Source: Naegleria gruberi (Eukaryota). Taken from it: 64,000 bases of DNA. Below the pieces are notes generated by a model that saw only the letters and a program-made list of their open reading frames with translations, did no database searches and had not been told where the DNA came from. How positions within the stretch are numbered: position 1 is the first letter of the stretch; each line of letters starts with the position of its first letter. This document shows, in pieces, positions 1 to 64,000 of this stretch. The position numbers and the translations under genes were made by a program. Location of the stretch: assembly GCA_000004985.1 (NCBI GenBank), contig GG738861.1. One strand, 5' to 3'.

Positions 1-1230
1 TAATTAATAATTGGAAATTCATTTGATTTTTCCTCATGAACAAGAGTAAATTTCATCTTGTCACACAATCTAATCAAACCATACTGCAAACTCGAAATCT
101 TAATGATTATTGCTGAGGCATTTGTTTCTTTCAATAGATCCTTGATGGTCACTTCAAAGAGTTGTAAAGCTACGTGAAAATTCGGGTCGACCCATTCATC
201 TTTGGCAATATTAATGTGCTTTTTCAGAGAGAAATCAGTAATTTCAATGACACGAGCTGCATTAGTGAGATTTCTCTTTGTACTGCCACTGCAGAAAATT
301 AACTTTTCCAAAATGAATTTAGAGATGGCCAATTTTTCAACACTTCCATCCTGTTGAATTTCATATTCTAAATATTTAATATGTCCATGAACAATTTGAG
401 GTAACTTGTTGAAAACAGTCTCCTCAGAATTTTTCCAACTCTTATCAATGATTAGATATTCGGTAGAGAAGTAATCTTCATGAATGTCTTGCTTATTCCT
501 ATATTTTTCCAAATTTTTTCTCGTTTCTCTTTGAATATATCTCAGAATCCAATAATATTCAAAGAAACTCAAAGCCAACAAGAATACAGTAAATGAGAAG
601 AAAAACACCATGATATAAAATACACTGGACAAGGCAGTACTATTCCTTAAAAAACTAATGAAAAAATCCATAGTACCCATTTGTGAAATATCTCCCTTCA
701 AATTCATTTCGTTGAGGGCTCGATTTGTTATCGAATTAAACACTGAATTTTCCATAAAATCCCCAACCCAAGAAAATTTAACAAGAGCAACCATACAAAT
801 TGCATTCATTACAACCAATCCCAACAGGAATACCAACATTTTAAAAGGTCCATAATAATATTGCATCAAAGAGTAGAAATTATCAGTGTGATCAACTTTA
901 GAATTCCAATTCAGAGAAAATAATGATTGATGTGAATGTTTCCAATACTCATCTCTCGATGATTGTTCATCCTCTTCGGCATCAAGCAGAAAATTATATT
1001 GAATGCCATATTCTTGATTGTTTTTCTTCGTTCCGACCACTCCATCATTACTCTTGAACAAGATATTAGGAAATATATTGGTAGGAAGTGAATAATCAGA
1101 CAAGAAGGAAATATCCTTCAAATGCAAAGACAATTCAATTGGTAATTGTTTTTCATCTTGTTCGGAACATGATGAGAAATGAGAGAGAAACTCTTCCTTA
1201 TTCACTACTGCAACTTGACTCATTTTTTTG
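1..1230 (-). CDS. 5' part of a membrane-protein gene (partial; continues beyond window start). ATG at 1230..1228 (MSQVAVVNKEEF...), >400 codons open to position 1
   Basis: Manual translation of the minus strand from the ATG at 1228-1230 runs with no stop to the window edge. Amino-acid composition is diverse, with hydrophobic TM-like segments (FYIMVFFFSFTVFLLALSFF). Absent from the ORF track because no stop lies inside the window. Confidence 0.55.
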
Positions 1231-1483
1231 TATTTATTTTTTTTAATGTAATACAAATTGTAAACATTTAAGGATAGAGTCTTTCAAAAAGGTTAAATAA
1301 CAATTTTAAAACAAAATTAGTCTTTCTAAAATGTGAAAGAATTTACTTAGTTTTCATATTGGATTCTGGCTAGGAAAGCATGATGTGAAATATTGTTTAA
1401 CTGAATGAAATGAATCAAGTATTTATTGGAAAATCAAAAGAAGGAATGATATTCAATTAATTGGAAAATAACAAATTTTCTAA

Positions 1484-2609
1484 TTAACAACCCAAAACAC
1501 TCTTGGCCTTAATCCAGTGGTTATCACGATCTTCCTTACCATTGAAACCACCATTAATACGTTTAGTACAGGTATCAAAACCAGTTTGATCACATCTATC
1601 AGCATATTGACTCAATCCAGCACGATTCCTATATAGAAATATGATAAATATGTCAAATAATGAATATTCATTAACACTTACCAGAACCAAACAGCAGTAC
1701 GGAATCCAATATCTGGATCAGCAGCTCTAGTTGGATTATTTTCCAAATCAACTCCGAGAGCTTGACCAGCTGCACGATAATTGGCTCTACCAGTAATTTG
1801 AATTGGACCTCTTCCCTTATACTATTGTTCATTGAAATTTAGTATATTAATATAAAGAAAATGAAACTTACTCTAACACCATCACCAGGATAGATATTTC
1901 CCAAATCCTTTCTTCCTTCATAAGCAGCTCCAGAAGCAAATTCAGTAAACCCTAATCAATTAATATTAATATGAATGTTAATTATTAATATTCAGAGTGC
2001 ATAACACTTACAATTCAAATCACCAGATTCATGGGCAATTTGAGCCAAGAAGGCAGTCATTCTACAACATGTACTAATTCCTCCTTCGGCCATGGCACTG
2101 TTCAAAAAAGTAATGTATTGGATAGCCTTTGTACCGGACAAGTTTGGCATGATAGCTCTCAAACTTTGAATGCTAACAGATGCTGAGAATGAAGCATAGC
2201 TCTTAATAGTAACAAAGTTAGAGGCAACATAACCAGAACCAAATGAACCAGAAACAAGATACCTTTTTTTGATTAATCAAACCGGACGGATATGAAATGA
2301 ATGTGAAAGAACAAATAAGAAAGTGGACGGACAGGGTATTTGATTGTTGTAATCGTTCATATACTTTGTTACAGATTCATTGAAAGATTAATTTACATAC
2401 CATGTGTATCCACAACCGTTTTCCATTTGACCACCGAATTTAACTTCAACACCATGAGGGAGTGTGGTCATGAGATTATAATCGGTGCATGGACCATCTC
2501 TCACTTTTAATCCGGATGGAGCATTCACAATCAATGTGTCTCCGTTTTGCAAGCCAAAAACAGCTTGACACAATAATATGAAGGCAATTAAGGCCGTAAA
2601 CAATTTCAT
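1484..2609 (-). CDS. Secreted SH3b-domain + GH19 (chitinase/lysozyme-like) hydrolase. 5 exons approx 2401..2609, 2012..2262, 1872..1951, 1682..1821, 1484..1628 (274 aa)
   Basis: Signal peptide MKLFTALIAFILLCQAVFG. Bacterial-SH3-like segment (LIVNAPSGLKVRDGPCTDYN...GCGYTWY). GH19 hallmark blocks FLAQIAHESGDL, YKGRGPIQITGRANY, GVDLENNPTRAADPDIGFRTAVWFW. Four introns with GTATGT/GTAAGT donors and AG acceptors restore one continuous frame; summed exon length 825 nt = 275 codons. Confidence 0.75.
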
Positions 2610-3413
2610 TTTTTATATAGGCTGCTGCCAATGAATGGTGCAGCAAACAACTCCAGCTATTTGTGAATTGCATCATTATGCTTCTCATCATTGGCTGCGC
2701 TTAATTAAAGCCCCGTTGAACACCTGTGCTGCTGATTTATAGCACAAGATCTTATTGAGATTTACAGCGCCCCCTTCCAATGGAACTAATAATTGGTGAA
2801 AATAAAATCTTACAGAGTAGTCGACTGTAAAGAGGAAGGCAGGTGGGATATATACTGGTATTGGAGTCGTGGATTTTATTGAATTAATTTCTTCTTACCT
2901 TATTTCTAAAGCACACCACAATAGTTTATCAATCCACTGAAAACCAAATTGATGGAATGCGATTCATGAAGAGAAATCAACTTGCTGTTTCGGATTGGAA
3001 TGTTTAAGACAAATTGCACCAAAATTGTGTTCTAAAGAAAGGATTGATTCAAATGAAATTTTTGGAACTGAAATTTCTAACCATGATTTTCTAACATCCT
3101 TCAACTGGAAATTCGAACATCCAACCATTGATTTTAATATCTCAAATATTCATACTTGAAAGAAATTCCTCAATCAAATAATCTTTACAATATTCATAAA
3201 CATTTGCCAAGTCATTTTTTTAAAATTGAACCAGCACCAATGGTGCTAACAATAAACTATTTAGATTTTTAAAATTGATCCAATTATATAAAATCATTAA
3301 TATCATCACTTAAATTTGTATAGAAATGGAGAAAATGAAAAATTGAAATAATTTAAAATTAATTTTTTAATTCATTCCAATATTCCAATGTACTTAGTTC
3401 TTGTATCCAATAA

Positions 3414-3974
3414 TTAATAATTTCTACCACGAATAGCTTCTCTCAATTTATCATCAGTCTTAGTCTTGTTATATCTACAAATTGGATAAGTAACAAATAA
3501 TGGTAAGAAGAATGACCAAGCACCCTTCTCTATTGTTGCAGCCCATCTTTCCTTTCCCAATCCTTTAAAACGTAAATTTACAAATATCGACACAGGAATT
3601 GCAATACCTGCAGAAATTAAAGAAGCATAGGAGAAACATTTGGTTCCGAAAATCTTGTAGAATAATCGGAATGTACTAAAGTTCTTCATTTGGTCATCAG
3701 TGAGTGGTTTTCTAAATTCATTCTCTTCAAACATTTCTCCAGTTTGTGATTTTGGTACAGGTTCCACAACACTCAGATCGTTAGCAAGTTGTTCCGAAGC
3801 TGTTGATTCTTCATCCGAATTTAAAAATCCAATGAGTGAATTTTTATTTTCTTGTTCCTTTGGATCACGAATTCCTTGTTTTAATTTATAATAAATAGGT
3901 GCACGGAGTTGAAAATTCTTCTCTGGAATGTGCAATTTTGTTGTGATGTATTCCTCTATCGAATTTCTGTCCAT
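3414..3974 (-). CDS. Hypothetical small membrane protein (186 aa)
   Basis: Intact ORF starting at a true ATG. C-terminal hydrophobic segment (ASLISAGIAIPVSIFVNL, SFFLPLFVTYPI). No recognisable family. Confidence 0.45.
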   Translation of the reverse strand: MDRNSIEEYITTKLHIPEKNFQLRAPIYYKLKQGIRDPKEQENKNSLIGFLNSDEESTASEQLANDLSVVEPVPKSQTGEMFEENEFRKPLTDDQMKNFSTFRLFYKIFGTKCFSYASLISAGIAIPVSIFVNLRFKGLGKERWAATIEKGAWSFFLPLFVTYPICRYNKTKTDDKLREAIRGRNY

Positions 3975-4109
3975 TTTTTTTATATTTTGAATTTTAATTA
4001 AATTGATGTCTTTATTGGGAATAAATTAGTATTATAATGTTTGCAAATGTTAAATATTGAATTGAAATTGGCCTAGGGTTTCTTCTTTTCAGAAGGTGGT
4101 GCGAAATAA

Positions 4110-6446
4110 TTATTCTTTGTTTTTGGTTTTGGATTTGTTTTTGGATTTCTTCTTTTTGGACTTTCGAAGACCTTTCTTTCTTTCTTTGAAAGTTTGATGA
4201 CATCCAGTACAAATATATCCACATTTGGATATTTCATCAAGGTGGAAAGAGTATTCGTGGAATACTGGTGGAGTGACTTCGTATTTGGTTGCCATGTCTG
4301 GAATTGGTAAACCACACGCAACACAACTACTTCCCATATCCTTTCTCACTTTTTCATTATCTCCTTCAGTAATTTCTGGAAGGCTCGTAAGTAGGGTGCT
4401 TTTCTTGTGTGAGTAGAGCTTGTCCAGCATTGCTGTATCATCACCAAATTCTATCAATACAGTAGATTCATCAATTCTGTTGGCCTTACATCCAGTAAGA
4501 TAGAATTTGGTTATATATTTGGAACCATACCAAGTAAATTCATCCGATTCTTTGGTAAGGAAAATGGTTTTAACAGCGTCATTGACAGCAATCCTTTCCA
4601 GTCTTCCATTTCTGAGAATTTTCAGTATAGATTTGGCAAATAATGAACGTTTCTTAAAGTAAATATTTACATGGACAGCTTTCAAGTCTACAGAACTCGT
4701 CACGATAAATGTTGGATTGGTAGTGAGAATAGACTCACCATCAATACAAAGCTCCACTGTTGTAAAACGTTCAAACTCTGATATTCCCATCAAATTGTAG
4801 TTGTGTTGATCAATTCTTGAACACTTTTTCAAATCGAACATGGCATTAAACTTTAAAATGAATATTTCAAAGTCTTGAATTGCATACATATCATAAGCTG
4901 CAATGTCTAGATTGATAGCATATTCTTTTTGCCATTCATCCAATATTCCAACATGATAATCGAAATTAGAGTCCAGGTTTTTGCCAATAGTAAGTGGTAC
5001 CTCACCTGTGGCATAAATTGACGAATTAATAATCATCTCAACACCAGTAATGAGAGCACTCAATCCATCCACAGTCCAATTTAAATTAAAGTCGAATGCA
5101 TCTATATCCTTGTATTGATCTTTAAAATAACACCTTCTTTCATCGAGAATATCTTGAATACTTTCTTTTTTCAATATTTCTCTGAACCTAGTTTCAAAGT
5201 ATTTACATCTAGTTACAGCTCCAGCGAAATGGACAGTTTTGATATTCTTTTGTACAATAATTAAACAAAGGGGAACCATCATTTGGTGAAGGGCTTCTTC
5301 AATTTCTTTCTCCAGAGGCACTAGTTCTTCAATTAATGAAGAACTGTTACTCTCAAATTGACTGGCAAGAATATCCAGTGTTTCTTCTCCGTATTTGGAT
5401 TGTATTACTTTGTGTACAATAGACATTCCTCCAACCTCACCATTTTTAAATGTAATCTCTGGTATTCCATCTTCTGTAAATTCTACAACACTGATATCTA
5501 GAGTTAAATGACCTACATCGATATAAAGTGTTGGTTCTTTCACAATATCAATCTGAGAATCGCAATAGTATTTCAAGAGTACAAATTCTTCAATCACATA
5601 CAAGTGCTCAAAATCTAGGTCAACCTCAAATGATGCAAGGGCCTTCATTAGACAATTTCTGTAAACTTTCTTAATATTTTCAGTGGTACCAGTTGGACAT
5701 GTTAATATGAAGGCACTAACATTTGACAATTCGCTCACTACTTTTCCATTGACTTGTGATTTTTTAGTTATACTTTTTGTCAGCAATTCTTTAATAAAGT
5801 GATATATTGCATTGCTGACAGTAACCTTCTCGTTGTTAACTTTAATCGCCAGAGCTTCTTGAACAAGAAATAATTTCTTAATATTCTCCAATTCCTTCCA
5901 TCCATCATTTTCTGGAGCTTTTTCAGCAACAAGAAACTTGGTACTACCCGAAGTTTTACAGAAAATCCTTGATGGATAAAATTGATGGGTGTCAAATTTC
6001 ATCTGTACTGATGTCACACTAGGTTTAGATTTCGAATTAATTACTTTAAACTTTGCTCCTTTAACAAAACTAGATCCAATATCAAGGGCAATAATTGTCT
6101 TTTCCAAATAATTTCTGTAATCAAAAAAATCATTCAGTGGTGGTTTATCTTCGGTATAGTCAAGAGAATTAGAATCAATTGTGATGGAGGTATTTAGTTT
6201 AACTTCCTCACAATAATCCGTTTGTACTTTCCTCTTTTTCCGAGTCTTTGATCGTTTACTAGTATTATTTGATTCACCATTATTTTCCTCTTCCTCATTA
6301 TTATTTGCATCCGCATTAATTCTATCATCAGTTGTTGATACCGATGAGGAAGCACTTGCTTTGGATGATGAACCCGAAAAGTCATCAGCACTTCCTTCTT
6401 CCAATACTTGTGATGATGAGGAAGCGCTTGCTCTCTTCTTTGGCAT
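4110..6446 (-). CDS. Hypothetical protein with actin/Hsp70/sugar-kinase (ASKHA)-like ATPase-fold motifs, N-terminal S/D/E-rich region with basic NLS-like stretch, C-terminal Cys/His-rich cluster (778 aa)
   Basis: Long intronless ORF from a true ATG. Phosphate-1-like motif ALDIGSSFVKGAKFKV and phosphate-2-like motif LYIDVGHLTLDISVVEF. KRSKTRKKRKV basic patch. C-terminal CVACG...CGYICTGCH cluster. Confidence 0.55.
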   Translation of the reverse strand: MPKKRASASSSSQVLEEGSADDFSGSSSKASASSSVSTTDDRINADANNNEEEENNGESNNTSKRSKTRKKRKVQTDYCEEVKLNTSITIDSNSLDYTEDKPPLNDFFDYRNYLEKTIIALDIGSSFVKGAKFKVINSKSKPSVTSVQMKFDTHQFYPSRIFCKTSGSTKFLVAEKAPENDGWKELENIKKLFLVQEALAIKVNNEKVTVSNAIYHFIKELLTKSITKKSQVNGKVVSELSNVSAFILTCPTGTTENIKKVYRNCLMKALASFEVDLDFEHLYVIEEFVLLKYYCDSQIDIVKEPTLYIDVGHLTLDISVVEFTEDGIPEITFKNGEVGGMSIVHKVIQSKYGEETLDILASQFESNSSSLIEELVPLEKEIEEALHQMMVPLCLIIVQKNIKTVHFAGAVTRCKYFETRFREILKKESIQDILDERRCYFKDQYKDIDAFDFNLNWTVDGLSALITGVEMIINSSIYATGEVPLTIGKNLDSNFDYHVGILDEWQKEYAINLDIAAYDMYAIQDFEIFILKFNAMFDLKKCSRIDQHNYNLMGISEFERFTTVELCIDGESILTTNPTFIVTSSVDLKAVHVNIYFKKRSLFAKSILKILRNGRLERIAVNDAVKTIFLTKESDEFTWYGSKYITKFYLTGCKANRIDESTVLIEFGDDTAMLDKLYSHKKSTLLTSLPEITEGDNEKVRKDMGSSCVACGLPIPDMATKYEVTPPVFHEYSFHLDEISKCGYICTGCHQTFKERKKGLRKSKKKKSKNKSKTKNKE

Positions 6447-6542
6447 TTTTTTTGGTAAATTCTTTTTAAATTAAATTGTTAATAATGAAACTTCTTTTGC
6501 TGGCGCCAAATAATAATATTAATAATCGAATGTGACACAATT

Positions 6543-8336
6543 TTATTTTCTCTTGAATAATCTGGACATGAGTGAGTTGCCAGTTCTTTGCTTACAAATA
6601 TCAGAGTAGTATTTACGGAATTGTTCATTTGATATAGAAGCCGATATTCTGTTAACATCACCAATTGCTGCAATACCTGGTTGTTTACCATTGTAGAATA
6701 ATTTGTCCATCATGGCAAGGATATCATTCTTTGAAACAGAATCAATCTTTTCTACAAGGTAATCAACTCCAAAGTATTTGTCATTCCACATTAAATCGTT
6801 AACAGCATTGAGAACCAATGTTGAGTTGTCTTCCAAACTGTGAAGGACTTGGGATTTGTATTGTTGCTTGGCTTGATCCAAGAGGGCATCGTCAATATAT
6901 TCAGGCATCTTGGCCAATAAAGTTAAGATTGCAACTGGGAGTTGACCTGGATTCAATTCTTCATGATTAAGACTTGCATGGAATGAGAAAATACCAGTAT
7001 CAGAATAGGCAAAATGTTGAGCAATCATATTGTGGAATTGATAGGCAGGTAAATAATGTCTATTAATTACAGAGTAAATACCCTTTCCTGGACCTCCACT
7101 TGAGAATGAATCACCTCCTCCCAAAAGTACTTCCAAAATATTTGCAACAAATAAATTATCGCTATCCTTGTATCCAATACCTTCAAATGAAACTGCATAT
7201 GATGTAGTTGGTGGAATATTTTGTAAATAGGCAGATTGTGGTCTTTCCAAAAATTCAGTCATGACTGAAGAAGGATTCCAAACTGGTTTGGCAAAAGCAA
7301 CTGGTTCAAAATTGTTAGAGAGGGCTCCTGGTGAGAAGTCCATATACTTTTTAACAAGGGATAACATCTTGTCGTGTTCAATACCAATCGATGAAATAGT
7401 ACACCTCTTAGGAACATAGAATCTATTGTAGAATTCATAGAGCATTTCAGGTGTAGCATCTTCCTTAATGGATACTGAAGGATTTCCGAGACCTCCTTCC
7501 GAGTTGGTTCCAAAGCATGACTTTAAAATGCAATCTGTCAATACATTAGAATTTGCAGGAATTGCCATTTCAGTTTCTAAATTGTATTTCAATAACTCGA
7601 TAGCATCATCGATATCTGATTGGTAAAACTTTGGATGTAACATTGTGTCAGAAAGGAATTCAAATGCCAATTCTACCTTATCCTTTGGACAAGTGATAAA
7701 GAAGGAATGGCTTTCGTATTCAGATGTTGATTCGTATAATACCTTATCTTCCAAATTTTCCTTCACATAATCTTCGGAAAACTTTCTACTGTGAGCGAAA
7801 GTTAATCTATTGATAATTGTTGAAATTCCTCTTTCTTCTGGTTTTTCATATCTTGGACCAGCTTTGAATGTGACGCAAATATTAACCAGATTAGAATGTT
7901 TAGAAAATGTTGAAACTCTGAGACCATTATCAAGGGATGAAATTTTCAAATCTTTAGCATTAAAGTGAATTCCAGGAACAACATATTCAAGAGAAACCTT
8001 ATCACTAAATAATGATTGTGTAAGATTTGGTAATTTTGGTTTAACATTATTAAATGATGGAGCATCTCCGAGAGTCAAAATTTCCTTGTTGTTTTTCTTT
8101 TTTAAAAGGTCCTTCAATTTTTGTCTATCAAGTTGAGAAGCAGTTTCAAGAACAGGATTTTCGGAATTAATACTACTCTCCTTCAACAATAAATTATTTG
8201 AAAAGGATCTAGTACAAGTAGAAGCGGATCCACTACTCAACAAATTTCCCGAAACTATTGGATTGGTGGCCTTGATAGCCGAGGCCTTTCTATTCAACAA
8301 TTGATGCACAAGAAAATTAGCTGCTGTCTTGTTCAT
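6543..8336 (-). CDS. PMPCA: Mitochondrial processing peptidase alpha subunit-like (M16 family, non-catalytic), 597 aa
   Basis: M16 fold with degenerate zinc motif (no HxxEH; NRLTFAHSRKFS). Characteristic MPP-alpha glycine-rich loop GGGDSFSSGGPGKGIYS. N-terminal presequence-like region. Confidence 0.7.
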   Translation of the reverse strand: MNKTAANFLVHQLLNRKASAIKATNPIVSGNLLSSGSASTCTRSFSNNLLLKESSINSENPVLETASQLDRQKLKDLLKKKNNKEILTLGDAPSFNNVKPKLPNLTQSLFSDKVSLEYVVPGIHFNAKDLKISSLDNGLRVSTFSKHSNLVNICVTFKAGPRYEKPEERGISTIINRLTFAHSRKFSEDYVKENLEDKVLYESTSEYESHSFFITCPKDKVELAFEFLSDTMLHPKFYQSDIDDAIELLKYNLETEMAIPANSNVLTDCILKSCFGTNSEGGLGNPSVSIKEDATPEMLYEFYNRFYVPKRCTISSIGIEHDKMLSLVKKYMDFSPGALSNNFEPVAFAKPVWNPSSVMTEFLERPQSAYLQNIPPTTSYAVSFEGIGYKDSDNLFVANILEVLLGGGDSFSSGGPGKGIYSVINRHYLPAYQFHNMIAQHFAYSDTGIFSFHASLNHEELNPGQLPVAILTLLAKMPEYIDDALLDQAKQQYKSQVLHSLEDNSTLVLNAVNDLMWNDKYFGVDYLVEKIDSVSKNDILAMMDKLFYNGKQPGIAAIGDVNRISASISNEQFRKYYSDICKQRTGNSLMSRLFKRK

Positions 8337-8944
8337 TTTTTTTATCGAGAATTTAAAAAAATTAACTAGATAAAAATTGATTTAATATTCAATTTCCATT
8401 GTCCTAGGTAATGAAGAAGTTGATTGAATTTAGATAATTTATTAATAACAGGTTGTGTGTTGGTAAAATATGCTAAAAGTACGACTATTTGGTATTTCTA
8501 CTCACTTCAGGATGTAATAATTATTAAAATTTGAATGAAGGAATTAAACAAATGAACCTCCGTCGAGAAAAAGTGCATTCATGATTATTCAAGACCTCTA
8601 TTTTAGTTCCTCAAAAATCCTCAGAGAATAAAAACCAAATTAATCAACTTGATGTTGGCAAAATTTCAAGGTTAGGAGGTGAGTGATTGCAGAGTAAAGA
8701 ACCTCTATTACATTTATTTACAATATCAAGAATTTGCACTACTGTTTCGAATGACAAATATGATTCAAGATCATCACAAACCAGCAAACAAACTATGATC
8801 TGAGGAAGGATTACAAAAACACTTGTGGAAATTATTATTTCTCATAATTAACACCCAATTCAAAAAAGTACAAATATTCAAACTCGACATTCCAATAAAC
8901 CTAGGTCAGCCAGACAGCAATTATTTGATCATTGTGAAAAAAAT
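8337..8944. promoter_or_regulatory. Divergent intergenic region between MPP-alpha (minus) and the PL7-like gene (plus); presumed bidirectional promoter
   Basis: 608-bp AT-rich spacer flanked by two outward-facing start codons. No specific motif identified. Confidence 0.3.
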
Positions 8945-9844
8945 ATGAACAAACAAAGTGTTGTCCTCACTTTTGCAGTTATCTGCCTATTCTTCATTCA
9001 TAACCTGAATGCAATTTGGCCTTCTCAAATTATTGACCTTCGCAACTGGAAATTAACACTTCCTGTTGGTGAGCCTGGAGATGCTATGGAAATTAAACAA
9101 CCAACCTTGGATAGATACTCTCTCAATCCATATTTTGGTGCCACTACTAATAACACTGGTGTAAGATTCAGAGTGCTCATGTCCAACGTAACCGTCACAA
9201 CTTCCTCTAATACCAAATATGCAAGAAGTGAATTGAGAGAAATGGATTCTTCAAATCCTAGTAGCACTAAGGCAGCTTGGAATACCACGGTTGGTACTCA
9301 TACCATGATTATCGATCAAACCATTACAAGATTACCAACCACTAGAAAGAAGGTTATTGCTGGTCAAGTCCACGATGCAGATGAATATGTTGTAACCATC
9401 CATTTGGAAGGAACCAAGCTCTATATCAATATCGTAGGAGTTGGAACCACAACCATTTCCCAAAATTATATTGTTGGCACAAGATTCCAAATCAAGATTC
9501 AAGTTAAGAATGGAGTCACAAGTATTTATTACAATAATATGAATACTCCTATTTATTCTATTACAAAGAGTTATAAGGGAGCCTACTTCAAGGCAGGTTG
9601 TTATGCTCAATCTAATTGCGAATTTGAGGGAAGTTTATGTGGAAAATCAAATAATTATGCTGAAGTTGTAATTCATAACTTGACCATTACGCATGAATAC
9701 CCAAGCGTTCAAGCAAGAAATGGAATTCTCAATGGATGGTTTGCAAATATGATTACAAGTGATGGTGTTAGTTTTGGAACCTCTGGTTTGATTCAATTGG
9801 TGTATTCATGTTTGTTGGTTTTCTTATTTGTTATTTTTGCCTAA
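8945..9844 (+). CDS. Secreted polysaccharide lyase family 7 (alginate lyase 2 domain)-like protein with N-terminal signal peptide and C-terminal hydrophobic (GPI-anchor-like) tail, 299 aa
   Basis: The three PL7 signature blocks occur in the right order and spacing: RSELREM, IAGQVHD (QIH block), YFKAGCYAQS (YFKAG-Y-Q block). Signal peptide MNKQSVVLTFAVICLFFIHNLNA. Terminal LVYSCLLVFLFVIFA. Confidence 0.65.
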   Translation: MNKQSVVLTFAVICLFFIHNLNAIWPSQIIDLRNWKLTLPVGEPGDAMEIKQPTLDRYSLNPYFGATTNNTGVRFRVLMSNVTVTTSSNTKYARSELREMDSSNPSSTKAAWNTTVGTHTMIIDQTITRLPTTRKKVIAGQVHDADEYVVTIHLEGTKLYINIVGVGTTTISQNYIVGTRFQIKIQVKNGVTSIYYNNMNTPIYSITKSYKGAYFKAGCYAQSNCEFEGSLCGKSNNYAEVVIHNLTITHEYPSVQARNGILNGWFANMITSDGVSFGTSGLIQLVYSCLLVFLFVIFA

Positions 9845-9973
9845 ATGTTAAGAAGAATGCAATTAACAAACATGCATTGTTTGAAATTGTCTTTAATTAA
9901 AATGAAGGATTTGTGTTAAAACTAAAGAATTCATTAATGTTAATCAATATTAAATTATTTAAAAATTAAAAAA

Positions 9974-12900
9974 ATGCAAAGAGTGATAACCAGCCAATCA
10001 AAAAAGAAACTCTCCTCATCACAACAATTTATTTGGTTGTCGCTCTCTCAACAAACCTCTTCTTCTTCATCAGCTGTTGCCGCCAATTTTTCAACAAGTC
10101 AAAATTTACTTGTCGATGAGAGGGATAAGAGATTTTCACATACCATTCTTCTTCCGAAATCAAATTTTAAAACAAAGGCTTCATTGGAGGAGGAACTTAC
10201 AATACAACAAATAAGTAGAGATTATGCCTATACTAAATTAAAGGAAGATAGATTGAAGAGTGGAGCAAAAAGATTTACACTTCATGATGGACCTCCATAT
10301 GCAAATGGTACTCTTCATACTGGTCACTTTTTGAACAAGGTATTGAAGGATATTACAAATAGATTTAAACTTCTTACTGGTCACTTGGTTGAATTTATTC
10401 CAGGTTGGGATTGTCACGGTTTACCAATTGAAAGTAAAGTATTCCAAGAAATTAAGAAGAAGAAAAAAGGAACTGAAGGAATTACAATTTCTGGAACTAA
10501 AGATCCAATTATTAGAAAATTAGCTAAAGATTTTGCTGAACAAGCAATTCAATCACAATTGAACGATTTTAAACGTTGGGGTGTTATGGGAGAATGGGAT
10601 AATCCATACAAGACTATGAATCCAACATTTGAAGCCCAACAATTGAGAATTTTCCTTGACATGTTAAATAAGAAATATATTTTCAGAGGAAAGAAACCTG
10701 TTTATTGGTCTCCATCGAGTGGAACTGCATTGGCTGAATCCGAATTGGAATATCCAGATGTACATATATCAAAATCATGTTATGTCTTATTCCCAATTAC
10801 TACATCAAATACTGAAATGTCTCAAAAGTATGGTGAATTATTTGCCACTGTGTGGACAACTACTCCTTGGACATTGATTGCCAACGAAGCCATTTCCTAC
10901 AATCAAGATATAGAATATTCAATTATTTATGACTCTGAAAAACATAGAAGACTTATTATTGCCTCAGAATTAATGAAAAGCGTTTGTGAAAAGACTGGTA
11001 TTAAGAATTTCACTGTTTTACAAGCTATGAAAGGAAAGGATCTCTTTGTTAATAATGATATTTTAATGGGAGATAAGGTGTCATCCTATGTTAATCCATT
11101 GACTTCCTCCGTTACAGATAAGAAACTTCCATTTTTGAATGGATCTCATGTTACAACTGAAGTTGGTACTGGTCTCGTTCACACAGCTCCAAATCACGGT
11201 ATTGAAGATTTCCAAGTTGTTAAAGATAATAGCTTACCAATTGGACCTTGCTTTGTTGATGAATATGGTAAATATAATTCTCAAACTCCACTCCCACACT
11301 TGATTGGTCTTCCTGTATTGAGTGTTGGTAATGAAAAGGTTGTTGAAATGTTGCAAGGAGATTTGTCACAATATTTGCTTCTCAAAGAAGATTATTCACA
11401 CAGATATCCATACGATTGGAGAACTAAACAACCAATTCTCATCAGAATGACTGAACAATGGTTTGCTGAATTGAAAGATTTGAAGAATGTTGCCAAGGAA
11501 TATGTCGATGAAAAGATTGAAATGATTCCAAGTTCAGGAAGAAATCGTCTCAAGTCCTTTGTTGAATCTAGAGATGAATGGTGTATTAGTAGACAAAGAA
11601 CATGGGGAGTTCCTATTCCAGTATTCTATAAGGAAAATAATCCTTCAGAATATTTAGCAACAAGTGAAAGTATTGAACATGTGATTAGTCTTGTTGAAAA
11701 GCATGGTACTGATTGTTGGTTTGAAATGAGTGAAGATCAACTGCTGTCTCCTCAATACAGAAATCAAGGATGGAAGAAGGGAACTGATACACTCGATGTA
11801 TGGTTTGACAGTGGTACAACCTGGTTTGGTGTTGTAAAGGCCTCTGGTATTCCTCTTCCAGCTGATGTTTATTTGGAAGGTTCTGATCAACATCGTGGTT
11901 GGTTCCAATCGTCACTTCTCACAAGTTTGGCCTATCAAGGTGTTCCTCCATACAAGAAGATTGTTACTCACGGTTTCGTTACTGATGAGGCTGGAAAGAA
12001 GATGAGTAAATCAATTGGTAACACAATTGAACCAGAATCAATCATTAGTAAGCAAGGTGTTGATGTATTGAGACTTTGGGTAAGCCATAGTGACTTTTCT
12101 GTAGATGTTTCAATTGGTAAGAATGTCATTGAAAAAGTTTCTACCAATTTGAAAAAGATCAGAAATACTGCCAAATTCATGTTGGGTGTATTGGAAAATT
12201 ATGATCCAAACTTGCCAGTCTCAAAGGAACAACTTGTTGAAGTTGACTATTATATTATCAATAGAGTTAAACAATTCTGTGATCAAATTACGGAAAGCTA
12301 TGAAAACTTTAACTATTACAAGGTTAATCAACTTTTAATGACATTTACTTATGAACTCTCTTCATTTTACTTGGATATTGTTAAGGATAGACTCTATTGT
12401 GGAGAGGAAGAGGCAAGAAAACCTTCTCAAAAAGTTATTCATTACATTTTGGATTGCTATACAAAGGCTCTCTCCCCAATCATTTGTCACACTGCTGAAG
12501 ATATTTATCAATCAATGGAATTCAAGAAGAATAAGAGTATTTTCGAAGAAGGGTGGTTCATTAAGCCAGAAGATTTCTTCCAAGGCATTGAACTCCCTCA
12601 AGAAGAAAAAACAACTGAAATGTTTAATCAAGTTATTGAATTGAGACAAGAAATATTCAAATTGATTGAAAAGGCAAGAATGGATAAGGTTTTCAGAACT
12701 TCCAACGAAGTCAAAGTAACCATCGAAAGTGTAGAATCAGAGAAATTGATTCAAGCCATTCAACCACTTCTCTCGCAAAGTACAAAACAAAATAAGAATA
12801 CTCAACTCGAAGATATTATGATGGTTTCATCAGTAGAATGGTTGAAAGGAATTAATCCTAATCCTCTCTACACTCTCCAATACGAAACCAGTTTAGATTC

Positions 12901-13036
12901 TAAAAAAGTTTCACTTTCCATTTCTAAGGCAGACCTTCATAAATGTCCTCGTTGTTGGAGGTTTGCGAGTGTTGTAGAGAATGAGCCTTGTGGAAGATGT
13001 GCTCATGTTTTGGAGCACAATCACCAATACCATTAG
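9974..13036 (+). CDS. Isoleucyl-tRNA synthetase, organellar (bacterial type 1) form with N-terminal targeting extension, 1020 aa
   Basis: HIGH motif region PPYANGTLHTGHFLNK. KMSKS motif KKMSKSIGN. C-terminal zinc knuckle CPRCWRF...CGRCAHV typical of bacterial/mitochondrial IleRS. S-rich N-terminal presequence. Confidence 0.9.
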   Translation: MQRVITSQSKKKLSSSQQFIWLSLSQQTSSSSSAVAANFSTSQNLLVDERDKRFSHTILLPKSNFKTKASLEEELTIQQISRDYAYTKLKEDRLKSGAKRFTLHDGPPYANGTLHTGHFLNKVLKDITNRFKLLTGHLVEFIPGWDCHGLPIESKVFQEIKKKKKGTEGITISGTKDPIIRKLAKDFAEQAIQSQLNDFKRWGVMGEWDNPYKTMNPTFEAQQLRIFLDMLNKKYIFRGKKPVYWSPSSGTALAESELEYPDVHISKSCYVLFPITTSNTEMSQKYGELFATVWTTTPWTLIANEAISYNQDIEYSIIYDSEKHRRLIIASELMKSVCEKTGIKNFTVLQAMKGKDLFVNNDILMGDKVSSYVNPLTSSVTDKKLPFLNGSHVTTEVGTGLVHTAPNHGIEDFQVVKDNSLPIGPCFVDEYGKYNSQTPLPHLIGLPVLSVGNEKVVEMLQGDLSQYLLLKEDYSHRYPYDWRTKQPILIRMTEQWFAELKDLKNVAKEYVDEKIEMIPSSGRNRLKSFVESRDEWCISRQRTWGVPIPVFYKENNPSEYLATSESIEHVISLVEKHGTDCWFEMSEDQLLSPQYRNQGWKKGTDTLDVWFDSGTTWFGVVKASGIPLPADVYLEGSDQHRGWFQSSLLTSLAYQGVPPYKKIVTHGFVTDEAGKKMSKSIGNTIEPESIISKQGVDVLRLWVSHSDFSVDVSIGKNVIEKVSTNLKKIRNTAKFMLGVLENYDPNLPVSKEQLVEVDYYIINRVKQFCDQITESYENFNYYKVNQLLMTFTYELSSFYLDIVKDRLYCGEEEARKPSQKVIHYILDCYTKALSPIICHTAEDIYQSMEFKKNKSIFEEGWFIKPEDFFQGIELPQEEKTTEMFNQVIELRQEIFKLIEKARMDKVFRTSNEVKVTIESVESEKLIQAIQPLLSQSTKQNKNTQLEDIMMVSSVEWLKGINPNPLYTLQYETSLDSKKVSLSISKADLHKCPRCWRFASVVENEPCGRCAHVLEHNHQYH

Positions 13037-13922
13037 ATGATGGTGGTGGAGGACAATTTCTTACTCATATTGATTTAATACAACCGGTGTTGCCCTGAGG
13101 ACAATGTCGTGAATAGTACTAATAAATCCTCTATCAGAACAAAATAACCCAATTGCCTATTTTTCAAAATAGAACACAACGTTGATAATAGTGGTGGTGT
13201 TTATTGGTGAATCAGTTTAATTGAAGATAATATGGATTTATTGTTTTCTAAAGCAACTGATTGTATTAACCCTTGAAGACCCTCAATATTATTGAATACA
13301 AAGTAAGATAATTGGAAATGTTTCAATCACCTCTTCGATATCCTTAGAGTTACTTGGAATTTCTTTGTATTTAAAGAAATAAAAGATTCTTTTGCTTGGA
13401 AATTGGATAGAAAAAACCTTCCACGGATACCGCATCACTTTGAATTATCCCTTCCATTTTCAAGCTTCATTTTTGTGACGAAAAACGATAAAATTTTCGC
13501 TTGATTTTTTTCCAGCCCCGAGCTTGCAAAGTGAGAGGACGGCTTCTAATTTACTTTCTATTTCGATGCCCCAGTCTTACGCTTGTCCACCAGCTACAAA
13601 CCTTTTTCAATAGCAAACTTGAACAATAAACAGAAGAAAAAAACTCAATATTATCCAATGATGTTGTGATAAAGCAATTTATTGTTAGTTTTTGTTTTCA
13701 TGAAGTAATAATAAGTTATTGCTCTAAATTGTTTTCTTGCTTACTACCACCATCACGAATATTTTTTATTGTTGTGATGATCGAATTAGAAGTTGAAATG
13801 GAAGCTGTCCTCCCACTTTGCCAGCTAGCCGGTGGAAAAAATTCTGATGGTGAAAAGTGGACAAAAAGTCTCCAGCGATTTTGGAAGGGATACTTTGAAT
13901 CATCATTTATTATTAAAAAAAA

Positions 13923-15200
13923 ATGACCAACAAGAGAAATTCAAAGAGACTCTCCCAAGTCGATGAATCAGCAAATAATGGTGGTGCTTTAGGAGAAACA
14001 TATTTTGGTTCTCGTATTTGGTTGAATAATGTTGGAAAAGATGGACGTGCAACAAACACTGCAAGTGGAGGTGGTTACTTGTTTACCAATGAAGAAGAAA
14101 TTAAAGAACAACGTAAAGGTGTATGGGACATGGTCAAAAAACTCGGTGGAGCTTTATTGGAAGGAAAAGATCTTGTTTCCGTCTCGTTGCCAGTGTACAT
14201 TTTTGAACCTCGTAGTTTCTTGCAACGTTTGCCAGATATTTGGGCTTTCCACAGTCTTTTAACTGACGCTGCTGACCAAAAAGATCCTGTTCAAAGATTT
14301 ATTAGAATAATCGCTTTTGGTATTGCCGGATTACATCAAACGTGTGTCCAAAAGAAACCATTTAATCCAATTCTTGGTGAAACATTTGAAGGATCATTTA
14401 GTCACAGTAGTGATCCATCGAAGGATATTCATCTTTTTGTTGAGCAAACTTCTCATCACCCACCTATCACAGCTTATGAAGCTCAAGGAAAAGATTTTAG
14501 ACTCCACGGTTATTGTGGATACCAGGCTAGTATTAGAGGAAATGCATTGAAAGGAGGTCAAATAGGACCAACATTTATTGAATTTGAATCTGATGGTGCT
14601 GTTATTCAATATTCTCAACCACTCTTGTGGTTGAAGGGTATTTGTTGGGGAGACAGAGTTCTTGAATATTATGACAAGATGAGTTTTACTGATGCTAAAA
14701 ATCAATTAACTTGTGATATTCAATTTAATCCTGATCAAAAGAGTTTTCTTGGATCTTTCTTTAGTAGTCAAAAAACACCAGTTGATTATGTGAAAGGAGA
14801 AGTTAAGAAAGATGGTCAAGTTATCGGAGTTATTGAAGGAAGTTGGTTGGGAAATGTCTATTATTTACCAAATCAAACTTCTGATTCACTCTCATCAATG
14901 AAGGAAAAGGAAAAATCTGAATTAGAGAAATTAGAATTATTCAATATTGCAGCCCAAATGCCAAGATATTTAAGACCTTCTGATAATCCACTTCCATCCG
15001 ATGCTCGTTTCAGAGAAGATGCTGTTGCTCTTCGTAATGGAGATCAAGAATTGTCTCAATTAAAGAAGGAAGAATTAGAAAACAAACAAAGAAAGGAAAG
15101 ACAATTGAGAAAGACTGGAAGTAGCAAAACCAGCTTATCAAGTGCTAATTCTCAAAGCGGAACTGATTTAGTGACTGCTATTAATAACAACCAAAATTAA
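13923..15200 (+). CDS. Oxysterol-binding protein-related protein (short ORP, ligand-binding domain only), 425 aa
   Basis: OSBP fingerprint EQTSHHPPITAYE. ORD-domain length. ATG start. Confidence 0.85.
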   Translation: MTNKRNSKRLSQVDESANNGGALGETYFGSRIWLNNVGKDGRATNTASGGGYLFTNEEEIKEQRKGVWDMVKKLGGALLEGKDLVSVSLPVYIFEPRSFLQRLPDIWAFHSLLTDAADQKDPVQRFIRIIAFGIAGLHQTCVQKKPFNPILGETFEGSFSHSSDPSKDIHLFVEQTSHHPPITAYEAQGKDFRLHGYCGYQASIRGNALKGGQIGPTFIEFESDGAVIQYSQPLLWLKGICWGDRVLEYYDKMSFTDAKNQLTCDIQFNPDQKSFLGSFFSSQKTPVDYVKGEVKKDGQVIGVIEGSWLGNVYYLPNQTSDSLSSMKEKEKSELEKLELFNIAAQMPRYLRPSDNPLPSDARFREDAVALRNGDQELSQLKKEELENKQRKERQLRKTGSSKTSLSSANSQSGTDLVTAINNNQN

Positions 15201-15488
15201 GTCACTCCCGAGTCATTTTGTTCATCAAACTCTAATCTGTTCGATGAACTATCCAGCTTTGTACAGTAAAAATTTAAAATTATTTATTTAGTTTCTAATT
15301 ATTAATATTAATTATTAAATTATTAAGAAGATATTTGAATTTATTATTTATTCTAGCATGTTAGAATAATATTTCTTTTACAGAGTTTTGTGATTGGCGG
15401 GAAAATATCTACAAAATGTGTGTGGATCAATTTGAAGGAACAATCTAAGCACCAACTATTGATAACTTGCACAAAGAATACAAAAAAA

Positions 15489-16678
15489 ATGGGCAAGAAG
15501 AAACAATCCTCCAATCAAAAGAACAAGACCAAAGATGAAGATTCATCATGGGATGAAGTGGCACAAATGGCTGCTCGTAATGAAGTAGTAGAACAACAAG
15601 GAAAGAAAAAACAAAAATCATCTTCCGAACAATCCAATAATACAACAGCAACAAATAGTTCATCCAACAATACAACAGGTATACCTTTCACTGATCAACA
15701 AATTCGTCATCTTGTTGAAACTTTATCAGCTCGTTTGAAGAATGAAGAGAAGGCTGAATTGGAAACAATTGAACAAGAAACTGTAAAAACAATTTCCGAT
15801 TTAAAGCTTGAAGTAATGCAAAAGCTTGGAATGGATTCTTCTCAATCCGATAAATTAAAGACAGTAACTCAAGTTTTGGATAAACATTTTGATGGAGTTG
15901 CAAAGCAAAATTCAGAATTAAAACGTGAAAATGCTATTTTGACACTCCGATTGCAAACAAGTGAAATCAGAGGTGTAGAAGGTATGTAATTTAACAGATC
16001 TGTTGAAAGATTATTCACACAAAATTGATTTAATTAGTTGACAAACAACTTGCTACCGTAAAGGAACAAAAGGACAAACTTCAACAAATGTGCAATCTTT
16101 TACATGAAAATAATCAAGATATTCTCAATGCTTATGAAACAACAAAGAAGGAACATTCTGAAAAGTATGATTCATTGGCTAAGAAATTTTCTGATGCATT
16201 GGAAGATATTCGTGTAAAGATGGAAGCTCAAGCTGAGGAAAGAATTCAAGTCGAAAAGGAAAAGGAAACTCTTCATTATCAACTTGAAATTTACAAGCAA
16301 CAAATGGATCTAGTTGCAAGACAAGGTCAAAATGAAACAAAGAAGGTTTCCTTAGAAAAGCAATTATACGAGGCTAAATTTGAAGAATTGTTGGACTCCT
16401 TAACCAAGAAAGAAAAGGAAAATTTAACATTGAAAAAGAAAGTCGAAACAGCCAACCATGAAAGAAATATCATGTCCAAACAACTCAAAACATCACAATC
16501 CAAGATGGACGAATTCACAAAAACTGTCCAAGAAACCAAGAATAGTTTTGTTACATTCCAAAATAGGATTAATCATTTGGAAGAAGAGAATAAGGCATTG
16601 AGAGAAAAATTAAAGAAAACTCTTGGTTTAGATCAAGAGGTTAAAAAGAAAGCCACACCATCTGTACAAAATCAATAA
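15489..16678 (+). CDS. Coiled-coil protein (K/E/Q-rich, taxilin-like architecture?), 2 exons approx 15489..15981 and 16038..16678 (~377 aa)
   Basis: Track ORFs 15390..15989 (GTG-started) and 16088..16678 join through a GTATGT...TTAATTAG intron (15982..16037, phase 1). The junction reads ...IRGVE-V-DKQLATVKEQKDKLQQMCNLL... First true ATG at 15489 (MGKKKQSSNQ). Heptad-rich sequence throughout. Confidence 0.6.
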
Positions 16679-16687
16679 ATTATTAAC

Positions 16688-19600
16688 TTATTTATTCTTT
16701 TCATCTGAGAATAGCAAGATATGCAAGAGATCTTCATTTCTAACGTGGGCAAACTCGTTTTCATTAGAAATTGGAAACTTGAATGTACCATGCTTTAGAA
16801 CAAACACTTTGTGTACTTCATGACCTGTTTTGAATTTGACAATTTCTTTAAACTGGTCAAGTGTTGATGAGGATGGATAGTTAAGAATGAAATTGTCCTT
16901 AGTGTCATTATCAATGACCACATAGACACACTTGTTATTGTTTGGAACTGGCATAAGTTGTTGGTTAACCTTATTCCAATCAATATCCTTTCCAAACACA
17001 AAATTACCAAACATTTCAACATCATTAGTGGTAATTGGGTTGTCAAAGTTTGTTGTTTTGAGTGGAATTTCTGTTGCATGTGTTTGGAATACTTGTAATA
17101 ATTCACAAACAAAGTCAAGTTTTGGCCTCTTGGAAGGAGTTAATTGAATCATTGAAATTATTAATCTTTGAATCAAGTTTGGATAACCCAATTTTTGAAG
17201 AGTTTGGGCAATAGCAAAATGAGTCAGCGTTTCATTGGAAGAAACAGCTTGGTGGAATAGATATTTCTTTGAGCCTTCCTCTTCTTCTATGCTTACATCC
17301 AATTTAATTTCAATATCCAATGTTAGCAATTCAAATAAAACACAACCAAAACTGAAAATATCCACAGAGGTATCAAAAGAGGCTGTCTTTTTAACAATGA
17401 AAGCCATTTCAGGAGCAATAGTGATAGGAGAACCTCTGGCTGATACTGATTTGTCGTAATTCCAATTTCGCATCAGACCAAAATCACCAATTTTTGCAAT
17501 TTCTTTTCCATTCTTCTCAATATCTAATAAAATATTATCAGCCTTCAAATCTCTGTAAACAAAACATTTTGAATGCATATGTCGAATGCCATAAGCAATT
17601 TCTAATGCAATATTAAAAGCATTAGGTACAAATAAATTGCCTTGTTCTCTCAACTTGTCAATTCTGTCTCTCAAATTTTCCTTATATAAAGGCATGACAA
17701 TATAACACTGGAAGCCAACATTTGCCTGATCATAACCATAATCAATGTAAGGAACTAAATTATTGTGTTCTCCCAATTCTTGAACACATTTCACTTCTGT
17801 TAAAAAGTTATTCACGTCGTTCTCGAAATACACCAAGTGCAAAGTTTTGATAGCAAATTTCTTGGCAGTATCTCTATCAATAGCTTCATAGACTGTTCCT
17901 TGACCACCTTGTCCAACTCTACCACAAATAGTGTACTTGCCAATATTTCTCTCTTTTTGTCCATCGTTCAGGATCCAAATAGTCTGCTCTTGGAAACATT
18001 CCTTTGCAAGATATTCAATAATTATTTCAGGAAGTAAATTGTGGTGAAGAGAAACTTTGGAAAGGGATTCAATGAGCATATCGCCAAGTCTACGATATTC
18101 ACTTTTGATTAATAGTTTCAGTTCAAGTTCTTTTTGCTTTCTTGTGGCTCCAGACTTCATGTCCATTCTGGTAAGTTTGGCTTTGAATAATACAGAAATA
18201 ATTTCATTTCTCAAAATATCCATTACTGAACCTATCATTTGTCTTTCATTGGTATCATACACTACACTTGGATTAAATGTAAACATAGTTGGATTTTTCT
18301 TATATCTCTTAAAGAATAAGACATCCAGAGTTGAAAGTAGGACCACAACTAAAAACATGTCGACGACCATCGGGTCTGATTTAAGAAACATGGTTTTGAA
18401 TTTTCTTGCAAGAGAATACTTGTTATTGATACCGAACCAAGAAGTATAAATACCAATCAGTTGGTCATAATTGTCTGGAACTGACATTAGTTCAATTTTC
18501 CTCTCAATAACATGAATGCAGTTAGGTAATTGATGAAGTCTCAGAGATGGCATAGTTTGAGGTGCAGTTGGTAACTGATGTCTGTACATGTAATGATATA
18601 GAGATTTGGCAAAGAGTGTAAGCTTGTATTCGTCAAGAACAGAAATGAATTGCATGGAAAATAAGTGAGATTCGTTTTCCCTGAAAAATCCAAAGTTCCA
18701 ATGCATATCCTCTCCATTACCTAAACAATGGATATAGAATTCGACCATTTTTCTACATTCCTTTTTCTTTTCCATTTTCAATGAAGTTTTTTCAGTCATT
18801 CTGTTATCTGTAAAGTTCAAATAATTGTAGAATCTACTTAATTCATCCTTTACACCCAAATAATAATTCTCTGTTTGCTCAATTCTATCAATAATCTCTC
18901 CAAGAATGGTAACTTTTAATTCCTCTCCAATGTTTCTAATATTTCTCTTGTACTTGATTGAGTTACAAATAAAGGAAAAGTTTGGTTCCATATCCTTGAT
19001 CTTGAAATATAAATATCTCAATATGAAGGAGAATGGAATATAAGTCTCATCTACAGTAATTGTTTGTGTGTGTTTGTAACCCTCGAAAAATCTAGTGATA
19101 TCTCTGCATACTACCACAGATTTGTCCTTACAATGTACTCTCAAGAGATTGTGTACAAGTATTGATCTATTCGAGCAGGAACTAACTAGAGAAACTGAGG
19201 AGGCTACTTTCTCTGGTTTAGAATGTCTCCTTCCAAATAAGTAAACATCTTGAAAATCTGATACTAAATATACACAATCACTCTTATACCATCCACCTTC
19301 TGAGTCTGCTGTTAGTACATCAACAATCAAGTGGCTGTCTGTATTAATCAAAACAGGAATGTCACTATTTACACAAGCACCAGAAATGTAGACCTTATCA
19401 TTGGTAGTAAGAAAGCAGATATTGTCTTGAGTTGGATGAAGTGAGGTCACTCTATTCTTTTCCTTCTCAAAGAATGTTAACTCAACGGGTACACCCTTTA
19501 CATCTTCCTTATGCCCAAGACCCAGTTGGCCTCTATCATTCTTTCCATAAACCAAAATAACTCCCTTTCGTGAGAGCATGTAGAAACTGCTCGAAGATGC

Positions 19601-21361
19601 TTTCAGTTGGGCTATTGAATCATTTCCATCAAGAATTTCAAATATTCCAGGAAGTTCTGTTGGTTGTGAGATACATTCCTCAATAATATTTAAATTCAAA
19701 GAATCTGCAATAGCCTTGGAATAAATATCAGATAAATTTTCTCTATTGGATCTGTTTTTACCACAGACTAACACTCTACCTTCAGAAGTTAAAAATAATG
19801 TCCAATCATAACCACAATGCACATCAATAATCTTATCATTTTCTAAAGTAAAAATGAATTGAGGAGTTCCAATACCATGATTTTTGTTGTACAATCCCAA
19901 AGCGAGCTCACCATGTGAGTTACTGCCACAACCATACACTCTTCCCTCTCTCGTTAGAAACATAATGTGCCTATAACCAATGGAGACTTTGGTTATGTGT
20001 TCATTATCAAAGTTGAATGGAATTTTAGTAGGAATTGTTGGAGGTAGATGTTTAGTCTCTTCTTGAGCTGAGAGCATGGAACAGAATGTTGACTGGGCAA
20101 TATCTGATACAGAGTGAGCATATGATTTTGGACCTTCATCGAATCCTGTCAATGTGGCCTCCGAGGTCATGAATCCTAGAGATTTGAGAGATGTTTGCTG
20201 TTTATCGGCAGCAGAAATTGCAGATTTTGTCTTTCCATTTCCAATAAACTCTATTGGTGTTCCCTCAAAGATGAATTCATCTGTATGACCAACTCCCAGC
20301 ATTCCTCTCTCGTTAATTCCACAAGCCCAAACTTCATTATCATTAAGGACCATTACTGTACATGATTGAGCTGTTGCTATTATTCTACAATCTTCCAAAT
20401 TAAATTTGAAATCTTTCTTATTATTTACATTACTCTCAGGATCGAGATATTCGATTTGATTATCCTCTTGATGTTTTGATGTATTGTCCTTCTTCAATTT
20501 TAATCGAGCATAATTCTTAACCAAGTATTCCTGTTGATATTGAGGTATAAATGTCGAAGAGGCTGAAGAATTTGTTGAGGCCAAGCTTTTTACAGAGTTT
20601 CTTCTTGAGCTACTATTGGATCCAGTAAAAGTATTGGAGGAAATTGAGCTATTTGTGGCACGATCATCAAACACTGCATTTGATCCATTTCCCAAGAAAA
20701 AACATTCTTGATTTTGGTTAAATCCCTTACATAAAAGAAGAGGATAATCTACACCAGGTCCAGAGAAGTGAATTCCACCCTCGGAACCTGTACTAGAAGA
20801 TGATTGGGTTGATTCATTACCCTTCTTTTTTGAACTCTTACCAATTTTCTTCTCCGACATGTCTGGTAGCTTTTGAGATGGTACAAGTTCGAAAAGAGAA
20901 GGAAAATCAGCAAGTCTACTACGTGTTGATGAGTGTGGGTGTTGAAAGAAGGGAGTCATACTAGATGTTGATTTTGGACCTATAGATGAATTCGTCCTCA
21001 GTGTAGCATCCATATGATAATGAAATTGACCAGCTTGTTGTTGTGCTTGAGAATAATTCATTCCTCCGAACGTACTAATATTACTACTATTATTCGTTAT
21101 CGTCGTCGACTTGAATTTTCCTCCATCATTGTTCATTGAATAATTTGCAAAATTCATTGAAATATTGTGATGATTAACAATATCACTCGCACTCGATGTT
21201 GACAACTCATCGGACGTACTGGTTGCTGTTGTTGCAGTTGTTGTATTGCAATTGTTGGTGGATAGCATTGGTGAGAAAAGGTAAGAAATCCTCCACCGTA
21301 TGAAAAGATACTTTTTTTTGCTATTATGATTTGAACACATCGTAGTAAATGCTTCGTTCAA
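16688..21361 (-). CDS. Large multidomain protein: N-terminal S/T/N-rich region, several RCC1-like beta-propeller repeats, C-terminal Ser/Thr protein kinase domain (1557 aa)
   Basis: RCC1-type repeats (GINERGMLGVGHTDE, GCGSNSHGELALG, GKNDRGQLGLGHKED). Kinase subdomains GQGGQGTVYEA...AIK, HRDLKADNILLD (as VYRDLKADNILLD), DFG (IGDFGL), APE (IAPEMAF). True ATG start. Confidence 0.8.
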   Translation of the reverse strand: MNEAFTTMCSNHNSKKKYLFIRWRISYLFSPMLSTNNCNTTTATTATSTSDELSTSSASDIVNHHNISMNFANYSMNNDGGKFKSTTITNNSSNISTFGGMNYSQAQQQAGQFHYHMDATLRTNSSIGPKSTSSMTPFFQHPHSSTRSRLADFPSLFELVPSQKLPDMSEKKIGKSSKKKGNESTQSSSSTGSEGGIHFSGPGVDYPLLLCKGFNQNQECFFLGNGSNAVFDDRATNSSISSNTFTGSNSSSRRNSVKSLASTNSSASSTFIPQYQQEYLVKNYARLKLKKDNTSKHQEDNQIEYLDPESNVNNKKDFKFNLEDCRIIATAQSCTVMVLNDNEVWACGINERGMLGVGHTDEFIFEGTPIEFIGNGKTKSAISAADKQQTSLKSLGFMTSEATLTGFDEGPKSYAHSVSDIAQSTFCSMLSAQEETKHLPPTIPTKIPFNFDNEHITKVSIGYRHIMFLTREGRVYGCGSNSHGELALGLYNKNHGIGTPQFIFTLENDKIIDVHCGYDWTLFLTSEGRVLVCGKNRSNRENLSDIYSKAIADSLNLNIIEECISQPTELPGIFEILDGNDSIAQLKASSSSFYMLSRKGVILVYGKNDRGQLGLGHKEDVKGVPVELTFFEKEKNRVTSLHPTQDNICFLTTNDKVYISGACVNSDIPVLINTDSHLIVDVLTADSEGGWYKSDCVYLVSDFQDVYLFGRRHSKPEKVASSVSLVSSCSNRSILVHNLLRVHCKDKSVVVCRDITRFFEGYKHTQTITVDETYIPFSFILRYLYFKIKDMEPNFSFICNSIKYKRNIRNIGEELKVTILGEIIDRIEQTENYYLGVKDELSRFYNYLNFTDNRMTEKTSLKMEKKKECRKMVEFYIHCLGNGEDMHWNFGFFRENESHLFSMQFISVLDEYKLTLFAKSLYHYMYRHQLPTAPQTMPSLRLHQLPNCIHVIERKIELMSVPDNYDQLIGIYTSWFGINNKYSLARKFKTMFLKSDPMVVDMFLVVVLLSTLDVLFFKRYKKNPTMFTFNPSVVYDTNERQMIGSVMDILRNEIISVLFKAKLTRMDMKSGATRKQKELELKLLIKSEYRRLGDMLIESLSKVSLHHNLLPEIIIEYLAKECFQEQTIWILNDGQKERNIGKYTICGRVGQGGQGTVYEAIDRDTAKKFAIKTLHLVYFENDVNNFLTEVKCVQELGEHNNLVPYIDYGYDQANVGFQCYIVMPLYKENLRDRIDKLREQGNLFVPNAFNIALEIAYGIRHMHSKCFVYRDLKADNILLDIEKNGKEIAKIGDFGLMRNWNYDKSVSARGSPITIAPEMAFIVKKTASFDTSVDIFSFGCVLFELLTLDIEIKLDVSIEEEEGSKKYLFHQAVSSNETLTHFAIAQTLQKLGYPNLIQRLIISMIQLTPSKRPKLDFVCELLQVFQTHATEIPLKTTNFDNPITTNDVEMFGNFVFGKDIDWNKVNQQLMPVPNNNKCVYVVIDNDTKDNFILNYPSSSTLDQFKEIVKFKTGHEVHKVFVLKHGTFKFPISNENEFAHVRNEDLLHILLFSDEKNK

Positions 21362-21517
21362 ATTTGGTAAGCGGTATTTTAGTTTACAAGCTAGTATTTT
21401 TCTGTTGGAATTAGAGTGAGTTTATTGCAATGTTAAAATCAACTTATTCTCCATCATACACATTTGTGGATATCGAAAATATATTAAAATTTAAATTGAA
21501 AAGTAATTTTTAATAAA

Positions 21518-22258
21518 ATGCCAAAAACACCAAAGAAGACGCCAAAGAAAAAGTCAAAAACTGCTGCAGAAGTCACTTCATCATCTTTAACGGAAGAAAC
21601 TTTAACAATACCGAATGATCATTTGACTAGTACTGTGGTGGTGGGATCAATGACAAAAACAAAGAGAAAACCAAAAACGCCAAAACCAAAAACACCTAGG
21701 AAAAAGGTTGCACCAAAGAATGAAAATCGAGAATTGTTGGATAGTGATTCGGAATCGGAGGTGGTTGATGGATCATCTAGTAAAATATCATCAAAGGATG
21801 CTAAAAAATTGGAGGCCATGAGAGCTAGAATGGACCTTTTGGAAAGAGACAATTATATTGGAACTGGAGGACGTACCTTTAGTGTGAATTTTGATGATAA
21901 TGAAGAGTGGAACAATACAGAGGTAATTTCTTCTCCAAAGAAGGGAGGAACAAAACGAAAGAAGAAGGATGATGATGATGAACCAAATTCAAAAAAGAAG
22001 AAAACTGAGACTGGAAAAAAGTCACGTTCAGTCAAATTTACCAGAAGAAAATTTGATCAAGTTCTGAAAATGGATAAGATTGAATCCTCTTCAAGTCCAA
22101 ATTATTTCACAATACTTTCTCAACCATCGATTTTACCTCAAAGAAAATTCTGTTCCATTACTGGATTCAAAGCTAATTATACATGCCCACACAGTGGAGC
22201 TCATTATTTGAGCGTGGAGGCCTATGGTCACGTGAAAAAGAACTATCAACTTGAATAG
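21518..22258 (+). CDS. YL1_C-domain protein (INO80 complex Ies6 / INO80C-like), basic K/P-rich N-terminus, 246 aa
   Basis: C-terminal FCSITGFKANYTCPHSGAHYLSVEAYGHVKKNY matches the YL1 C-terminal domain pattern (C-I/A-ITG-x-A-x-Y-x-P-x-S/TG-x-Y). Lysine/proline-rich N-terminal half. Confidence 0.6.
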   Translation: MPKTPKKTPKKKSKTAAEVTSSSLTEETLTIPNDHLTSTVVVGSMTKTKRKPKTPKPKTPRKKVAPKNENRELLDSDSESEVVDGSSSKISSKDAKKLEAMRARMDLLERDNYIGTGGRTFSVNFDDNEEWNNTEVISSPKKGGTKRKKKDDDDEPNSKKKKTETGKKSRSVKFTRRKFDQVLKMDKIESSSSPNYFTILSQPSILPQRKFCSITGFKANYTCPHSGAHYLSVEAYGHVKKNYQLE

Positions 22259-22349
22259 GTTTTCACCAGCAGCTCAGTATTCATCTAAGCAACATTTTCA
22301 CACGATAAGAATTTTCGCCCCTATAGCCGAGTGTAATAACAAAGATATT

Positions 22350-24972
22350 TTATCTTCTTCTGTTGTTTGTTGGTTTGCTTTCAGCAAGTTTTGCCTCAAG
22401 TTCTTGTTTCTCCTTATCCTTGTCTTCCTTGGTCTTCTTCCTGTATTTGAGTGGAAGTTTTTGAGTGAATTGTTTCATCTTCAAGTCATCTTGTTTGTAA
22501 ATTGGATCAATTTTGGAAAGTGGTGAAATGAATTCCTCCAACTCTATAGGGCGTTCAATGATTTTTTTAAGCCTTCTTTCATTCAATACAGAATCGCAAA
22601 TAAGTTTGATATTGGAAACTGTATAGTTGGTTGCAATATGTGCAAGAGTGTGCAAATCAAAATCTTCCCTCAATGGTTTACCAATTCTCTCCTCGATAAA
22701 TGCTTTCCAAATCATTCTGTATGATGCATAATCTGGTAAGGTTGTATAGACCATCTTATCAAAGAATTCATCGAAAAGGGCTGGATCAGCATCCCAAGGT
22801 TCATCCATAGATCCAACAATAAGAATTCTGTCCTCAGGAGCCAGTGCCTTCATTTGAGTGACGAGTGGCTTTCTGAATCTCTTCATGTTTGGTTTAGTTT
22901 TACCCTTACCCTTTCCCTTAATCACTGTGTCAAAATCATCGATATAGATAATGGCAGGTTGCATTTCCTTGGCAACACGGAATATTTTTGCAATCATTGT
23001 AGTGGTCTCGCTCTGTTCGGTATTAATGTTTTGTGTAATTGCAGGTGACAAATCAAAGAATAAAGCTCCCAACTCGTGAGCGATTGAGTGTACCAAGCTT
23101 GTCTTGCCTGTTCCCTTATGTCCATAGAACATGACCGATCTTAAAAGTGGTGCTAACTTGTGAACATTTGGAGTAGACATGTACAAGACAATTTCCTTGC
23201 AAAAGTTTCGTATTTGGAAAATAGAAGGTTCTTCCCACTCAAGAATAGAACCTATCAATCTATTTTCTCCAATGTAAGAATCGAGCTTTTTAGGTGGAAC
23301 CTTATTAATAATGCCTAGAGAAGCAAGCTCAGAGAAGAAGGCTTCAGAGTTTGGCACCTTAACAGGTTCTTTTTCAGGTTTCGTTGGTTGAGGTTTTCCA
23401 GGCTTAGTTTCCCTCTTTGGAGGGTTTTCACTTTCCAATTGCATTCTGATATTTTCCAATTCTTCACGAATTTGTTTGTCAACCTTTTTTCTTATTTCCT
23501 CCTCAATACCAGAATCACCCTCCATCAACTCTTTTCTCAAAAGTAAAGGATCATATTTTTGATCAAAATCGAGTGATGAATATCTATCTCTCCACTTTTC
23601 CACAAATGATTTCAAAATATTTGCAATATTGGCAATAAACTTCGATTCGTCCTTAAATTTTGGTTCCTCTTCAACAGGTCCCTCTTTTCCTTTTGTTGGT
23701 GGTTTTGGCTTTGGTTTTGGAGGAGCTTTTTGATTTCCTTTTGGTTTTGGTTGATTGGCTTGCTGCTTTTGTTCTTGGAGAAGTTTCTTTTGTTCCTCAG
23801 TGGCATTCATAATGTTTTGCATGAAAGCTTTAGAACCTCCTTCAGCCTCAGAAGGAAAACTTGGTATTCCTCCATCACCTTCTTGTCTGTACAATAGGAT
23901 TTGTTCCATTAAAGCATCATGCATCTCTTCCATCATATGAGGACCTTCATCTTCAAGAATTTTAGCTCTCAATCTAACTCTTTGTTCCTCCAATTCTCTC
24001 TTATTGTCTGCTTGTTTGATTTTTCTCTTGGCCCTTCCCAAATTTTCAGCATTTACAATTTTAACTTCTCGGGTTTCTTCATATTCAATGGTTGGTGAAG
24101 AGTCCTCAACTGAAACATCCTTAGCTTTCTTTTTTGTTTGTTTTGGTTCCTCAGTTGACATTCCAATAAATTTTGCTTCCTCTTGCTTTTCCCTAGCAAC
24201 TCTCTTTCTCCAATAATAACCACGAAAAACTTTTTGAATTTTGACGGCAGCTTCATCTATCAAAGATTCAGATTCTTCCTTTTTTTGATGTTGTTTTCTT
24301 TCTTCTGAGAGTTTTTGGTCATACTTGCTTCTTGCCAACTTTCTTCCCTGTCTTGCTCTTTCATTGGTTTGGATGATGAGGATGGCTTGATTTATAGTCA
24401 TGGCTGGTTGAGATTTCTTTGTATCGATAACTGGCTCACTTCTATAATCACCATTTGAGTTTGGTCTTTTTCTCAAAACATCCAACAAGATTTCTCTTCT
24501 CCTTTTTTCCTTATCATTATCTTCAATGATGAAATGAGGAGTTCTTAATTCGAGGGCAGTCGGATCCAATTTCAAATCAATTAATACATCATCAAATTCA
24601 CTGTACTCCCCGAGTAGCGTATTTACAAGGGCTTTAACTTCAAGTATTCTTCCCATAACATGTTCCAAAACAACCTTCAGGTCTTCTCTTTTTTGAGGTT
24701 GAAGGAGTTGATCATAACATTCCTAATGATGACGATTGATTGGTTATCACAACTATAATACTATTATCGAAATACCATACCTCTAACTTGTTGTATAGAT
24801 TAATATATTTTACATAGAGAGACTGGTAGTGCTGATTAAATACATGTTGTTGCTCGATAGGATTTTTTGGAAGATTGGCTTTTGATGATACCTGAGTTTC
24901 TCCAATTAAAATCAAGTCTCTCAATTCTACAAGCACTTCCGAGAGTTGTCCCTCATAATAATTGTTTGACAT
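22350..24972 (-). CDS. IQCA1: IQ-motif + AAA ATPase domain protein (IQCA1 / dynein regulatory complex DRC11-like), 2 exons approx 24781..24972 and 22350..24722 (~855 aa)
   Basis: Track ORF 22350..24668 starts at TTG. It extends upstream in frame to the acceptor cattag|GAATGT and joins ORF 24712..24972 (true ATG) via a GTATGG...TAG intron (24723..24780, 58 nt, phase 0). IQ motif IQKVFRGYYWRKRVAREKQ. AAA Walker A GHKGTGKTSLVHSIAHE. Long E/K-rich coiled region. Confidence 0.75.
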
Positions 24973-25065
24973 TCTTTATTTTTTAAATTCTGTAACTTTT
25001 GTTGGCGCCAATTAAACTCATTCTCCATCAAATTGATGAAATAGGAGAATAAATTCAATTAAAAA

Positions 25066-25770
25066 ATGCAACAACATGTGGCATCAGCACCTAGAATTGT
25101 GATGGGCATATTCACAGTATTTGCTGGTGTTCTGTATGGCCACACCGGATTTGATGTTTTTATCAATGGATATAAATCTAAAAATTGGAAACAAACAATC
25201 GGAACTGTTGTTCAAGAGGAAGGTGAAACTTATAACCCATACGATCCGAACAAACTGATAGTGCCAACAATTCAATATAATGCCGATCAAAAGGTGTTAG
25301 ATCCAGATACCAATCAACAAGTAACAATTCATAGACAATTTATCAATAGAAATTATTCATATTCTTTTTTCGGATTATCGAGGAAAGATGTGAAGGAATT
25401 GAAATTGACCGATCACCTCATACCAAATACTAAAGTTAAACTTTTCTATGATCCACAAGATCCAAAGGAAAGTGTAGTAGTTCCAGGAATGTCATATGGT
25501 ACTTTACAAACAAGTGCTTTGGGAATTGGTTGCATACTTTCAGGATTGACTTTTGGATTGGCTAAGGAGGATATTTTGAGTTGGAGTGGATTAAGGAAAA
25601 ACAAATTGGCAGGTGGAATTTTTGGATTTTCAATGTTGCTAATGCTATCGAGTTTCTCAATTCCAGTATTTGTGAAACGACAAGTTTTTGAGGGTACTGA
25701 AGAAGAGAGAAAAGCTAGGTGGATAGATCCATACATTGTAAAGGCAGAAGAGACTTCCAGTAATAAGTAA
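25066..25770 (+). CDS. Hypothetical membrane protein (N-terminal TM plus C-terminal TM pair), 234 aa
   Basis: True ATG. Hydrophobic segments IVMGIFTVFAGVLYG, LGIGCILSGLTFGL, GGIFGFSMLLMLSSFSIPVFV. Confidence 0.45.
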   Translation: MQQHVASAPRIVMGIFTVFAGVLYGHTGFDVFINGYKSKNWKQTIGTVVQEEGETYNPYDPNKLIVPTIQYNADQKVLDPDTNQQVTIHRQFINRNYSYSFFGLSRKDVKELKLTDHLIPNTKVKLFYDPQDPKESVVVPGMSYGTLQTSALGIGCILSGLTFGLAKEDILSWSGLRKNKLAGGIFGFSMLLMLSSFSIPVFVKRQVFEGTEEERKARWIDPYIVKAEETSSNK

Positions 25771-25857
25771 GACAATTCATATAATCAACACTGGTTACTT
25801 CAATTTTGTAAAAGGCTTGTAAATTAATTCAGTTATAAAAATTCAATTTAAAACAAA

Positions 25858-27216
25858 ATGCCTTCAAGTGGAAGTCTCTTTCGCACAGTGAAAAACAATT
25901 TTTGTAGTAACATTGCAAAACAACACTACCAAGGCAGTAGAAATATTCTGAAAAAACGCTCACAAGGTTCCGATTATTATCAATCTTGGAGATTTTATTC
26001 TACTACCACTAGAACTTTATCGGAATTAAATAATAATGTACAACAAGAGAATGAAATTTATGTTTGGGGATCAATAGGAGAACAATCCATCCCTAAACCA
26101 ATTAGAGTTTTCGAAAATAATCCAGAGAAGAATCGAGTGTTTTTTGATGGTCAAAAGATTGTTGATGTGGCCTGTGGATCGGAACATGTATTATTCTTGA
26201 GTGAGAGTGGAATGTTATATGCATTAGGAGGGAATCAGTATGGTCAATGTGGAAAGAGTCCTAGTTCGGAACAATTTGTACGAGAACCAACTAGAATTAA
26301 AGTTGTGGATGAATCCAACCAGGAAATGACATTCAAATCGATATTTTGTGGAAGAGATTCAAATTATGCAATCAGTAGTGATGGAACAAGCCTTTGTGTA
26401 TTTGGATTAAATGATACTGCTCAGTTAGGATTGGGATTTAGTAAGATTGGATTTTCGTATGTTCCTAGATTTGTTAAATTGCCAAAATCCAATGAGGACG
26501 ACCAACCAAGAATTATGAATGTTTATTGCGGATCTAGGCACATGTTTATTAGGTGTAAATATGAACAATCTAATGTTGAGAAACTATTTTGTTGGGGTGG
26601 AAATCAGTTTGGTCAATTGGGATTAGGTCACTTATTTAATCAGAATGATATTGTACAGATGCAATTGCCAACAGACCTAAAAGTGCCAGAAACTAGCATT
26701 TCCAGTGGAATGTCGCACACAATAGCATATTCACAGAGTAAGGCTTTCAGTGTTGGAAGAGGAACAGAGGGTCAACTTGGATTTACTGCTAAACAAGCAC
26801 CAATGTGGAGAGAAATTTCAGATCTCTCAGGACTCCATATTAAGCATATAATAAGTGGAGTGAATCATAACATGGCAAATGTGAGCTCAGAAAAACTGGG
26901 CGGTGAACAAATAATTGGTTGGGGAACAAACATTTTCTATGGATCTCAATGCACTCCAGAAATTATTGACATTCCTTCGTATGGAAAATTTGCACCAAAA
27001 AATTCAATTGACTTGATGACAAGTGGTTTATTTCATTCATTGTTGAGAGTGGATGGAGAGAAACTGTATGCTATTGGAAATGGTCAAAGCTTTCAGTTGG
27101 GACAAAATGAACGAAGCAACTCTGAATCTAAGCTAGTTCAAGTACTGCATCCAAATGTTAGAGGAATAAGAAAAATAGCCTCTGGATTTTCACTAAATAT
27201 TACCATTGGTGAATAA
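25858..27216 (+). CDS. RCC1-repeat (beta-propeller) protein with mitochondrial-presequence-like N-terminus (RCC1L/WBSCR16-like?), 452 aa
   Basis: At least five RCC1-like repeats (VWGSIGEQ, GGNQYGQCGKS, FGLNDTAQLGLG, WGGNQFGQLGLGH, GRGTEGQLGF). N-terminus is rich in R/K/S and has no acidic residues (MPSSGSLFRTVKNNFCSNIAKQHYQGSRNILKKRSQ). Confidence 0.75.
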   Translation: MPSSGSLFRTVKNNFCSNIAKQHYQGSRNILKKRSQGSDYYQSWRFYSTTTRTLSELNNNVQQENEIYVWGSIGEQSIPKPIRVFENNPEKNRVFFDGQKIVDVACGSEHVLFLSESGMLYALGGNQYGQCGKSPSSEQFVREPTRIKVVDESNQEMTFKSIFCGRDSNYAISSDGTSLCVFGLNDTAQLGLGFSKIGFSYVPRFVKLPKSNEDDQPRIMNVYCGSRHMFIRCKYEQSNVEKLFCWGGNQFGQLGLGHLFNQNDIVQMQLPTDLKVPETSISSGMSHTIAYSQSKAFSVGRGTEGQLGFTAKQAPMWREISDLSGLHIKHIISGVNHNMANVSSEKLGGEQIIGWGTNIFYGSQCTPEIIDIPSYGKFAPKNSIDLMTSGLFHSLLRVDGEKLYAIGNGQSFQLGQNERSNSESKLVQVLHPNVRGIRKIASGFSLNITIGE

Positions 27217-27255
27217 ATAATTAATTCTTTAATTTTAAAAGATTTCAAATTAAAA

Positions 27256-27501
27256 ATGAGTAAACGAAAAATTGCGAATGAATCACGAACACTGCTCGAG
27301 TCTGCCAAAGATTACTTCCGAGAGATTTTCAAAGGAGACTGGCTCCGACCAAATAATTCCAATCTTTCTTTATTAACTCCACAACAACGTATTGAACAAC
27401 GAGAATTTACAAGAAAAAGACTTACATGGATGGTTTGGGGAATTTTGGGATGTGCTGCATTTGGAGCTCCTCTAGCAAAAAGATGTATGTATAATATTTA
27501 A
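27256..27501 (+). CDS. Small tail-anchored protein candidate (81 aa)
   Basis: True ATG. Single C-terminal hydrophobic segment WMVWGILGCAAFGAPLA. No family recognised. A possible additional micro-gene or 3' exons follow at 27506..27726 (MIIGVTLLVYIDMGSDED | RLKYQSN...DDDEYEE via GTAAGT...TTTCAG). Confidence 0.35.
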   Translation: MSKRKIANESRTLLESAKDYFREIFKGDWLRPNNSNLSLLTPQQRIEQREFTRKRLTWMVWGILGCAAFGAPLAKRCMYNI

Positions 27502-27836
27502 AAAATGATTATAGGAGTGACACTTCTTGTCTATATAGATATGGGATCGGATGAAGATGTAAGTGTGTGGAAAATTATATAATTTATTTATTGATGATTA
27601 ATATTTCAGAGATTGAAATATCAAAGTAACACCCTCTTGTCAAAGGAAGAAAAAGATGTTGATAAATTGAAGGAAGAAATTGCACAACTCAAGAAACAAC
27701 TCGATGATGACGAGTATGAGGAATAATTTGAAACAGTTTCAAATTTCACTTTGTAAATAAATCAAGACTGACTTCCTTCAATTACTCGAACTAACGGAAA
27801 CTTTCCCCGCTCAAATTTAAAATCAAAAATAATAAA

Positions 27837-30800
27837 ATGCCACCAGTAAGTAAATCGTTCTCTCTCTGAAATAATTTTTACACCTTTGAAATTCTAGAAA
27901 CCTGCTCCGGGAACGCAAAAGATTACATCCTTCTTTTCTGTGAAGAAACCAACATCTTCATCAACAGATAAATCACCAAAAAAGCCCTCAGCAAGGTTTG
28001 TTATTTTAATTTAAATTTAAATTTACAATCAAATGCAGCAGTAGCAATGGCAATATTGAAAATCCAAACAAACGTAAAAGAGAGTCTGTCACCCTTGAAT
28101 TGAGTGATGATTCTGATGGATGTGCATCACCAATTCTTACCAGGTCTCAGAGAGCAGAACAAGTTAAATCTCCATCATCATCCACACCTTCCAAATCAAC
28201 AACAAGCACAACACCAACCAAATCTACACCAACTAAATCATCAGCATCTAAAACAACCACCAGTAGTACTAGCAGCAGTAGTAAATCAACCAAATCTACA
28301 CCAACTAAATCCACTGTCACACTCAAGAAGCAACCAACAAGTGTAAAAGATGAAGATTGGAGTGATGATGAAAGAGATTTTGGTAAAGACAAGATAGTGT
28401 TGAATAAGGCAACACCAACCAAGTCTCCAGTAGTAGCTCAAAAGAACACAAAGATTATATTGGATGATGATGCGCTCAGTAGTCAAGATGTTGTTTCATC
28501 CCCTTCCACTAAAAAGAGAAAGACTAGCTCTCCATTCACCAAATCGCCAAGAAAAGTCAAAGAAGAGGAAGTTGAGGAGAAACCTAAAACAACACCAAAG
28601 AAGGAGGTTAAAAAAGAGGAAAAGAAAAAAAAGAATGATGACGACGATGAAGAGAAACCAGCCGAAACCAAAAAGAGAAACTTTTATGATAAGACACAAC
28701 ATCAAAATCAGCAAAAAGCTAAAAATCATGGATGTAAAACTGTGCCTGTCGGAAAAGCAAATTGTCTCAAAGACAAATCTTTTGTTATTACTGGTCAAAT
28801 GGAATCACTCGATAGAGATGAAATGGAAGACCTCATTAAGCAATATGGAGGTGTGATTCGTGGAAATGTTTCTGGAAGAACCAGCTTTGTTGTAGTTGGT
28901 GATGGGCCTGGAGAAAGTAAAATGAAAAAAGTTAGAGAACACAAAACTAAGCAACTTTCAGAGGATGATTTGTTGGAAATGATTGCAAAATCAAACCCAA
29001 GTGGAAAAGATTCTATGGATGAAACAGATGATGATGTCAGTCCTCCACCACAAAAGTTTATTCCTCCTTCAAAACCAAACTCTGTTGGTGCTTCCACCAC
29101 TCAAGTTATCAAATCCAAAAATGCTGACGATCAACTTTGGGTTGAAAAGTACAAACCATCCACGTCTTCGCAAATTATTGGACATAATAAGGAATGTGGA
29201 CTTTTACTTAATTGGTTAAAGGAGTGGCATGCGAATCTTGACAAGGAAATTCAAGCTGCCTCAACGCAAACTAAGGGAAGAAAGAAAGCAGCAACTGAAT
29301 GGAAGAGAGCAGCCTTCCTATCTGGTCCTCCAGGTATTGGTAAATCAACTTCAGCAGCTCTAATTGCCAAGGAGGCTGGGTTTACAAATATTGTAGAATT
29401 GAATGCATCTGATAGTAGAAGCAAAAAGGCAATGAAGGAACAAATTGTAGAATCTTGTCTCTCCAATAATATTTCCAATTATTTCCAAAAGAAGGGTCAA
29501 CCAAAACCTAAAGATGACAAACAACGAACTATTGTTATCATGGACGAAGTTGATGGTATGTCGAGTGGTGATAGAGGTGGAGTTGTTGAGCTTGTTCAAA
29601 TTATCAAACAAACTCGTGTGCCTGTCATTTGTATTGCCAATGATAGATCTAAAATCTCCTTGAAAACTCTCATTACTCACTGTTTGGATCTCAAATTTAG
29701 CAGACCTAGCAAGGCTACAATTACCAAAAAATTATTGGAAGTCTGTAAGAAGGAAAATCTCAGCATTGACAATAATGCTTTGGAATATATGGTTGAATCT
29801 CTGAACAATGATATCAGAAGTGTGTTGAATAATCTCCAACTCATCAATAGATACAGTGCTAAAGATCATATTGGCTATTTAGACGCCAAGAGTAGTGACT
29901 TGACAAAAACCAGCTCAACAGACGGTATTTTTGATGTTGTAAAGGATGTACTTGGGCAAAACAGCAAAAAGTACAATGAAAGACTTGAAGACTTTTACTT
30001 TGATCCAATGCTTGTACCTCTGTTCGTTGAACAGAACTATATTAATATAAGGCCACCTGGAGATGATAAGGAGAGAATTCAAAGAATTTCATATGCATCT
30101 GATTCCATTTCTATGGGTGATATTGTTAATTCCAAGATTAGAAAGGAAATGTCATTTGGTCTCATGAATTCTCATGCATTCTACAGTACCATGTATCCTG
30201 CTTACTTTATTCGAGGTTCTTTCCAAGCATTGAGAGGTTATGACAAGTATTATCAATTCCCAGCCGTTTTGGGTAAAGGAAGTACAACAACAAAGAACTA
30301 TAATGCTCTTAAGACTATTCAAAAGACTACATCACTCAAAGCTAGTGCCGACACTTTGGAAATGTTAGACTACCTTCCACTTCTTTCTAAAACTCTTCTC
30401 AATCCTCTTTTGGGTGGAGACAAAGATGTTCAGGAAACAATTGAAGCAATGGATGAATATCAAATTTCTCGTGATGATTTAGAGTTTATGTGTGAATTAT
30501 CAACATTTAAGGGAAAGAATTCATCTGACCAAAATAAGGATTGGTTCTCTGAGATTGATACTAAAACCAAGACAGCTCTTACTAGACAATATAACAAAGC
30601 TCACAAGGGATTTAACAAGGTTAGTGCAGCAGCTGCCCTCTCAAAGGTTGAAGACGAGGAAAATCCTGAAGCAGAGGAAGAGGACGAAGAAGAAGATTTA
30701 AAGGCTGATAAGTTTGTTACCAAGATGAAGAATATTGCCAAACTTGAAGCATTTGAAAAGAAACGAGAAAAGGCTGAAAAAGCTGAAAAGAAGTCAACCA

Positions 30801-30916
30801 AAAAGACAACCAAGAAGGAGACAACAAAGAAAGAGTCAACCAAAAAAGAGTCAACTAGCAAAAAGGAAGTTAAAAAAGAGACTGAAAAAAAGCCACTTGT
30901 GCTTAAAAAGAAATAA
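27837..30916 (+). CDS. RFC1: Replication factor C large subunit (RFC1), 3 exons approx 27837..27845, 27898..27995, 28039..30916 (~995 aa). N-terminal PIP box encoded in the micro-exons
   Basis: Track ORF 28100..30916 begins at TTG; its frame stays open upstream to the acceptor AAATGCAG at 28037-38. Exon 1 is ATG CCA CCA | GTAAGT. Exon 2 encodes KPAPGTQKITSFFSVKKP... (Qxx[I]xx[F][F] PCNA-interacting motif) and ends AG|GTTTGT. BRCT domain (KSFVITGQMESLDRDEMEDLIKQYGG). AAA+ clamp-loader core (LSGPPGIGKST, IVIMDEVDG). K/E-rich C-terminus. Confidence 0.85.
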
Positions 30917-31123
30917 TTTATTAAGAGCTTGTGAAGATGTGAAATTTTCATAAATTCTATTAAACATTTAATTTTGCCTTATTGTATCACTATTTCCTTT
31001 TCTTTGAAACTGCTGTTCAATTCCTGCTTAAGCCAACACTAATTTTTTTAGCAAGCATCAAACAAATGTTTGGCTTTTTCAACCAGGAAAGAGGATTTAT
31101 TTTTAGACAACAATTAGAAAAAA

Positions 31124-31992
31124 ATGTATTTTGATACTCATAAACTTTTCCACGAGGATGCTCCAAAGCCAAACCAAAATGTTTTCCCATACGAACATTT
31201 AGTCATCAATGAAGATGCTAAGAAACATACACAGTATGTATTGTAATTTTGTATATTTTTCCTGATCGTAAAATCAATAATAATTAATTCATCATGATCT
31301 TGTTTGATGATGAATAACCTTGATACAACAATCCGAATAGAGACCCAATCGTTACTGGTACATCCATCTTGGGTATTAAATATAAAGGAGGAGTAATGTT
31401 GTGTTCTGATACTCTTGGATCATACGGTTCTCTTGCTAGATTCCGTTCTGTTGAAAGACTCAGAAAGGTTGGAAATAATACTCTTATCGGAGCTTCAGGC
31501 GAATACAGTGATTTCCAATATATTGTTGATTTATTAGAAAAATTAGTTGATAAGGATTTCTGTGCTGATGATAAGATTGAAACTCAACCAAAGGCAATTT
31601 TCCAATACTTGGTGCGTATTATGTATAACAGAAGAAACAAATTTAATCCATTGTGGAATACACTGATCGTTGCTGGTGTTAAAGATGGTAAATCATTCTT
31701 GGGTTATACTGATTTATTAGGATCAAACTTTGAGGATGACACTATGGCATCAGGTTATGGTGCTTATTTGGCCAAGCCAATTCTCAGAAAGTTCCTCGAT
31801 GAAAAGGGAGGAGATGTAAATAATATCACTGAACAAGAAGCCAAGGATGTTTTGGAAAAGTGTATGAAGGTTCTTTACTACAGAGATGCTAGAAGTATTA
31901 ACAAGATTCAAATTGCTACTGCCAACGAAACTGGACTCAATGTTACTGAACCTTACTCACTCCAAACAGAATGGGCTTTCAAAGGTTTTTAA
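31124..31992 (+). CDS. PSMB4: Proteasome subunit beta type-4 (beta7), 2 exons approx 31124..31233 and 31341..31992 (~253 aa)
   Basis: Strong match to the PSMB4 core (GGVMLCSDTLGSYGSLARFRSVERL...GASGEYSDFQYI...PLWNTLIVAG...GYGAYLA...RCMKVLYYRDARSINKIQIA). Track ORF starts at TTG. Upstream exon (MYFDTHKLFHEDAPKPNQNVFPYEHLVINEDAKKHTQ) joins via CA|GTATGT...AATAG|A (phase 2), giving ...TQDPIVTGTSILG, which parallels the animal propeptide/mature junction. Confidence 0.85.
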
Positions 31993-32200
31993 TTGTATAA
32001 ATCAAAAATAAATTTACAATTGTATTTTAGAGATCTTGGTTTACAATATTTTTAGGAGCGGAAAGAAATCCAAAGCATATGTCAAAATATTACTTTTTTT
32101 ATTTCGAAAGGAGCCCAGCTCAATATTTGGAGACAATTTGTAAAGAAAGGTATCAGCTTATTATTTTGCCAAAGCAACACAATAGGACAGCCTTAAAAAA

Positions 32201-35034
32201 ATGTCTACAAAGGACGAAAGTGAATCACCACAAATTTCTGAAGAAAATACAGCTTCACCGCAAGCAACAAACTCTACCTATCAGAGAAGAATAGAATCTC
32301 TTCATCAGGAGCACAATAACGGCATCAAAAACTACTTAATTACTTTGGATCCTGCCGAATATAAATGTTGGTCAACAGAGGAAATATGTGCATTGTTGGT
32401 GTCGAGCAAATGTTTAGTGCTAGAAGATGTGCAACCACTACTTCAAGCCAAATTTAGAGGGGGAAGTATTGATAACATTATAATCGATATAAAACAAAAA
32501 GCTGGAAACTTAGAAGCAATATACGAAATAGAGCATAGATCCTTCCCCTCTGTTCCAATAGACACCCTTAAAAGCGTCGTAAATTGGATCAACTTTAATC
32601 TGATTCCAAACCTGTATCACAAATGGAGTGTTGCCCAAGTGAAAGAACTTTTGTGTTCAAATGGTGGATTGAGCGAACAAGAGTACTTGCCATTATGTGA
32701 GATCTCAGGTCAAGACTTGGTGAAAATAGTTCCATATGTAATTGATTGTCAACATGTATATATTAGGGAAAAGAAAATAGAATTATCCCCAAAAGCTTGC
32801 AAGAGAATTATTAGTACCCAATTCCACACTTTCCCAATAGAAAATTTACTATTTCAGTATGACATTGCTGGTCAAGAAAATAGACTCCTAAGACTAAAGA
32901 AACTTGGAATTGTGTGCTACGACAAGAAAATGTTGGGTTGTGTTCATGATTTGCTGATACTCTTAGAAAAATTAGAAATTGCAATCCAAGAATATGAAAA
33001 AAGAAAAACAAGTTCAATATCTGTATTTAATGAGCAAATGGACAAGTTGGGTTTGAGCAAGTCAGATTCTTATATTTATTTATACCCTAAACTTGATTTT
33101 GAAGATGAAGATGAAGAAACCTCTTTTTCTTGCGAACACGTTGTGTGCTCATTTGCTCCAACATTTCCTTACAATAAGTATGAGGATAGAGAAACTTATT
33201 TAAAGAGAAGAAATGTATTGACATTTACAGAACCTCCAGGAACAGGAAAAACTCATTCTGCTTTTCACTTAACGAGTTGTGGGAGAATGGTAATTCCTGT
33301 ATCACCAAAGCATATTTCCAGATTATTTCAACAATTATCCTTTTGTGGTGATTCACGTTTTGATTTGGACAGAATCACCCAAAAATTCACAGAGTTTTAT
33401 CACAGATTGGGTTGTTTTTTGATCAAGTATGCTGAATTGTATGTAAGGGAGACTAATCCACTCTCTTCATCTTCCATAATGCAATATATTTTGAGATTCC
33501 TTTGGAGCGGTGGGGGAAACTGGATTGGTGAGCAAGATTTGAGACTTTTTCTTCTATTTTTCCTCAACCTCAGTATAATAGAACTGTTTGGATTTTAGAT
33601 GAGGTTCAATGTATTGATTATGAATGTGGTTTAAAGGTACCCCGTCGTGATGCTGAAAGTGGTGACGGTTCCTTGTTGACCTTACTAGTTTCTTGGCTGA
33701 GATTAAAGGGTGCAGTGGTGCTTACTACAACAAATTTCTCTGCAGTCAAAGGTAAAATTGAAAGATTAATTTCATCAGATACTGGAAAAGAGGTTTTGGA
33801 AAAGTGTTCATACGAATTCAAATTACTTCCACTGCTTAATCCAAAGCAAGTCATTGAGTTTTTGAGGTATTTCATTACGGTAGACTCAAGAAGATTGTGG
33901 GTTTATGTTTCCTTCTTTTTACAAGGCACAATAAGAAATGTTGAATCTTTCTTGCAGAAATTGTATTTTAAAGCAAGTGAAGAAAAAGCTGCAGGTTTAG
34001 GTGATGACTTTATATTGAGTGTTCTTCATTCTTTTTGTAGAGACAAGGTTTCACTTAAATTGAGTAGAAAGGAAGAAATGGGTTCAACATTTCCAAATTT
34101 TGAATACATATTTTACAAACTAGCAATAGCTGGGGAAGTTAATCTGCAAGAGTTAAATCTCACTGAAGAACAATGCGAACTAACCAAATTTTTAATTTGT
34201 AACGGAGTGAGCTTTATCTACATGCAAGAGTCTTATACATACAAGTTATCAAGTTGCCTTGAAAAAGGAAGAATGTTGAATTATGTATTTGACAAGTTTA
34301 CAAAGAAAAATTGGGTTGCAGAAATATTTACAATTTTAGTTAATAACAAGAATTCTACTTCCCAAGACATCTCATTGCTTGCAGAAGTATTTCTTGTAGA
34401 TATACTTATTAATCACTTTGGTTCATTAATTGCTCCACTTGTTAAAGGTTCATATGTCGACTCGTATGAATTACTGGCGAAGCACTATTTTGAAGATCCT
34501 CAATCATCTACCATCGATAAAGATAATGTTAAGATGTCTTCATTGATGATCGAATATCTTGCTGTCCAGACAAAGAGCAAGTATGACACAATCTGTCAAT
34601 TTTTGTCTCGCACAGGACAGTTTGCTGAAATTGACATACTGGGAATATTGTCAACAAAAGATAGCAAAAATTGTTTACCAAGCGCTATTCCACTAACTGT
34701 AGCCATTTCCAGAAGTAACGACAACCAGTCCAAGAAATTGAAAAAAGACTTTGCCAGTTCAATGTACAGAAATAACTCGACCAAAAGGAAGAGTGTAAGA
34801 ATGTTATTTCATCCTAATTGCTCATATTCAAAGAGTTTAAATGACAGAATTACTGAGGGAACGTTTAATAATGAAACAGAGAAGGTAACAATCAAACAGG
34901 TCCTTACAGACTATTCTGTAATTACTGGAGATGATCAGTGTGTTATTGAGATTAGTTCTGGAATTGAAAAACAATGGCCTGAATGGAAACCATTTATGGA
35001 CAGTTGGAGAAAGCTTTTTGTTGAGAATCAATAA
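32201..35034 (+). CDS. Tandem SAM-like domains + P-loop NTPase + large alpha-helical C-terminal region, 2 exons approx 32201..33527 and 33599..35034 (~920 aa). Novel signalling NTPase candidate
   Basis: Track ORFs 32201..33598 and 33673..35034 join by a GTGAGC...GATTTTAG intron (33528..33598, 71 nt, phase 1). The first ORF's tail (LFLLFFLNLSIIELFGF*) is intron read-through and the second ORF has no ATG. SAM-like segments WSTEEICALLVSS...LEDVQPLL and WSVAQVKELLCSNGGLSEQEYLPLCEISGQDLVKIV. Walker A TFTEPPGTGKTHSAF. hhhTTN sensor-like AVVLTTTN after the junction. Confidence 0.6.
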
Positions 35035-35152
35035 ATATTGACACCTTAATAGTTGAAAGGGTTTATTGTGATAAACAAATCTGATATCTCCAAGTTAGTT
35101 AAAAAAATATAATTCAAATAACTAATAAATTTATTAAACTCGACTATTAAAA

Positions 35153-36592
35153 TTAAGCAATTTCGAGACCTTCAATCTTTTCATCAATAATCTTGGTTTC
35201 AGGAAGAAGAATCTTGTTGGTAGCAATGTCAAATACCATAATGTAACTTCTAATGGCATCATCAGTTTCTTCTGACTTGACAGCAACAATTTCATTTGGT
35301 CTACCAGGAATAAATTTCACACTAGAGAAACCACGAGCTGGTGAAATAATCTCACCAATTTTTGTCACTGTAATATCACTGAAATCTTCAGAGGCAGAAA
35401 TGACATGATTGGAACCTCTTTGTTCATCCTTCTTTTCGTCATAGGTTTCGAAAGAAACTCTTCTTGGAAGGAAGAACCATCTCTTATGGAAGTCGCTCCA
35501 TTCAGCAGCTTCATGAACCATATATCCAGTAGTCTTAATTCCAACAGCTCTGAGCATCTTTTTATAATTTGAAACCCAATTAACATGTTCAACATGACCT
35601 CTATTATCAATAGTCTTAATATACATTGGATCATGATTGAGAATTTTACCTTCACCAGTTGTCCATTCCTTACCAATACTACCAATATATAACTTGTTAT
35701 CCTTAACAGTTGCCCATTCACATTTGAAACCTTTAGCAGTTGTTTCTCCATTACCATCCGGTAAAATGTGACGAGCAATGGCTCTAACTTGAACATTTCC
35801 ATCACTTCCCTTTGAGGTAATCAATTGATAAACAATACCAGTACGATCATCAGCAGAATATAATTTTCCATTGAACATTTTCAATTCAGAAAGTTCCATA
35901 CCACGTGATCCTTCAACTAAAAGACCATTAATTTCCCATGGTTTTTCATTAAATGAAACTGAATAAGCTCCAGTTTGTTCATTTCTCTTCAAAAGCCCTT
36001 TCAATAAGACACTCTTCCATTGGGTTCCCTTCTTATCATCAGTAACTTTACTTGCCTTATCTCTATCGGCAACAAGTAAAATTGGGAATTCAAGTCTTGA
36101 ACTTTGTTGAGAACTAATTGATGATTTTGGCACCTTTCCAAAGAGAGTAGAAGCATCAGAAGAAGATGAAAGTTGGTTAACATTGAGAGTACTATCAGGA
36201 TTCGATGAATAAAAAGCTACAACTGTAATACCAAGAGTAATCAATACCAAGGCAATAAAAACAGGATATAATATACGTTTGTTCTTCAACACAAAAGCAA
36301 AAAGTGAAGAAGTAGAGGACTTAGAGCCAGTATTATTGGCTTGACCATTTTCAAGATCGGACGATAACATTTCTGTGAGTGATTCTTCTGAAGAAAAGTT
36401 TGAATTGGTTTGATAAATAATAGGGGATTGGATAATAGAGGAAGATGTTGCAATGTTGAGAGGAGATGTGATGGTGGTGGTTGTATTGGTTGGAATATTA
36501 ATTGATAAATTGGCAAGTGGATGAGAATGGTTATTGTGTTCCTCTGATAAAAGATTGGTCAATGATTGAGTGGAGAATGTTCTCTTATGCAT
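35153..36592 (-). CDS. CANT1: Calcium-activated nucleotidase / apyrase (CANT1 family), type II membrane protein, 479 aa
   Basis: Extended collinear similarity to the CANT1 nucleotidase domain (MELSELKMFNGKLYSADDRTGIVYQL..., GFKCEWATVKDNKLYIGSIGKEWTT, VNWVSNYKKMLRAVGI, WSDFHKRWFFLPRR, GFSSVKFIPG, SYIMVFD, LLPETKI). N-terminal signal-anchor (ILYPVFIALVLITLGITVVAF). Confidence 0.85.
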   Translation of the reverse strand: MHKRTFSTQSLTNLLSEEHNNHSHPLANLSINIPTNTTTTITSPLNIATSSSIIQSPIIYQTNSNFSSEESLTEMLSSDLENGQANNTGSKSSTSSLFAFVLKNKRILYPVFIALVLITLGITVVAFYSSNPDSTLNVNQLSSSSDASTLFGKVPKSSISSQQSSRLEFPILLVADRDKASKVTDDKKGTQWKSVLLKGLLKRNEQTGAYSVSFNEKPWEINGLLVEGSRGMELSELKMFNGKLYSADDRTGIVYQLITSKGSDGNVQVRAIARHILPDGNGETTAKGFKCEWATVKDNKLYIGSIGKEWTTGEGKILNHDPMYIKTIDNRGHVEHVNWVSNYKKMLRAVGIKTTGYMVHEAAEWSDFHKRWFFLPRRVSFETYDEKKDEQRGSNHVISASEDFSDITVTKIGEIISPARGFSSVKFIPGRPNEIVAVKSEETDDAIRSYIMVFDIATNKILLPETKIIDEKIEGLEIA

Positions 36593-37124
36593 ACGTTATA
36601 TATATACTATTTTGAGAGTGCACACAATTATATAATAATAATGGGAATCTTATTCTGTAAATTATTCCAATTATTATTATTAAATAGTTGTACAATCAGT
36701 GTTGTTGTGATGATTGTTGGTTATATATTATTACAATACAGATAAATATTGGGTCCAACTGTGTTGATGATGATGATAATTGTGTATTGATCCTCTCTTC
36801 CGAAATAAAGTTTTTATATTAATATCAACAACCACACTTTGATTTTAAACTGTTCAGGCTATGTGCAGTTGAAGTGTGTGGAGAGAATTTTTTCGTCACA
36901 ACTTTTAATTCGTGTCACCCAACGAATACCAACAACCATTTTCAACCTTGATTGCTTAGTTAAATTGACAATCAAAAGAGAAAACAAAATCTAGATATTA
37001 AAAAATCTGATGTTCTATAGTGTAATAATTCAAATCAGTTCATTTGCATTTAATAATATTTAATTGATTAATATTCAAAGTGAAACTATTCAATTTTTGA
37101 GAGAATATAAGATTACAGTAATAT

Positions 37125-38503
37125 TTATTCTAATTTGAGGAAAGGATTGGAGGTATTGACAGTAATTAAGACATAAGGAGCCCATTCCATACCATAAGTA
37201 CTCAACATCATGGCAGCAGAACCCAAAGATGAAGTATCAATGTCTTGAGAATATGATTGATCTTCCAAATGTCCATAGTTGTCACGGAAGTATTTGTGAA
37301 CCTTCTTTTCATTCTTCTTAATCTTCAACAAGGTTACTGTATAATTTGGTGGTAAACCATAACGTAAAATTGATTCAACATAAACACGAATAACCTTCAA
37401 GTGAATCCAAGCAGTAAAACATTCAGAGAAAGCCATGTTACACCAATCAATCAATTCATGCTTTGTTCTATCGAGTTTTTCAATCATTTCTTCCTTTTGC
37501 AATTTAGACAATTCAGCCTTTTCCTTATCATAACTAAATTCTCTAACGACATACTTCTTCTTTAAACAATTACTCTTAAAATCATCTGCAATCTTCTTCA
37601 AAACAACAACATTGTACAAAGCAGAGTCATTGTCTTCATAAATAAGTTCAGCAGAATCTGGAACAACAAAATCGGTCAATTCAGTGTAAGTAGTTTCCCA
37701 ATCCTTTTGCAAAGATTTTGGAATAACAACAAAGATTGTTTGCAAATATTCAGTATCTAAAACATGATCCTTTTGAATGATACCATCAAGACTACGAACA
37801 GTAAGGTTACCAGATATCTTTCTTTCAAGTTGTTGAACGTTTTGCTTCAAGTTGGTATATTCAGAAATCTTGAAACGAAGTTCTTCGTCAAGTTTGGCAG
37901 TCTTTTTGTGAATGTTATCGGCAATATCTCTAATTGGCTTGGTAACAAGGTATTGAGAGTCATCCCATTGGAAAAAGTCAAGATAGGTTTGGACTGGGAC
38001 AAAAGTATCTTCCTTCAAGATAATTTGTGGAACAAAATCACTAGTTTCAGTGAGTTCACCTAAAATTGTGTCAATTTAAACTAGAAATTAATAAATACGT
38101 ACTAGTATCAGCCAAAGTCTTTAAGGCTTTCATGGTAACTTGTTCACAGCTGCTGTCATACTTGTTGAAATCATCACTGAGTTGCAACAATTGATCAACT
38201 GTTCCGACCTTCAATCTTGGGAGTTTAATTTCAACGCATTCACAAGCGTTTTGTTGATGCTGCAGACTATTCTTGATTCTTCTAAAGGTTCCAGAAGCAT
38301 CTTCGGAAGGTTCATTAGGAACAGAAACAAGCCAATATACCTATTATCCACACATCATCATCCGAACAATTCAGTCCACAAAAATTTGTATAAATTCATC
38401 ATTATAAAATCATAATCATTAAAGGTGTTGTTGTTCAATATAAAAATATCAAGAGAGAATATGTAAATATTTCTGTGCTATTTTCAAGCTGAAAACTCAC
38501 CAT
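37125..38503 (-). CDS. ATP6V1C: V-type ATPase subunit C, 3 exons approx 38501..38503 (ATG only), 38103..38340, 37125..38059 (~391 aa)
   Basis: Track ORF 37125..38018 (TTG-started) matches the C-terminal 2/3 of V-ATPase C (FQWDDSQYLVTKPI, AWIHLKVIRVYVESILRYGLPPNYT). The upstream exon encodes VYWLVSVPNEPSEDASGTFRRIKNS...LKVGTVDQLLQLSDDF, matching the V-ATPase C N-terminus. It is joined by A|GTACGT...TTTTAG (43-nt intron) and preceded by ATG|GTGAGT...AATAG (160-nt intron). Confidence 0.8.
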
Positions 38504-38774
38504 CTTTGCTGCTACAAAAAAAACGGTGGGAAAGCTGTGGATATTTTTTTAAAATAAAATATTATTAATATTTTAATATTTTTATCATCTCCGGAGTTTA
38601 AAAACGGAAGACAGGCCAAAATAATTTTCTACTTTTTTCACTCCACTCCTGTCAATAAATATATTTAATAATAAATGTAATTTTCTTTGTAAAGCCAATA
38701 ATATCTATCTGACAATTTGTTCAGAGAATAATTTATGAAATTAATGTTAAAAAATCAATAAGTTTAGAATAAGG

Positions 38775-39962
38775 TTATTTATTCTTCTTTTCTTCAAAGG
38801 TTTCTTCCAAAGAGGAGGATTCTGTATTATTATTGAAATCATCGTCATCATCCTTTTCCCTATGGAAATATAAACGCTTATTTCGATTACTTGAATTGGA
38901 AGTCTTTTTAGTTGGGGTTGAATTCTTACTGCTAGTTTTTGTCATTCCATATCCACTTTCTGAGGCAATACCCTCGAGAACACTGATTGTAAGATTGAGA
39001 TCATTCTCTTGTTTTTCCAAACTTTCTTGAATTTCAATATCTTCCTCCAAATGTTCAGGTCTTTGTAAATGAGGTGGTAAAATCATTATTGAGGAGGGAA
39101 AATATTCCCTTCTCTTTTCATCAATACATTCATCCATAATTTGTACATCAGTATCGTCCACACTTGATAATTCATTTTCTCCCATTGAAGAATAAAAGGA
39201 GAGAGTTTTCATTGAGGATTCATTATTTTCATGATCCTCTTCGAGATGTTCTTGTTGTGTCGAGTTAAAATCGTTGGGTGTTGATTTTTGATAATCCTCC
39301 ATAATGGATGGTGGAATGGTGCTGCTGTTGGTGGTATTGTTGGAATCTTGATCCTCGTAGGCCTCTGGATTTTCACCTTCTGATGATTGTTGATCCTCTG
39401 CACCATTACTCATTTTCATTGCTGTTGGTGAGATAGTATCCAAATGGTATTGTGAAAATTCATGTTGTTGATAGTGTTGATTTGACAATTTGATCAATTT
39501 CAATGTATTCGGATTGAATTGAATATGAAATAAATATAAAGACATATTCAGACCATAGATATAATCACTGGCAAAATGTCTCTTTTGCTGAGTGAAAAAG
39601 TGCATAATCAGAAACAAGACAATCAAGAAAAAGGCAACTGCCGATATCAAATTACTCTCATATTGTTCCTGCTCAAGTTTAGCCTTTTCCAAATCTTTTG
39701 CTGTTGTACCACTCGGTTGAAATCTAACACAATTTTCGTGCCTTGTCGGAGATGATTTTGGCTTGGCTTGTTGCTGCTGATGATGACTTGAAGGATACTC
39801 GAATAGGCTATTGTTGTCATTATTGACTGAATTATTATTTGGTATTATTACATTGGTGCTATTGGTATTGGTGCTGTTATTGTGGATGAGAGAAGTGGGA
39901 CTCTCCACAATCTTGTATTTGTAATAATAAAAAGTGAAAAATCCTAGAATGAACAGTATCAA
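38775..39962 (-). CDS. Hypothetical low-complexity (N/S/Q/E-rich) membrane protein. Track start is a TTG, so the true 5' end is unresolved
   Basis: 395-codon open frame with two hydrophobic segments (LFILGFFTFYYY, AVAFFLIVLFLIMHFF) and long polar low-complexity tracts. No in-frame ATG at the start of the ORF. Confidence 0.35.
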   Translation of the reverse strand: MILFILGFFTFYYYKYKIVESPTSLIHNNSTNTNSTNVIIPNNNSVNNDNNSLFEYPSSHHQQQQAKPKSSPTRHENCVRFQPSGTTAKDLEKAKLEQEQYESNLISAVAFFLIVLFLIMHFFTQQKRHFASDYIYGLNMSLYLFHIQFNPNTLKLIKLSNQHYQQHEFSQYHLDTISPTAMKMSNGAEDQQSSEGENPEAYEDQDSNNTTNSSTIPPSIMEDYQKSTPNDFNSTQQEHLEEDHENNESSMKTLSFYSSMGENELSSVDDTDVQIMDECIDEKRREYFPSSIMILPPHLQRPEHLEEDIEIQESLEKQENDLNLTISVLEGIASESGYGMTKTSSKNSTPTKKTSNSSNRNKRLYFHREKDDDDDFNNNTESSSLEETFEEKKNK

Positions 39963-40351
39963 TATGGAATGATGTATAACTGTATATTAATTTCCGATGA
40001 TCGTTATTGATAATTATTATGATGATTAATATGAATACAATATATATTTAATACACTACATATCCACAGTCGTTGTACTCGCAATTTATCGGAATATCGT
40101 TGTGAGATGTGTCTTTCAAAGGTTCGTAAATCTAATTTGAAGATAATACTCTTGTTAATTTTCTAATATATTCCTATTTACCTCTTTTCCGCTCTTTTGA
40201 TAATTGTATTGTCATTGGTTGAGTGATTGAGTCTTGTTCAAATATTTTTTTTGTTTGTTAATTTGTGTGCTCCTCATAAGCAGCTTTGGGGTTTTTGAGT
40301 TGTCAAACAAAAGGAAAATTAAATGTTTTTAAGGTTTTATTATTATCAAAA

Positions 40352-42457
40352 TTATTCGACAGCAACATGGGTTGCCTTTCTATTCTTTGAGAGGATGGCA
40401 TAGGCTTCATCGAGAGTAAGTCCCTTTTCCTCCATACATTTGAGTAATTCATCTTTTGGTACATTGACCTTCTTCTTGACAAAGAATGTCAAAATGAAAC
40501 TGAGAATACCAGTACCACCAATAATATAAAAGACAAAACGATGGTCAATTGGGAAGCCAATTCCACTTGAAACAATTGAGGCAAATGTAATACCAATGAA
40601 AAGTGGACCAATCATTCTTGCAATTGATACCAAGGATTGAGCAGTACCATTCAAAACACCTTGAGCACTGTTGGTAACAGAATTTGAGGTGAAAGTGAAT
40701 GAGCAAGAGAACATGAGACCAATACCAATTTGTCTAACCAAGAGAGTAATACTCATAAAGCTCCATAATACAATAGTTTTCCATAATTGATAATCTTCTG
40801 GATCATTTCCAAACCAGCAAACTTCTGGGAATGCAATAAGGGCAGCAGTGTGAATGACTAAACCAACACGGAAAGCGTTCAATGAACCCAATCTTGACAT
40901 GAGCAATGGAACGAATACCAATTGATTAAGGAAAATAAATCCACCAGTAATGGCACCAACAACTTTTTGAGAATTAATATTACTAAAATAATTAAGAATA
41001 CTTACTACCAACTATTAGTATTTGGGATATTATTCAACATGTTAAAAAAATGTTTAGAAATAGCTCAGTTTTAAAAAAATCAAAATAGATCCACTTACTT
41101 TCATAAGGTGTAAAATTCAAGCCATTGTCAGAGATTGGTAACATGGCATAGAGAGGGAAAACTTCATCAAACATGACTTGCATGAAACCAACAGACATGT
41201 ACAAGACACATGTCAAAAGAGGATCAAAACCATGGAAAATTTCATGTTTGAAGAATGATTTGAGTTTTCCCTTTGTAGTTACAGGTTCTTCATCAAGACC
41301 TGCCTTTGAAGCAAGTGATTTCTTAGATTCCTTTTCAATTTCTGCAATTTCAGAAGCAGGTTTTTTAGATAAAACATATTTTCTATAATATGAACTGTTG
41401 ACATTGGTTTCCTCCAAGAAAAAGTATCCCAAAACAACAGCAAGCAATCCCAAAACAGTGACAAGGATATTTGGAATCAAGTAAGGGAAAACTTCACACC
41501 AATCATAAATCCACTCAGGGAACAATTTCATAAATTCAGGATATTGAATGTTAGGTCTAGAGAAGACACCACCAACTACAAATTGTTCTAATCGGGCTGA
41601 AAGATAATTGAAAAAAACTTACTGAGCGGACCTACTACAGCAGCCAAACCAAAAGTAACACCTACTACACTGAAAGCTCTTCCTCTATTCGAACCATCTG
41701 TAATTTCAGTCAGATAACTCTTTGTTACACCAAGATTACCATTCAACAAACCAAATAAGAAACGTGAAAGAATAGCCCACCACAACCATTTAGAAAATCC
41801 GAATAGACCACATGATAATGAACCCAAAGTAACACCAATAAGCAAAATTGGTCTTCTTCCTATTTAATATTTTCCACAAGAATAATTTAATGAATTATTT
41901 TGATTTGAATCTCTAATAATTAGAGAGCTGACAACTTACCAATTTTATCACTCAAATATCCCCAAAAGAAACTAGAGAACAATTGAGAAAGATAATAGGA
42001 TGAAGCAATAATACCAGCAAAATAACCCAATTGTTGTGTATCCTCTATAAATAATTATTCAATAGAAATTACATAATAATTGCAATATTCACCAAGTTGA
42101 ATAAAGATGAAGAATGGTATTATTATTATCAAGATGACAAAGACCAAGTAAAAACATACCAACAATATGAAAGTCGGCAACCATAAATCCGATGTATGCA
42201 AAAATTGAAGTAATACTCAAACTATCTACTAGATAAATAAAGAAAACAATAGAAATTTGTTTCCAAGGTAATGGTGTTTCTTGTTTTGGTGCATTTGTTG
42301 CAGCACCATTGGCATCATCACTTGGTGTTAATTGCAAATTCTTTTTCTTTGCATTAATTTCCTCCAACTCGATATCGTGCATTTCATCCGAAGGGCTGGG
42401 CTGATGAGCAGAATGTTGTGTATTTGTATCTTCTTCATCTTCTAATCGTAGAGACAT
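40352..42457 (-). CDS. Major facilitator superfamily transporter, 5 exons approx 42160..42457, 41940..42044, 41623..41859, 41099..41575 (alt 41596), 40352..41004 (~589 aa)
   Basis: Four track ORFs on one strand (42089..42457, 41588..41845, 41034..41531, 40352..41011) join through GTATGT/GTAAGT...TAG introns, all in phase 1. MFS motif A GYLSDKIG-RRPILLIGVTLGS. Multiple TM helices. True ATG at 42457. Summed exon length 1770 nt = 590 codons. Confidence 0.75.
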
Positions 42458-43356
42458 TTTTTGTTATTATTATTATTTGGGTTATGATTGTTGGTGAAGG
42501 TTGGTGAATAAAAGAAGGAATTGAGTGACTCTGCCTTTTTCTTATCGAAGAAATATTTGATGATGGTCGGGAGAATGGTTTTTTTGCAATTCGGTTTTGT
42601 TATTCCTCCCACGAACAGCATTCCTCCTTCAAATAGATACCTGCCTCAAATCACACACATTGACATGTGAGGAATTGGCAAGAGAGCAATACCTTCCCTT
42701 TTGAATAACATCGTGGCCATAGCATGAGATTCGGCAATGTATGATTAAGCAACGCATTTGCATGACAACCATTCAATCAGTCATTTGTTTTATGAAAGAA
42801 GTGAAATCTTGTTAAGGTTAAAGAGATAATGTTATTTTCTTTACTACTATTAAAACTCTCAATCATAACATTCTCATCAAATCTGAGAGACGGATTGGAT
42901 TGGAGTGAAGACATTTTTCTTTTTGCTTTCTCAATCTTTAGGAGTTCTTATGATGGAGTGGTGGAGTAATTGGAGGAGTTTCCATGAGTTCAGTCAATGA
43001 AATACAGGTTTGATGGAATAGTGTGTTGCTATTCACATTCTAGGATTGTAAAAGCTTCTTTTTATTGAACTTGTACAGTAAGAATGAGAAGTATTCAACC
43101 TCCTTGGAATTGGGGAGTGAGATGAATGCTTTCACCATTCTTTAAGCCAGTGTCGATTATTGAGGAATCGTCTGGGAGAATCTTTCCATTCGAGACTAAT
43201 CACACTGTTAGGTCATAGTTATATCATAACCGTGTTCAAATGAGTGGAAACTATTGTGTAAATCGGAATAATTCCATTATACACTCACTCGGGTGAAATT
43301 ATGTTAACTCGCGCTTGATTCATAACTGGTCCTTAAATGAGAAAAATTAATTTTAT

Positions 43357-44103
43357 TCAACAATAACTGTGGCCACTACAAAATTCAGAAATTGATTGAG
43401 AATCAACCATTTGCTCCATTAAGGTGATACCACACAGTGATTTTGTTGAAAGTCTGCAAGCGAGCCCAACAGAGTGAAGCCCATCATTGAATGGAGAGCA
43501 AATATCCTTCATCGAGTCCGAGCACCTCATTGTTGAATCGACAGTCCTCAATGCTTTCAAATATTGAACTGCTCCTTTGCAAACGGCACAGGCTGTTGTT
43601 GAAGATTTCACATCAAAATCCGAATAGTTATTGATACAGGTAGTTTTTGCTGTATCCGTAGTTTCTAGTCTACAATTACATCTCAGTTTGTGATCCAAAT
43701 ACATGGAAAATTGAGCAATACCTTTGGCAAATTGATATTTTGCCTCCGTCAGGTTTGTCTTGATTGTAATAGCTGTTACTTGTGGAACGATATTATATTG
43801 AATGACCGAGTCTTGAAAATCTGATAACATTGCAGAGAGCTATTATAAATTGTTGATGATCAGAAATTAATACATTATGTTTTGTTGTAGTTATTATTAA
43901 CATAGTTTAACGATTTGTGATGAAAATTATTTAAAAGGTTATTTCATGTTCCCGTCATTACATGATTAAGGACGTGATATATGACCAAAACCTACCTCAC
44001 TTATTGACTGTCCATTAACTTTTCCTCCCTTAAAAGAACTCAATAATCCAATCATAACAAAAAATATCATCACCAATACCACCATAACCTCATTCCTCAA
44101 CAT
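43357..44103 (-). CDS. Secreted cysteine-rich protein, saposin-like (SAPLIP) candidate, 2 exons approx 43996..44103 (signal peptide) and 43357..43839 (~196 aa)
   Basis: Exon 1 (MLRNEVMVVLVMIFFVMIGLLSSFKGGKVNGQSISE) ends in GAG|GTAGGT and joins in frame at ATAATAG|CTC to track ORF 43357..43830. Cys spacing is consistent with a saposin-like fold: TTACAVCKGAVQYLKAL...CSDSMKDICSPF...GLACRL...LCGI...FCSGHSYC. Confidence 0.5.
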
Positions 44104-44123
44104 TGAATTTTTCCTTCTTATTG

Positions 44124-46260
44124 ATGAAGAACAACATGACGATGAAAACAACATCTTCCCAGCAGCTTTCAAAAAATCAAAACTTTCTCCAACAGAGTAA
44201 TCCGCTATTTTTAAAAAAGATAGAATATTTAAAAATGCCCTCTTGTACAGCAGGCAACAACAGCTTGAGCTGCAACAGTAGTACAACAACAACCACGAAC
44301 GAAGCCTCACCTCGACAACACAATGTGATACCTTCAGCAAACTATAATAGTAGTAGGTCCAAGTTGACTATTGTTTCCTCTCTCACACAACAATTAACTC
44401 TTCCATTGAATGGTATTATTGGAAATATTTCGAATAATGGGCATAATGAACACGATGGAGTGAATAAGGAACATTCTCAAACAAAAACAACAACTACAAC
44501 AGTGAACAATACTTCTAATAATAATAATAATAATAATCAACATTCAATTGTTGATGATCATCAACAAAATAATCAACCACAACAACCGAAGGAACATCAA
44601 AATAGAGATTTTACAAAATTAGGACTAAGAATATCAATGGACAAAGTTAATGGATGTGATAATGCTGCCGATGATGAGGTTGCCAATGTAAATAGTTTTA
44701 AACAAAGCCATGTAATTCCGATTGGACAATCGGATAATGATTCGAAATTTTTTGGATCACCATCACAATCACTCTTTGTCTACTCTGATTCTACTGTTTG
44801 TGAGTCGTACAGTAAGAGATTATTGAGTATTAAATCACCTAGATATGGATCGGATTTTAAAATTACAGAGGAGGGAATCAAAATCAAGGGAATGAGTGTA
44901 TTGGAGTATAGAAAGTTTTGCCAACCAGAATCAGTTTCAGTTCCAGTTGGCGATAATAATGTTGTTTCCTCATCGACTACGGTAGCAACATCTCCTTCCG
45001 TTAATTTTCCTCTCAATTTCAATGTATATAGTGTTGATGAGTTTCACAACTTTCCAATGAAAGGTAAGTGTTAAAAGTAGTACCAAATATATTGAAAATT
45101 ACAAATATGGATAGAGCTTGGAAATGGTTCATTTGGAAGTGTATATAGAGTAGCAATTGCTAATCCAAAAACCAATGAAAAACTCTTTTTTGCAGAGAAG
45201 CGAGTAACAGACACCTCGCAAAAACAATTGGATTTAATATTTAAGGAGGTGAAGACTATTTTCGAGTGTGATTCACCTTACCTTGTTAAGTTACACGAAT
45301 GTTTCTACAAGGAATGTACATATTATAGTAAGTTGAAGTTAATTATTTGAATTTGTTACCAATTATTAAAAAAGTGTAAGTATTTAAAGTTCTAATCTCA
45401 AATATAATATATAATAGGATTATGGATTTCATGTCACTAGGATCCCTCCACAAAATGTATACAAATTACAAGAAATATCTAGCTCAAGTAGAAAAGAAGA
45501 ACTACTCAATGCCAGAGCCTGTAATTAGTGTTATTATCAGTAAGACATTGAAAGGTTTGATTTATTTGCATGTTAAAAAACATATCATTCACAGAGATTT
45601 GGTAAGCTTCAATTTTCTTTAACATGTTTACATTTAAAATAATTAAGAAACCAGCAAATATATTAATTGATGACAAGGGATATGTCAAAATTTCAGATTT
45701 TGGACTTGTTGGAATTAAAGAAGGAAGTGAATATTCTAAAAAGTCCCACGACACAGCTCTTACTATATGGGATACATTTACAGGATCTGTTACTTATATG
45801 AGTCCAGAAAGATTGAATAATGAATGTATGTATAATGTTTCATTTACTAATTTTTAATATTATATAGCTTACAGTTATAACAGTGACATTTGGTCAATTG
45901 GTATTATTACAGTGGAACTTTTCCTTGGACAGTAAGTTTTTCAAATGAATTTATTCCAACCACTTTTCTAGTCATCCACTTTCGAATGAGAACTTTTTCA
46001 GTTTGGGATCCATGACAAGGGAGGAAATTCATGATCAATGCATTAAAAAAATTAGGGATGCTGGTGCTAGCGAAGATTTGTGCTCCTTCATTGATACATG
46101 CTTATTGAAATATAAGGATTTAGGTGAGAGACCTGATATTAATGGTATCATTCTTAAACATCCCTTCATTAAGAATCATGAACAGTTCCAATTTAGAAAT
46201 TGGATAAAGAATGAATACATTTCCAAGTTGTACCAAAAATCTTCCCAAAATAAGAATTAA
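44124..46260 (+). CDS. MAP kinase kinase (MEK/STE7)-like protein kinase with N/S/T-rich N-terminal region, ~6 exons (approx 44124..45063, 45115..45327/45331, 45418..45600, 45648..45826, 45875..45931, 45985..46260)
   Basis: Kinase motifs are spread over successive exons: ELGNGSFGSVYRV (Gly loop), AEKRV (VAIK), HVKKHIIHRDLKPANILID, SDFGLVG, GSVTYMSPERL (MAP2K-type activation segment), YSYNSDIWSIG. Exons are linked by GTAAGT/GTATGT...YAG introns. First ATG at 44124 (alternatively 44235). Confidence 0.7.
44517..44538 (+). repeat. (AAT)7 trinucleotide microsatellite encoding a poly-Asn tract within the MEK-like gene's N-terminal low-complexity region
   Basis: Sequence ataataataataataataat at ~44517-44538. 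Translated as NNNNNNN in ORF 44103..45074. Confidence 0.7.
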
Positions 46261-46680
46261 ACACTGTTTAATAAAGTTATGCAATGAGTTGGGAGCAGTT
46301 TGTCCAACACACATGTAATGGTAATCATTGTTTTGGTCAATGACAATTCTGTTATTACACAAGGTTTTTAATGGTTACCATTCTAATAATATGAGTGAAA
46401 TTGCCAAGTTTATTCTTACACAATATTTTCAATACCAACCCTTTCATTTTCTAATTCTTCCTTTAGTTGACTATTAATCTCCAAAGCTCTCTTGTAAGCG
46501 ATTTGAATTTCATTCAGAATTTGTTTTTTTTCTCTTTGTTAATAATGCTGCTCTTGTCTCTACTGTTTTCTCTAAAACATTATCTGATGCTTCTATCACT
46601 AAACCAAGATCTTCGCTTTAATATCAATCAACTCGAGGTTGGCAATGCTAGTTTCCCTTTCCCTCCTCACGACAGGAAGG

Positions 46681-47570
46681 TTAAGACAAACAATAGCACT
46701 TAACATGTTTTTTAGTGGTGAAACCTTCTAATGCTCTTGGAACCCAAGCATCGATTGGAGATGAAACTCTTTTATTGAGCCAGAGTTTATCACCTTTGAA
46801 AGATTTTTGCATTAGGTTAAAATAACAAATGCAGTGGGGAGAATTGACGTTTTCATTGGGAGCAGAAACTCCCAGCGTTAAATATCTACTATTCGAATCT
46901 TGGAGTTGTTCAATTCTTGAAAGAAGAAGCTGAGCAAGTAATTGGATCTTTTCTTGATTACTTGAGAGAATTAGCAAGCAAAAAGCACCAAGAGGAATGT
47001 TGACAGCCATTTTCTTATTACCTTCATCCTTTAGAATGGCATTTCCACTTGCAAACTGATTATCCTACATATTCGAGAGAGAAACGCACACTCTTCATAC
47101 GATCCAACATGCCAATGAAATGCACTTCCCTTAATATGTCCATAGAAAGTTGACCTTTCATTAGCCAATGAAAATTCATGTAATAGCACGACAAGTTGAG
47201 TGAGATGTTGGAATGAGAATTTAGATGTGTCGAATTGAGAATAGATACTTCTTTCAAATTCTGATCTTGGATCTAACGTGCTTCTTCGTCTTAATCTTCC
47301 AACTTTGGAAATTCTTGGAATTGATTTGGAGAAATATTTGAATAATTCGAAATGATAACAGAAAAGTTGGCCCGAATGTTGGATAAAACTATCCTTGCAA
47401 ATGAATAAATCACTTTCCCATTTGAAAAAATCAGAAAGGAATAGTCCATTAAACATTCCCTTCCAGATACAATCATTTTCAAGAATGAAAGATTGGAAGA
47501 CTTGGATACTAGTTGAGTAATAAATCTGGAGGAGGAATGAAGGAGAGAATAATGCAAATTTCCTGATCAC
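46681..47570 (-). CDS. Unresolved (probably multi-exon) protein-coding locus; domain not recognised
   Basis: Two adjacent minus-strand ORFs (47031..47570, 46681..47010) have protein-like composition (W/C/H/D present) but incompatible frames across a 20-nt gap. The + strand has only low-complexity junk ORFs. Exon structure could not be solved by eye. Confidence 0.3.
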
Positions 47571-47817
47571 ACAATTTTGAGAGATTCATTTCGAATAGTT
47601 TTTTTCAAAACATAACTTAAAGTTCAACAATGTATGTAATATATTAATTTTCATCAAACTTGAACACTGAACACTAGCTATTCCAATATTAATGAAAATC
47701 AACTGTTAATCCAAATTCAAAGTAACCCAAACAAATTTTCATGTTTCCCGCCAAATACAATCTATCCAAATTTAAAAACACTTCCAGTAAAAATTAGAAG
47801 TGTAACAAGAAAAAAAA

Positions 47818-50742
47818 ATGCCCAACAATAACCAGGCATCATCTTCATCACAACAGACGATTCCAATCGGAAGAACACTCAATCCGGAGATGATTGCTTG
47901 TCTGGAGGAGGAACTACAAAGATGCTCCAAAAACACAAGGAATAATGGTGCCAAGCATTATGTTTTGGGGTTACGGAAGGCAATATCTTCCTTGGAAAAG
48001 TATCCAAAGAAATTGTATAATGGAAATGAAGCTAAAACTCTGAAGGGAATTGGAGATAAGATGGCCTATAGAATTGATAAATATTTGAAGGATAATAATA
48101 TTGATTTGGGGACTCCACCTCCGAATGCTGGAAATAATAGTAATCATAATAATAATAATGGAGGTGAAACAGATGGACAATCTGTGTCACAAGATGAATC
48201 GAATAATGATCAAACAGCAAAGAAGAGGAAAAGAACAAATAGAAAATACATTCCGAAATTTAAAACTGCTGCCTGGGCGATTATGATATCACTGTACAGA
48301 CATATTAAGAGTAGTGAAAAGGATTATGCTACAAAAACACAATTGATTGCTCTATGTGAAACACTGACTGATGTACCTATGGAACAATCAACCAATGCAT
48401 CTAAATATACTGGCTGGAGCTCAATGAAAACTCTAATGGAAAAAGAATTGATAACCTCAGAGAAGAAGGGAAGATCGAATGGTTTCATGCTCACTCCTAG
48501 AGGTAGAAAACTGGCAAGAAAACTTCACACAGCTGAGAAGGAAGTATCTGAACTTGAGTTTGAATGGGAAGAATCAGAGGAGGAAATGTCATCTGAAGAG
48601 GAACCAGAAGAACCAAAAGAAAAACCAAAAAAGAAAAAGAAACAACCAGTTAGCTCAGCAGAATCAGAGTCTCTTTCAAACTTTGAAGCAAGTCAATCCA
48701 GCCAACAATCAGACAGTGAAATAATTAGTCGTAGTTATGATTCCGATCCAGAGCTATGTGAAGATATATTCACTCAACTTGGATTTTCACAAAGAAAAAA
48801 CAATCCACCATCAATAACCAATGAACTCTCTCAATCATCACAAACAAGCTATAGTGAGCTTAGTGATGACGATGATGATATTCTACTCCACGAGAAAGAC
48901 GCCTCCCCAAAGCCCTCCATATCATCCAATACTTCATCTCAGAATCCTGTATATATGATCCTTTCAGATGATGAAGATGAGGATGTTGCATTTGATTATA
49001 GTAAGCTTCCTCTCAAATTCAGCTATATGGACAAACTAGATAAACCGGTCAATCGAATAGAGGATGCCAAGTTTCATTTCAGTACTTCAGCTGGTGAAAT
49101 AAGAATCAAGGTTCTACTCAAAAGTCCTTTGAAAAATGAAGAGACCCTTGCTGATCTATTTGATGAAATAATCGAAAAGAAGCGTGTAAATAATGAACTA
49201 ACAGTCACTGGCTTCATAAAGGAGTCGAGATGTGTACCTTATGCGAGCAATTTAGCTAAAAATCTGATTATTGATCCAGCTATTTTCAAATTCTATTCAA
49301 CAAATGAGATTGAGAACACTAGCAACAAGAAGAAATCATCAAAGGATAATATCAGTAGTGCTACCATATTTAATACAGATTTACAGACATGTAATCCTAT
49401 TGAGCGCGCACCATCCAGAGCCATCCAGCCATCCAAGCCAACCGTTGTACCTCTCGATATTGAACTAAGTGATGACGAAGATGTAACACTTGAGAAACCA
49501 GTCACTCAGAAAAAAACAAAGAAAAAGAAACACCTAGCCGAATCTTCAGAACCCTCTTCCTCCCAACAACAAACACAATATCGACCAGCAATTCCTGTGC
49601 CTAGACCAAGAGAAATGATGAGATCTATAGATTTTTCAATGCCACCACCATCCTTTGTTCCAGCCAGAAGTCTTGTTACTAACAACCAAATTAGCTCGTC
49701 CTCTACCTCCACAGCAAGTACATCAAGTAGTTCTCAATCCATACCGAATAGCACCCAAATTACCACCTCTAACCACATACCAACGAATCCAGTAATTCTC
49801 CAATCCAATAGACAACCCAAGACAATTGTAAACCTAAAGAGCTTTTTAGAAAATCCAGAACCTAATCCCTCCTTCGCCTTTTCAGCTGCTGACAGCAATA
49901 CTACCTCCACAAAATCAAATGATTTACCAAAAGTACCTTACAAGATTCACCTTATTATAGATCAAAGAGAGAGAACAGGACATAATGATAGAAAATCATT
50001 CTGTGACACACTTAAAAAACGAGGTGTAGATGCACTGATTTCACAACTTGGAATGGGAGATGTTATTTGGACACTCACAACTGAAGAGAGATCATATGTG
50101 TTGAATTATGTTTTGGAGAGAAAGGATATTAATGATCTAGCTGGAAGTATTAAGGATGGAAGATATAAGGAACAAAAATTCAGAATGAACAATTCTAATT
50201 GTTCCAATATTTTTTATTTGATTGAAAGAGGTTTCAAACACCAAGATCAACTCTCTCAGTCTTCACTTGAAACCTCCATTAGAAAGATTTTAACAGATGG
50301 CATTTGTGTAAAACATACTGCATCATTGGAAGCATCCATTAATTTTCTTGTCATCATGAACTCTCTCATTATAGAATTAGTTGAAAGAGATGGCCTTACA
50401 CCACACCAACTACTCATTCCACACGAAATTACTGGCGAAATGTACAATCCCTCACTCGAACAGTACAATGTTCTTTTCAAAAAGAATAATGACATTTCCA
50501 AGAATGAATTATTTGGCAGACAGCTCACTACCATCCAAGGTGTATCCTCTCAAATAGCAGAATCAATCATTAAGAAACATCCAACACCAACCTCCCTGTG
50601 TCAAGTCTTTCTGGACTCATCAACACCTCATGACCTGGCTCTGAAAAACTTTGCCATCGAATCATCAGTTGAAGGTGTTTGCACTCGTAAAATTGGAGCG
50701 AAACTCTCCCAGAAAATTTATCAATACTTTTTCCAAGATTAA
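47818..50742 (+). CDS. MUS81: Crossover junction endonuclease MUS81 (ERCC4/XPF-family nuclease), 974 aa, intronless
   Basis: N-terminal Mus81 helix-hairpin-helix region (LRKAISSLEKYPKKLYNGNEAKTLKGIGDKMAYRID). ERCC4 nuclease domain with the ERK motif region (IDQRERTGHND...GDVIWTL...VLERKDINDLAGSIKDGRY). C-terminal HhH2. Acidic S-rich linker. Confidence 0.85.
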   Translation: MPNNNQASSSSQQTIPIGRTLNPEMIACLEEELQRCSKNTRNNGAKHYVLGLRKAISSLEKYPKKLYNGNEAKTLKGIGDKMAYRIDKYLKDNNIDLGTPPPNAGNNSNHNNNNGGETDGQSVSQDESNNDQTAKKRKRTNRKYIPKFKTAAWAIMISLYRHIKSSEKDYATKTQLIALCETLTDVPMEQSTNASKYTGWSSMKTLMEKELITSEKKGRSNGFMLTPRGRKLARKLHTAEKEVSELEFEWEESEEEMSSEEEPEEPKEKPKKKKKQPVSSAESESLSNFEASQSSQQSDSEIISRSYDSDPELCEDIFTQLGFSQRKNNPPSITNELSQSSQTSYSELSDDDDDILLHEKDASPKPSISSNTSSQNPVYMILSDDEDEDVAFDYSKLPLKFSYMDKLDKPVNRIEDAKFHFSTSAGEIRIKVLLKSPLKNEETLADLFDEIIEKKRVNNELTVTGFIKESRCVPYASNLAKNLIIDPAIFKFYSTNEIENTSNKKKSSKDNISSATIFNTDLQTCNPIERAPSRAIQPSKPTVVPLDIELSDDEDVTLEKPVTQKKTKKKKHLAESSEPSSSQQQTQYRPAIPVPRPREMMRSIDFSMPPPSFVPARSLVTNNQISSSSTSTASTSSSSQSIPNSTQITTSNHIPTNPVILQSNRQPKTIVNLKSFLENPEPNPSFAFSAADSNTTSTKSNDLPKVPYKIHLIIDQRERTGHNDRKSFCDTLKKRGVDALISQLGMGDVIWTLTTEERSYVLNYVLERKDINDLAGSIKDGRYKEQKFRMNNSNCSNIFYLIERGFKHQDQLSQSSLETSIRKILTDGICVKHTASLEASINFLVIMNSLIIELVERDGLTPHQLLIPHEITGEMYNPSLEQYNVLFKKNNDISKNELFGRQLTTIQGVSSQIAESIIKKHPTPTSLCQVFLDSSTPHDLALKNFAIESSVEGVCTRKIGAKLSQKIYQYFFQD

Positions 50743-50899
50743 ACAGTATTCAAATTATTCAGATTCCATATTATTCCAACCCAGTCATTCTCTCCATCAT
50801 GGTGAATTTTTAAATTTATTATCATCATAGCATCGGAAGAAAATTATTGCAATGTGATTCATCAATTTGTTTGATTTTTAAAAATTGAAGTAGAAAAAA

Positions 50900-52714
50900 A
50901 TGACCCAAACATCATCAACACCATCCAAACTCAAGAACTTGTTGAAGAAGGTGAAAGCAAAGGCTGAAGAAGAACCTTCAACAACAACAACTTCTGAAGA
51001 AGCCACCAAGAATGTAGTAGTTGAAGAAACCAAGAATATTGAAGAAAATGAATCATCCCGAGAAGAACCAACAACAACAACTACTAACGAATCAAAATCA
51101 AGTGATAATAATGATTACTATAAGAGCTATGGATATACTATTGAAGATACAGCAGTTTCATCAAAAACATCAACCACTTCATCTTTTTTAACCAATGTAC
51201 ACATTAACAAACTTGCTTTATGCGAACCACTCACAAAAGCATTGTCAAATGAAGATTCTGGACTTTCCTTTGAATATATGACACCTATCCAAGCTCGTTC
51301 TATTCCAATTGCTTTGGCAGGTAAGGATTTACTTGCTCAAGCTAAAACTGGTAGTGGTAAAACATTGGCATTCCTTTTGCCATGTTTAGAGTTATTATAC
51401 AGAGCTGAATTTAAACCTAGAAATGGTACAGGAGTTATTATTTTGAGTCCAACTAGAGAATTGGCTATTCAAACCTATGCTGTTTGTAAATCATTAATGA
51501 CATTTATGAAACAAACTCATTGTTTGTTGATTGGTGGTCAATCTAAACATCAAGAAGGAGAAAAACTTGTTAAGGGTTGTAATATTGTCATTGCCACTCC
51601 AGGTAGATTGTTGGATCACTTACTTCACACAAAAGGATTTGTTTATTCTAATTTGATTTCACTTGTTTTGGATGAAGCTGATAGAATGTTGGATGATGGT
51701 TTTGAGGAAGAATTGAAAGCTATTGTTAAATTATTACCAACTAAAGGAAGACAAACTCTCTTATTCAGTGCCACTCAAACAACAAAGGTCGCTGATATTG
51801 CCAGAGTTAGTATTAAAAGAGATCCAGTTTTTGTTGGAATTGAAGATTTGAATAAGATTACCAAGACTGAAGAAACTGAAGAATATTCAACTGCTACAAA
51901 TTTGGAACAAGGATATGTTGTTGTTCCAGCAAGTGAAAAATTTGTTCTCCTCTATTCATTCCTTAAAAAGACAATGGCAACAACTCCTGGAAAGAAGGGA
52001 AAGAAGATTATCGTCTTTTTCAGTAGTTGTGCTGCTGTTAAATATTATTCAGAATTATTGAACTATATTAACGTTTCAGTGACACCTCTCCATGGTAAAA
52101 TGAAGCAAAATAAGAGAACACAAGCATTTATGAACTTTTGTGGTGCTGAAAGTGGTGTGTTACTTTCCACTGATGTTGCTGCTAGAGGTTTGGATATTCC
52201 AAAGGTTGACTGGATTGTTCAATATGATCCACCAGAAGCTCCAAAAGAATATATTCACCGTGTTGGTCGTACTGCTCGTGCTGGAAATGTTGGACGTGCT
52301 TTGCTCTTCCTCCTTCCATCTGAAACAGGATTTTTGAAATATTTGAGTGAATCAAACATTCCATTGAATGAATTGGATTTCCCTCGAACAAAGATGTCAA
52401 ATATTCAAGATCAACTCGAAAAGATTATTTCTTCCAATTACTATTTATTCAAGAATGCTGAAGAAGCATTCAAAGGTTTTATCAAATCGTATGCTTCACA
52501 TCCATTGAAGGATATTTTCTCATTCCAATTATTAGATGTTGCTGGTATTACCAAATCATTTGGTCTCAAGAATACTCCATATGTGGATTTGAAGAGTTTA
52601 GAAGTTGGTGCTTCAAGTGCCATTGAAAAGAAGAGAAAGAGCGACAATAAGTGGATTAAGAGTGGTGTTTCTCAAAAGAAGAAGGAAGATAAAAAGAAGA
52701 GAAAGACTGAATAA
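50900..52714 (+). CDS. DDX18: DEAD-box ATP-dependent RNA helicase (Has1/DDX18-like), 604 aa
   Basis: Q motif (FEYMTPIQARSIP). Motif I AKTGSGKTLAFLLP. Ib/PTRELA (SPTRELAIQ). DEAD (LVLDEADRMLD). SAT. Motif VI HRVGRTARAG. K-rich C-terminus typical of the Has1 subfamily. Confidence 0.9.
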   Translation: MTQTSSTPSKLKNLLKKVKAKAEEEPSTTTTSEEATKNVVVEETKNIEENESSREEPTTTTTNESKSSDNNDYYKSYGYTIEDTAVSSKTSTTSSFLTNVHINKLALCEPLTKALSNEDSGLSFEYMTPIQARSIPIALAGKDLLAQAKTGSGKTLAFLLPCLELLYRAEFKPRNGTGVIILSPTRELAIQTYAVCKSLMTFMKQTHCLLIGGQSKHQEGEKLVKGCNIVIATPGRLLDHLLHTKGFVYSNLISLVLDEADRMLDDGFEEELKAIVKLLPTKGRQTLLFSATQTTKVADIARVSIKRDPVFVGIEDLNKITKTEETEEYSTATNLEQGYVVVPASEKFVLLYSFLKKTMATTPGKKGKKIIVFFSSCAAVKYYSELLNYINVSVTPLHGKMKQNKRTQAFMNFCGAESGVLLSTDVAARGLDIPKVDWIVQYDPPEAPKEYIHRVGRTARAGNVGRALLFLLPSETGFLKYLSESNIPLNELDFPRTKMSNIQDQLEKIISSNYYLFKNAEEAFKGFIKSYASHPLKDIFSFQLLDVAGITKSFGLKNTPYVDLKSLEVGASSAIEKKRKSDNKWIKSGVSQKKKEDKKKRKTE

Positions 52715-52876
52715 ATCTTATATAAGATTCTTTCAAGATGAATTTTGATCTTTTTGTAATTTTTCACACCTGACTTTAAAAACATGTGATGACATAAATA
52801 GTGATCCAATACTTTCTTGATTAAATAACAACAAATATTAATATTCAAACAATAATGAAATAAATTAACAATCTAT

Positions 52877-53656
52877 TTAAAATCTCTTCTTATTTTCCGA
52901 CCATTCCACACTCAACAACAAGTGGTTCAAACTGAATCTTTCGAATTTTTCGATAGCTTCTTCAGCTTCTTCGACTGTGCTATATGTGATGAGAGCAAAA
53001 CCTCTATTTCTTCCTCTGTCTCCAGGAACGAAAACTTTGATAATTCTACCAACTTGACCGAACAAGAGTCTCAAATCTTGTTCTGTTGCCTTTACATCAA
53101 GATTACTAACCTTGATTGTTGTATTGACTTCACTATCGGTACGACCACCTCCGAATCCTCCTGTTGTTCTATTCTTCATACTTGGTGGAACGTAGGCATT
53201 AGAGCTTGGAGCCTTAAGTTTGTTTTCATCTTCTTCGGTATTTTCTGGTGTAGTTTCTTGTTCAGTTGCTTCTGTAGCTTCTTTGGCCAATTGCATTTGA
53301 ATTCTGTTGAGTAAGACTTCTTGTTCATCCATTGCTGTTTGTGTGGTTGTTGTAGACTTCTTATTATTTGTATATTCAAAGTGAATTGGTTCTCCTACTG
53401 ATGTAACATCAGGTAAAAGTCCAGCTTGTCCAGCTTGTCCAAACTTCTTCCATTTACGACGTTCTTCAACAATTGGAATATTCTTCTTTTGTACTTTAAC
53501 AGTTTTAACTTTCTTTGTGATTCTAACTTTCTTTCCGTCTTTTATCTTTTCTTCAACAATTGTTTTTATTCCATTTTCTTCGCTGACTTGAACAATGGTG
53601 CCGTCTTGTTCTTCTTGTTGGTCGGCCCAGGATTTGTTTGATGATGTTGCGAGCAT
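52877..53656 (-). CDS. EIF3G: Eukaryotic translation initiation factor 3 subunit G (eIF3g), 259 aa
   Basis: C-terminal RRM with RNP motifs (IKVSNLDVKATEQDLRLLFGQVGRIIKVFV, RGFALITY). N-terminal eIF3g-type segment (KVRITKKVKTVKVQKK...VEERRKWKKFGQAG). Confidence 0.8.
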   Translation of the reverse strand: MLATSSNKSWADQQEEQDGTIVQVSEENGIKTIVEEKIKDGKKVRITKKVKTVKVQKKNIPIVEERRKWKKFGQAGQAGLLPDVTSVGEPIHFEYTNNKKSTTTTQTAMDEQEVLLNRIQMQLAKEATEATEQETTPENTEEDENKLKAPSSNAYVPPSMKNRTTGGFGGGRTDSEVNTTIKVSNLDVKATEQDLRLLFGQVGRIIKVFVPGDRGRNRGFALITYSTVEEAEEAIEKFERFSLNHLLLSVEWSENKKRF

Positions 53657-53922
53657 ATTTTTTAAAGATTCAAAAATAAAATATTTTTATTTAAATTTAT
53701 CTTTTTTCAAACAACTCAATGATGGAATTGATATCAAGCCATTATTATTATTAATAATAAGAATACAAAATCACTCAAGATTGAATTTTTTAATATTCCA
53801 TCCAGATCGAAATAAACTATTTGATCATCGTCCGATTACTTGAATTTCATCAATTTTTAATAATAAAAAAAATTTCAAAGCCTAATTTCTTCAAAAGCTT
53901 CAAATAATTGATAGAAGAGAGA

Positions 53923-55866
53923 ATGTTTTCTAGTTTCGGAAATTCAGGGGAAGGTATTTCATTTGATGATTTCTTTGGATTTTCAGAGGATACATCATCA
54001 ACAGCAGCAACATCATCTACTCTGAATGTTGTTGTTCAGCAACAATCTGTCGCAGCTTCAATTGTTAATACGAATGAGAAGAAACAAGCTCAACCTTTGT
54101 TGCCTAAAAACAAGACACTTACTCATCAGCAACAACAGCAGCCATCTGTTGCTACTATGCCAAAGAAACCAGCAAAGGAAGTCATCGGTAGCAGTGAGGA
54201 AGAATCATCTTCCGATGATGATGAGGAAATGAAGGATAAGGTACAGCCTGGTGATGATTCCGATGAAGATGAAGAAATGAAAGAGAAGGAATATTCTTCT
54301 TCCTCCTCGAGTAGTGAGAGTAGCCAAGATGAGATTGAGGATATATCAATTCGGAAATCAACAAATATTGGAAAGCAAATTGTAAATGGTAATAAGGAGA
54401 ATCATAAACAATCAGTGAATACTGTGAAAAAAGCTCCTCCAAAGCAATCTAATATTCAACACATTTTGAATAAGGTGCCATCATCATCTAGTTCAGTACC
54501 GCAAATTGGAACGAAAAAGAAATTGTCACCACTCAAAGAAAAGAGAAATATCAAGGAAAAGACCGATAATTCAAAAAGAAAATTTATTCAAACCAAACTG
54601 GATAAGAGCATGTTTGAAAGGAGAGTTGAGCAGACACCTATGGATTCATCACTCTTTTGCATGTGCTGCAATACATTTGTTGCCTTAACAGGTGCATCAT
54701 CTCAAAACTCAGCAAAAAGAGTAAAGAAAGGTTCTTCTAAATATGAAGAATGGGATAAACATATAGAAAGTGAGGACCACTTGTTGAGGAAGGAGAGGCT
54801 GCAAAGACTCAATGTACTTTGCTTTATGAATAGCCCAACAAATAAGAGGTTTCATCATTTTGTAAATTCATTCTGTCTAATGTTTTTCCACCGAATTGAA
54901 ACACTAGCTATTGAATTTGCAAAAAAGAATAGAAAGAGAAAGTTTGAAATTTATGAGGAACATGAGGATTATATTCTGTTGGACTATGTCATTAATTTTA
55001 TTTATGCTCGAGTTGCAAATTTGCAATACGCAACCGATTTTGAAAAGATTTTGAAACAATTCTTAAATAATATGAGACAAGGCTCATTAAAGATTGCCAC
55101 CACAATTTGGGAACAATATAAGGAATTTTATTCCAAGATGAATGATGATGAGTTTGGTTATTTGCTCTCTGATATTGTACATCGAGCTTGGGATTGCATG
55201 AGACATTTGGCTTACTTTGGGAAAATTCAGGATCCAACTCAATTATTCATTGACGAGCCATTGGAATTCAAAGATTTTAAGAGTGAGAAAAAAGAATCAA
55301 GAGATGAAAGTGATTCTAGCTCCGATGATGAAGACTATGAAGAGCCAGAATATGACGAAGATGAGGAAGAGGAGGAGGACATTTTCAATGGTCAGCATCC
55401 TTACTTTGAAATGTTTATGAAAATGTACATTCAACACTTCTTATTTTTAAAGCCAATTGAGAAAATAATAAGTGAAGCTCTCGAACAATACAAATCCATT
55501 CTAGAAAAGGAGACCTTTTTCAATGAGTGGGAAGAAGAAATAGTGAAGAGAAAGAAGCTATTAATTTCACAGCAACAGATGTCAAGTAATGGCGGTAGTG
55601 CTGTAGATGATGAATCAAGTGATGAGAGTCCAACAATACCTCCACCAAAACCACAAGCTCCAAAGCAAAAATCAATTGAAGATTTGCTGTTTGGTTCAGC
55701 AGCCAACAATACCTTTGAGAGCTTCTTTTCTGTTAATACTACACCTCAAAAGGTAACAACTACAATCCAAACTCAAAGTAAGAAGAAGGCAGGAATATCA
55801 ACGCACGAGAATGAAACAATGGAAGAGGATGAAATGTGGAATTTACTAAGAAGAGATAATATTTGA
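53923..55866 (+). CDS. Hypothetical acidic/S-rich protein (track ORF starts at TTG 53908; first ATG 53923), ~647 aa
   Basis: Long open frame. Acidic serine clusters (SSEEESSSDDDEEMKD, DESDSSSDDEDYEEPEYDEDEEEEED). A central ~250-aa region of ordinary composition with no recognised domain. Confidence 0.45.
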   Translation: MFSSFGNSGEGISFDDFFGFSEDTSSTAATSSTLNVVVQQQSVAASIVNTNEKKQAQPLLPKNKTLTHQQQQQPSVATMPKKPAKEVIGSSEEESSSDDDEEMKDKVQPGDDSDEDEEMKEKEYSSSSSSSESSQDEIEDISIRKSTNIGKQIVNGNKENHKQSVNTVKKAPPKQSNIQHILNKVPSSSSSVPQIGTKKKLSPLKEKRNIKEKTDNSKRKFIQTKLDKSMFERRVEQTPMDSSLFCMCCNTFVALTGASSQNSAKRVKKGSSKYEEWDKHIESEDHLLRKERLQRLNVLCFMNSPTNKRFHHFVNSFCLMFFHRIETLAIEFAKKNRKRKFEIYEEHEDYILLDYVINFIYARVANLQYATDFEKILKQFLNNMRQGSLKIATTIWEQYKEFYSKMNDDEFGYLLSDIVHRAWDCMRHLAYFGKIQDPTQLFIDEPLEFKDFKSEKKESRDESDSSSDDEDYEEPEYDEDEEEEEDIFNGQHPYFEMFMKMYIQHFLFLKPIEKIISEALEQYKSILEKETFFNEWEEEIVKRKKLLISQQQMSSNGGSAVDDESSDESPTIPPPKPQAPKQKSIEDLLFGSAANNTFESFFSVNTTPQKVTTTIQTQSKKKAGISTHENETMEEDEMWNLLRRDNI

Positions 55867-55894
55867 ATATTTTCCAATAATTTTATTGAACTTG

Positions 55895-57184
55895 TTACCA
55901 ATCTCCATCTCTTACATCATTTGGATTCCAAACAGTTTTTGTTGTAATGACATTATTAATCTTTACAGATTGATTGTTTTGGGTTGAATAGCCATACTTT
56001 TGGATATCAACTTGCTTGACACTCTTTACATTGGAAAGAATGGAGCTTTCTCCAATAGTTCCCAAATTTTCATTATAGTGATCAAACCATGGATATTTGT
56101 ATGAAGAATAAGTCTTTGCACTGATTGGACATGGAGGGGCTTTTTCTCCTGTTATTTGTTGATACATGTCAGAGTTGACAATATGTACAAATACTCTTGA
56201 CTTGGTTCTTTCATCCCAAAATGATGGGCCATAAGGATCTTTAGCAATATCTTGTTTCATTTTACCTCCTGCTGCCAATCCCAATTCTTGTGCATTGCTG
56301 GATTGAGATCTACTTCTTTTTTCTTCACATTTAAGACTTGAAAGTGAACTTCTTGGCATTGCTGGTGAGCAACATTTCATTTGTGGAATACTTGCGGTTG
56401 AAGAAGTTGAAAACATTGTTGGTATTGGATAAGCTTGAGAAACTGGAGGAGAGTATGCAACAATGGATTTCTTTGTTGGAATGATTGAATGTTTCTTCTT
56501 TGGAGATGACCATGTTGTTTCATTCATTTCTGGAAACATTGATTTTGCCTTTTCTGAGAATGGATTGTAACAAATAATTTGAGCACCTCCTACTTTATCT
56601 TCTCCAGTAACCTGTGATTCGACAGTATATCCTTGTCCAAGTGGCATGGCAATGAATTGTTTGATTGTTCCATTTCCATTATTAATACCATCTAACCATT
56701 TTTGAGCTGGAGTGACACAATAATCTTGAACTTTTCTTGATTTGATTTCTTCATCCCATTGTTCTCCACTTAAAGCATTCACTTTACCAACAGCAACTTT
56801 GAGAGCATGAGGATTTGTGGAATTTTCAAATTCCATCCACATGGCTTCACGTTGGTGTAAACAAACAAATACACCACCTTTTTGTTTCCAGCTTTCAGGG
56901 ACTTTGTTAATATAATCATCTACTCTTTTGATTGGGAAGGTCCCCAAAGATGGAGGCAAGGGATAGATTTTCCCATCGTCAGGTATTCTTAAAGTTCTAT
57001 GTAATTTGATTTTCAATTCGTTTTTAGAGGTTTTGGCACTGTAAAATACAATCGAGTCATTGACAACCTTAATGGAAAGTTTGTTAGTTGGTTCTGAACT
57101 TGGAGGTTCGATTGGAAATTTAGGTGGACAATAAGTTGAGTTGGCATGCATAGGAGGACATGAAATTGGTATTCCAGTAAACAT
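55895..57184 (-). CDS. Hypothetical conserved-looking protein, 429 aa, no family recognised
   Basis: True ATG. Non-repetitive composition with segments such as RTLRIPDDGKIYPLPPSLGTFPI and KDPYGPSFWDERTKSRVFVHIVNSDMYQQITGEKAPP that look like a globular domain. S/T-rich linker. Confidence 0.5.
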   Translation of the reverse strand: MFTGIPISCPPMHANSTYCPPKFPIEPPSSEPTNKLSIKVVNDSIVFYSAKTSKNELKIKLHRTLRIPDDGKIYPLPPSLGTFPIKRVDDYINKVPESWKQKGGVFVCLHQREAMWMEFENSTNPHALKVAVGKVNALSGEQWDEEIKSRKVQDYCVTPAQKWLDGINNGNGTIKQFIAMPLGQGYTVESQVTGEDKVGGAQIICYNPFSEKAKSMFPEMNETTWSSPKKKHSIIPTKKSIVAYSPPVSQAYPIPTMFSTSSTASIPQMKCCSPAMPRSSLSSLKCEEKRSRSQSSNAQELGLAAGGKMKQDIAKDPYGPSFWDERTKSRVFVHIVNSDMYQQITGEKAPPCPISAKTYSSYKYPWFDHYNENLGTIGESSILSNVKSVKQVDIQKYGYSTQNNQSVKINNVITTKTVWNPNDVRDGDW

Positions 57185-57484
57185 TTTTGTTGAGTTGTTT
57201 GATTTGTTGATCAGGTTGTTTTTTTTGATATTGTTATTACATGATTTTCAAGCCTTTTTATTTAATAAAAAAAGGAGAAAAAAGGGAGTTCTGTGTTCTT
57301 CCTTTTGTCTCTTGATAAAAAAGGCAAATAACAATATTTAGTACAAGTGGTTAAGAAATATTAACAATCTCGTCTGATGCAACAACATTTTAAAGGATTC
57401 CAAAACTTTTGTGCAATAGATTCAAACAAAAATTACAAAATACTCCAAAAAGACAAAAGAATTAAATTTCAATAAGTAGAAAAT

Positions 57485-60400
57485 TTATCTAAATTTTGGT
57501 TTTTCGTCAACTTCTGTTGGCTTGACCTTCTTAGTTGAAGATTCTGTTACATCAGCATCAAATAATGCTGAAGTTTCGTTTGGATTGGAATCACCAATAT
57601 TCCTTCTCTTTCTGTTTCCTCCAAACAATGACGATGTATTCAAAGAAGCAGTTTGAGGTGTTTTCAGTTCTTCAACATTTTCCTTATCTACTGGAGAAAA
57701 GTTTCTTGTTGTAATATTGGAAACTAACATCTTGGATCTTCCCATAATTGGTCTATCTTTGGTGAGGGCCGATTGGTTGAGATTGAGTGGAGTTGGAAGT
57801 GAAGCTGATTCACTTGTTGTTGGTCCTCGTTTAATGTAGAATGAGGTTCTGTCTCTGAGAGGTACTTCTGTTGGTGAGTGATTCTTCTCAAAATTGGTAT
57901 TTCCAAACAGAGCTGGTCTTGGTGGAGGATTAAATTGTCGTTTCATATCAGAAAGTTCTTTTTGAGCTCTTTGTAATTCATCCCTCAATTCATCATTTTC
58001 TCTCTTAATCTTTAATTGATATTGAATCTTTTGCTTGTGATTGTTGTGTCCAATTATCTTTTCATGATCTTTTCTTAATGATTCAAGCTCTTCCTTTAGA
58101 CTATTAACTTCAGTGACACTATCTGCATACTTTTGTCTCAAGCTTTCCAATGAAGCCTCTAATTGGTTCTTTTCCGATTTGTATTTTTCTTTCAACTTTT
58201 TCAATGTCTCTTCGTGAATCATTTGTTGTGAGAGGCTTCGTTTTTCGAGGGTAGATAATTGTTCTTTGCTCTCATCATAGTTATTTCTCAAATCGTTAAG
58301 GTCAGACTCTTTTCTCAAGAGGGTTTCTCTTTCAGTTTGAAGAGTTTTGACCAGACTTTCACACTTCTTTTCTACAGTGTTTAATTTTTCAGTCAATCTG
58401 GTGAATTCTTCTCCTGATTGCAATGAACGAATAGATTCCAATTGTTGTTCAATTTCATTTTGCTTGGATTTGATTTGATCTTCTAGAGATTCAATTGTGC
58501 TCAACAGCTTGATATTCTCATTGGAAGCACCATCACTTGAGGTTTTCAAAGCTTCTAATTGTCTTAGAGTTGAATTGAGTTTTTGATTGCTATTGTTCAA
58601 CTCTTGGCCTTTGCTATCGAGCTCAGTCTCGAGGTTAGACACTTGTTCTTCGAGTTTTTGCACTTCCTGTTCACGTTCTTGCAACTTTTCAATGCTCTCT
58701 TCAGCGAGTTGTGTAATGCTTTCATTGTGTTGTTGTACCTCAGAATACTTGCGCTTGAAACTTTCAAGTTCAGAGGTCAAATTAGAGATTTCTGTTTCCT
58801 TCAATTTGAGTTCAATATTTTCATTGATTAATTTATCGTTCAATTCTCTGAACATGGAGTCCTTTTCAGAGGAAATATTGTTGACAAGTTGAACTTGTTT
58901 CTCAAGAGCCAAGGTCAGTTCAGAAATTTGATCGGTGAATTGTGATTTGGATTGTTCCAATTCTTCATTGAGAATCTTGTTTGCTTCCATATTTTCGCCA
59001 AGTTCGAATTTCAATGCCTCAATCAATTCTTGAAGAGAATTGATTTGTTCCTCTCTTTCTCTTCTTAACTGTTCTTCGTTTTCCAATAGTTGTTTCTTTT
59101 CTTCCTCGGAGGTATTACCCATAGAGCTCAAGTGTTGTAAAAGGTCATCATTTCGTTCTTGTTCCAGAGCTAAGCATTGTTTAAGGTTGTTGATAGCATC
59201 TTCATGGGTTGATTTGATGGTTTGGAGAGTATTGAGGGCACTTTGATATTTTTCAGTCATTTCAATCAATTCCCTTTCCGATACTCGAGCACATTCCTTT
59301 AGTTTTTCATTTTCTTCAATGTAGGTAGTGATTTTACCGTTCATGGTTTGAATTTCTTCTACAAGTTGATTTTCACGATCTTGTAACTTGACAATACTTT
59401 CTTCAGCAAGTTGTGTAATACTTTCATAATTTTGCTCTGATTCAGAGAAGTTAATCTTAAGGGTCTCAATTTCGGAGGTTAGCTTTGATAATTCTGCTTC
59501 CTTCATTTTCAGGATTATATTTTCATTGTGAAGTTTTTCATTCAATTCTCTCAGTGTGATATCTTTTTCAGAGGAAATATTGTTGACAAGTTGAACTTGT
59601 TTCTCAAGAGCCAAGGTCAGTTCAGAAATTTGGTCGGTGAACTGTGATTTGGATTGTTCCAATTCTTCATTGAGAATCTTGTTTGCTTCCATATTTTCGC
59701 CAAGTTCGAATTTCAATGCCTCAATCAATTCTTGAAGAGAATTGATTTGTTCTTCGCTTTCTCTTCTAGATTTATCCTCGCTTTCAAGGAATTCTTTGTG
59801 AATTGTGTTGAGCTGTTCAAGTTCGTCGATTGTACTTTGGTATTTATCTTTCATTTCTGCCAAGTCTCTTTCAGATACTTGAATAGAATCCTTTAGCTTA
59901 TCATTGGCTTCACCATAGTGTTTGATTTGTTCAAAGGAGCTCATCAAAGCCTTCTCCTTCTCATCAAGTGCAGACATAAGCATACACTTGGTTGCCACTT
60001 CCTGTTCTAATTGAGAGGATAGAACAGTTTCCTTTTGTTGAGTTTGTTCAGCAAACATTGATTCTTTAGATTTGACTTCTTCAAGTTGAGACTTTAAAGA
60101 TTCAATGCTGGCATCTCTTTCAGATATAGATAGAAGTAACTCTTGCTCTCTGAAAGACAAAGTATCAATACTGGTATTAAGAGTTTCTATTACTACTTTC
60201 AGTTTGGATATTTCCTCATTGGATTGTTCATTCTCCTGCATAGATTCTCCAAATAGCTGTTCTGTGCTTTCTAACTGTTGTTTGAGAGCTTCAATCTCTT
60301 GGTGTGCGAGTATTAATTTAGACTCTGCCTCGTGTTTGGCCATTTCCTCACGTTCTCTCATTTCCTCCAACATTCTAATAGTTTCTTCTTGACCTTTTTG

Positions 60401-62773
60401 GACCATTTGTTGGTTTTCCAAACCTTCCAACATTGCTTCAATTTGAGTCCTCTCCTCTTTTAATTTGATATTTTCTGAAAGCATATTCTCCTTATCAGAT
60501 GCTACTTGTTCTAAAAGTTGCTTGATGCTCTCAAGCTCGCTCCATGCCATTTGCTCCTTTTCTTGGCTTTGTGTTATATCCTTCTTAAGTGAGGCAATAG
60601 TTTCCAAGGATTCCTCATACATTTGTTCTAACCTTGTTATTTCTCCTAACAGTGTTTGATTTTCACTGATTGCTACTTGTTCTTGGAGTATTGAAGAGTT
60701 TCTTCTGTGGCTCTTTTCCATGTCTTGAATTTTGTTGGCAAGTTGTTCCTTTTCGCCAGTTAAATGTCTGATTGAAAGCTCTAAACTTTGAATGTAGGAA
60801 TGTAATTCCTTAAACAACTCCTTGTTAGCTCCAAATTGCTTGGAAAATTGGGATTCATATGAATTAAGTTGATCTTTCAGTTCCATATTTTCAATCTTGA
60901 GCTGAATAACATCTGGATGTTGTTCAGGTGAGAGGGCCTTTTGGAGGGCACTGTCGGCTATAGAGAGGAATTGTTCTTCATTATCAAGTGTGAAATTTTC
61001 AAAATTGAATTTGGAAAACTTTTGTGGTGATTGTGGTCTATCAAAGTCAAAATCTAAACCAGAGACAAAATCTTGTTTTGGATTTTTCACTGATTTTCCA
61101 GTGAGTCTAGCGATCTTTGCCTCTCGCAATCTTAGCAAAAATCTAGTTGATGTTAATAAGCGATCCTTTGAGGATGCAACCTTCTTGAGCTCTTCAACAC
61201 GATGAGTAAGAATGGAATTCTTCTCCTCGTGTTCATCTGTCTGAGCAGAGAGATATACATGTTGTTGTTGTAATGCTATAATATATTGTTCCTTTTCATT
61301 TTCATCCATAGAAAGTTGTGGAGTAGGAGTTTGTGGAACTTCTGAAACTCGTTTGTTTGCCTCCAATAACTGTTTCCTCAGGAGTTTAATTTGTTCTTGC
61401 AAAAATGTAATACTTCCAGATGTCTCTTCATTGATTTTAGCTTCATTCTTAATTCGTTTAGCTCTTTGAGCAAATGTAAGAGTTGACAAGGATTCTGATA
61501 ATGAATTAATGGCAGGACTAATGTTCGCAATAACACAAGTCTTAGAATTCCCTCCAAGAGAATCCTTAAGTAAGAATGTTAATTTGCTATCTCTGTATTG
61601 TACATGCCTAGAAATACCATTAGCAACGTCAACTAGATCCTTGATAACTTTTCCTAGAGTAGAAAGAGACTTATTGATAGAACAAGCTTCTTTCAATCTG
61701 TCTCCTTCGGTATTAGATGTTGATTGTCTTTCCGAACCAGCAAGATCGATAAGATTAAGCCTAGATGTACGCGTTTTTGTTCCTCCCTCTGATGTTTCTT
61801 GTGATTTCATATAGATGGTAAAAACAGAATGAGAACGTGATGATTGATTATTCATAGATGTTGAGCCAACATGTCTATTTGATAGACCCTTCTTCAAAAT
61901 GGCTAAAGCTTCAACTGGTGTTGCAATATCCTCATGAATTAATTGTTCAACATAAACTCCAGATTTGATATCCTCTCTTAAATTTAAACTCTTGGATACA
62001 GTACCACCATTAAAAAGAGGTAATTTAGGTGTTGAATCCAATAAATCTGTAATTCTTTCGTTGTAAATTTCCAGAAATGAGCAACTGACAATAAACTTGA
62101 TTTCTTTTTGTTGTCTTTTCTTTTCAATTTCTGAAAATATGTATGATAGAACTCTTGGTATTAAACCTGCAGATGAAGGCAAGTGTAAATTGTGCATTGA
62201 TGACAACAAGTCATCTTCCATTACGTCGTCATTGTGTGACGTTCCCATAGTAAAAGTTTTACCACTTCCTGTTTGCCCATAACAAAAGATTGTACCGTTA
62301 TATCCAGCTAGATAACTATCCACTATTGGTTTGCCACAAAACTCGAACATATCTTTTTGTGTTGTTGTTGGGCTTGCTACGTGGTCGAAAGTAAAGGTTT
62401 TTGGTTTCTCTTTTGGATTATTGCTAATAACTTGAAGTGATCTTTTTGTTGCTGGATCTACTTGGATGCAATTTTGTGTTTCATTGTCAAAGAGTGGTCT
62501 AACTCTTACTACCACTCTCACACTCGATTTATCGTCATCATCTTTTGAAAATATTTCTGTCCTGTTGGTTGCAGACAGAGTTTCGTCATCACCTAAAGAA
62601 GGAAGAGGTGAGAATAATCCTCCTCTTGAGACTATTGGAGACACCATAAAGGATGGAGTTTGAATGTTTTGTCTTCTTGTTGTGAAGGAACTTGTTGTTG
62701 GAGAGGCAAGCATTCGTTCCAAATCTTGGGACGGAGAAAACACGCCACTCAAATTATTTAAATTATTCCTCAT
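57485..62773 (-). CDS. Kinesin-like protein with N-terminal motor domain and ~1300-aa coiled-coil stalk containing internal duplications (CENP-E/kinesin-7- or kinesin-12-like), 1762 aa
   Basis: Motor motifs GQTGSGKTFTMG (P-loop), SSRSHSVF (switch I), LIDLAGSER (switch II). Neck followed by continuous heptad-rich E/K/L/Q sequence. Intronless from a true ATG. Confidence 0.9.
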   Translation of the reverse strand: MRNNLNNLSGVFSPSQDLERMLASPTTSSFTTRRQNIQTPSFMVSPIVSRGGLFSPLPSLGDDETLSATNRTEIFSKDDDDKSSVRVVVRVRPLFDNETQNCIQVDPATKRSLQVISNNPKEKPKTFTFDHVASPTTTQKDMFEFCGKPIVDSYLAGYNGTIFCYGQTGSGKTFTMGTSHNDDVMEDDLLSSMHNLHLPSSAGLIPRVLSYIFSEIEKKRQQKEIKFIVSCSFLEIYNERITDLLDSTPKLPLFNGGTVSKSLNLREDIKSGVYVEQLIHEDIATPVEALAILKKGLSNRHVGSTSMNNQSSRSHSVFTIYMKSQETSEGGTKTRTSRLNLIDLAGSERQSTSNTEGDRLKEACSINKSLSTLGKVIKDLVDVANGISRHVQYRDSKLTFLLKDSLGGNSKTCVIANISPAINSLSESLSTLTFAQRAKRIKNEAKINEETSGSITFLQEQIKLLRKQLLEANKRVSEVPQTPTPQLSMDENEKEQYIIALQQQHVYLSAQTDEHEEKNSILTHRVEELKKVASSKDRLLTSTRFLLRLREAKIARLTGKSVKNPKQDFVSGLDFDFDRPQSPQKFSKFNFENFTLDNEEQFLSIADSALQKALSPEQHPDVIQLKIENMELKDQLNSYESQFSKQFGANKELFKELHSYIQSLELSIRHLTGEKEQLANKIQDMEKSHRRNSSILQEQVAISENQTLLGEITRLEQMYEESLETIASLKKDITQSQEKEQMAWSELESIKQLLEQVASDKENMLSENIKLKEERTQIEAMLEGLENQQMVQKGQEETIRMLEEMREREEMAKHEAESKLILAHQEIEALKQQLESTEQLFGESMQENEQSNEEISKLKVVIETLNTSIDTLSFREQELLLSISERDASIESLKSQLEEVKSKESMFAEQTQQKETVLSSQLEQEVATKCMLMSALDEKEKALMSSFEQIKHYGEANDKLKDSIQVSERDLAEMKDKYQSTIDELEQLNTIHKEFLESEDKSRRESEEQINSLQELIEALKFELGENMEANKILNEELEQSKSQFTDQISELTLALEKQVQLVNNISSEKDITLRELNEKLHNENIILKMKEAELSKLTSEIETLKINFSESEQNYESITQLAEESIVKLQDRENQLVEEIQTMNGKITTYIEENEKLKECARVSERELIEMTEKYQSALNTLQTIKSTHEDAINNLKQCLALEQERNDDLLQHLSSMGNTSEEEKKQLLENEEQLRREREEQINSLQELIEALKFELGENMEANKILNEELEQSKSQFTDQISELTLALEKQVQLVNNISSEKDSMFRELNDKLINENIELKLKETEISNLTSELESFKRKYSEVQQHNESITQLAEESIEKLQEREQEVQKLEEQVSNLETELDSKGQELNNSNQKLNSTLRQLEALKTSSDGASNENIKLLSTIESLEDQIKSKQNEIEQQLESIRSLQSGEEFTRLTEKLNTVEKKCESLVKTLQTERETLLRKESDLNDLRNNYDESKEQLSTLEKRSLSQQMIHEETLKKLKEKYKSEKNQLEASLESLRQKYADSVTEVNSLKEELESLRKDHEKIIGHNNHKQKIQYQLKIKRENDELRDELQRAQKELSDMKRQFNPPPRPALFGNTNFEKNHSPTEVPLRDRTSFYIKRGPTTSESASLPTPLNLNQSALTKDRPIMGRSKMLVSNITTRNFSPVDKENVEELKTPQTASLNTSSLFGGNRKRRNIGDSNPNETSALFDADVTESSTKKVKPTEVDEKPKFR
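58863..59070. repeat. Intragenic direct repeat copy 1 (~210 bp, ~98% identical to copy 2) inside the kinesin coiled-coil coding region
   Basis: ttttcagaggaaatattgttgacaagttgaacttgtttctcaagagccaaggtcagttcagaaatttg...gaattgatttgttc is shared with 59565..59772. It encodes the duplicated peptide REREEQINSLQELIEALKFELGENMEANKILNEELEQSKSQFTDQISELTLALEKQVQLVNNISSEKD. Confidence 0.8.
59565..59772. repeat. Intragenic direct repeat copy 2 (period ~702 bp relative to copy 1)
   Basis: Near-identical to 58863..59070, with 3-5 mismatches (atcggtgaattg vs ggtcggtgaactg; ttcctctcttt vs ttcttcgcttt). Flanks are diverged but still paralogous at protein level. Confidence 0.8.
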
Positions 62774-63539
62774 TATATTATTAATAATATACTATATGGT
62801 TGTTGAAAAAGCTTGTATGTACACAAAGGAATGGTGAGAGAATGGTTAATTTTGTGGTGTGATGTTTTTTTTTAATTTTTTTAAAGAACAAAATTTTGGC
62901 GCCATCTAACAGACTAAAATTGGCGCCAAGATTTAGGTTCTTCACAAATTTCAAAACAATAACAAGCATTTTAAAAATAAGAAAATCTCGTTAAATTCCT
63001 TCAATTTCATAATATTAATGATTGTGTTATAATTCTCTCAAAGCTGCTATTCATCTACGCTAAGAATTATCTGGTAGTGATCTTTCCTGTTTGATAAAAT
63101 ACTTCTCACATGGGATTCGCTTCCAGAACAAATTATTAAGTAATTTAAATTAAGCACAACTGCATACCTTAAACATGGAGATATATTAATACCAGAACCA
63201 CTTCTGAACAGGAAATTGATTATCTCCTTTCAAATTTCCATCTCTTCTTCTCAGACAAATTACTCGAGTTAATAAACACTTGCAGGTTGTGAATGAAGCA
63301 AGGCTATAATACCAACAAATTGTCATAATATCCAATTCAGAAAGAAGATATTTGCCAAATTACATTAAATAATTATCTTGGTCATCTACATTCCAATTTT
63401 GTTAAAAACCAAATTGTCTATTCATAACTCACAGTTTTGATCCTCAAATACATTACATACTCAACCCAGAGATAATTTAGTCCTTTTTCAGAATCGGCGA
63501 AAAATTAATTCGCCAACAACATTAGAAAAAATAGGCAAA

Positions 63540-64000
63540 ATGTACCCACACAGTGGAAGTATCAATACACCTGCTCATGATGAGTTTAATGATGATGAAT
63601 TCGACCGACTGGTGGGCCTATCACTGAATAAAATGTCTACGCTGACACCCAATAACAATAATAATCAACAAAATCAGTGGTATTTCTCTGATAATATGTT
63701 TGGAGATTTTAATTTAGGAGGAATGAATAATGGTGGTGTTACTAGTAGTTTGGATACAAGTCAGTTGGCTTTTACTCCACTCATTGAACAACATCGAAAT
63801 AATGATGATTGTTGCCAATTGAATACTACTAGCACTTTTGATATTGATAATGATATTGATGCCATGACAAACAAAACTACACCAACAACTCAAGGAAAAT
63901 CAAAGGAAAAGAAAAAGCCAAAGATTGCATGCGTTTATTGTAACAAATTGCACAGTATGTACTAGTCACAATATGAAATTCCTTAAACATTCAATTTTTC
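63540..64000 (+). CDS. 5' part of a gene encoding an N/D-rich protein ending in a Cys-containing motif (…KIACVYCNKLHSM); probably continues past a GTATGT donor at ~63955 and beyond the window
   Basis: True ATG at 63540. The 141-codon ORF ends where CACA|GTATGTACTAG provides a consensus donor immediately before the stop. Partial. Confidence 0.4.

Follow-up and report, generated by a model that had tools for sequence, protein, structure and literature searches.

An endolysin-type GH19 gene of probable bacterial descent, with an SH3b domain and four introns, in Naegleria gruberi

Among the described counterparts of the gene reported here are the class B GH19 enzymes of Trichomonas (TGA_001274700 and TVAGG3_0677660; Mol Biol Evol 2025, PMC12612818), laterally transferred proteins composed of a signal peptide, SH3b and GH19, which are muramidases by HPLC/MS and have no chitinase activity; that report does not mention Naegleria. 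On the bacterial side, C25GH19B of Corallococcus silvisoli (PMC9098779) is a secreted lysozyme with a pH optimum of 4.5–5 that acts on Gram-positive as well as Gram-negative cells, and C25GH19C (PMC10875029) is its clade II paralogue, to which the LysM-bearing relatives described below correspond. Muramidases with SH3-like wall-binding domains are also described in fungi, in the GH24 and GH184 families (PMC10394673), which are catalytic families other than GH19. For N. gruberi itself, PMC13231604 lists four GH19 sequences under the name 'chitinases' and as possible cases of LGT, and full-text literature searches found no paper that characterises NAEGRDRAFT_66142, the gene described here, or refers to it by name. 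The gene is already annotated publicly, and the concept of a captured SH3b-GH19 muramidase has already been demonstrated in Trichomonas; our additions are modest, and comprise the assignment to the endolysin branch, a protist-specific sequence signature, the Myxococcota-like nearest relatives, and the intron gains specific to Naegleria.

Gene structure, domains and genomic setting

The gene lies on the minus strand (2609..1484) of the window, the 64-kb stretch of N. gruberi DNA that was analysed, and its features are listed in Table 1. It reads as a five-exon, in-frame CDS of 825 nt with a TAA stop at 1486..1484, and the 274-aa product matches, letter for letter, NAEGRDRAFT_66142 (XP_002678616.1, EFC45872.1, UniProt D2VBA0), a public N. 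gruberi protein that is located on a scaffold of 507 kb and annotated only as "predicted protein [Naegleria gruberi]". An initial annotation of this DNA had proposed a gene split by four short introns with canonical GTAAGT or GTATGT donors, a model that fits the sequence and reproduces the public one. The gene coordinates and the intron count that it gave are correct, these donors are present in all four introns, and the lengths given for the first three (138, 60 and 50 nt) are correct, but the last intron is 53 nt long (1629..1681), not 47 nt at 1629..1680. Retention of any one of the four introns breaks the frame or introduces stop codons, the introns have 18–30% GC vs 40% in the exons, and intronless homologues, of Willaertia, of uncultured protists and of bacteria, align with the spliced protein at all four junctions without any gap. 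The locus is also represented in an independent sequencing run, where the Logan contig that holds exon 1 (L053) is genomic DNA, introns included, and is 99.4% identical.

Table 1. Positions in the 64-kb window of the features of the N. gruberi GH19 gene, with further intron positions in N. lovaniensis genes; a slash within a string of residues marks the intron position or the cleavage site
Feature	Position	Strand	Details
Whole gene NAEGRDRAFT_66142, start to stop codon	1484..2609	-	5 exons, 4 introns, 274 aa; exact match to XP_002678616.1 / D2VBA0
Exon 1, 209 nt	2401..2609	-	ATG 2609..2607; signal peptide and most of SH3b; ends in phase 2 within Trp70
Exon 2, 251 nt	2012..2262	-	End of SH3b, Ser-rich linker, start of GH19 with FLAQIAHESG
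Exon 3, 80 nt	1872..1951	-	
Exon 4, 140 nt	1682..1821	-	Carries YKGRGPIQIT
Exon 5, 145 nt including TAA stop	1484..1628	-	Ends in protist-specific C-terminal Cys (..VLGC)
Intron 1, 138 nt, GTATGT..AG	2263..2400	-	Phase 2, TW/Y; position only in this gene among the copies compared
Intron 2, 60 nt, GTAAGT..AG	1952..2011	-	Phase 1, HESGDLN/W; position only in this gene among the copies compared
Intron 3, 50 nt, GTAAGT..AG	1822..1871	-	Phase 0, GDGVR/YKGRG; common to 3/4 N. lovaniensis paralogues, including both SH3-less ones
Intron 4, 53 nt, GTAAGT..AG	1629..1681	-	Phase 2, WFW/N; position only in this gene among the copies compared
Predicted signal peptide, ~aa 1-19 (MKLFTALIAFILLCQAVFG / LQ)	2553..2609	-	Read from sequence; cleavage site from the -3/-1 rule
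SH3b (Pfam SH3_3) domain, aa 32-87	2211..2516	-	Span takes in intron 1
GH19 catalytic domain, ~aa 100-274	1487..2174	-	Spans introns 2-4; from PHROG 181, PDB PWe2 endolysin (aa 100-271) and homologue fold
Glu148 codon, predicted general acid	2028..2030	-	E of HES; SPN1S E49; alignments, numbering from PMC8547705
Glu157 codon, predicted general base	1941..1943	-	9 residues past Glu148; SPN1S E58; alignments
Thr190 codon, predicted water-coordinating residue	1792..1794	-	SPN1S T130; Thr is the endolysin-type and Ser the chitinase-type state
Intron position FL/AQ			Phase 1; three N. lovaniensis genes
Intron position GVD/LEN			Phase 2; two N. lovaniensis genes
Intron position EGRK/D			Phase 0; one N. 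lovaniensis gene
Intron position EGRR/D			Phase 1; a single N. lovaniensis gene; offset by 1 nt from EGRK/D

The protein is organized as a predicted signal peptide, an SH3b domain and a compact GH19 domain, the architecture originally proposed, which is borne out by Pfam, PHROGs, a sequence search of the PDB, and the predicted fold of a homologue. The N-terminus (MKLFTALIAFILLCQAVFG) reads as a typical signal peptide, and every paralogue has a hydrophobic N-terminus. The SH3_3 match (PF08239) is marginal (28.2 bits vs a cut-off of 27), and the same Pfam domain is annotated on the SH3-bearing homologues. The GH19 profile score, on which the initial annotation had made its reading depend, is 57.1 bits vs a cut-off of 25.5 for Glyco_hydro_19 (PF00182), a chitinase-dominated model that covers only aa 138–229. 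The two motifs noted at the outset, FLAQxxHESG and YxGRGPIQIT, are present as FLAQIAHESG and YKGRGPIQIT, and E148 and E157 are invariant in an alignment of 47 homologous sequences. Motifs and profile scores, taken together, lie well outside what chance would give. Fold comparisons were made on a homologue (P0001) that is 66% identical to the N. gruberi protein; its model predicts a bilobal, alpha-helical, lysozyme-like GH19 fold and an SH3-like beta-barrel resembling cell-wall-binding domains, with the signal-peptide region as a low-confidence N-terminal helix. Profile, catalytic residues and homologue fold all fit, and by these comparisons the protein is a member of GH19.

The surroundings of the gene are those of an ordinary eukaryotic locus, and the host is indeed the bacterivorous protist that had been predicted from the sequence. 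Neighboring genes code for an M16 peptidase, an Ile-tRNA synthetase, an oxysterol-binding protein, an RCC1-repeat protein, an apyrase, V-ATPase subunit C, and an SPB4-type DEAD-box helicase, and the GC content is ~34% throughout the window. Scans of the 64 kb for tRNAs and Rfam families gave no matches, and no second GH19 copy was found there. The GC3 of the gene (0.27) is within the range of its neighbors (0.25–0.29), with which its RSCU values are correlated (r = 0.85). All ten pairs tested have dN/dS values of 0.11–0.42, with 0.19–0.30 in the least saturated pairs (dS 0.57–0.78). Together, the host-like codons, the presence in two vahlkampfiid genera, the several paralogues per genome, and these dN/dS values point to an old acquisition under purifying selection; the suggestion of an old, fully domesticated transfer is thus supported by base composition and codon usage, by the neighbors, by the N. 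lovaniensis and Willaertia paralogues, by dN/dS, and by an intron shared between paralogues.

Endolysin-type affinity, bacterial ancestry and intron gain

Profile matches, sequence markers and the predicted fold of the P0001 homologue all put the GH19 domain in the endolysin/lysozyme branch of the family, outside the chitinase branch. It matches PHROG 181 "endolysin" at 2e-54 over aa 96–273, and the best chains in the PDB sequence search are phage and bacterial GH19 endolysins (9ms7, 5e-31; 9hnv, 2e-29; 9eoi, 6e-29), with chitinase chains beginning at 4e-16. Endolysins and lysozymes likewise rank above chitinases in the comparison of the P0001 model. The positions that separate the branches have been given in SPN1S numbering by Orlando et al. 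2021 (PMC8547705), and we placed the marker residues by alignment to SPN1S. The endolysin states I33, Q45, S50, G118 and T130 are present (Q45 and S50 in FLAQIAHES, T130 in IQIT), and the chitinase pattern Cys97/Cys105 is absent, there being no Cys after the conserved Tyr (YEGRKDLGNIY). Within the ELYS pattern I33/R109/G118/(L/Y)173, two positions are clear (I33 and G118), one is ambiguous and one does not match: R109 is present only if the alignment is anchored on the conserved Tyr (YEGR), where a HMMER local alignment places Asp, and position 173 is Ser with a Leu one residue before it, at a site where L173 is only 54% conserved in the ELYS subfamily. The relationship to phage endolysins is one of homology only, as the nuclear location, the introns, the signal peptide and the eukaryotic neighbors rule out a phage endolysin as a functional class.

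The closest proteins are those of N. lovaniensis and Willaertia magna. N. lovaniensis has two tandem SH3b-GH19 genes (66% and 58% identity) together with two SH3-less paralogues, and in W. magna there are three copies, one with SH3b (60% identity) and two SH3-less. We note that N. fowleri is missing from the best matches listed, though there are four copies in N. lovaniensis, its sister species. Some metagenome proteins likewise consist of a signal peptide, SH3b and GH19, and all of those whose context could be checked are on eukaryote-like contigs, with neighbors that include genes for leishmanolysin, DAG kinase, F-box/LRR, ankyrin, RWP-RK, GRIM-19 and RGS proteins; the uncultured carriers include JGI 3300062347 and 3300062135. 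In one uncultured carrier, the DAG kinase adjoining the GH19 gene is closest to those of Acanthamoeba and Balamuthia (43–44% identity); this single neighbor looks amoebozoan, and is suggestive of a carrier that is perhaps not heterolobosean.

The protist proteins share a signature found in none of the bacterial ones: a Cys in "NTC..", a C-terminal Cys ("..LGC"), and a three-residue insertion before "xxFD". A neighbor-joining tree places the 32 protist sequences in one clade with a bootstrap of just 29%, and with Myxococcota nearest by distance; the insertion lies outside the alignment used for the tree and so lends independent support to a single protist clade, for which the two Cys also speak. 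There are 7,875 matches at E<=1e-10, and the named non-protist ones among those listed are all bacterial, mainly from Myxococcota and Acidobacteriota. The nearest bacterial matches are LysM-GH19, PG_binding_1-GH19 and stand-alone GH19 proteins of Myxococcota, with 62–70% identity over the whole domain, followed by those of Acidobacteriota; among them is a Corallococcus match of 202 aa (P0074), whose E79 and E88 are at the same positions as in C25GH19B. One bacterial MAG has a prophage-like lysis cassette, a genuine bacterial one, that encodes a protein of 63% identity; the identity is 56% for the endolysin of Myxococcus phage Mx1, and none of the 1,651 matching phage records reaches 60%. With narrowly distributed eukaryotic relatives and a family that is broadly bacterial, these comparisons support a descent of the gene from bacteria. 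No protein of Trichomonas or another metamonad is found among the 120 best of the 7,875 matches, which suggests that the Naegleria and Trichomonas acquisitions were probably independent.

The combination of SH3b with GH19 was initially regarded as typical of bacterial or phage hydrolases, which is not so for this branch, where the nearest bacterial relatives have LysM, PG_binding_1 or no additional module. LysM and PG_binding_1 are also the only common accessory modules that Orlando et al. 2021 (PMC8547705) report in GH19 endolysins. No close bacterial SH3_3-GH19 fusion was found among the best matches listed, in a profile search that used the SH3 region, or in a genome scan; the profile search yielded only weak matches to stand-alone bacterial SH3_3/YgiM-like proteins (24–38% identity), and the scan of bacterial and archaeal genomes, which used 8-mers specific to this protein on an uneven sample that missed Myxococcota, gave no bacterial locus matching the SH3 part. 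As no close bacterial fusion was found, the SH3b-GH19 fusion may have formed after the transfer, or in an unsampled donor. SH3-bearing and SH3-less copies group together within genera, with the three Willaertia copies together in 198 of 200 bootstraps, which suggests repeated loss of SH3b or, less likely, its repeated gain.

The introns are a feature of the Naegleria genes. The three Willaertia genes and four uncultured-protist genes checked are all intronless, and introns number two to four in each of the five Naegleria genes; they occupy eight distinct positions, only one of which is widely shared (in four of the five genes). With a bacterial, and so intronless, ancestor and intronless outgroups, the introns were acquired within the Naegleria lineage, one or more of them, to judge from the positions, before the Naegleria paralogues split and others later. 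An introner-like origin is unsupported, the introns sharing only AT-rich chance matches of 11–16 nt with each other or with the 64-kb window, whose small size makes this a weak test.

Proposed function and alternative readings

We favor, with a probability of about 0.7, the reading that this is a functional nuclear gene derived from a Myxococcota-like, endolysin-type GH19 lysozyme, which entered an ancestor of Naegleria and Willaertia by LGT, was domesticated, and now serves to degrade the walls of ingested bacteria. The signal peptide would route the protein to the secretory or endolysosomal system, where the SH3b beta-barrel, connected with the compact GH19 domain by a flexible Ser-rich linker, could anchor it on peptidoglycan. 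The GH19 domain would then cleave the beta-1,4 MurNAc-GlcNAc backbone by an inverting mechanism, with Glu148 as the acid, Glu157 as the base and Thr190 holding the water, and the walls of ingested bacteria would be degraded either in the food vacuole, which is acidic, or extracellularly. The added cysteines (41 and 66 in SH3b; 135/136, 239, 247 and 274 in GH19) may form disulfides that stabilize the protein in an acidic, protease-rich vacuole, the predicted pairs being C41-C66, C135 or C136 with C274, and C239-C247. An antibacterial digestive lysozyme, as the initial annotation had also proposed, is the best-supported function, which we infer by analogy with two characterised relatives or analogues, the lysozyme group of myxobacteria and class B of the Trichomonas GH19s.

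The product is taken for a chitinase in current annotations and in PMC13231604; as such it would act on the chitin of fungal or other prey, or on the amoeba's own cyst wall during encystment or excystment, with the SH3b-like domain as a general glycan or wall anchor. We regard this, the main alternative, as unlikely, as the sequence, profile and fold comparisons all rank endolysins and lysozymes higher, Cys97/Cys105 are absent and S50, T130 and Q45 are in the endolysin state, and the domain joined to GH19 is of a type that binds peptidoglycan and is no chitin-binding module. Among characterised proteins, the nearest are lysozymes, namely the Corallococcus C25GH19B group and, as an analogue, Trichomonas class B, whose enzymes are devoid of chitinase activity, and full-text literature searches for chitin in Naegleria cyst walls gave nothing decisive, which we count against a chitinase. 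The molecular evidence for a digestive lysozyme would serve as well for a muramidase of defence or competition, a secreted or vacuolar effector of innate immunity that kills intracellular or environmental bacteria such as Legionella or chlamydia-like symbionts. Each genome has several paralogues, some that carry SH3b and some that lack it, which is compatible with diversification against different bacteria, and a Trichomonas GH19 is upregulated on bacterial contact (PMC12612818); nothing, however, sets defence apart from digestion, two roles that overlap in a bacterivore, and we give a primarily defensive function a somewhat smaller chance than a chitinase.

It is highly improbable, and close to refuted, that a transfer left no more than a decaying, non-functional relic here, or that the gene is mis-assembled bacterial contaminant DNA, notwithstanding an annotation that says just 'predicted protein'. 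The reading frame is intact over five exons, as are the catalytic residues, dN/dS is well below 1, and the signal peptide is kept in all paralogues. Contamination is excluded by the four canonical spliceosomal introns, the host codon usage, the eukaryotic flanks, the 507-kb scaffold, and the nearly identical locus in an independent read set.

A broader proposal, which we offer tentatively and hold to be rather doubtful as a whole, is that the proteins with a signal peptide, SH3b and GH19 that have the extra cysteines and the insertion constitute an unnamed, endolysin-derived family of eukaryotic lysozymes, in which the fusion arose after the transfer, the gene spread between unrelated amoebae, and a burst of intron gain occurred in Naegleria. 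If true, a distinct eukaryotic family would contradict the published view of endolysin-type GH19s as confined to phages and bacteria, and a lineage-specific burst would provide a natural system for the study of recent intron gain.

Significance and comparison with known systems

No major concept is changed by these observations, and digestive use would be a known theme and not a surprise. The gene is more likely an endolysin-branch peptidoglycan lysozyme than the 'chitinase' of current annotations, and with it a free-living heterolobosean would join the protists armed with captured bacterial cell-wall hydrolases. Because the nearest relatives are lysozymes of the type found in predatory Myxococcota, a weapon of one predator may have passed into the service of a second. 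This family also provides a clean series of datable intron gains, the gene having necessarily been intronless at the start, and acid-active, Cys-stabilized lysozymes with a wall-binding module are possible enzybiotic scaffolds.

Eukaryotes have laterally acquired other antibacterial hydrolases, such as GH25 muramidases, Tae/Dae amidases, the NlpC/P60 proteins of T. vaginalis and the fungal GH24 and GH184 muramidases mentioned above, but these belong to catalytic families different from the GH19 of N. gruberi. The phage GH19 endolysins (PWe2, 9ms7; P. aeruginosa, 9eoi; SPN1S, 4ok7; Mx1) act from within the cell of their host, for the most part without a signal peptide, and are encoded in lysis cassettes, whereas the N. 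gruberi gene is eukaryotic, has introns and a predicted signal peptide, and has an added SH3b domain; SPN1S also has an inserted three-helix bundle that is absent from the N. gruberi protein.

The myxobacterial clade II GH19 lysozymes, with 62–70% identity over the catalytic domain, have the same compact, endolysin-like fold and E...E(+9) pair as the N. gruberi protein, and are likewise secreted enzymes of a predator of bacteria. They differ in having LysM, PG_binding_1 or no module, and never SH3b among the matches listed, in being intronless genes of high-GC genomes, and in lacking the NTC.. Cys, the C-terminal Cys and the three-residue insertion before xxFD, all of which N. gruberi has. The Trichomonas class B enzymes and the N. 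gruberi protein are both attributed to LGT from bacteria and have a signal peptide, an N-terminal SH3b and a GH19 domain in which two Glu residues are catalytic; both coexist with SH3b-less paralogues (the Trichomonas 'class A'), and their hosts interact with or eat bacteria. Trichomonas class B, however, has two tandem SH3b domains, and the N. gruberi gene has one SH3b and four introns.

GH19 genes in Naegleria species

At the locus of the GH19 gene (NAEGRDRAFT_66142), N. gruberi carries a single SH3b-GH19 gene, whereas N. lovaniensis has a tandem pair, the members of which share 74% identity with a dN/dS of 0.30. The loci in the two species are not obviously syntenic, as their flanking genes differ. 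An intron at the EGR(K/R)|D motif is present in two of the N. lovaniensis paralogues, C9374_005243 (P0003) and P0010 (at locus L005), at the same place but displaced by 1 nt, being in phase 1 in P0003 and phase 0 in P0010; either an intron has slid, or the two were inserted independently at a favoured site. N. lovaniensis contributes four proteins to the best 120 GH19 matches, and its sister species N. fowleri contributes none of these 120; the pathogen may have lost the family, or the database may have a gap.

The sequence TATATAAAAA lies directly upstream of the N. gruberi GH19 ATG. As a TATA element it would imply either an extremely short 5' UTR or a transcription start elsewhere.

Coordinates of the genes and sequence elements discussed
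Feature	Location	Strand	Description
C9374_005244	N. lovaniensis PYSW02000023.1 (L001), 8001..9084		SH3b-GH19, tandem
C9374_005243 (P0003)	N. lovaniensis PYSW02000023.1 (L001), 9576..10677		SH3b-GH19, tandem
Upstream element	window 2610..2619	-	Adjoins GH19 ATG
NAEGRDRAFT_66146	window 8945..9844	+	Intronless ORF, 299 aa; Pfam Alginate_lyase2 (PF08787), 6e-37, full model
Lysis cassette	L012, 1090..2022		Prophage-like; MAG labelled 'uncultured Clostridia bacterium'

A nearby alginate lyase-like gene

The GH19 gene and the alginate lyase-like ORF are separated by only some 6.3 kb. The ORF corresponds exactly to NAEGRDRAFT_66146 (D2VBA4), annotated as 'predicted protein'. Its product begins with a signal peptide and ends in a hydrophobic tail, and it is a putative second secreted polysaccharide-degrading enzyme of bacterial type close to the GH19 gene. 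The gene may again have been laterally acquired; like the GH19 gene, it shows host-like codon usage (RSCU r 0.86).

Relatives in bacteria and uncultured eukaryotes

The bacterial cassette consists of a small transmembrane protein gene followed by a stand-alone GH19 gene, whose 174 aa product is 63% identical to the Naegleria GH19 domain. By eye, this protein is closely similar across the aligned N-terminal region to P0119, a homologue from a Blastocatellia MAG. That very similar predicted endolysins occur in MAGs placed in separate phyla suggests a mobile or phage origin, or else a binning error.

One uncultured, intron-poor eukaryote in JGI metagenome 3300062347 encodes at least three protist-type GH19 paralogues (L003, L010 and L011), one of them with an SH3b domain. 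A DAG kinase gene adjoins one of these copies, and its product best matches proteins of Acanthamoeba (44%) and Balamuthia (43%). Neither Naegleria nor Willaertia is represented among its best 120 matches, and the protist-type family may therefore extend beyond Heterolobosea.

The SH3b region also varies among the metagenomic homologues. Five of them (P0017-P0019, P0026 and P0031) have a shorter SH3b variant lacking the Cys pair, and P0005, from an uncultured protist, has two tandem SH3b domains ahead of the GH19 domain, as do the Trichomonas class B GH19 muramidases.

What the first reader, a model, noticed from the sequence alone, without database searches (positions are those of the whole stretch)
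8945..9844. PL7 alginate-lyase-like secreted protein in a eukaryote: probable horizontally acquired polysaccharide lyase
The ORF carries the three canonical PL7 blocks (RSELREM, QVH in IAGQVHD, YFKAGCYAQS) in correct order and spacing for the beta-jelly-roll. It also has a eukaryotic-style signal peptide and a C-terminal hydrophobic tail consistent with GPI anchoring. PL7 is overwhelmingly bacterial, with sporadic eukaryotic occurrences. A surface-anchored copy suggests degradation of bacterial or algal uronate polysaccharides, for example biofilm or prey cell walls.
Basis: partly seen in the sequence, partly recalled or inferred. Interest (0 to 1): 0.65.

Follow-up and report, generated by a model that had tools for sequence, protein, structure and literature searches.

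The report
Bacterial-type alginate lyase in Naegleria
The amoeba Naegleria gruberi carries an intact, long-resident gene for a bacterial-type enzyme that cuts alginate-like slime polysaccharides, refitted with eukaryotic export and probable membrane-anchor signals; it is a sound but unsurprising case of gene capture from bacteria by a bacteria-eating protist.

Summary
ORF 8945-9844(+) encodes a 299-aa protein identical to Naegleria gruberi NAEGRDRAFT_66146 (D2VBA4, "predicted protein").

- **Family:** full-length PL7 lyase domain (Pfam PF08787, E=6e-37). It is 40-50% identical to bacterial ALY-1 and AlgAT5. All three motif blocks and the catalytic Arg/Gln/His/Tyr are intact. The AlphaFold model superposes on 1uai/5zqi at 1.6-1.7 Å.
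- **Residence:** it lies among ordinary eukaryotic genes, with host-typical GC and codon usage. dN/dS is 0.14 against an environmental orthologue.
- **Origin:** four Naegleria-type sequences form one clade (bootstrap 0.995, two exclusive insertions). That clade sits inside a radiation whose characterised or context-checked members are bacterial. The donor is unresolved. N. fowleri, N. lovaniensis, Willaertia and Acrasis proteomes gave no hit. Fungal PL7s are far more distant. Horizontal acquisition followed by duplication is well supported.
- **Anchor:** every full-length clade member has a signal peptide, the PL7 domain, a disordered linker and a C-terminal hydrophobic segment. In three of four it ends exactly at the C-terminus, with a small-residue S-D-G site about 9 residues upstream here. 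This fits a GPI signal but is not proven.
- **Function:** action on bacterial uronate exopolysaccharide during grazing is inferred only.

Verdict: a new member of a known kind, of moderate interest.

The parts
8945..9844 (+). Complete intronless ORF, 299 aa plus TAA stop. It is N. gruberi NAEGRDRAFT_66146 / XP_002678504.1 / UniProt D2VBA4.
8945..9013 (+). Predicted ER signal peptide, aa 1-23 (MNKQ / SVVLTFAVICLFFI / HNLNA). Cleavage is inferred after NLNA. The homology to mature bacterial enzymes starts at aa 23-25.
   Evidence: Hydropathy; alignment start; helix 3-20 in the model. No SignalP-type predictor was available.
9014..9700 (+). PL7 catalytic domain with beta-jelly-roll fold, aa 24-252.
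   Evidence: Pfam; PDB sequence matches; AF2 pLDDT above 95 over most of the domain; Foldseek 1uai TM 0.93 at 1.7 Å and 5zqi TM 0.95 at 1.6 Å.
9224..9244 (+). Motif block A, RSELREM (aa 94-100), with catalytic-site Arg94. The preceding residue is Ala93, where 90% or more of homologues have Pro.
9365..9373 (+). Motif block B, Q141-V-H143. These are the Gln and His of the PL7 active site and align with QIH of A1-II' (His191).
   Evidence: PDB titles naming the H191N/Y284F mutants
9584..9613 (+). Motif block C, YFKAGCYAQS (aa 214-223), with the catalytic Tyr214. It aligns with YFKAG of A1-II' (Tyr284).
9617..9640 (+). Cys225...Cys232 pair in the loop NCEFEGSLCG. It is conserved with ALY-1 (NCSNSSPCS) and most homologues, so a disulfide is probable.
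   Evidence: disulfide inferred
9701..9787 (+). Polar linker, aa 253-281, largely disordered and absent from bacterial homologues. It contains the candidate GPI omega site S272-D273-G274 (nt 9758-9766), 9-10 residues before the hydrophobic tail.
   Evidence: pLDDT below 50 for aa 261-278; sequence inspection; alignment
9788..9841 (+). C-terminal hydrophobic tail LIQLVYSCLLVFLFVIFA (aa 282-299), running to the last residue with no cytosolic residues after it. It is a candidate GPI-attachment signal; the alternative is a C-terminal membrane anchor.
   Evidence: Hydropathy; helix 280-298; equivalent tails in the orthologue P0002 and in paralogues P0289 and P0004
8337..8944 (.). 608-bp AT-rich intergenic region shared with the divergently transcribed mitochondrial-processing-peptidase gene (6543-8336, minus strand). 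It is the presumed promoter and 5' UTR region.
   Evidence: ORF map; Pfam of the neighbour; promoter function inferred, not tested

Best explanation
This is a functional nuclear gene of Naegleria gruberi for a family-7 polysaccharide lyase (PL7) of the ALY-1/AlgAT5 type.

**Origin.** An ancestor of the N. gruberi lineage took the catalytic domain from a bacterium. The gene then duplicated into at least three paralogues on different scaffolds. It was refitted for the eukaryotic secretory pathway with an N-terminal ER signal peptide, N-glycosylation sequons, a disordered linker and a C-terminal hydrophobic signal.

**Proposed mechanism.**
1. The protein enters the ER.
2. The C-terminal tail is most likely exchanged for a GPI anchor at about S272-D273-G274.
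3. The enzyme is then displayed on the outer face of the plasma membrane. That face becomes the inner face of food cups and phagosomes.
4. There it cleaves polyuronates endolytically by beta-elimination, using the Arg94/Gln141/His143/Tyr214 site. The most likely substrate is alginate of Pseudomonas or Azotobacter-type capsules and biofilm matrix.
5. This loosens the matrix and uncoats prey bacteria.

**Shown here:** family membership, an intact active site and fold, chromosomal integration, purifying selection, bacterial affinity with a patchy eukaryotic distribution, and conservation of the signal-plus-tail architecture.

**Inferred only:** GPI attachment, surface location, substrate and ecological role.
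For: - **Family and fold.** Pfam PF08787 gives E=6e-37 over the full length. PDB sequence matches are 3e-48 and 1e-46. R94, E96, R98, Q141, H143, F215, G218 and Y220 are invariant, and Y214, K216 and Q222 are conserved in at least 90% of 100 homologues. The AF2 model has pLDDT 88.7 and superposes on 1uai/5zqi with TM 0.93-0.95. There are no large loop insertions relative to ALY-1 or AlgAT5.
- **Residence in the host genome.** The neighbours are M16 peptidase, IleRS, OSBP, RFC1, MUS81, eIF3g and kinesin. GC is 0.363 and GC3 0.310, within the neighbours' range. The codon-usage likelihood gives z=-0.15, rank 12 of 22.
- **Selection.** dN/dS is 0.14 over the domain against orthologue L001, with dS about 1.3.
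- **Horizontal origin.** The Naegleria clade has bootstrap 0.995 and two exclusive 2-aa insertions. It is sister to all other sequences in 1.5% of bootstraps. The nearest relatives examined lie in bacterial gene contexts. N. fowleri, N. lovaniensis and Willaertia are absent from the PL7 hits although their orthologues of the neighbouring gene are in the same database.
- **Anchor.** The hydrophobic tail ends at the C-terminus in P0001, P0002 and P0289, and lies near the C-terminus in P0004. The tail sequence diverges (40% identity, dN/dS 0.58) while its hydrophobicity is retained, as expected for a targeting signal.
- **Precedents.** An alginate lyase of Acanthamoeba has been proposed to open biofilms (PMC7641382 and PMC10761080, citing Anderson et al. 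2005). A PL7 acquired by HGT and then expanded is described in the diatom Nitzschia sing1, including a family with C-terminal transmembrane domains (PMC11960938).
Against: - No enzymatic, expression or localisation data exist for this protein, and no paper mentioning it was found.
- No GPI or signal-peptide predictor could be run. Paralogue P0004 has 9 polar residues after its hydrophobic segment, which suits a transmembrane anchor as well.
- The highly conserved Pro before RSELREM is Ala here.
- No uronate-catabolism genes lie in the 64-kb window. A nutritional pathway is therefore not evident, which is why a matrix-clearing role is preferred.
- The tree is neighbour-joining only, with an unsupported backbone, so the donor and the number of transfers into Heterolobosea are unresolved.
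Confidence: 0.7

Rival explanations
1. The catalytic domain is the same, but the C-terminal hydrophobic segment is a permanent single-pass membrane anchor, or a propeptide that is removed, rather than a GPI signal. The enzyme would then be an integral type-I surface or lysosomal membrane protein, or would be shed.
For: AF2 models aa 280-298 as a helix 19 residues long. Paralogue P0004 has a 21-residue hydrophobic segment followed by 9 polar residues. Nitzschia sing1 PL7 proteins of the A(n)-TMD family carry C-terminal transmembrane domains (PMC11960938).
Against: In P0001, P0002 and P0289 the hydrophobic run ends at the very last residue, with no charged cytosolic stop-transfer residues. In P0289 the run is only about 12-14 residues, which is short for a bilayer span. 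Small residues (S-D-G here, N-D/S in P0002, N-S-S in P0289) sit about 8-10 residues upstream, as in GPI signals.
Confidence: 0.22
2. It is an active PL7 lyase, but its natural substrate is not alginate. Candidates are another polyuronate such as beta-1,4-glucuronan or other glucuronate- or mannuronate-containing bacterial, fungal or algal exopolysaccharides, or an endogenous Naegleria glycan such as cyst-wall or surface-coat material.
For: PL7 includes glucuronan lyases (7nde, Trichoderma parareesei PL7A). The orthologues differ at the Q(I/V)H position, QVH here against QIH in P0002. The three paralogues are only 45-56% identical to one another, which would allow substrate divergence.
Against: The closest characterised enzymes by a wide margin are ALY-1, deposited as a polyguluronate lyase, and the alginate lyase AlgAT5 (E about 1e-47, rmsd 1.6-1.7 Å). 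The glucuronan lyase is far more distant (E=1e-6, 23% identity). No uronate polymer of Naegleria itself is known to me; that statement is from memory and was not tested.
Confidence: 0.25
3. The PL7 gene is bacterial contamination or a mis-assembly in the N. gruberi genome, not a Naegleria gene.
For: The closest non-heterolobosean homologues that could be identified are bacterial. The gene has no introns.
Against: The gene lies inside a 507-kb scaffold. It is 608 bp from a mitochondrial processing peptidase gene and 129 bp from an IleRS gene, both eukaryotic. Its codon usage and GC are indistinguishable from the neighbours'. It has a eukaryotic-style signal peptide and a C-terminal tail that no bacterial homologue has. 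There are three paralogues on three scaffolds and an independent environmental orthologue with the same architecture.
Confidence: 0.01
4. The gene was inherited vertically from an ancient eukaryotic PL7 family and later lost in most eukaryotes.
For: A second heterolobosean of unknown species (JGI sample 3300062347, loci L005 and L006) also carries two PL7 genes of the same subfamily, 47-48% identical.
Against: Among the top 120 hits, only N. gruberi sequences come from EukProt. Fungal PL7s are much more distant than bacterial ones. N. fowleri, N. lovaniensis, Willaertia and Acrasis gave no hit. The six heterolobosean sequences group together in only 2% of bootstraps, and P0007/P0020 lack the Naegleria-specific insertions.
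Confidence: 0.03
5. It is a catalytically dead, lectin-like surface protein that only binds uronate polymers, for example as a prey-recognition receptor.
For: The location is inferred to be the cell surface. In Nitzschia, membrane-anchored PL7 repeats with substituted catalytic residues are proposed to be receptors (PMC11960938). A near-invariant Pro is replaced by Ala next to motif A.
Against: All catalytic residues (R94, Q141, H143, Y214) and the surrounding invariant positions are intact in all four clade members. dN/dS is 0.14.
Confidence: 0.04

Closest known systems
ALY-1 polyguluronate lyase of Corynebacterium sp. (PDB 1uai) and AlgAT5 of Defluviitalea phaphyphila (PDB 5zqi). From memory, not tested here, these belong to CAZy subfamily PL7_3.
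   Same: Single-domain beta-jelly roll of about 225 aa, 40-50% identical by sequence. The motifs RSELREM, Q(I/V)H and YFKAG-Y-Q are the same, and the Cys pair after motif C is shared with ALY-1 (AlgAT5 lacks it). The model superposes at 1.6-1.7 Å.
   Different: The host is a eukaryote. The protein has a eukaryote-style signal peptide, four N-X-S/T sequons, two 2-residue insertions specific to the Naegleria clade, a 29-aa disordered linker and an 18-aa C-terminal hydrophobic tail. Activity has not been measured.
[quoted passage not shown]
   Same: A bacterial PL7 gene was acquired by a eukaryote through HGT and then duplicated. The products are secreted through an ER signal peptide, and some members are membrane-anchored at the C-terminus.
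   Different: The diatom genes come from marine Vibrio-like donors with CBM32 and number 91 copies that support growth on brown-algal alginate. Naegleria has 3 copies, no CBM, an unresolved donor whose closest named relatives are mostly uncultured (CPR, Bdellovibrionales), and a soil and freshwater bacterivorous lifestyle.
Fungal PL7 enzymes: Paradendryphiella salina PL7A/PL7C alginate lyases and Trichoderma parareesei PL7A glucuronan lyase
   Same: They are eukaryotic, secreted PL7 beta-jelly rolls.
   Different: They are only 15-23% identical, with TM 0.69-0.80. This is a different branch of the family, so it does not share a eukaryotic origin with the Naegleria gene.
Acanthamoeba castellanii predicted alginate lyase (Anderson et al. 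2005, Protist, as cited in PMC7641382 and PMC10761080)
   Same: The idea is the same: a free-living bacterivorous amoeba carries a bacterial-type alginate lyase proposed to give access to bacteria inside alginate biofilms. It is also uncharacterised.
   Different: No protein named as Acanthamoeba is among the top 120 relatives of the Naegleria protein. It is therefore not a close homologue, and it may belong to a different family. I could not retrieve its sequence.

Membership tests
Polysaccharide lyase family 7 (Pfam PF08787 Alginate_lyase2) | Profile-HMM match above the curated gathering threshold, covering the whole domain | tested here: met
   E=6.1e-37, 128 bits against a cutoff of 29.7; profile positions 1-225 of 225; aa 30-250
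Polysaccharide lyase family 7 (Pfam PF08787 Alginate_lyase2) | Three conserved blocks, RXE(L/V)R, Q(I/V)H and YFKXGXYXQ, in this order (definition as in PMC11960938) | tested here: met
   RSELR at aa 94-98, QVH at 141-143 and YFKAGCYAQ at 214-222
Polysaccharide lyase family 7 (Pfam PF08787 Alginate_lyase2) | Catalytic Arg, Gln, His and Tyr equivalent to those of A1-II' (His191 and Tyr284 are the residues mutated in PDB 2zaa) | tested here: met
   The pairwise HMMER alignment to 2cws aligns RSELREM, QVH/QIH and YFKAG. R94, Q141 and H143 are invariant and Y214 is conserved in at least 90% of 100 homologues.
Polysaccharide lyase family 7 (Pfam PF08787 Alginate_lyase2) | Beta-jelly-roll fold | tested here: met
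   The AF2 model has pLDDT 88.7 and is all-beta over aa 35-251. The top 43 Foldseek PDB hits are all PL7 structures, the best with TM 0.93-0.95.
Polysaccharide lyase family 7 (Pfam PF08787 Alginate_lyase2) | Beta-eliminative cleavage of alginate or another polyuronate | not testable with these tools
   Needs recombinant enzyme and an A235 or NMR product assay
CAZy subfamily PL7_3 (ALY-1 type) | Assignment by dbCAN or CAZy subfamily HMM, or by phylogeny with curated members | not tested
   No subfamily models were available. ALY-1 and AlgAT5 are the closest solved structures. The subfamily label is from memory.
GPI-anchored surface protein | N-terminal ER signal peptide | tested here: met
   The test was heuristic only: n-region MNKQ, a 14-residue hydrophobic core, and Ala at position -1. 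The homology to mature enzymes starts right after it. SignalP was not available.
GPI-anchored surface protein | C-terminal signal: small omega, omega+1 and omega+2 residues, a polar spacer of about 6-10 residues, and a hydrophobic run of about 12-20 residues ending at the C-terminus | tested here: met
   S272-D273-G274, spacer VSFGTSG, and L282-A299 running to the last residue. Equivalent layouts are found in P0002 and P0289. P0004 deviates, with 9 polar residues after the run.
GPI-anchored surface protein | Positive call by a trained predictor (big-PI, PredGPI, NetGPI) | not tested
   No such tool was available
GPI-anchored surface protein | Actual lipid attachment (PI-PLC release, mass spectrometry) and GPI-transamidase genes in the host | not testable with these tools
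   Only indirect support was found. GPI transamidase is described as conserved among eukaryotes (abstract of PMC9098846), and the Naegleria pangenome paper reports evidence of GPI-anchored proteins (PMC9928731).
Bacterium-to-eukaryote horizontal gene transfer | The gene is physically integrated among host genes and has host composition | tested here: met
Bacterium-to-eukaryote horizontal gene transfer | Closest relatives are bacterial, and the distribution among eukaryotes and close relatives of the host is patchy | tested here: met
   database-coverage controls
Bacterium-to-eukaryote horizontal gene transfer | Phylogeny nests the eukaryotic clade within bacterial sequences with statistical support, and identifies the donor | tested here: inconclusive
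   The analysis used NJ with 200 bootstraps. The Naegleria clade has support 0.995. It lies inside the 265-sequence ingroup at support 1.00 and is sister to all the others in only 1.5% of replicates. No particular sister exceeds 27.5%. ML software was not available.

The most novel reading that the evidence does not exclude
Naegleria of the gruberi lineage keeps a small family of GPI-anchored alginate lyases of bacterial origin on its feeding surface and in its phagosomes. They serve as a dedicated tool to strip the alginate capsule or biofilm matrix from Pseudomonas and Azotobacter-type prey. The family would have been captured from an uncultured bacterium, possibly of the CPR/Microgenomates type, whose members give several of the best-scoring named hits. 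It would then have been lost, or never gained, in the thermophilic N. fowleri/N. lovaniensis lineage. A second heterolobosean acquired secreted versions separately, which would make PL7 capture a recurrent adaptation of amoeboid grazers.
Probability: 0.3. Interest if true: 0.55.

Novelty: new member of a known kind. Interest (0 to 1): 0.36.

Why it matters
If the enzyme is active and surface-anchored, it gives a concrete, testable molecular handle on how bacterivorous amoebae penetrate alginate-protected biofilms. That question bears on protist grazing, on the persistence of pathogens in water systems, and on anti-biofilm enzymes. It is also a clean example of how a bacterial secreted enzyme is 'eukaryotised' by gaining a signal peptide, glycosylation sites and an anchor signal, followed by duplication. 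It adds Heterolobosea to the short list of eukaryotes with bacterial-type PL7 lyases (fungi and one diatom). It does not reveal a new kind of system.

Tried and rejected
- **Other copies in the window.** tblastn of the protein against the window found only the gene itself.
- **Viral route.** A scan of IMG/VR found 31 PL7 loci, none more than 42% identical and none closer than the bacterial sequences. This gives no support for a virus as vector.
- **Donor identification.** The NJ backbone is unsupported. The best recurrent sister, P0142, appears in 27.5% of bootstraps and lies in a bacterial contig with UvrB and Maf. Cluster look-ups for 10 nearest relatives gave no taxon names.
- **A single heterolobosean acquisition.** Monophyly of the 4 Naegleria sequences with the 2 sequences from loci L005/L006 appears in 2% of bootstraps. 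A shared-rare-residue count ranks P0007 only third, with five shared residues, and P0020 lower still. The Naegleria insertions are absent from P0007 and P0020. This is left unresolved, leaning towards independent events.
- **Literature.** Searches for Naegleria with 'alginate lyase' or 'polysaccharide lyase', for the accession numbers, and in the supplements of the Naegleria pangenome paper found nothing about this protein. The N. gruberi genome paper is not held.
- **GPI machinery.** The search was uninformative.
- **Paralogue loci.** The DNA for P0004 and P0013 could not be fetched.
- **GC or codon anomaly.** None was found. This argues for an old transfer and says nothing against HGT.
- **The QVH/QIH rule of thumb.** I did not use it for M- versus G-specificity, because the orthologue has QIH.
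Full report
**1. What is at the coordinates**

The + strand carries one uninterrupted ORF from ATG 8945 to TAA 9842-9844, encoding 299 aa. The protein is 100% identical to the Naegleria gruberi 'predicted protein' EFC45760.1 / XP_002678504.1 / NAEGRDRAFT_66146 / UniProt D2VBA4, on a 507-kb scaffold. The window is therefore N. gruberi nuclear DNA, with GC around 0.34 throughout.

- RSELREM at aa 94-100.
- IAGQVHD at aa 138-144.
- YFKAGCYAQS at aa 214-223.

**2. Family membership**

- Pfam PF08787 (Alginate_lyase2) matches at E=6.1e-37 and 128 bits (cutoff 29.7) across the entire profile.
- Among solved structures, the best sequence matches are AlgAT5 (5zqi, 3e-48) and the polyguluronate lyase ALY-1 (1uai, 1e-46). 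A1-II' follows at 5e-14, PA1167 at 6e-9, and the fungal glucuronan lyase 7nde at only 1e-6.
- In an alignment of 100 homologues, R94, E96, R98, Q141, H143, F215, G218 and Y220 are invariant. Y214, K216 and Q222 are conserved in at least 90%.
- The HMMER alignment to A1-II' puts these residues on the catalytic blocks of that enzyme. Its His191 and Tyr284 are the residues mutated in the PDB substrate complexes listed.
- An AlphaFold2 model built on that alignment has mean pLDDT 88.7, above 95 over most of aa 30-250, and is all-beta.
- Foldseek against the PDB returns 1uai (TM 0.93, 1.7 Å) and 5zqi (TM 0.95, 1.6 Å) first. The top 43 hits are all PL7 structures. The fungal PL7s reach only TM 0.69-0.80 at 15-23% identity.
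- There are no large loop insertions relative to ALY-1 and AlgAT5 of the kind reported to turn PL7 enzymes exolytic (PMC11960938). An endolytic mode is therefore inferred.

**3. It is a resident, selected eukaryotic gene**

- The flanking ORFs are a mitochondrial-processing-peptidase-like M16 protein, 608 bp upstream on the opposite strand, and an isoleucyl-tRNA synthetase 129 bp downstream.
- Further out lie an oxysterol-binding protein, RCC1-kinase, RFC1, MUS81, eIF3g, a DEAD-box helicase, an apyrase and a kinesin.
- The gene's GC (0.363) and GC3 (0.310) fall within the neighbours' range.
- The per-codon likelihood of its synonymous codon usage under the pooled usage of the other 21 long ORFs gives z=-0.15, rank 12 of 22. 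Bacterial homologues with higher GC score far lower.
- A 1186-bp metagenomic contig (L001, GC 0.34) encodes an orthologue, P0002, that is 63-67% identical overall and 72% identical in the domain.
- Nei-Gojobori dN/dS against that orthologue is 0.14 over the domain, with dS about 1.3. The catalytic domain has therefore been under purifying selection for a long time.

**4. Origin**

*The search results.*
- An exhaustive HMMER search of 1.84 billion cluster representatives finds 275 proteins at E<=1e-30. Only two representatives, P0002 and P0004, score well above the rest, at 417 and 292 bits. The next scores 229 bits at about 50% identity.
- N. gruberi has three paralogues on three scaffolds: P0001, P0004 (NAEGRDRAFT_68135) and P0013 (NAEGRDRAFT_71919).
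- All named relatives beyond these are bacterial. They include Candidatus Levy-, Roizman- and Gottesmanbacteria, Bdellovibrionales, Sanguibacter, Streptomyces, Kribbella, Polyangiales and Defluviitalea.
- Two unnamed close relatives, P0142 and P0123, lie in plainly bacterial gene neighbourhoods with UvrB, Maf and PadR. There the domain is fused to CBM-type modules. Many of the other closest relatives carry long Pro/Thr-rich stretches N-terminal to the lyase domain.

*The tree.* I built a neighbour-joining tree of 271 PL7 domains over 214 columns, with Kimura distances and 200 bootstraps. It was rooted with A1-II' residues transcribed.
- The four Naegleria-type sequences form a clade at 0.995.
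- They lie inside the 265-sequence ingroup at 1.00.
- They are sister to all the other ingroup sequences in only 1.5% of replicates.
- No particular sister is supported; the best is P0142 at 27.5%.
- Two 2-residue insertions, before RSELREM and after REM, occur in exactly these four sequences and in no other of the 271.

*Database control.* For the neighbouring M16 peptidase, the same protein database returns N. lovaniensis (72%), N. fowleri (71%) and Willaertia magna (54%) orthologues. Acrasis kona is present in the database too. None of these species appears among the PL7 hits.

*Conclusion on origin.* Together this supports one bacterium-to-Naegleria transfer followed by duplication. The (P0001, P0002) pairing at 0.735 suggests the duplications predate the split from the L001 organism. 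The gene was then either lost in, or acquired after the divergence of, the N. fowleri/N. lovaniensis lineage. IMG/VR viral contigs hold only phage-type PL7s at 42% identity or less, so a viral vector is not indicated.

**5. A second heterolobosean**

- Two other close hits, P0007 and P0020, are 47-48% identical to the query. They form a pair at bootstrap 0.97 and come from one JGI sample, on contigs of 12.6 and 147.5 kb with GC 0.35-0.36.
- Those contigs carry kinases and Kelch, F-box-like, TPR, RRM and metacaspase genes.
- The PAQR/AdipoR-type gene next to P0007 has Willaertia magna (48%) and Acrasis kona (45%) as its best named hits. The organism is therefore another heterolobosean.
- Its PL7 proteins have a short signal peptide, no C-terminal extension, and bacterial-type loop lengths.
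- They join the Naegleria clade in only 2% of bootstraps.
- Whether Heterolobosea acquired PL7 once or twice is unresolved. I lean towards two events.

**6. Eukaryotic refitting and the anchor**

*N-terminus.* Aa 1-23 form a typical signal peptide: MNKQ, a 14-residue hydrophobic core, then HNLNA. Homology to mature bacterial enzymes begins immediately after it.

*C-terminus.*
- Bacterial homologues end at ...VTH. The Naegleria protein continues with a 29-aa polar linker, of which aa 261-278 have pLDDT below 50.
- The linker is followed by an 18-aa hydrophobic run, L282-A299, that reaches the last residue.
- The triad S272-D273-G274 lies 9-10 residues before this run. This is the layout of a GPI attachment signal according to general knowledge of such signals.

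*Conservation of the layout.*
- The same layout is present in orthologue P0002.
- It is also present in P0289, the full-length version of the third paralogue. The NCBI model of that paralogue, P0013, is truncated.
- P0004 has a long Asn/Ser/Thr-rich, sequon-dense stalk, then a 21-residue hydrophobic segment followed by 9 polar residues.
- Between P0001 and P0002 the tail is only 40% identical (dN/dS 0.58) but remains hydrophobic, as expected for a targeting signal.

I could not run a GPI or signal-peptide predictor. The GPI assignment is therefore an inference, at about 0.6. A plain C-terminal membrane anchor is the main rival.

**7. Function**

*Shown:* an intact PL7 active site in a secretory-pathway protein under purifying selection.

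*Inferred:*
- Endolytic beta-elimination of a polyuronate, most likely alginate, because the closest characterised enzymes are alginate or polyG lyases.
- Display on the cell surface, and hence on the lumenal face of food cups and phagosomes.
- Loosening of the alginate capsule or biofilm matrix of prey bacteria.

No uronate-catabolic genes lie in the window. For that reason I favour a matrix-clearing role over a nutritional one. The same idea was proposed for an uncharacterised Acanthamoeba alginate lyase (PMC7641382 and PMC10761080, citing Anderson et al. 2005). The QVH/QIH 'specificity' motif differs between the orthologues, so it should not be over-read.

**8. Novelty and verdict**

The protein is in public databases as an uncharacterised 'predicted protein'. 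I found no paper that discusses it, and the N. gruberi genome paper itself could not be read.

HGT-derived PL7 lyases are already described in fungi and in the diatom Nitzschia sing1, including membrane-anchored forms (PMC11960938; PMC6710412 appears among the results). An alginate lyase as an amoebal biofilm tool is an existing hypothesis.

This is therefore a new member of a known kind. The modestly new features are the conserved GPI-like tail and the occurrence in Heterolobosea. The anchor type, the substrate and the ecological role remain to be tested.

Noticed in passing
N. gruberi paralogue NAEGRDRAFT_71919 (P0013, not in the window) compared with P0289: The NCBI model, at 247 aa, ends abnormally (...TDTSFVEIVYGNI). 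A protein from another assembly that is at least 90% identical, P0289 at 291 aa, continues with ...DNYAEVQIYNVSTTH, a linker and a C-terminal hydrophobic tail. The reference gene model therefore looks truncated or mis-spliced at its 3' end.
   Followed up: partly
L005 10001-10720 and L006 5930-6661 (JGI sample 3300062347): Two PL7 paralogues, each with a short signal peptide and no anchor tail, lie on contigs of an unidentified heterolobosean. A neighbouring PAQR gene is 48% identical to Willaertia magna and 45% to Acrasis kona. This may be an independent PL7 acquisition.
   Followed up: partly
L006 11432-12607 (minus strand): The same heterolobosean contig encodes a 391-aa protein with a weak Peptidase_M23 hit, a family of peptidoglycan endopeptidases. 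It may be another bacterial-type prey-degrading enzyme acquired by transfer.
   Followed up: no
window 6543-8336 (minus strand): The 597-aa M16 / MPP-alpha-like ORF next to the PL7 gene has 71-72% identical orthologues in N. fowleri and N. lovaniensis. The only 100% match returned is a 403-aa fragment from ENA. The full-length N. gruberi reference protein did not appear, which suggests the annotated model differs from the simple ORF.
   Followed up: no
window 9845-9973 and 8337-8944: Spacing is very compact. Only 129 bp separate the PL7 stop codon from the IleRS start codon. A 608-bp AT-rich divergent intergenic region is shared with the M16 peptidase gene.
   Followed up: no
window 4110-6446(-), 25066-25770(+), 32201-33598(+), 34078-35034(+), 38775-39605(-), 44124-45074(+), 53923-55866(+), 55895-57184(-): Eight long ORFs of 234-778 aa have no Pfam match at E<=1e-5. 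They are presumably lineage-specific Naegleria genes or exons of mis-delimited genes.
   Followed up: no
L002 (Candidatus Gottesmanbacteria); P0005 and P0018 (Levy- and Roizmanbacteria); L039 (a 917-kb contig): Several of the closest named relatives of the Naegleria PL7 are from CPR/Microgenomates bacteria, at 45-50% identity. That is unexpected for organisms with such small genomes, and it hints at the donor pool. It is not statistically supported.
   Followed up: partly

What the first reader, a model, noticed from the sequence alone, without database searches (positions are those of the whole stretch)
16688..21361. RCC1 beta-propeller fused to a Ser/Thr kinase in a single 1557-aa intronless ORF
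The N-terminal third is S/T/N-rich. The middle has at least five RCC1-type repeats. The C-terminal ~300 aa are a complete protein kinase (Gly loop GQGGQGTVYEA, VYRDLKADN catalytic loop, DFG, APE). RCC1-kinase fusions are uncommon. The architecture suggests a GTPase- or chromatin-linked kinase rather than a canonical cell-cycle kinase.
Basis: partly seen in the sequence, partly recalled or inferred. Interest (0 to 1): 0.5.

Follow-up and report, generated by a model that had tools for sequence, protein, structure and literature searches.

The report
Naegleria RCC1-propeller protein kinase gene
This is a real, intact gene of the amoeba Naegleria gruberi for a large signalling enzyme that joins an RCC1-type propeller to an active protein kinase. 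It belongs to a small, undescribed family found so far only in Naegleria and its relative Willaertia, so it is moderately unusual but not a new kind of system.

Summary
Window 16688..21361 (minus strand) is one stop-free reading frame of 1557 codons. It is identical to Naegleria gruberi 'predicted protein' NAEGRDRAFT_66150, which is 1526 aa starting at the ATG at 21268.

The layout, in ORF numbering:
- aa 32-320: Ser/Asn/Thr-rich low-complexity head.
- aa ~321-760: RCC1-like propeller. About five blades are supported; later ones are degenerate. It carries an ~80-aa insert of its own.
- aa 761-1140: about 380 aa predicted helical, with no known homologue.
- aa 1143-1418: protein kinase with every catalytic residue present and a YRD (not HRD) catalytic loop.

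An exhaustive search found the same order (propeller, long linker, kinase) in one Naegleria fowleri and two Willaertia magna proteins, plus a metagenome fragment with only the linker and kinase. All three full-length relatives add a C-terminal pseudokinase that the window protein lacks. This rules out a fused gene model or a misassembly.

The kinase fits no established group and shows no specific affinity to NEK kinases. The 'GTPase- or chromatin-linked' reading is untested speculation.

Verdict: a lineage-specific variant of a known theme (kinases with an RCC1-like domain, such as NEK8/NEK9). Interest is modest.

The parts
16688..21361 (-). Whole stop-free reading frame (1557 codons from TTG, stop codon included)
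16688..21268 (-). Annotated single-exon CDS of NAEGRDRAFT_66150 (1526 aa from the ATG at 21268, plus stop)
   Evidence: 100% identity to P0001; ATG position
20402..21268 (-). N-terminal Ser/Asn/Thr-rich low-complexity region (ORF aa 32-320). No Pfam match; presumed disordered.
   Evidence: composition; no Pfam family at E<=10
19082..20401 (-). RCC1-like beta-propeller domain (ORF aa ~321-760). Sequence support covers aa 324-665 (window 19367-20392). Hairpin motifs by eye include VWACGINERGMLGVG, VYGCGSNSHGELALG, VLVCGKNRSN and ILVYGKNDRGQLGLG, followed by degenerate VYISGACVNSD and VYLFGRRHSK.
   Evidence: Pfam; PDB sequence hits to UVR8/RPGR/HERC2; AF2 model; Foldseek hits to RLD structures, E 6e-17 to 1e-13. 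Blades after aa ~670 are low confidence.
20006..20248 (-). Insert of ~80 aa inside the propeller (ORF aa ~372-452), absent from the three full-length relatives
   Evidence: alignment A1; pLDDT <40 in the model; stop-free, with codon-position GC like the rest of the gene
17942..19081 (-). Linker of ~380 aa (ORF aa 761-1140), predicted all-helical at low confidence. The distal part (aa ~891-1130) is collinear with the relatives' linkers. It contains the most hydrophobic 19-mer of the protein (aa 999-1017).
   Evidence: no Pfam or PDB match; AF2 helices at pLDDT 25-56; weak collinear match, single-comparison E 0.005-0.016; phmmer alignments to P0059 and P0077 run ~70 aa upstream of the kinase; hydrophobicity
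17108..17935 (-). Protein kinase domain (ORF aa 1143-1418). Gly loop 17891-17914, FAIK lysine 17840-17857, alphaC Glu 17789-17806, catalytic loop VYRDLKADN 17534-17560, DFG 17477-17485, APE 17408-17416, family motif LIQRLIISMIQ 17144-17176.
   Evidence: Pfam Pkinase 2.1e-39; motif coordinates; PDB matches; AF2 pLDDT 60-88
16691..17107 (-). C-terminal tail of 139 aa (ORF aa 1419-1557) with no assignable family. It stands where the relatives carry a pseudokinase. The predicted beta-beta-alpha-beta pattern is low confidence.
   Evidence: no Pfam or PDB hit; no similarity to the relatives' pseudokinase; AF2 pLDDT <45

Best explanation
The gene encodes a large, probably cytoplasmic, multidomain Ser/Thr protein kinase of Naegleria gruberi. 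It is a deep-branching member of a small family seen so far only in the heterolobosean amoebae Naegleria and Willaertia. The family layout is: RCC1-like propeller, long helical linker, catalytically competent RD-type kinase.

Proposed mechanism (inferred by analogy, not shown): the propeller acts as a protein-interaction, targeting or autoinhibitory module for the kinase, as the RCC1-like domains of NEK8 and NEK9 do. The Ser/Thr-rich disordered head and the activation segment (DFGLMRNWNYDKSVSARGSPITIAPE) would be sites of regulatory phosphorylation. The kinase would phosphorylate Ser/Thr substrates brought in by the propeller and linker.

The three full-length relatives carry a C-terminal pseudokinase that probably regulates the active domain. 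The window paralogue lacks it and ends in a short, unrelated tail.

Shown here: the ORF, the domains, the intact catalytic residues, and the family with its shared domain order. Inferred: everything about regulation, substrates and location.
For: - Intact 1557-codon frame against a maximum of 156 codons in shuffles, identical to the public single-exon model.
- Pfam RCC1, RCC1_2 and WD40_RLD at aa 324-665, and Pkinase at aa 1143-1416.
- The propeller model matches UVR8, HERC2, RCC2, RPGR and RCC1 structures at E 6e-17 to 1e-13.
- All catalytic motifs are present. DLKxxN and GSPxxxAPE are the Ser/Thr type (established kinase subdomain knowledge).
- Exhaustive phmmer against 1.84 billion representatives found P0061 and P0077 (Willaertia magna), P0100/P0192 (N. 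fowleri) and P0059 (metagenome fragment) as the best single-domain kinase matches (organisms).
- Kinase blastp scores are 158-195 bits over the full domain for family members, against 103 bits or less over the first ~210 residues for any other kinase in hand.
- The three full-length relatives have Pfam RCC1-type hits N-terminal and Pkinase at aa ~930-1230, and they align along their length with the window protein.
- In a neighbour-joining tree the five family kinases form a clade in 200/200 bootstraps, and the window protein is sister to the other four in 200/200.
- The relatives' second domain has the catalytic Asp replaced by N, G or H.
- The autoinhibition and targeting role of RCC1-like domains in NEK8/NEK9 is taken from PMC12564199.
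Against: - There are no expression, localisation or biochemical data for this gene. Literature and supplement searches for its identifiers found nothing.
- The NEK analogy is architectural only. Domain order is reversed, and the kinase shows no specific NEK affinity.
- Propeller blades after aa ~670 and ring closure are not established.
- The proximal linker (aa 745-890) shows no detectable similarity to the relatives, and the distal linker only weak similarity.
- The tree uses few sequences and a simple distance method, so the basal position could be a long-branch effect.
- A conserved, very hydrophobic helix in the linker could mean membrane association, which the cytoplasmic picture does not predict.
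Confidence: 0.6

Rival explanations
1. GTPase-coupled kinase. The propeller binds a small GTPase such as Ran, or exchanges its nucleotide, possibly on chromatin. The kinase is then switched or positioned by that GTPase.
For: RCC1 is the Ran exchange factor, and the NEK9 RCC1-like domain binds Ran (PMC12564199). Naegleria encodes about 182 Ras-like GTPases (PMC9928731). The domain is clearly RCC1-like.
Against: The best sequence and fold matches are UVR8, RPGR and HERC2 RLDs, ahead of RCC1 itself. Only three repeats pass the Pfam RCC1 model, and WD40_RLD stays under its cut-off. There is an ~80-aa insert and the late blades are degenerate. NEK9 itself is not an exchange factor (PMC12564199).
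Confidence: 0.15
2. Membrane-tethered kinase. The conserved hydrophobic helix in the linker (aa 999-1017) is a membrane anchor or a transmembrane segment, placing the kinase at a membrane, or making the protein receptor-like with the propeller on the far side.
For: The most hydrophobic 19-mer of every family member lies at the equivalent linker position (Kyte-Doolittle mean 1.66-2.43, against 2.49 for the true TM of the RCC1-EGF-TM-kinase protein P0115). In each case a Lys/Arg-containing flank follows on the kinase side. P0115 shows that propeller-TM-kinase receptors exist.
Against: None of the four full-length N-termini looks like a signal peptide, and about 1000 aa would have to cross the membrane without one. 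The N. gruberi helix contains two Asp residues. The relatives have a Lys inside the stretch, which leaves only about 12 uninterrupted hydrophobic residues in P0192 and P0077. The segment sits within a predicted helical region (low confidence).
Confidence: 0.1
3. Divergent NEK-family kinase: a NEK8/NEK9-like gene with its domains permuted.
For: NEK8 and NEK9 are the known kinases with RCC1 repeats (PMC12564199). NEK1 is among the top profile hits in the PDB (110 bits), and NEK7 appears among the Foldseek hits.
Against: With the single sequence, no NEK is among the best 60 PDB hits. With the family profile, JAK, CDPK, NEK1, PknB, PKC-theta, FERONIA, CTR1 and CDK11 all score 100-117 bits, so there is no preference. 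The domain order is reversed. The catalytic loop is YRDLKADN.
Confidence: 0.05
4. Annotation or assembly artefact, or a decaying paralogue. Either two genes were read through as one, or the gene is a dying copy that lost its pseudokinase.
For: The window protein is only 24-27% identical overall to its relatives and lacks their C-terminal pseudokinase. No close orthologue was retrieved.
Against: The frame is 1557 codons with no stop, about ten times the shuffled maximum. Composition is even across the gene. All catalytic residues are intact. The same domain order occurs in three other full-length proteins from two species. The stop of the convergent taxilin-like ORF lies 9 bp from this gene's stop, so no exon is missing downstream.
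Confidence: 0.05

Closest known systems
NEK8 and NEK9 (Nercc1), NIMA-related kinases with RCC1-like repeats
   Same: One polypeptide combines an active Ser/Thr kinase with an RCC1-like beta-propeller. In the NEKs, the propeller autoinhibits and localises the kinase (PMC12564199), which is the working model adopted here.
   Different: In the NEKs the kinase is N-terminal and the propeller C-terminal; here the order is reversed and about 380 aa of helical linker lie between them. The kinase shows no specific NEK affinity. The relatives add a pseudokinase that the NEKs lack.
Uncharacterised heterolobosean proteins FDP41_000648 (N. fowleri, XP_044569462.1) and ABK040_002523 / ABK040_001477 (Willaertia magna, KAL9645324.1 / KAL9651531.1)
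   Same: They share the order propeller, long linker, kinase. Kinase identity is 34-40% on blastp local alignments (35-40% on the trimmed alignment used for the tree), with shared motifs such as LIQRLIISMIQ and FL(M/F)H(E/Q)A. They also share a hydrophobic helix at the same linker position, and have similar lengths of 1513-1551 aa.
   Different: They end in a pseudokinase domain of about 300 aa. The window protein instead has an unrelated 139-aa tail, a much longer low-complexity head and an ~80-aa propeller insert. It branches outside the other four family kinases, the fourth being the metagenome fragment P0059.
RCC1-like-domain proteins in general (RCC1, UVR8, RPGR, HERC1/2, RCBTB, Alsin)
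   Same: They share the seven-blade RCC1-type propeller fold. The best matches are UVR8, RPGR and HERC2 RLDs.
   Different: None of those carries a protein kinase. Exchange-factor or UV-B-sensing functions cannot be transferred on fold alone. I suspected by eye a BTB-like segment after the propeller, as in RCBTB, but no search supported it.
Tandem kinase / pseudokinase proteins such as JAKs
   Same: The relatives pair an active kinase with a pseudokinase in one chain. A JAK-family chain (deposited as 'Tyrosine-protein kinase') is the top profile hit because both of its domains match.
   Different: In JAKs the pseudokinase precedes the kinase and the enzymes are tyrosine kinases. Here the pseudokinase follows the kinase, the signature is Ser/Thr type, and the window protein has no pseudokinase at all.

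Membership tests
Eukaryotic protein kinase superfamily (active ePK) | Significant match to the Pkinase profile across both lobes | tested here: met
   PF00069 2.1e-39, 135.9 bits against a cut-off of 31.7, aa 1143-1416 matching profile positions 1-255 of 263. Foldseek matches kinase structures with TM-scores of 0.6-0.72 relative to the target.
Eukaryotic protein kinase superfamily (active ePK) | Catalytic residues present: GxGxxG, VAIK Lys, alphaC Glu, (H/Y)RD Asp, catalytic Asn, DFG Asp, APE | tested here: met
   GQGGQG 1150-1155, FAIK, FLTEVK, VYRDLKADN 1268-1276, DFG 1293-1295, APE 1316-1318. Actual enzyme activity cannot be tested here.
RCC1-like domain (RLD) proteins | Tandem RCC1 repeats recognised by the family profiles | tested here: met
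   PF00415 8.4e-23 (81 bits against 21.7; 3 stretches) and PF13540 4.2e-22 (3 stretches). The whole-domain model PF25390 scores 127.8 bits, below its cut-off of 150.
RCC1-like domain (RLD) proteins | Closed seven-bladed beta-propeller | tested here: inconclusive
   The AF2 model (mean pLDDT 50.6) gives five to six blades, with confidence only up to aa ~670. Foldseek aligns it to whole RLD structures, TM-score 0.5-0.59 relative to the target. Blades 6-7 are seen only as degenerate motifs.
RCC1 proper (Ran guanine-nucleotide exchange factor) | Closest relationship to RCC1 orthologues, with exchange and chromatin-binding determinants | tested here: not met
   UVR8, RPGR and HERC2 outrank RCC1 in the sequence and fold searches. 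The exchange-factor residues themselves were not examined.
NEK (NIMA-related) kinases | Kinase domain specifically closest to NEKs | tested here: not met
   No NEK is among the best 60 PDB hits for the single sequence. With the family profile, NEK1 (110 bits) cannot be separated from CDPK, JAK, PknB, PKC, FERONIA, CTR1 and CDK11 (100-117 bits).
NEK (NIMA-related) kinases | N-terminal kinase followed by accessory domains | tested here: not met
   The kinase lies at aa 1143-1418 of 1557, downstream of the propeller.
Heterolobosean propeller-linker-kinase family (defined here) | Kinase domain clusters with P0059, P0061, P0077 and P0192 to the exclusion of other kinases | tested here: met
   158-195 bits over the full domain, against 103 bits or less for other kinases. 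Clade recovered in 200/200 NJ bootstraps with a limited outgroup.
Heterolobosean propeller-linker-kinase family (defined here) | Same order: RCC1-like domain, linker of ~400 aa, kinase | tested here: met
   Pfam on P0192, P0077 and P0061; full-length alignment.
Heterolobosean propeller-linker-kinase family (defined here) | C-terminal pseudokinase after the kinase | tested here: not met
   The window protein has a 139-aa tail with no similarity to the relatives' pseudokinase. No remnant is present in the window.
Heterolobosean propeller-linker-kinase family (defined here) | Homologous linker | tested here: inconclusive
   The distal linker is collinear but weak (single-comparison E 0.005-0.016). 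The proximal linker shows nothing. About 70 aa directly upstream of the kinase are included in the phmmer alignments.

The most novel reading that the evidence does not exclude
The family is a previously unrecognised, heterolobosean-specific kinase lineage. In it, an N-terminal RCC1-like propeller reads the state of a small GTPase or a membrane or cytoskeletal partner, and controls a kinase/pseudokinase pair through a helical linker that may be membrane-associated. The N. gruberi gene would then be a natural variant that swapped the pseudokinase for a small tail, possibly ubiquitin-like in fold. It would be a ready-made comparison for how the pseudokinase regulates the active domain.
Probability: 0.12. 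Interest if true: 0.5.

Novelty: new variant of a known kind. Interest (0 to 1): 0.3.

Why it matters
If the family is what it seems, it adds an independent case of an RCC1-like propeller being recruited to control a protein kinase. This case has the opposite domain order to NEK8/NEK9 and uses an unrelated kinase lineage. That would show the combination arose more than once.

Because one member is present in the pathogen Naegleria fowleri (FDP41_000648) and the kinase has no close animal counterpart, the family could be of some interest as a lineage-specific signalling component or drug target.

For genome annotation, the result upgrades a 'predicted protein' to a defined multidomain kinase and groups it with three 'hypothetical' proteins. 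Otherwise it is one of many lineage-specific domain combinations in the large kinome of Naegleria (265 predicted kinases, PMC9928731), with no functional data.

Tried and rejected
- Word-indexed homologue searches returned only generic kinases or RCC1 proteins. They failed even to return the query itself or members of the query alignment, so their negatives carry little weight.
- A metagenome scan with the family alignment used catalytic-loop patterns and found only generic kinases, none extending into the linker.
- An exact look-up of the protein in the contig collection found nothing.
- Pfam on the head, linker and tail separately gave no families at E<=10.
- PDB sequence searches with the linker, the linker profile and the tail gave only chance-level hits: an LRR protein at E 0.25, guanine deaminase at E 0.085, and none.
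- I suspected a BTB-like segment after the propeller (as in RCBTB) from reading the relatives' sequences. No profile or HMM search supported it, so I dropped it.
- I suspected a ubiquitin-like or DCX-like fold for the tail from its beta-beta-alpha-beta pattern. The model there has pLDDT <45, so it remains a guess.
- The tail as a remnant of the relatives' pseudokinase is rejected (hhalign probability 0.1%; no remnant by tblastn).
- AlphaFold with only 4-5 aligned sequences gave usable confidence only for the kinase and about five blades. No structural search of the linker or tail was therefore meaningful.
- The AFDB library was unavailable.
- Literature and supplement searches for the gene identifiers found nothing.
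- The neighbouring stand-alone RCC1-like gene (25858-27216) was considered as a source of the propeller by local duplication. It is only 26% identical over 174 aa, less than the 39-45% identity of the best-scoring RCC1-repeat proteins in the exhaustive search, so this is rejected.

Full report

Yes. The tool lists one ORF at 16688..21361 on the minus strand, 1557 codons from a TTG. That frame contains only its terminal stop. The other five frames over the same span hold 74-162 stops, and the longest stop-free run in 20 shuffles of the window is 156 codons. GC content is even across the gene (0.33-0.36 in 2-kb windows). The three codon positions differ in GC in every segment, with the third position lower than the first.

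The first in-frame ATGs are at 21340 (aa 8) and 21268 (aa 32). The public protein P0001 is 1526 aa and 100% identical, so the annotated gene is a single exon from 21268 to the stop at 16688. P0001 is 'predicted protein [Naegleria gruberi]', NAEGRDRAFT_66150, XP_002678620.1, UniProt D2VBA8. The window is therefore N. gruberi nuclear DNA.

**2. Anatomy (ORF numbering)**

Pfam gives Pkinase at aa 1143-1416 (2.1e-39). It gives RCC1 (8.4e-23, 3 stretches), RCC1_2 (4.2e-22, 3 stretches) and the whole-domain RLD model at aa 324-665 (7.9e-37). The RLD match covers about five blades' worth of the profile and falls below that model's own cut-off.

The FAIK lysine and the alphaC glutamate are present too. 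DLKxxN and GSPxxxAPE are the Ser/Thr-type signatures. The loop reads YRD rather than HRD, and the Arg before the catalytic Asp makes it an RD kinase (established kinase knowledge).

Three parts have no Pfam family at E<=10:
- The head, aa 32-320 (S 18%, N 10%, T 9%).
- A region of about 380 aa between propeller and kinase.
- A tail after the kinase (138 aa submitted, aa 1420-1557).

So the kinase is not C-terminal and the low-complexity head is a fifth of the protein, not a third.

**3. Structure**

With 4-5 aligned family sequences, AlphaFold gave only partial confidence.

- The propeller model has mean pLDDT 50.6. It shows five to six four-stranded blades, reasonably confident for aa ~320-349 and 444-669.
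- Foldseek matches that model to UVR8, HERC2 RLDs, RCC2, RPGR and RCC1 at E 6e-17 to 1e-13.
- An insert of about 80 aa (aa ~372-452), absent from the relatives, is modelled as disordered.
- In the second model the kinase has pLDDT 60-88. The linker is all-helical at pLDDT 25-56. The tail shows a beta-beta-alpha-beta pattern at pLDDT <45.
- Foldseek with the second model returns kinases of every group.

**4. Relatives**

The word-indexed searches were uninformative. The exhaustive phmmer of aa 360-1557 against 1.84 billion representatives found no full-length orthologue other than the protein itself. Most of the best 150 hits are proteins with many RCC1 repeats.

The best single-domain kinase hits are P0059, P0061, P0077 and P0100. 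Look-up shows the following:
- P0061 and P0077 are Willaertia magna hypothetical proteins of 1551 and 1513 aa.
- P0100 clusters with N. fowleri FDP41_000648 (P0192, 1524 aa).
- P0059 is a metagenome fragment.

P0192, P0077 and P0061 have Pfam RCC1-type hits near the N-terminus and Pkinase at aa ~930-1230. They align with the window protein along its length at 24-27% identity, with kinase motifs such as LIQRLIISMIQ shared.

Kinase blastp scores are 158-195 bits over the whole domain for these proteins. For any other kinase in hand the score is 103 bits or less, over the first ~210 residues only. In a neighbour-joining tree the five form a clade in 200/200 bootstraps. P0061+P0059 and P0077+P0192 pair in 200/200, and the window protein is sister to all four in 200/200. 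The caveats are few taxa, a distance method and a possible long-branch effect.

The three full-length relatives end in a second kinase-like domain whose catalytic Asp is replaced by N, G or H, which makes it a pseudokinase. The window protein's tail is unrelated to it, and no remnant exists anywhere in the window. The convergent taxilin-like ORF stops 9 bp from this gene's stop, so nothing is missing downstream.

The distal linker (aa ~891-1130) aligns collinearly with the relatives' linkers but only weakly (single-comparison E 0.005-0.016). The proximal linker shows nothing. The roughly 70 aa just upstream of the kinase are included in the phmmer alignments.

**5. What kind of kinase?**

It could not be assigned to any established group.
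- With the single sequence, the best PDB hits are a CDPK (72.8 bits), MET, CDK11 and bacterial PknB-type kinases (about 62 bits). No NEK is in the best 60.
- With the family profile, JAK, CDPK, NEK1, PknB, PKC-theta, FERONIA, CTR1 and CDK11 all fall within 100-117 bits.

On this evidence it is not a NEK. It behaves as an orphan lineage.

**6. How it most likely works**

The shown facts are an intact gene, an RCC1-like propeller, an apparently competent Ser/Thr kinase, and a conserved family architecture.

The mechanism is inferred. In NEK9, the RCC1-like domain binds and autoinhibits the kinase and serves as a scaffold; in NEK8 it is thought to target the kinase and similarly restrain it (PMC12564199). 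The most economical reading is that the propeller here is likewise a docking, targeting or autoinhibitory module. The Ser/Thr-rich head and the activation segment would be phospho-regulatory sites. In the relatives, the pseudokinase would be an extra regulatory partner. I give this about 0.6.

The rivals are:
RCC1 precedent supports it, but the nearest propellers are UVR8, RPGR and HERC2, and several blades are degenerate.
- Membrane-tethered protein (about 0.1). The most hydrophobic 19-mer of every family member sits at the same linker position (Kyte-Doolittle 1.66-2.43) with a basic flank on the kinase side. Against this, no member has a signal peptide and the stretch contains charged residues.
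- Permuted NEK (about 0.05).
- Artefact or decaying copy (about 0.05).

**7. Comparison with what is known, and novelty**

The closest characterised analogues are NEK8 and NEK9. They share the components but have the opposite order and a different kinase lineage. The closest actual relatives are three uncharacterised heterolobosean proteins.

I found no paper mentioning the gene or the family. The Naegleria pangenome paper only counts 265 kinases and 18 RCC1/UVR8-like genes.

I rate it a new variant of a known kind: a lineage-specific propeller-linker-kinase(-pseudokinase) family, with the window gene as a divergent member lacking the pseudokinase. Lineage-specific domain shuffling in protist kinomes is common, and nothing here overturns expectations, so interest is modest (0.3).

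**8. Limits**

- Orthologues at 50% identity or more in other Naegleria species would be hidden by the clustering of the exhaustive library.
- The best-150 list is crowded by RCC1-repeat proteins, so more distant family members could have been missed.
- Blade number, linker fold and tail fold remain open.

Noticed in passing
window 25858-27216 (+): A stand-alone 452-aa RCC1-like protein (WD40_RLD 1.9e-50, RCC1 6.2e-37) lies about 4.5 kb from the propeller-kinase gene. It is only 26% identical to aa 444-617 of that protein, so a recent local duplication is unlikely.
   Followed up: partly
window 15390-15989 and 16088-16678 (+): Two adjacent same-strand ORFs of 199 and 196 aa. The second matches Taxilin (8.2e-14, profile positions 75-253 of 302), so they may be one coiled-coil gene split by a short intron. 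The stop at 16676-16678 is 9 bp from the stop of the convergent kinase gene, so the 3' ends must overlap or abut.
   Followed up: no
window 8945-9844 (+): A 299-aa ORF matches Alginate_lyase2 (PF08787, 6.1e-37). From my own knowledge this family is mostly bacterial, so it is a possible horizontally acquired gene in the amoeba.
   Followed up: no
window 21518-22258 (+): A YL1_C-domain protein (YL1 nuclear protein C-terminal domain, 5.3e-08) is transcribed divergently from the kinase gene. Only about 250 bp separate the two ATGs, which suggests a shared bidirectional promoter region.
   Followed up: no
ORF aa 999-1017 (window ~18311-18367, minus strand), and the equivalent positions in P0192, P0077, P0061 and P0059: The most hydrophobic 19-residue window of every family member falls at the same place in the linker (Kyte-Doolittle 1.66-2.43), with a Lys/Arg-containing flank after it. 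It could be a buried core helix or a membrane anchor; this is unresolved.
   Followed up: partly
P0115 (JGI metagenome protein, 1188 aa) and P0177 (Chromosphaera perkinsii, 1277 aa): Other ways of combining RCC1 repeats with a kinase turned up. One is an RCC1-repeat ectodomain, then EGF-like Cys-rich repeats, a TM helix and a kinase (receptor-like). The other has a kinase followed by an RCC1 domain (NEK-like order).
   Followed up: partly
rest of the window: The other large ORFs are ordinary eukaryotic genes: M16 peptidase (6543-8336), class I aminoacyl-tRNA synthetase (9974-13036), oxysterol-binding protein (13923-15200), AAA ATPase (22350-24668), RFC1 (28100-30916), apyrase (35153-36592), MUS81 (47818-50742), DEAD-box helicase (50900-52714) and a 1762-aa kinesin (57485-62773). 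Three ORFs of 450-780 aa have no Pfam match at E<=1e-5 (4110-6446, 32201-33598, 33673-35034).
   Followed up: no
tool behaviour: The word-indexed protein search did not return the query's own database entry when given a substring of it. It also did not return members of the query alignment. Its negative results should not be read as absence.
   Followed up: yes

What the first reader, a model, noticed from the sequence alone, without database searches (positions are those of the whole stretch)
27837..28039. RFC1 N-terminus encoded by two micro-exons (9 nt and 98 nt) carrying a canonical PIP box
The annotated ORF starts at TTG. The true start is ATG CCA CCA followed immediately by GTAAGT. Exon 2 encodes KPAPGTQKITSFFSVKK, a textbook Qxx[ILM]xx[FY][FY] PCNA-interacting peptide at the extreme N-terminus, similar in position to DNA ligase I's N-terminal PIP box. 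A 3-codon first exon would be missed by gene finders, so the PIP box would be missing from automated models.
Basis: partly seen in the sequence, partly recalled or inferred. Interest (0 to 1): 0.5.

Follow-up and report, generated by a model that had tools for sequence, protein, structure and literature searches.

The report
Known RFC1 N-terminal PCNA-binding motif
The two tiny first exons of this Naegleria gruberi clamp-loader gene (RFC1) are real, but they are already in the public gene model, and the motif they encode is the known Q-less RFC1 N-terminal PCNA-binding motif rather than a textbook PIP box, so the finding is correct but ordinary.

Summary
The window is Naegleria gruberi. It gives a stop-free 994-aa RFC1 with BRCT, AAA+ and RFC1 C-terminal domains. 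Two other heteroloboseans, Willaertia magna and a metagenomic relative, share the 9-nt ATGCCACC[A/G]|GTAAGT first exon, a KIT[S/A]FF-encoding second exon and a phase-2 second intron.

Two claims fail. First, the motif is T-Q-K-I-T-S-F-F. With I at position 4 and FF at positions 7/8, position 1 is Thr and the Gln is one residue out of register. It is absent or misplaced in both orthologues. This is a Q-less PIP-like box, as in human (MDIRKFF) and yeast (MVNISDFF) RFC1, not a "textbook" one. Second, gene finders did not miss it. The exact 994-aa product is XP_002678510.1 / UniProt D2VBB2, and the W. magna model also starts MPPK…KITAFF.

An extreme N-terminal PIP box in RFC1 that recruits it to PCNA has been published (Hashiguchi 2007; Montecucco 1998). 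PCNA binding in Naegleria is inferred, not shown. The remaining uncertainty is a CAG|CAG|TAG tandem acceptor (±1-2 Ser). Low interest, already known.

The parts
27837..27845 (+). RFC1 exon 1: ATG CCA CCA (Met-Pro-Pro), 9 nt, in an AAAATG context
   Evidence: The same 9-nt exon followed by GTAAGT is present in W. magna (L001 3001-3009) and the metagenomic relative (L002 2128-2136, ATGCCACCG). It is part of public model XP_002678510.1.
27846..27897 (+). Intron 1, 52 nt, GTAAGT...TCTAG, phase 0
   Evidence: Orthologous introns are 78 nt and 41 nt at the same position. The intron body shows no evident conservation beyond the GTAAGT donor.
27898..27995 (+). RFC1 exon 2, 98 nt, encoding K4-A35 plus 2 nt of Ser36
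   Evidence: Orthologous exons are 125 nt and 92 nt, and all three are 2 mod 3. The peptide similarity to orthologues exceeds shuffles.
27913..27936 (+). PIP-like box T9-Q-K-I12-T-S-F15-F16 (positions 1-8). The I-x-x-F-F hydrophobic core is present and Gln is at position 2
   Evidence: The KIT[S/A]FF core is conserved in three heteroloboseans. Of the four nucleotide differences across those six codons, two are synonymous third-position changes (AAG/AAA, TTC/TTT) and two make up the Ser/Ala replacement (TCC/GCA). The same I-x-x-F-F core lies at the N-terminus of many RFC1s. The human counterpart was tested by F6A/F7A (PMC1888830).
27996..28038 (+). Intron 2, 43 nt, GTTTGT...TGCAG, phase 2, followed by in-frame tandem acceptors at 28041 (CAG) and 28044 (TAG)
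   Evidence: A phase-2 intron lies at the equivalent place in both relatives. The three acceptor choices score almost equally (213/212/209) and differ by 1-2 Ser.
28039..30916 (+). RFC1 exon 3 (2878 nt including the TAA stop). It holds a K/S/T/P-rich low-complexity linker, BRCT (28757-28984), AAA+ (29315-29671, Walker A GPPGIGKS at 29324-29347), the RFC1 lid (29717-29851) and the RFC1 C-terminal domain (30107-30598)
   Evidence: The conserved core is 77% identical to P0001 and 58% to W. magna RFC1.

Best explanation
A 9-nt first exon (MPP) and a 98-nt second exon are spliced onto the large third exon. Exon 2 encodes the RFC1-family N-terminal PCNA-interacting motif, here KITSFF within T-Q-K-I-T-S-F-F. 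The inferred mechanism is that this disordered N-terminal peptide forms a short helical turn that places Ile12, Phe15 and Phe16 into the hydrophobic pocket of PCNA. That would give RFC a second, tethering contact with PCNA, concentrating the loader at replication and repair sites. It would be separate from the catalytic PCNA contact of the AAA+ module and dispensable for clamp loading itself. Shown here: the gene structure, its conservation, and the motif's presence and conservation. Inferred from human and yeast work: PCNA binding and a recruitment role.
For: Gene model: the splice arithmetic is exact and stop-free, and no other usable start exists. Three heterolobosean loci share the 9-nt exon plus GTAAGT, a second exon of length 2 mod 3, and a phase-2 second intron. 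The N-terminal peptide similarity beat every one of 5000 shuffles for W. magna and all but 8 for the metagenomic relative. The product is identical to XP_002678510.1/D2VBB2. Identity as RFC1: Pfam RFC1 C-terminal domain 4e-45, BRCT 5e-14, AAA, AAA_lid_RFC1. Motif: KIT[S/A]FF is invariant apart from S/A, with synonymous third-position changes at two of its six codons. Among M-starting RFC1 homologues of at least 500 aa, 25 of 153 have [ILMV]xx[FYW][FYW] within the first 25 residues, against 4.8% of internal 25-aa windows. Function in a characterised homologue: human RFC140 has a PIP-box at its extreme N-terminus, conserved in nine eukaryotes, and F6A/F7A abolishes PCNA-dependent accumulation of fragment 1-369. 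RFC140 and ligase I recruitment to replication sites requires this PCNA-binding domain (PMC1888830, citing Montecucco 1998). A missing Gln is tolerated: 34% of 77 confirmed PCNA motifs lack it, and position 1 is the most permissive (PMC6881253).
Against: No transcript or junction evidence could be examined, and no binding data exist for Naegleria. The motif lacks Gln at position 1. In p21 a Q1A change costs about 50-fold in affinity (PMC6881253), so binding may be weak. Many RFC1 homologues in my set show no such N-terminal motif (128 of 153). Some of these are visibly truncated or mis-called N-termini, but the fraction was not determined. The motif starts at residue 9-12 rather than residue 1-5 as in most other RFC1s. 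The N-terminal extension of RFC1 is not essential for viability or for in vitro loading in other systems (PMC5333041), so the motif's contribution may be minor.
Confidence: 0.85

Rival explanations
1. The exons are real, but the I-x-x-F-F motif does not bind PCNA in Naegleria. It would be a conserved N-terminal patch with another role (for example a different partner, or a localisation or stability signal), and the resemblance to PIP boxes would be superficial because Gln is missing at position 1.
For: Thr occupies position 1, and Gln is out of register and not conserved. Loss of Gln reduced p21 affinity about 50-fold (PMC6881253). The core regex occurs in about 5% of random 25-aa windows of RFC1 proteins.
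Against: The same Q-less motif (MDIRKFF) in human RFC140 is a tested PCNA-binding site (PMC1888830). The core is conserved under apparent purifying selection in three heteroloboseans and recurs at RFC1 N-termini across fungi, animals, plants and stramenopiles.
Confidence: 0.08
2. A different splice pattern is used. Either intron 1 uses the downstream acceptor at 27921 (CAAAAG|ATT), giving MPP-ITSFFSVKK, which puts the motif in the M-x-x-I-x-x-F-F register seen in most eukaryotes. Or intron 2 uses the tandem acceptors at 28041 or 28044, giving 1-2 fewer Ser.
For: All of these are stop-free GT-AG models. The intron 2 acceptor variants score 213/212/209 against the orthologues, which is indistinguishable. 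MPPITSFF scores 193 and mimics MAGITSFF and MVNITDFF of fungal RFC1s. L002 also has AAG|ATT at the equivalent site.
Against: For 27921: W. magna uses AAA for that Lys, so it has no AG there. Lys4 after MPP is conserved in all three species. The segment upstream of 27921 is coding-like rather than pyrimidine-rich, and the public model uses 27897. For the tandem acceptor: the first AG after the branch region is usually preferred (general knowledge), and the public model uses 28038.
Confidence: 0.06
3. The motif is a PIP degron that targets RFC1 for CRL4-Cdt2-dependent destruction on chromatin-bound PCNA.
For: Thr at position 5 is conserved in all three species, and N. gruberi has Lys at +3 and +4 after FF (FFSVKK). 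The degron definition is in PMC6881253.
Against: Position 6 is Ser or Ala, not Asp. The +4 residue is Ala in W. magna (FFKKKA) and Pro in the metagenomic relative (FFAPKP), so the basic +4 is not conserved.
Confidence: 0.01

Closest known systems
Human RFC1 (RFC140/p140) extreme N-terminal PIP box, MDIRKFF, residues 1-7 (Hashiguchi et al. 2007, PMC1888830; Montecucco et al. 1998)
   Same: Same protein family and the same location at the N-terminal tip, ahead of a long low-complexity linker and the BRCT domain. It has the same Q-less I-x-x-F-F core. The role shown in human is PCNA-dependent recruitment to replication and repair sites.
   Different: In Naegleria the core starts at residue 12, after a lineage-specific MPPK-x(n) leader, rather than at residue 3. 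Position 5 is Thr rather than Arg. No experimental test exists in Naegleria.
DNA ligase I N-terminal PIP box / replication factory targeting sequence (MQRSIMSFF)
   Same: An extreme N-terminal, disordered PCNA-docking peptide with an I-x-x-F-F core. The shared targeting mechanism with RFC p140 is noted in the literature cited in PMC1888830.
   Different: Ligase I has the canonical Gln at position 1, and it is a different protein. The ligase I sequence is quoted from my own knowledge and was not checked here.
Willaertia magna RFC1 (ABK040_007138, P0002) and the metagenomic orthologue on L002
   Same: Orthologues with the same three-exon 5' architecture, the MPPK start, KITAFF, a basic/Ser-rich spacer and KRKR..SDSD.
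   Different: Spacer lengths differ, with the motif core at residue 14 and 9 respectively. Neither has Gln adjacent to the core in the N. gruberi position. The core domains are 58% and 77% identical.
Canonical PIP box QxxΨxxθθ (p21, FEN1; definition in PMC6881253)
   Same: Ψ at position 4 (Ile) and aromatics at positions 7/8 (Phe-Phe). It lies in a low-complexity, presumably disordered region.
   Different: Position 1 is Thr, not Gln. The neighbouring Gln is at position 2 and is not conserved.

Membership tests
RFC1 (replication factor C large subunit) | RFC1 C-terminal domain (PF08519) together with the RFC1-type AAA+ lid | tested here: met
   PF08519 at 4.2e-45 (154 bits, cut-off 23), aa 726-889. 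PF25361 at 42.5 bits (cut-off 34.9).
RFC1 (replication factor C large subunit) | AAA+ ATPase module with a Walker A P-loop | tested here: met
   PF00004 at aa 462-580. GPPGIGKS at aa 465-472.
RFC1 (replication factor C large subunit) | N-terminal BRCT domain preceding the AAA+ module | tested here: met
   PF00533 at 4.6e-14, aa 276-351.
RFC1 (replication factor C large subunit) | Identity or orthology with annotated RFC1 proteins | tested here: met
   Exact full-length match to XP_002678510.1 / D2VBB2 'replication factor C large subunit [Naegleria gruberi]'. The best homologues are RFC1s across eukaryotes.
Canonical PIP box (QxxΨxxθθ) | Gln at position 1 | tested here: not met
   With FF at positions 7/8 and Ile at 4, position 1 is Thr9 and Gln10 is position 2. 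The regex Q..[ILMV]..[FYW][FYW] does not match. Orthologues have His or Gly at position 1.
Canonical PIP box (QxxΨxxθθ) | Aliphatic residue at position 4 and two aromatics at positions 7 and 8 | tested here: met
   I12, F15 and F16, conserved in all three heteroloboseans.
Canonical PIP box (QxxΨxxθθ) | Direct binding to the PCNA hydrophobic pocket under the interdomain connecting loop | not testable with these tools
   This needs a binding assay or a complex structure. The structure tool takes single chains, and N. gruberi PCNA is not in the window.
RFC1-type N-terminal PIP-like box (human MDIRKFF class) | I/V/L-x-x-[FYW]-[FYW] core within the first ~25 residues of an RFC1 protein | tested here: met
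   The core lies at residues 12-16. The same feature is present in 25 of 153 RFC1 homologues surveyed, and 24 of those 25 lack Gln at position 1.
RFC1-type N-terminal PIP-like box (human MDIRKFF class) | Conservation of the core among orthologues despite a divergent surrounding linker | tested here: met
   KIT[S/A]FF is conserved in three species, with synonymous third-position differences. The flanks need gaps to align.
RFC1-type N-terminal PIP-like box (human MDIRKFF class) | Phe-Phe-dependent PCNA interaction and recruitment | not testable with these tools
   Shown only for human RFC140 F6A/F7A (PMC1888830).
PIP degron | Thr-Asp at positions 5-6 and a basic residue at +4 | tested here: not met
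   Positions 5-6 are T-S in N. gruberi and T-A in both relatives. The +4 residue is Lys in N. gruberi but Ala and Pro in the relatives. Definition from PMC6881253.

The most novel reading that the evidence does not exclude
The conserved heterolobosean leader could itself be functional. This leader is a separate 9-nt exon encoding Met-Pro-Pro, an intron at exactly the same place in Naegleria, Willaertia and a third relative, and then Lys plus a variable spacer before KITxFF. Possible roles are a 5'-proximal intron needed for expression, an N-terminal Pro-Pro signal affecting processing or stability, or regulated use of the 27921 acceptor to switch between MPPK...KITSFF and an MPPITSFF isoform in the pan-eukaryotic register. 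My evidence shows conservation of the architecture but cannot say why it is conserved.
Probability: 0.08. Interest if true: 0.25.

Novelty: already known. Interest (0 to 1): 0.1.

Why it matters
It matters little beyond quality control. The result confirms that the public N. gruberi RFC1 model (XP_002678510.1) has a correct 5' end. It also shows that the RFC1 N-terminal PCNA-docking motif, characterised in human cells, extends to Heterolobosea, a deep-branching eukaryotic lineage, which is consistent with an ancient origin for this second RFC-PCNA contact. It illustrates that ORF scans and prokaryote-style gene callers on metagenomic eukaryotic contigs (P0001) lose such N-terminal short linear motifs. 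Finally, it shows that 'PIP box' calls made by eye should be checked for register.

Tried and rejected
1. I looked for a start codon inside the long ORF. There is none before Met290, inside BRCT, and the TTG at 28100 is an ORF-scan artefact.
2. I enumerated every GT-AG combination between the upstream gene's stop codon and position 28100, the start of the listed ORF. This gave 212 stop-free models, so splice arithmetic alone does not prove the model.
3. An exact look-up of two neighbouring ORF products found nothing: the RCC1-like 452-aa ORF via the look-up of encoding contigs and the 465-aa ORF via the listing of cluster members. Only the RFC1 model identified the organism.
4. An unbiased metagenome scan with the conserved RFC1 core, meant to find more heterolobosean loci, returned one distant locus at 23% identity (L003). 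It was of no use, and the comparative set stays at three species.
5. A literature search for Naegleria intron-length statistics returned nothing specific. Montecucco 1998 is not held and is cited only through PMC1888830.
6. The PIP-degron reading was rejected: there is no Asp at position 6 and no conserved basic residue at +4.
7. GTAAGT is not over-represented in the window. There are 11 per strand, against roughly 22 expected from base composition by my own estimate. The donor hexamer alone is therefore weak evidence, and its conservation at the same position in three species is what counts.

Full report
**What is in the sequence.** The region is part of an AT-rich (34% GC) eukaryotic window. 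On the + strand, ATG CCA CCA lies at 27837-27845 and is followed directly by GTAAGT. A 52-nt intron ends in TAG at 27897. A 98-nt exon (27898-27995) encodes KPAPGTQKITSFFSVKKPTSSSTDKSPKKPSA plus two bases. A 43-nt intron (GTTTGT...TGCAG) ends at 28038, and the long open frame then continues to a stop at 30914-30916. Joined, these pieces give a 2985-nt CDS and a 994-aa protein with no internal stop.

**Why an upstream exon is required.** An upstream coding exon is required. The frame of the long ORF is closed by a TAA at 28007-28009. The 'TTG start' at 28100 is only what a bacterial-style ORF scan reports. The first in-frame Met inside the ORF is residue 290, within the BRCT domain.

**Is the splice model more than arithmetic?** Arithmetic alone is weak. 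Using a bare GT...AG rule with introns of at least 25 nt, I found 212 stop-free ways of joining an ATG between the upstream gene's stop and the ORF. However, 211 of them start at ATG 27837, so the start codon is effectively forced. GTAAGT is not enriched in this intron-poor window (11 per strand), so the donor hexamer alone proves little.

**Comparative evidence.** The decisive evidence is comparative. The closest relatives of the protein are Willaertia magna RFC1 (P0002, 58% identity over the conserved core) and a metagenomic protein (P0001, 77%). I fetched their DNA as L001 and L002. Both loci have the following features:
- ATGCCACC[A/G] followed immediately by GTAAGT.
- A short first intron of 78 nt (W. 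magna) or 41 nt (L002).
- A second exon of 125 nt or 92 nt. Like the 98-nt exon here, both lengths are 2 mod 3.
- A phase-2 second intron of 51 nt or 40 nt, placed just before a KRKR...SDSD segment.

The spliced N-termini are collinear:
- This window: MPPKPAPGTQKITSFFSVKKPTSSSTDKSPKK...
- W. magna: MPPKKQDTTDHPKITAFFKKKASSSSTDSPSKK...
- L002: MPPKQGGKITAFFAPKPNKSPKK...

The similarity of the 35-aa exon 1+2 peptide to W. magna beat every one of 5000 composition-preserving shuffles, and for L002 all but 8. The other two reading frames of the region score far lower. In the six KITxFF codons the three species differ at four nucleotide positions. Two are synonymous third-position changes (AAG/AAA, TTC/TTT) and two make up the Ser/Ala replacement (TCC/GCA), which is the signature of a translated, constrained exon.

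**Residual ambiguities in the model.**
- Intron 2 ends in a tandem acceptor, CAG|CAG|TAG (28038, 28041, 28044). All three choices are in frame and differ only by one or two Ser. They score 212, 209 and 213, so the sequence cannot choose between them.
- An acceptor at 27921 would give MPPITSFF, the register seen in most other eukaryotes. That AG is absent in W. magna (Lys codon AAA), and Lys4 is conserved after MPP in all three species, so I consider this at best a minor isoform.

**What the gene is.** The product has the RFC1 C-terminal domain (4e-45), BRCT, AAA+ with Walker A GPPGIGKS, and the RFC1-type lid, all above Pfam's cut-offs. An exact-sequence look-up settles identity and organism. 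The 994-aa product, residue for residue, is EFC45766.1 / XP_002678510.1 / UniProt D2VBB2, 'replication factor C large subunit [Naegleria gruberi strain NEG-M]'.

**What this means for the annotation claim.** The automated public model already contains the 3-codon exon and the motif. The NCBI model for W. magna also begins MPPK...KITAFF. Only the metagenomic protein P0001 lacks it, because a prokaryote-style caller started at an internal ATG and read through intron 2, producing 'MMLPIHSKFNS...'.

[quoted passage not shown] Here FF (F15, F16) fixes Ile12 at position 4 and Thr9 at position 1, which puts Gln10 at position 2. The sequence is Q-x-I-x-x-F-F, one residue short of the canonical spacing, and my regex for the canonical pattern does not match. 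The Gln is not conserved either: position 1 is His in W. magna and Gly in the metagenomic relative. So the motif is a Q-less PIP-like box, not a 'textbook' one.

**How the motif compares with other RFC1s.** Among RFC1 homologues of at least 500 aa that start with Met, 25 of 153 carry [ILMV]xx[FYW][FYW] in the first 25 residues, against 4.8% of internal 25-aa windows. Examples are MDIRSFF, MDIRNFF, MVNITDFF and MAGITSFF. Only one of the 25 has Gln at position 1. Lack of Gln does not exclude PCNA binding. In a set of 77 confirmed motifs, 34% lack it and position 1 is the most permissive, although Q1A in p21 costs about 50-fold in affinity (PMC6881253).

**How it most likely works.** This part is inferred from characterised homologues. 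Hashiguchi et al. 2007 state that human RFC140 contains a PIP-box at its extreme N-terminus, conserved in nine eukaryotes. They show that F6A/F7A abolishes the nuclear retention and damage-site accumulation of fragment 1-369. They distinguish this 'PCNA-A' site from the AAA+-module 'PCNA-B' site. They also cite Montecucco et al. 1998 for PCNA-binding-domain-dependent recruitment of RFC140 and DNA ligase I to replication sites (PMC1888830). The RFC1 N-terminal extension is not needed for viability or in vitro loading, but its loss sensitises cells to DNA damage (PMC5333041). I therefore propose that I12, F15 and F16 of N. gruberi RFC1 dock into the hydrophobic pocket of PCNA. This would tether the loader to PCNA already at forks or repair sites, as an auxiliary contact rather than the catalytic one. 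The gene structure, the motif and their conservation are shown here. PCNA binding and the recruitment role are inferred.

**Readings I rejected.** A PIP-degron reading fails because position 6 is Ser or Ala, not Asp, and the basic +4 residue is not conserved.

**Novelty and verdict.** The exon structure is correct and already annotated. The motif class is already described for RFC1. The only lineage-specific feature is the conserved MPPK leader on its own 9-nt exon, which displaces the motif 6-11 residues from where it sits in most eukaryotes. I found no evidence that this has a function of its own. This is a correct but ordinary finding, already known and of low interest.

Noticed in passing
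window 28036-28044: Intron 2 of RFC1 ends in a triple tandem acceptor, CAG|CAG|TAG. All three choices are in frame, so splicing could yield products with 3, 2 or 1 Ser at this point. The public model uses the first.
   Followed up: partly
window 31124-31992: The neighbouring proteasome beta-subunit gene (Pfam PF00227) has the same kind of ORF-scan artefact. The listed ORF 'starts' at TTG 31369, but an ATG at 31124 opens a 110-nt first exon, followed by a 107-nt GTATGT...TAG phase-2 intron (31234-31340) that joins in frame. I read this by eye and did not check it against orthologues.
   Followed up: partly
window 27256-27727: The small gene just upstream of RFC1 appears to contain a 51-nt GTAAGT...TTCAG intron (27559-27609), and probably another near 27487-27513. 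It ends at TAA 27725-27727, leaving only 109 nt for its 3' end plus the RFC1 promoter and 5' UTR.
   Followed up: no
window 28182-28315 and 28410-28429: The RFC1 linker contains imperfect 15-nt-spaced direct repeats encoding TPTKS/KSTPTKS units (an exact 25-nt copy at 28215-28239 and 28287-28311). This looks like local expansion of a Ser/Thr/Pro/Lys-rich low-complexity tract.
   Followed up: partly
L002 2251-2309 (metagenome contig ERZ27315067 k141_59889): The deposited protein P0001 starts at an internal ATG and translates intron 2 (MMLPIHSKFNSIHSFPSSH...). The true N-terminus, by homology, is MPPKQGGKITAFF..., from exons at 2128-2136 and 2178-2269.
   Followed up: yes
window 32201-33598: A 465-aa ATG-initiated ORF has no Pfam match at E<=0.001, and its exact sequence is not in the protein collection. 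It may be part of a spliced gene whose public model differs.
   Followed up: no
protein searches: Neither homology search returned the window's own protein (P0176 / XP_002678510.1) or any Naegleria entry, although the exact look-up shows it is in the collection. Absence from those hit lists is therefore not evidence of absence from the database.
   Followed up: partly
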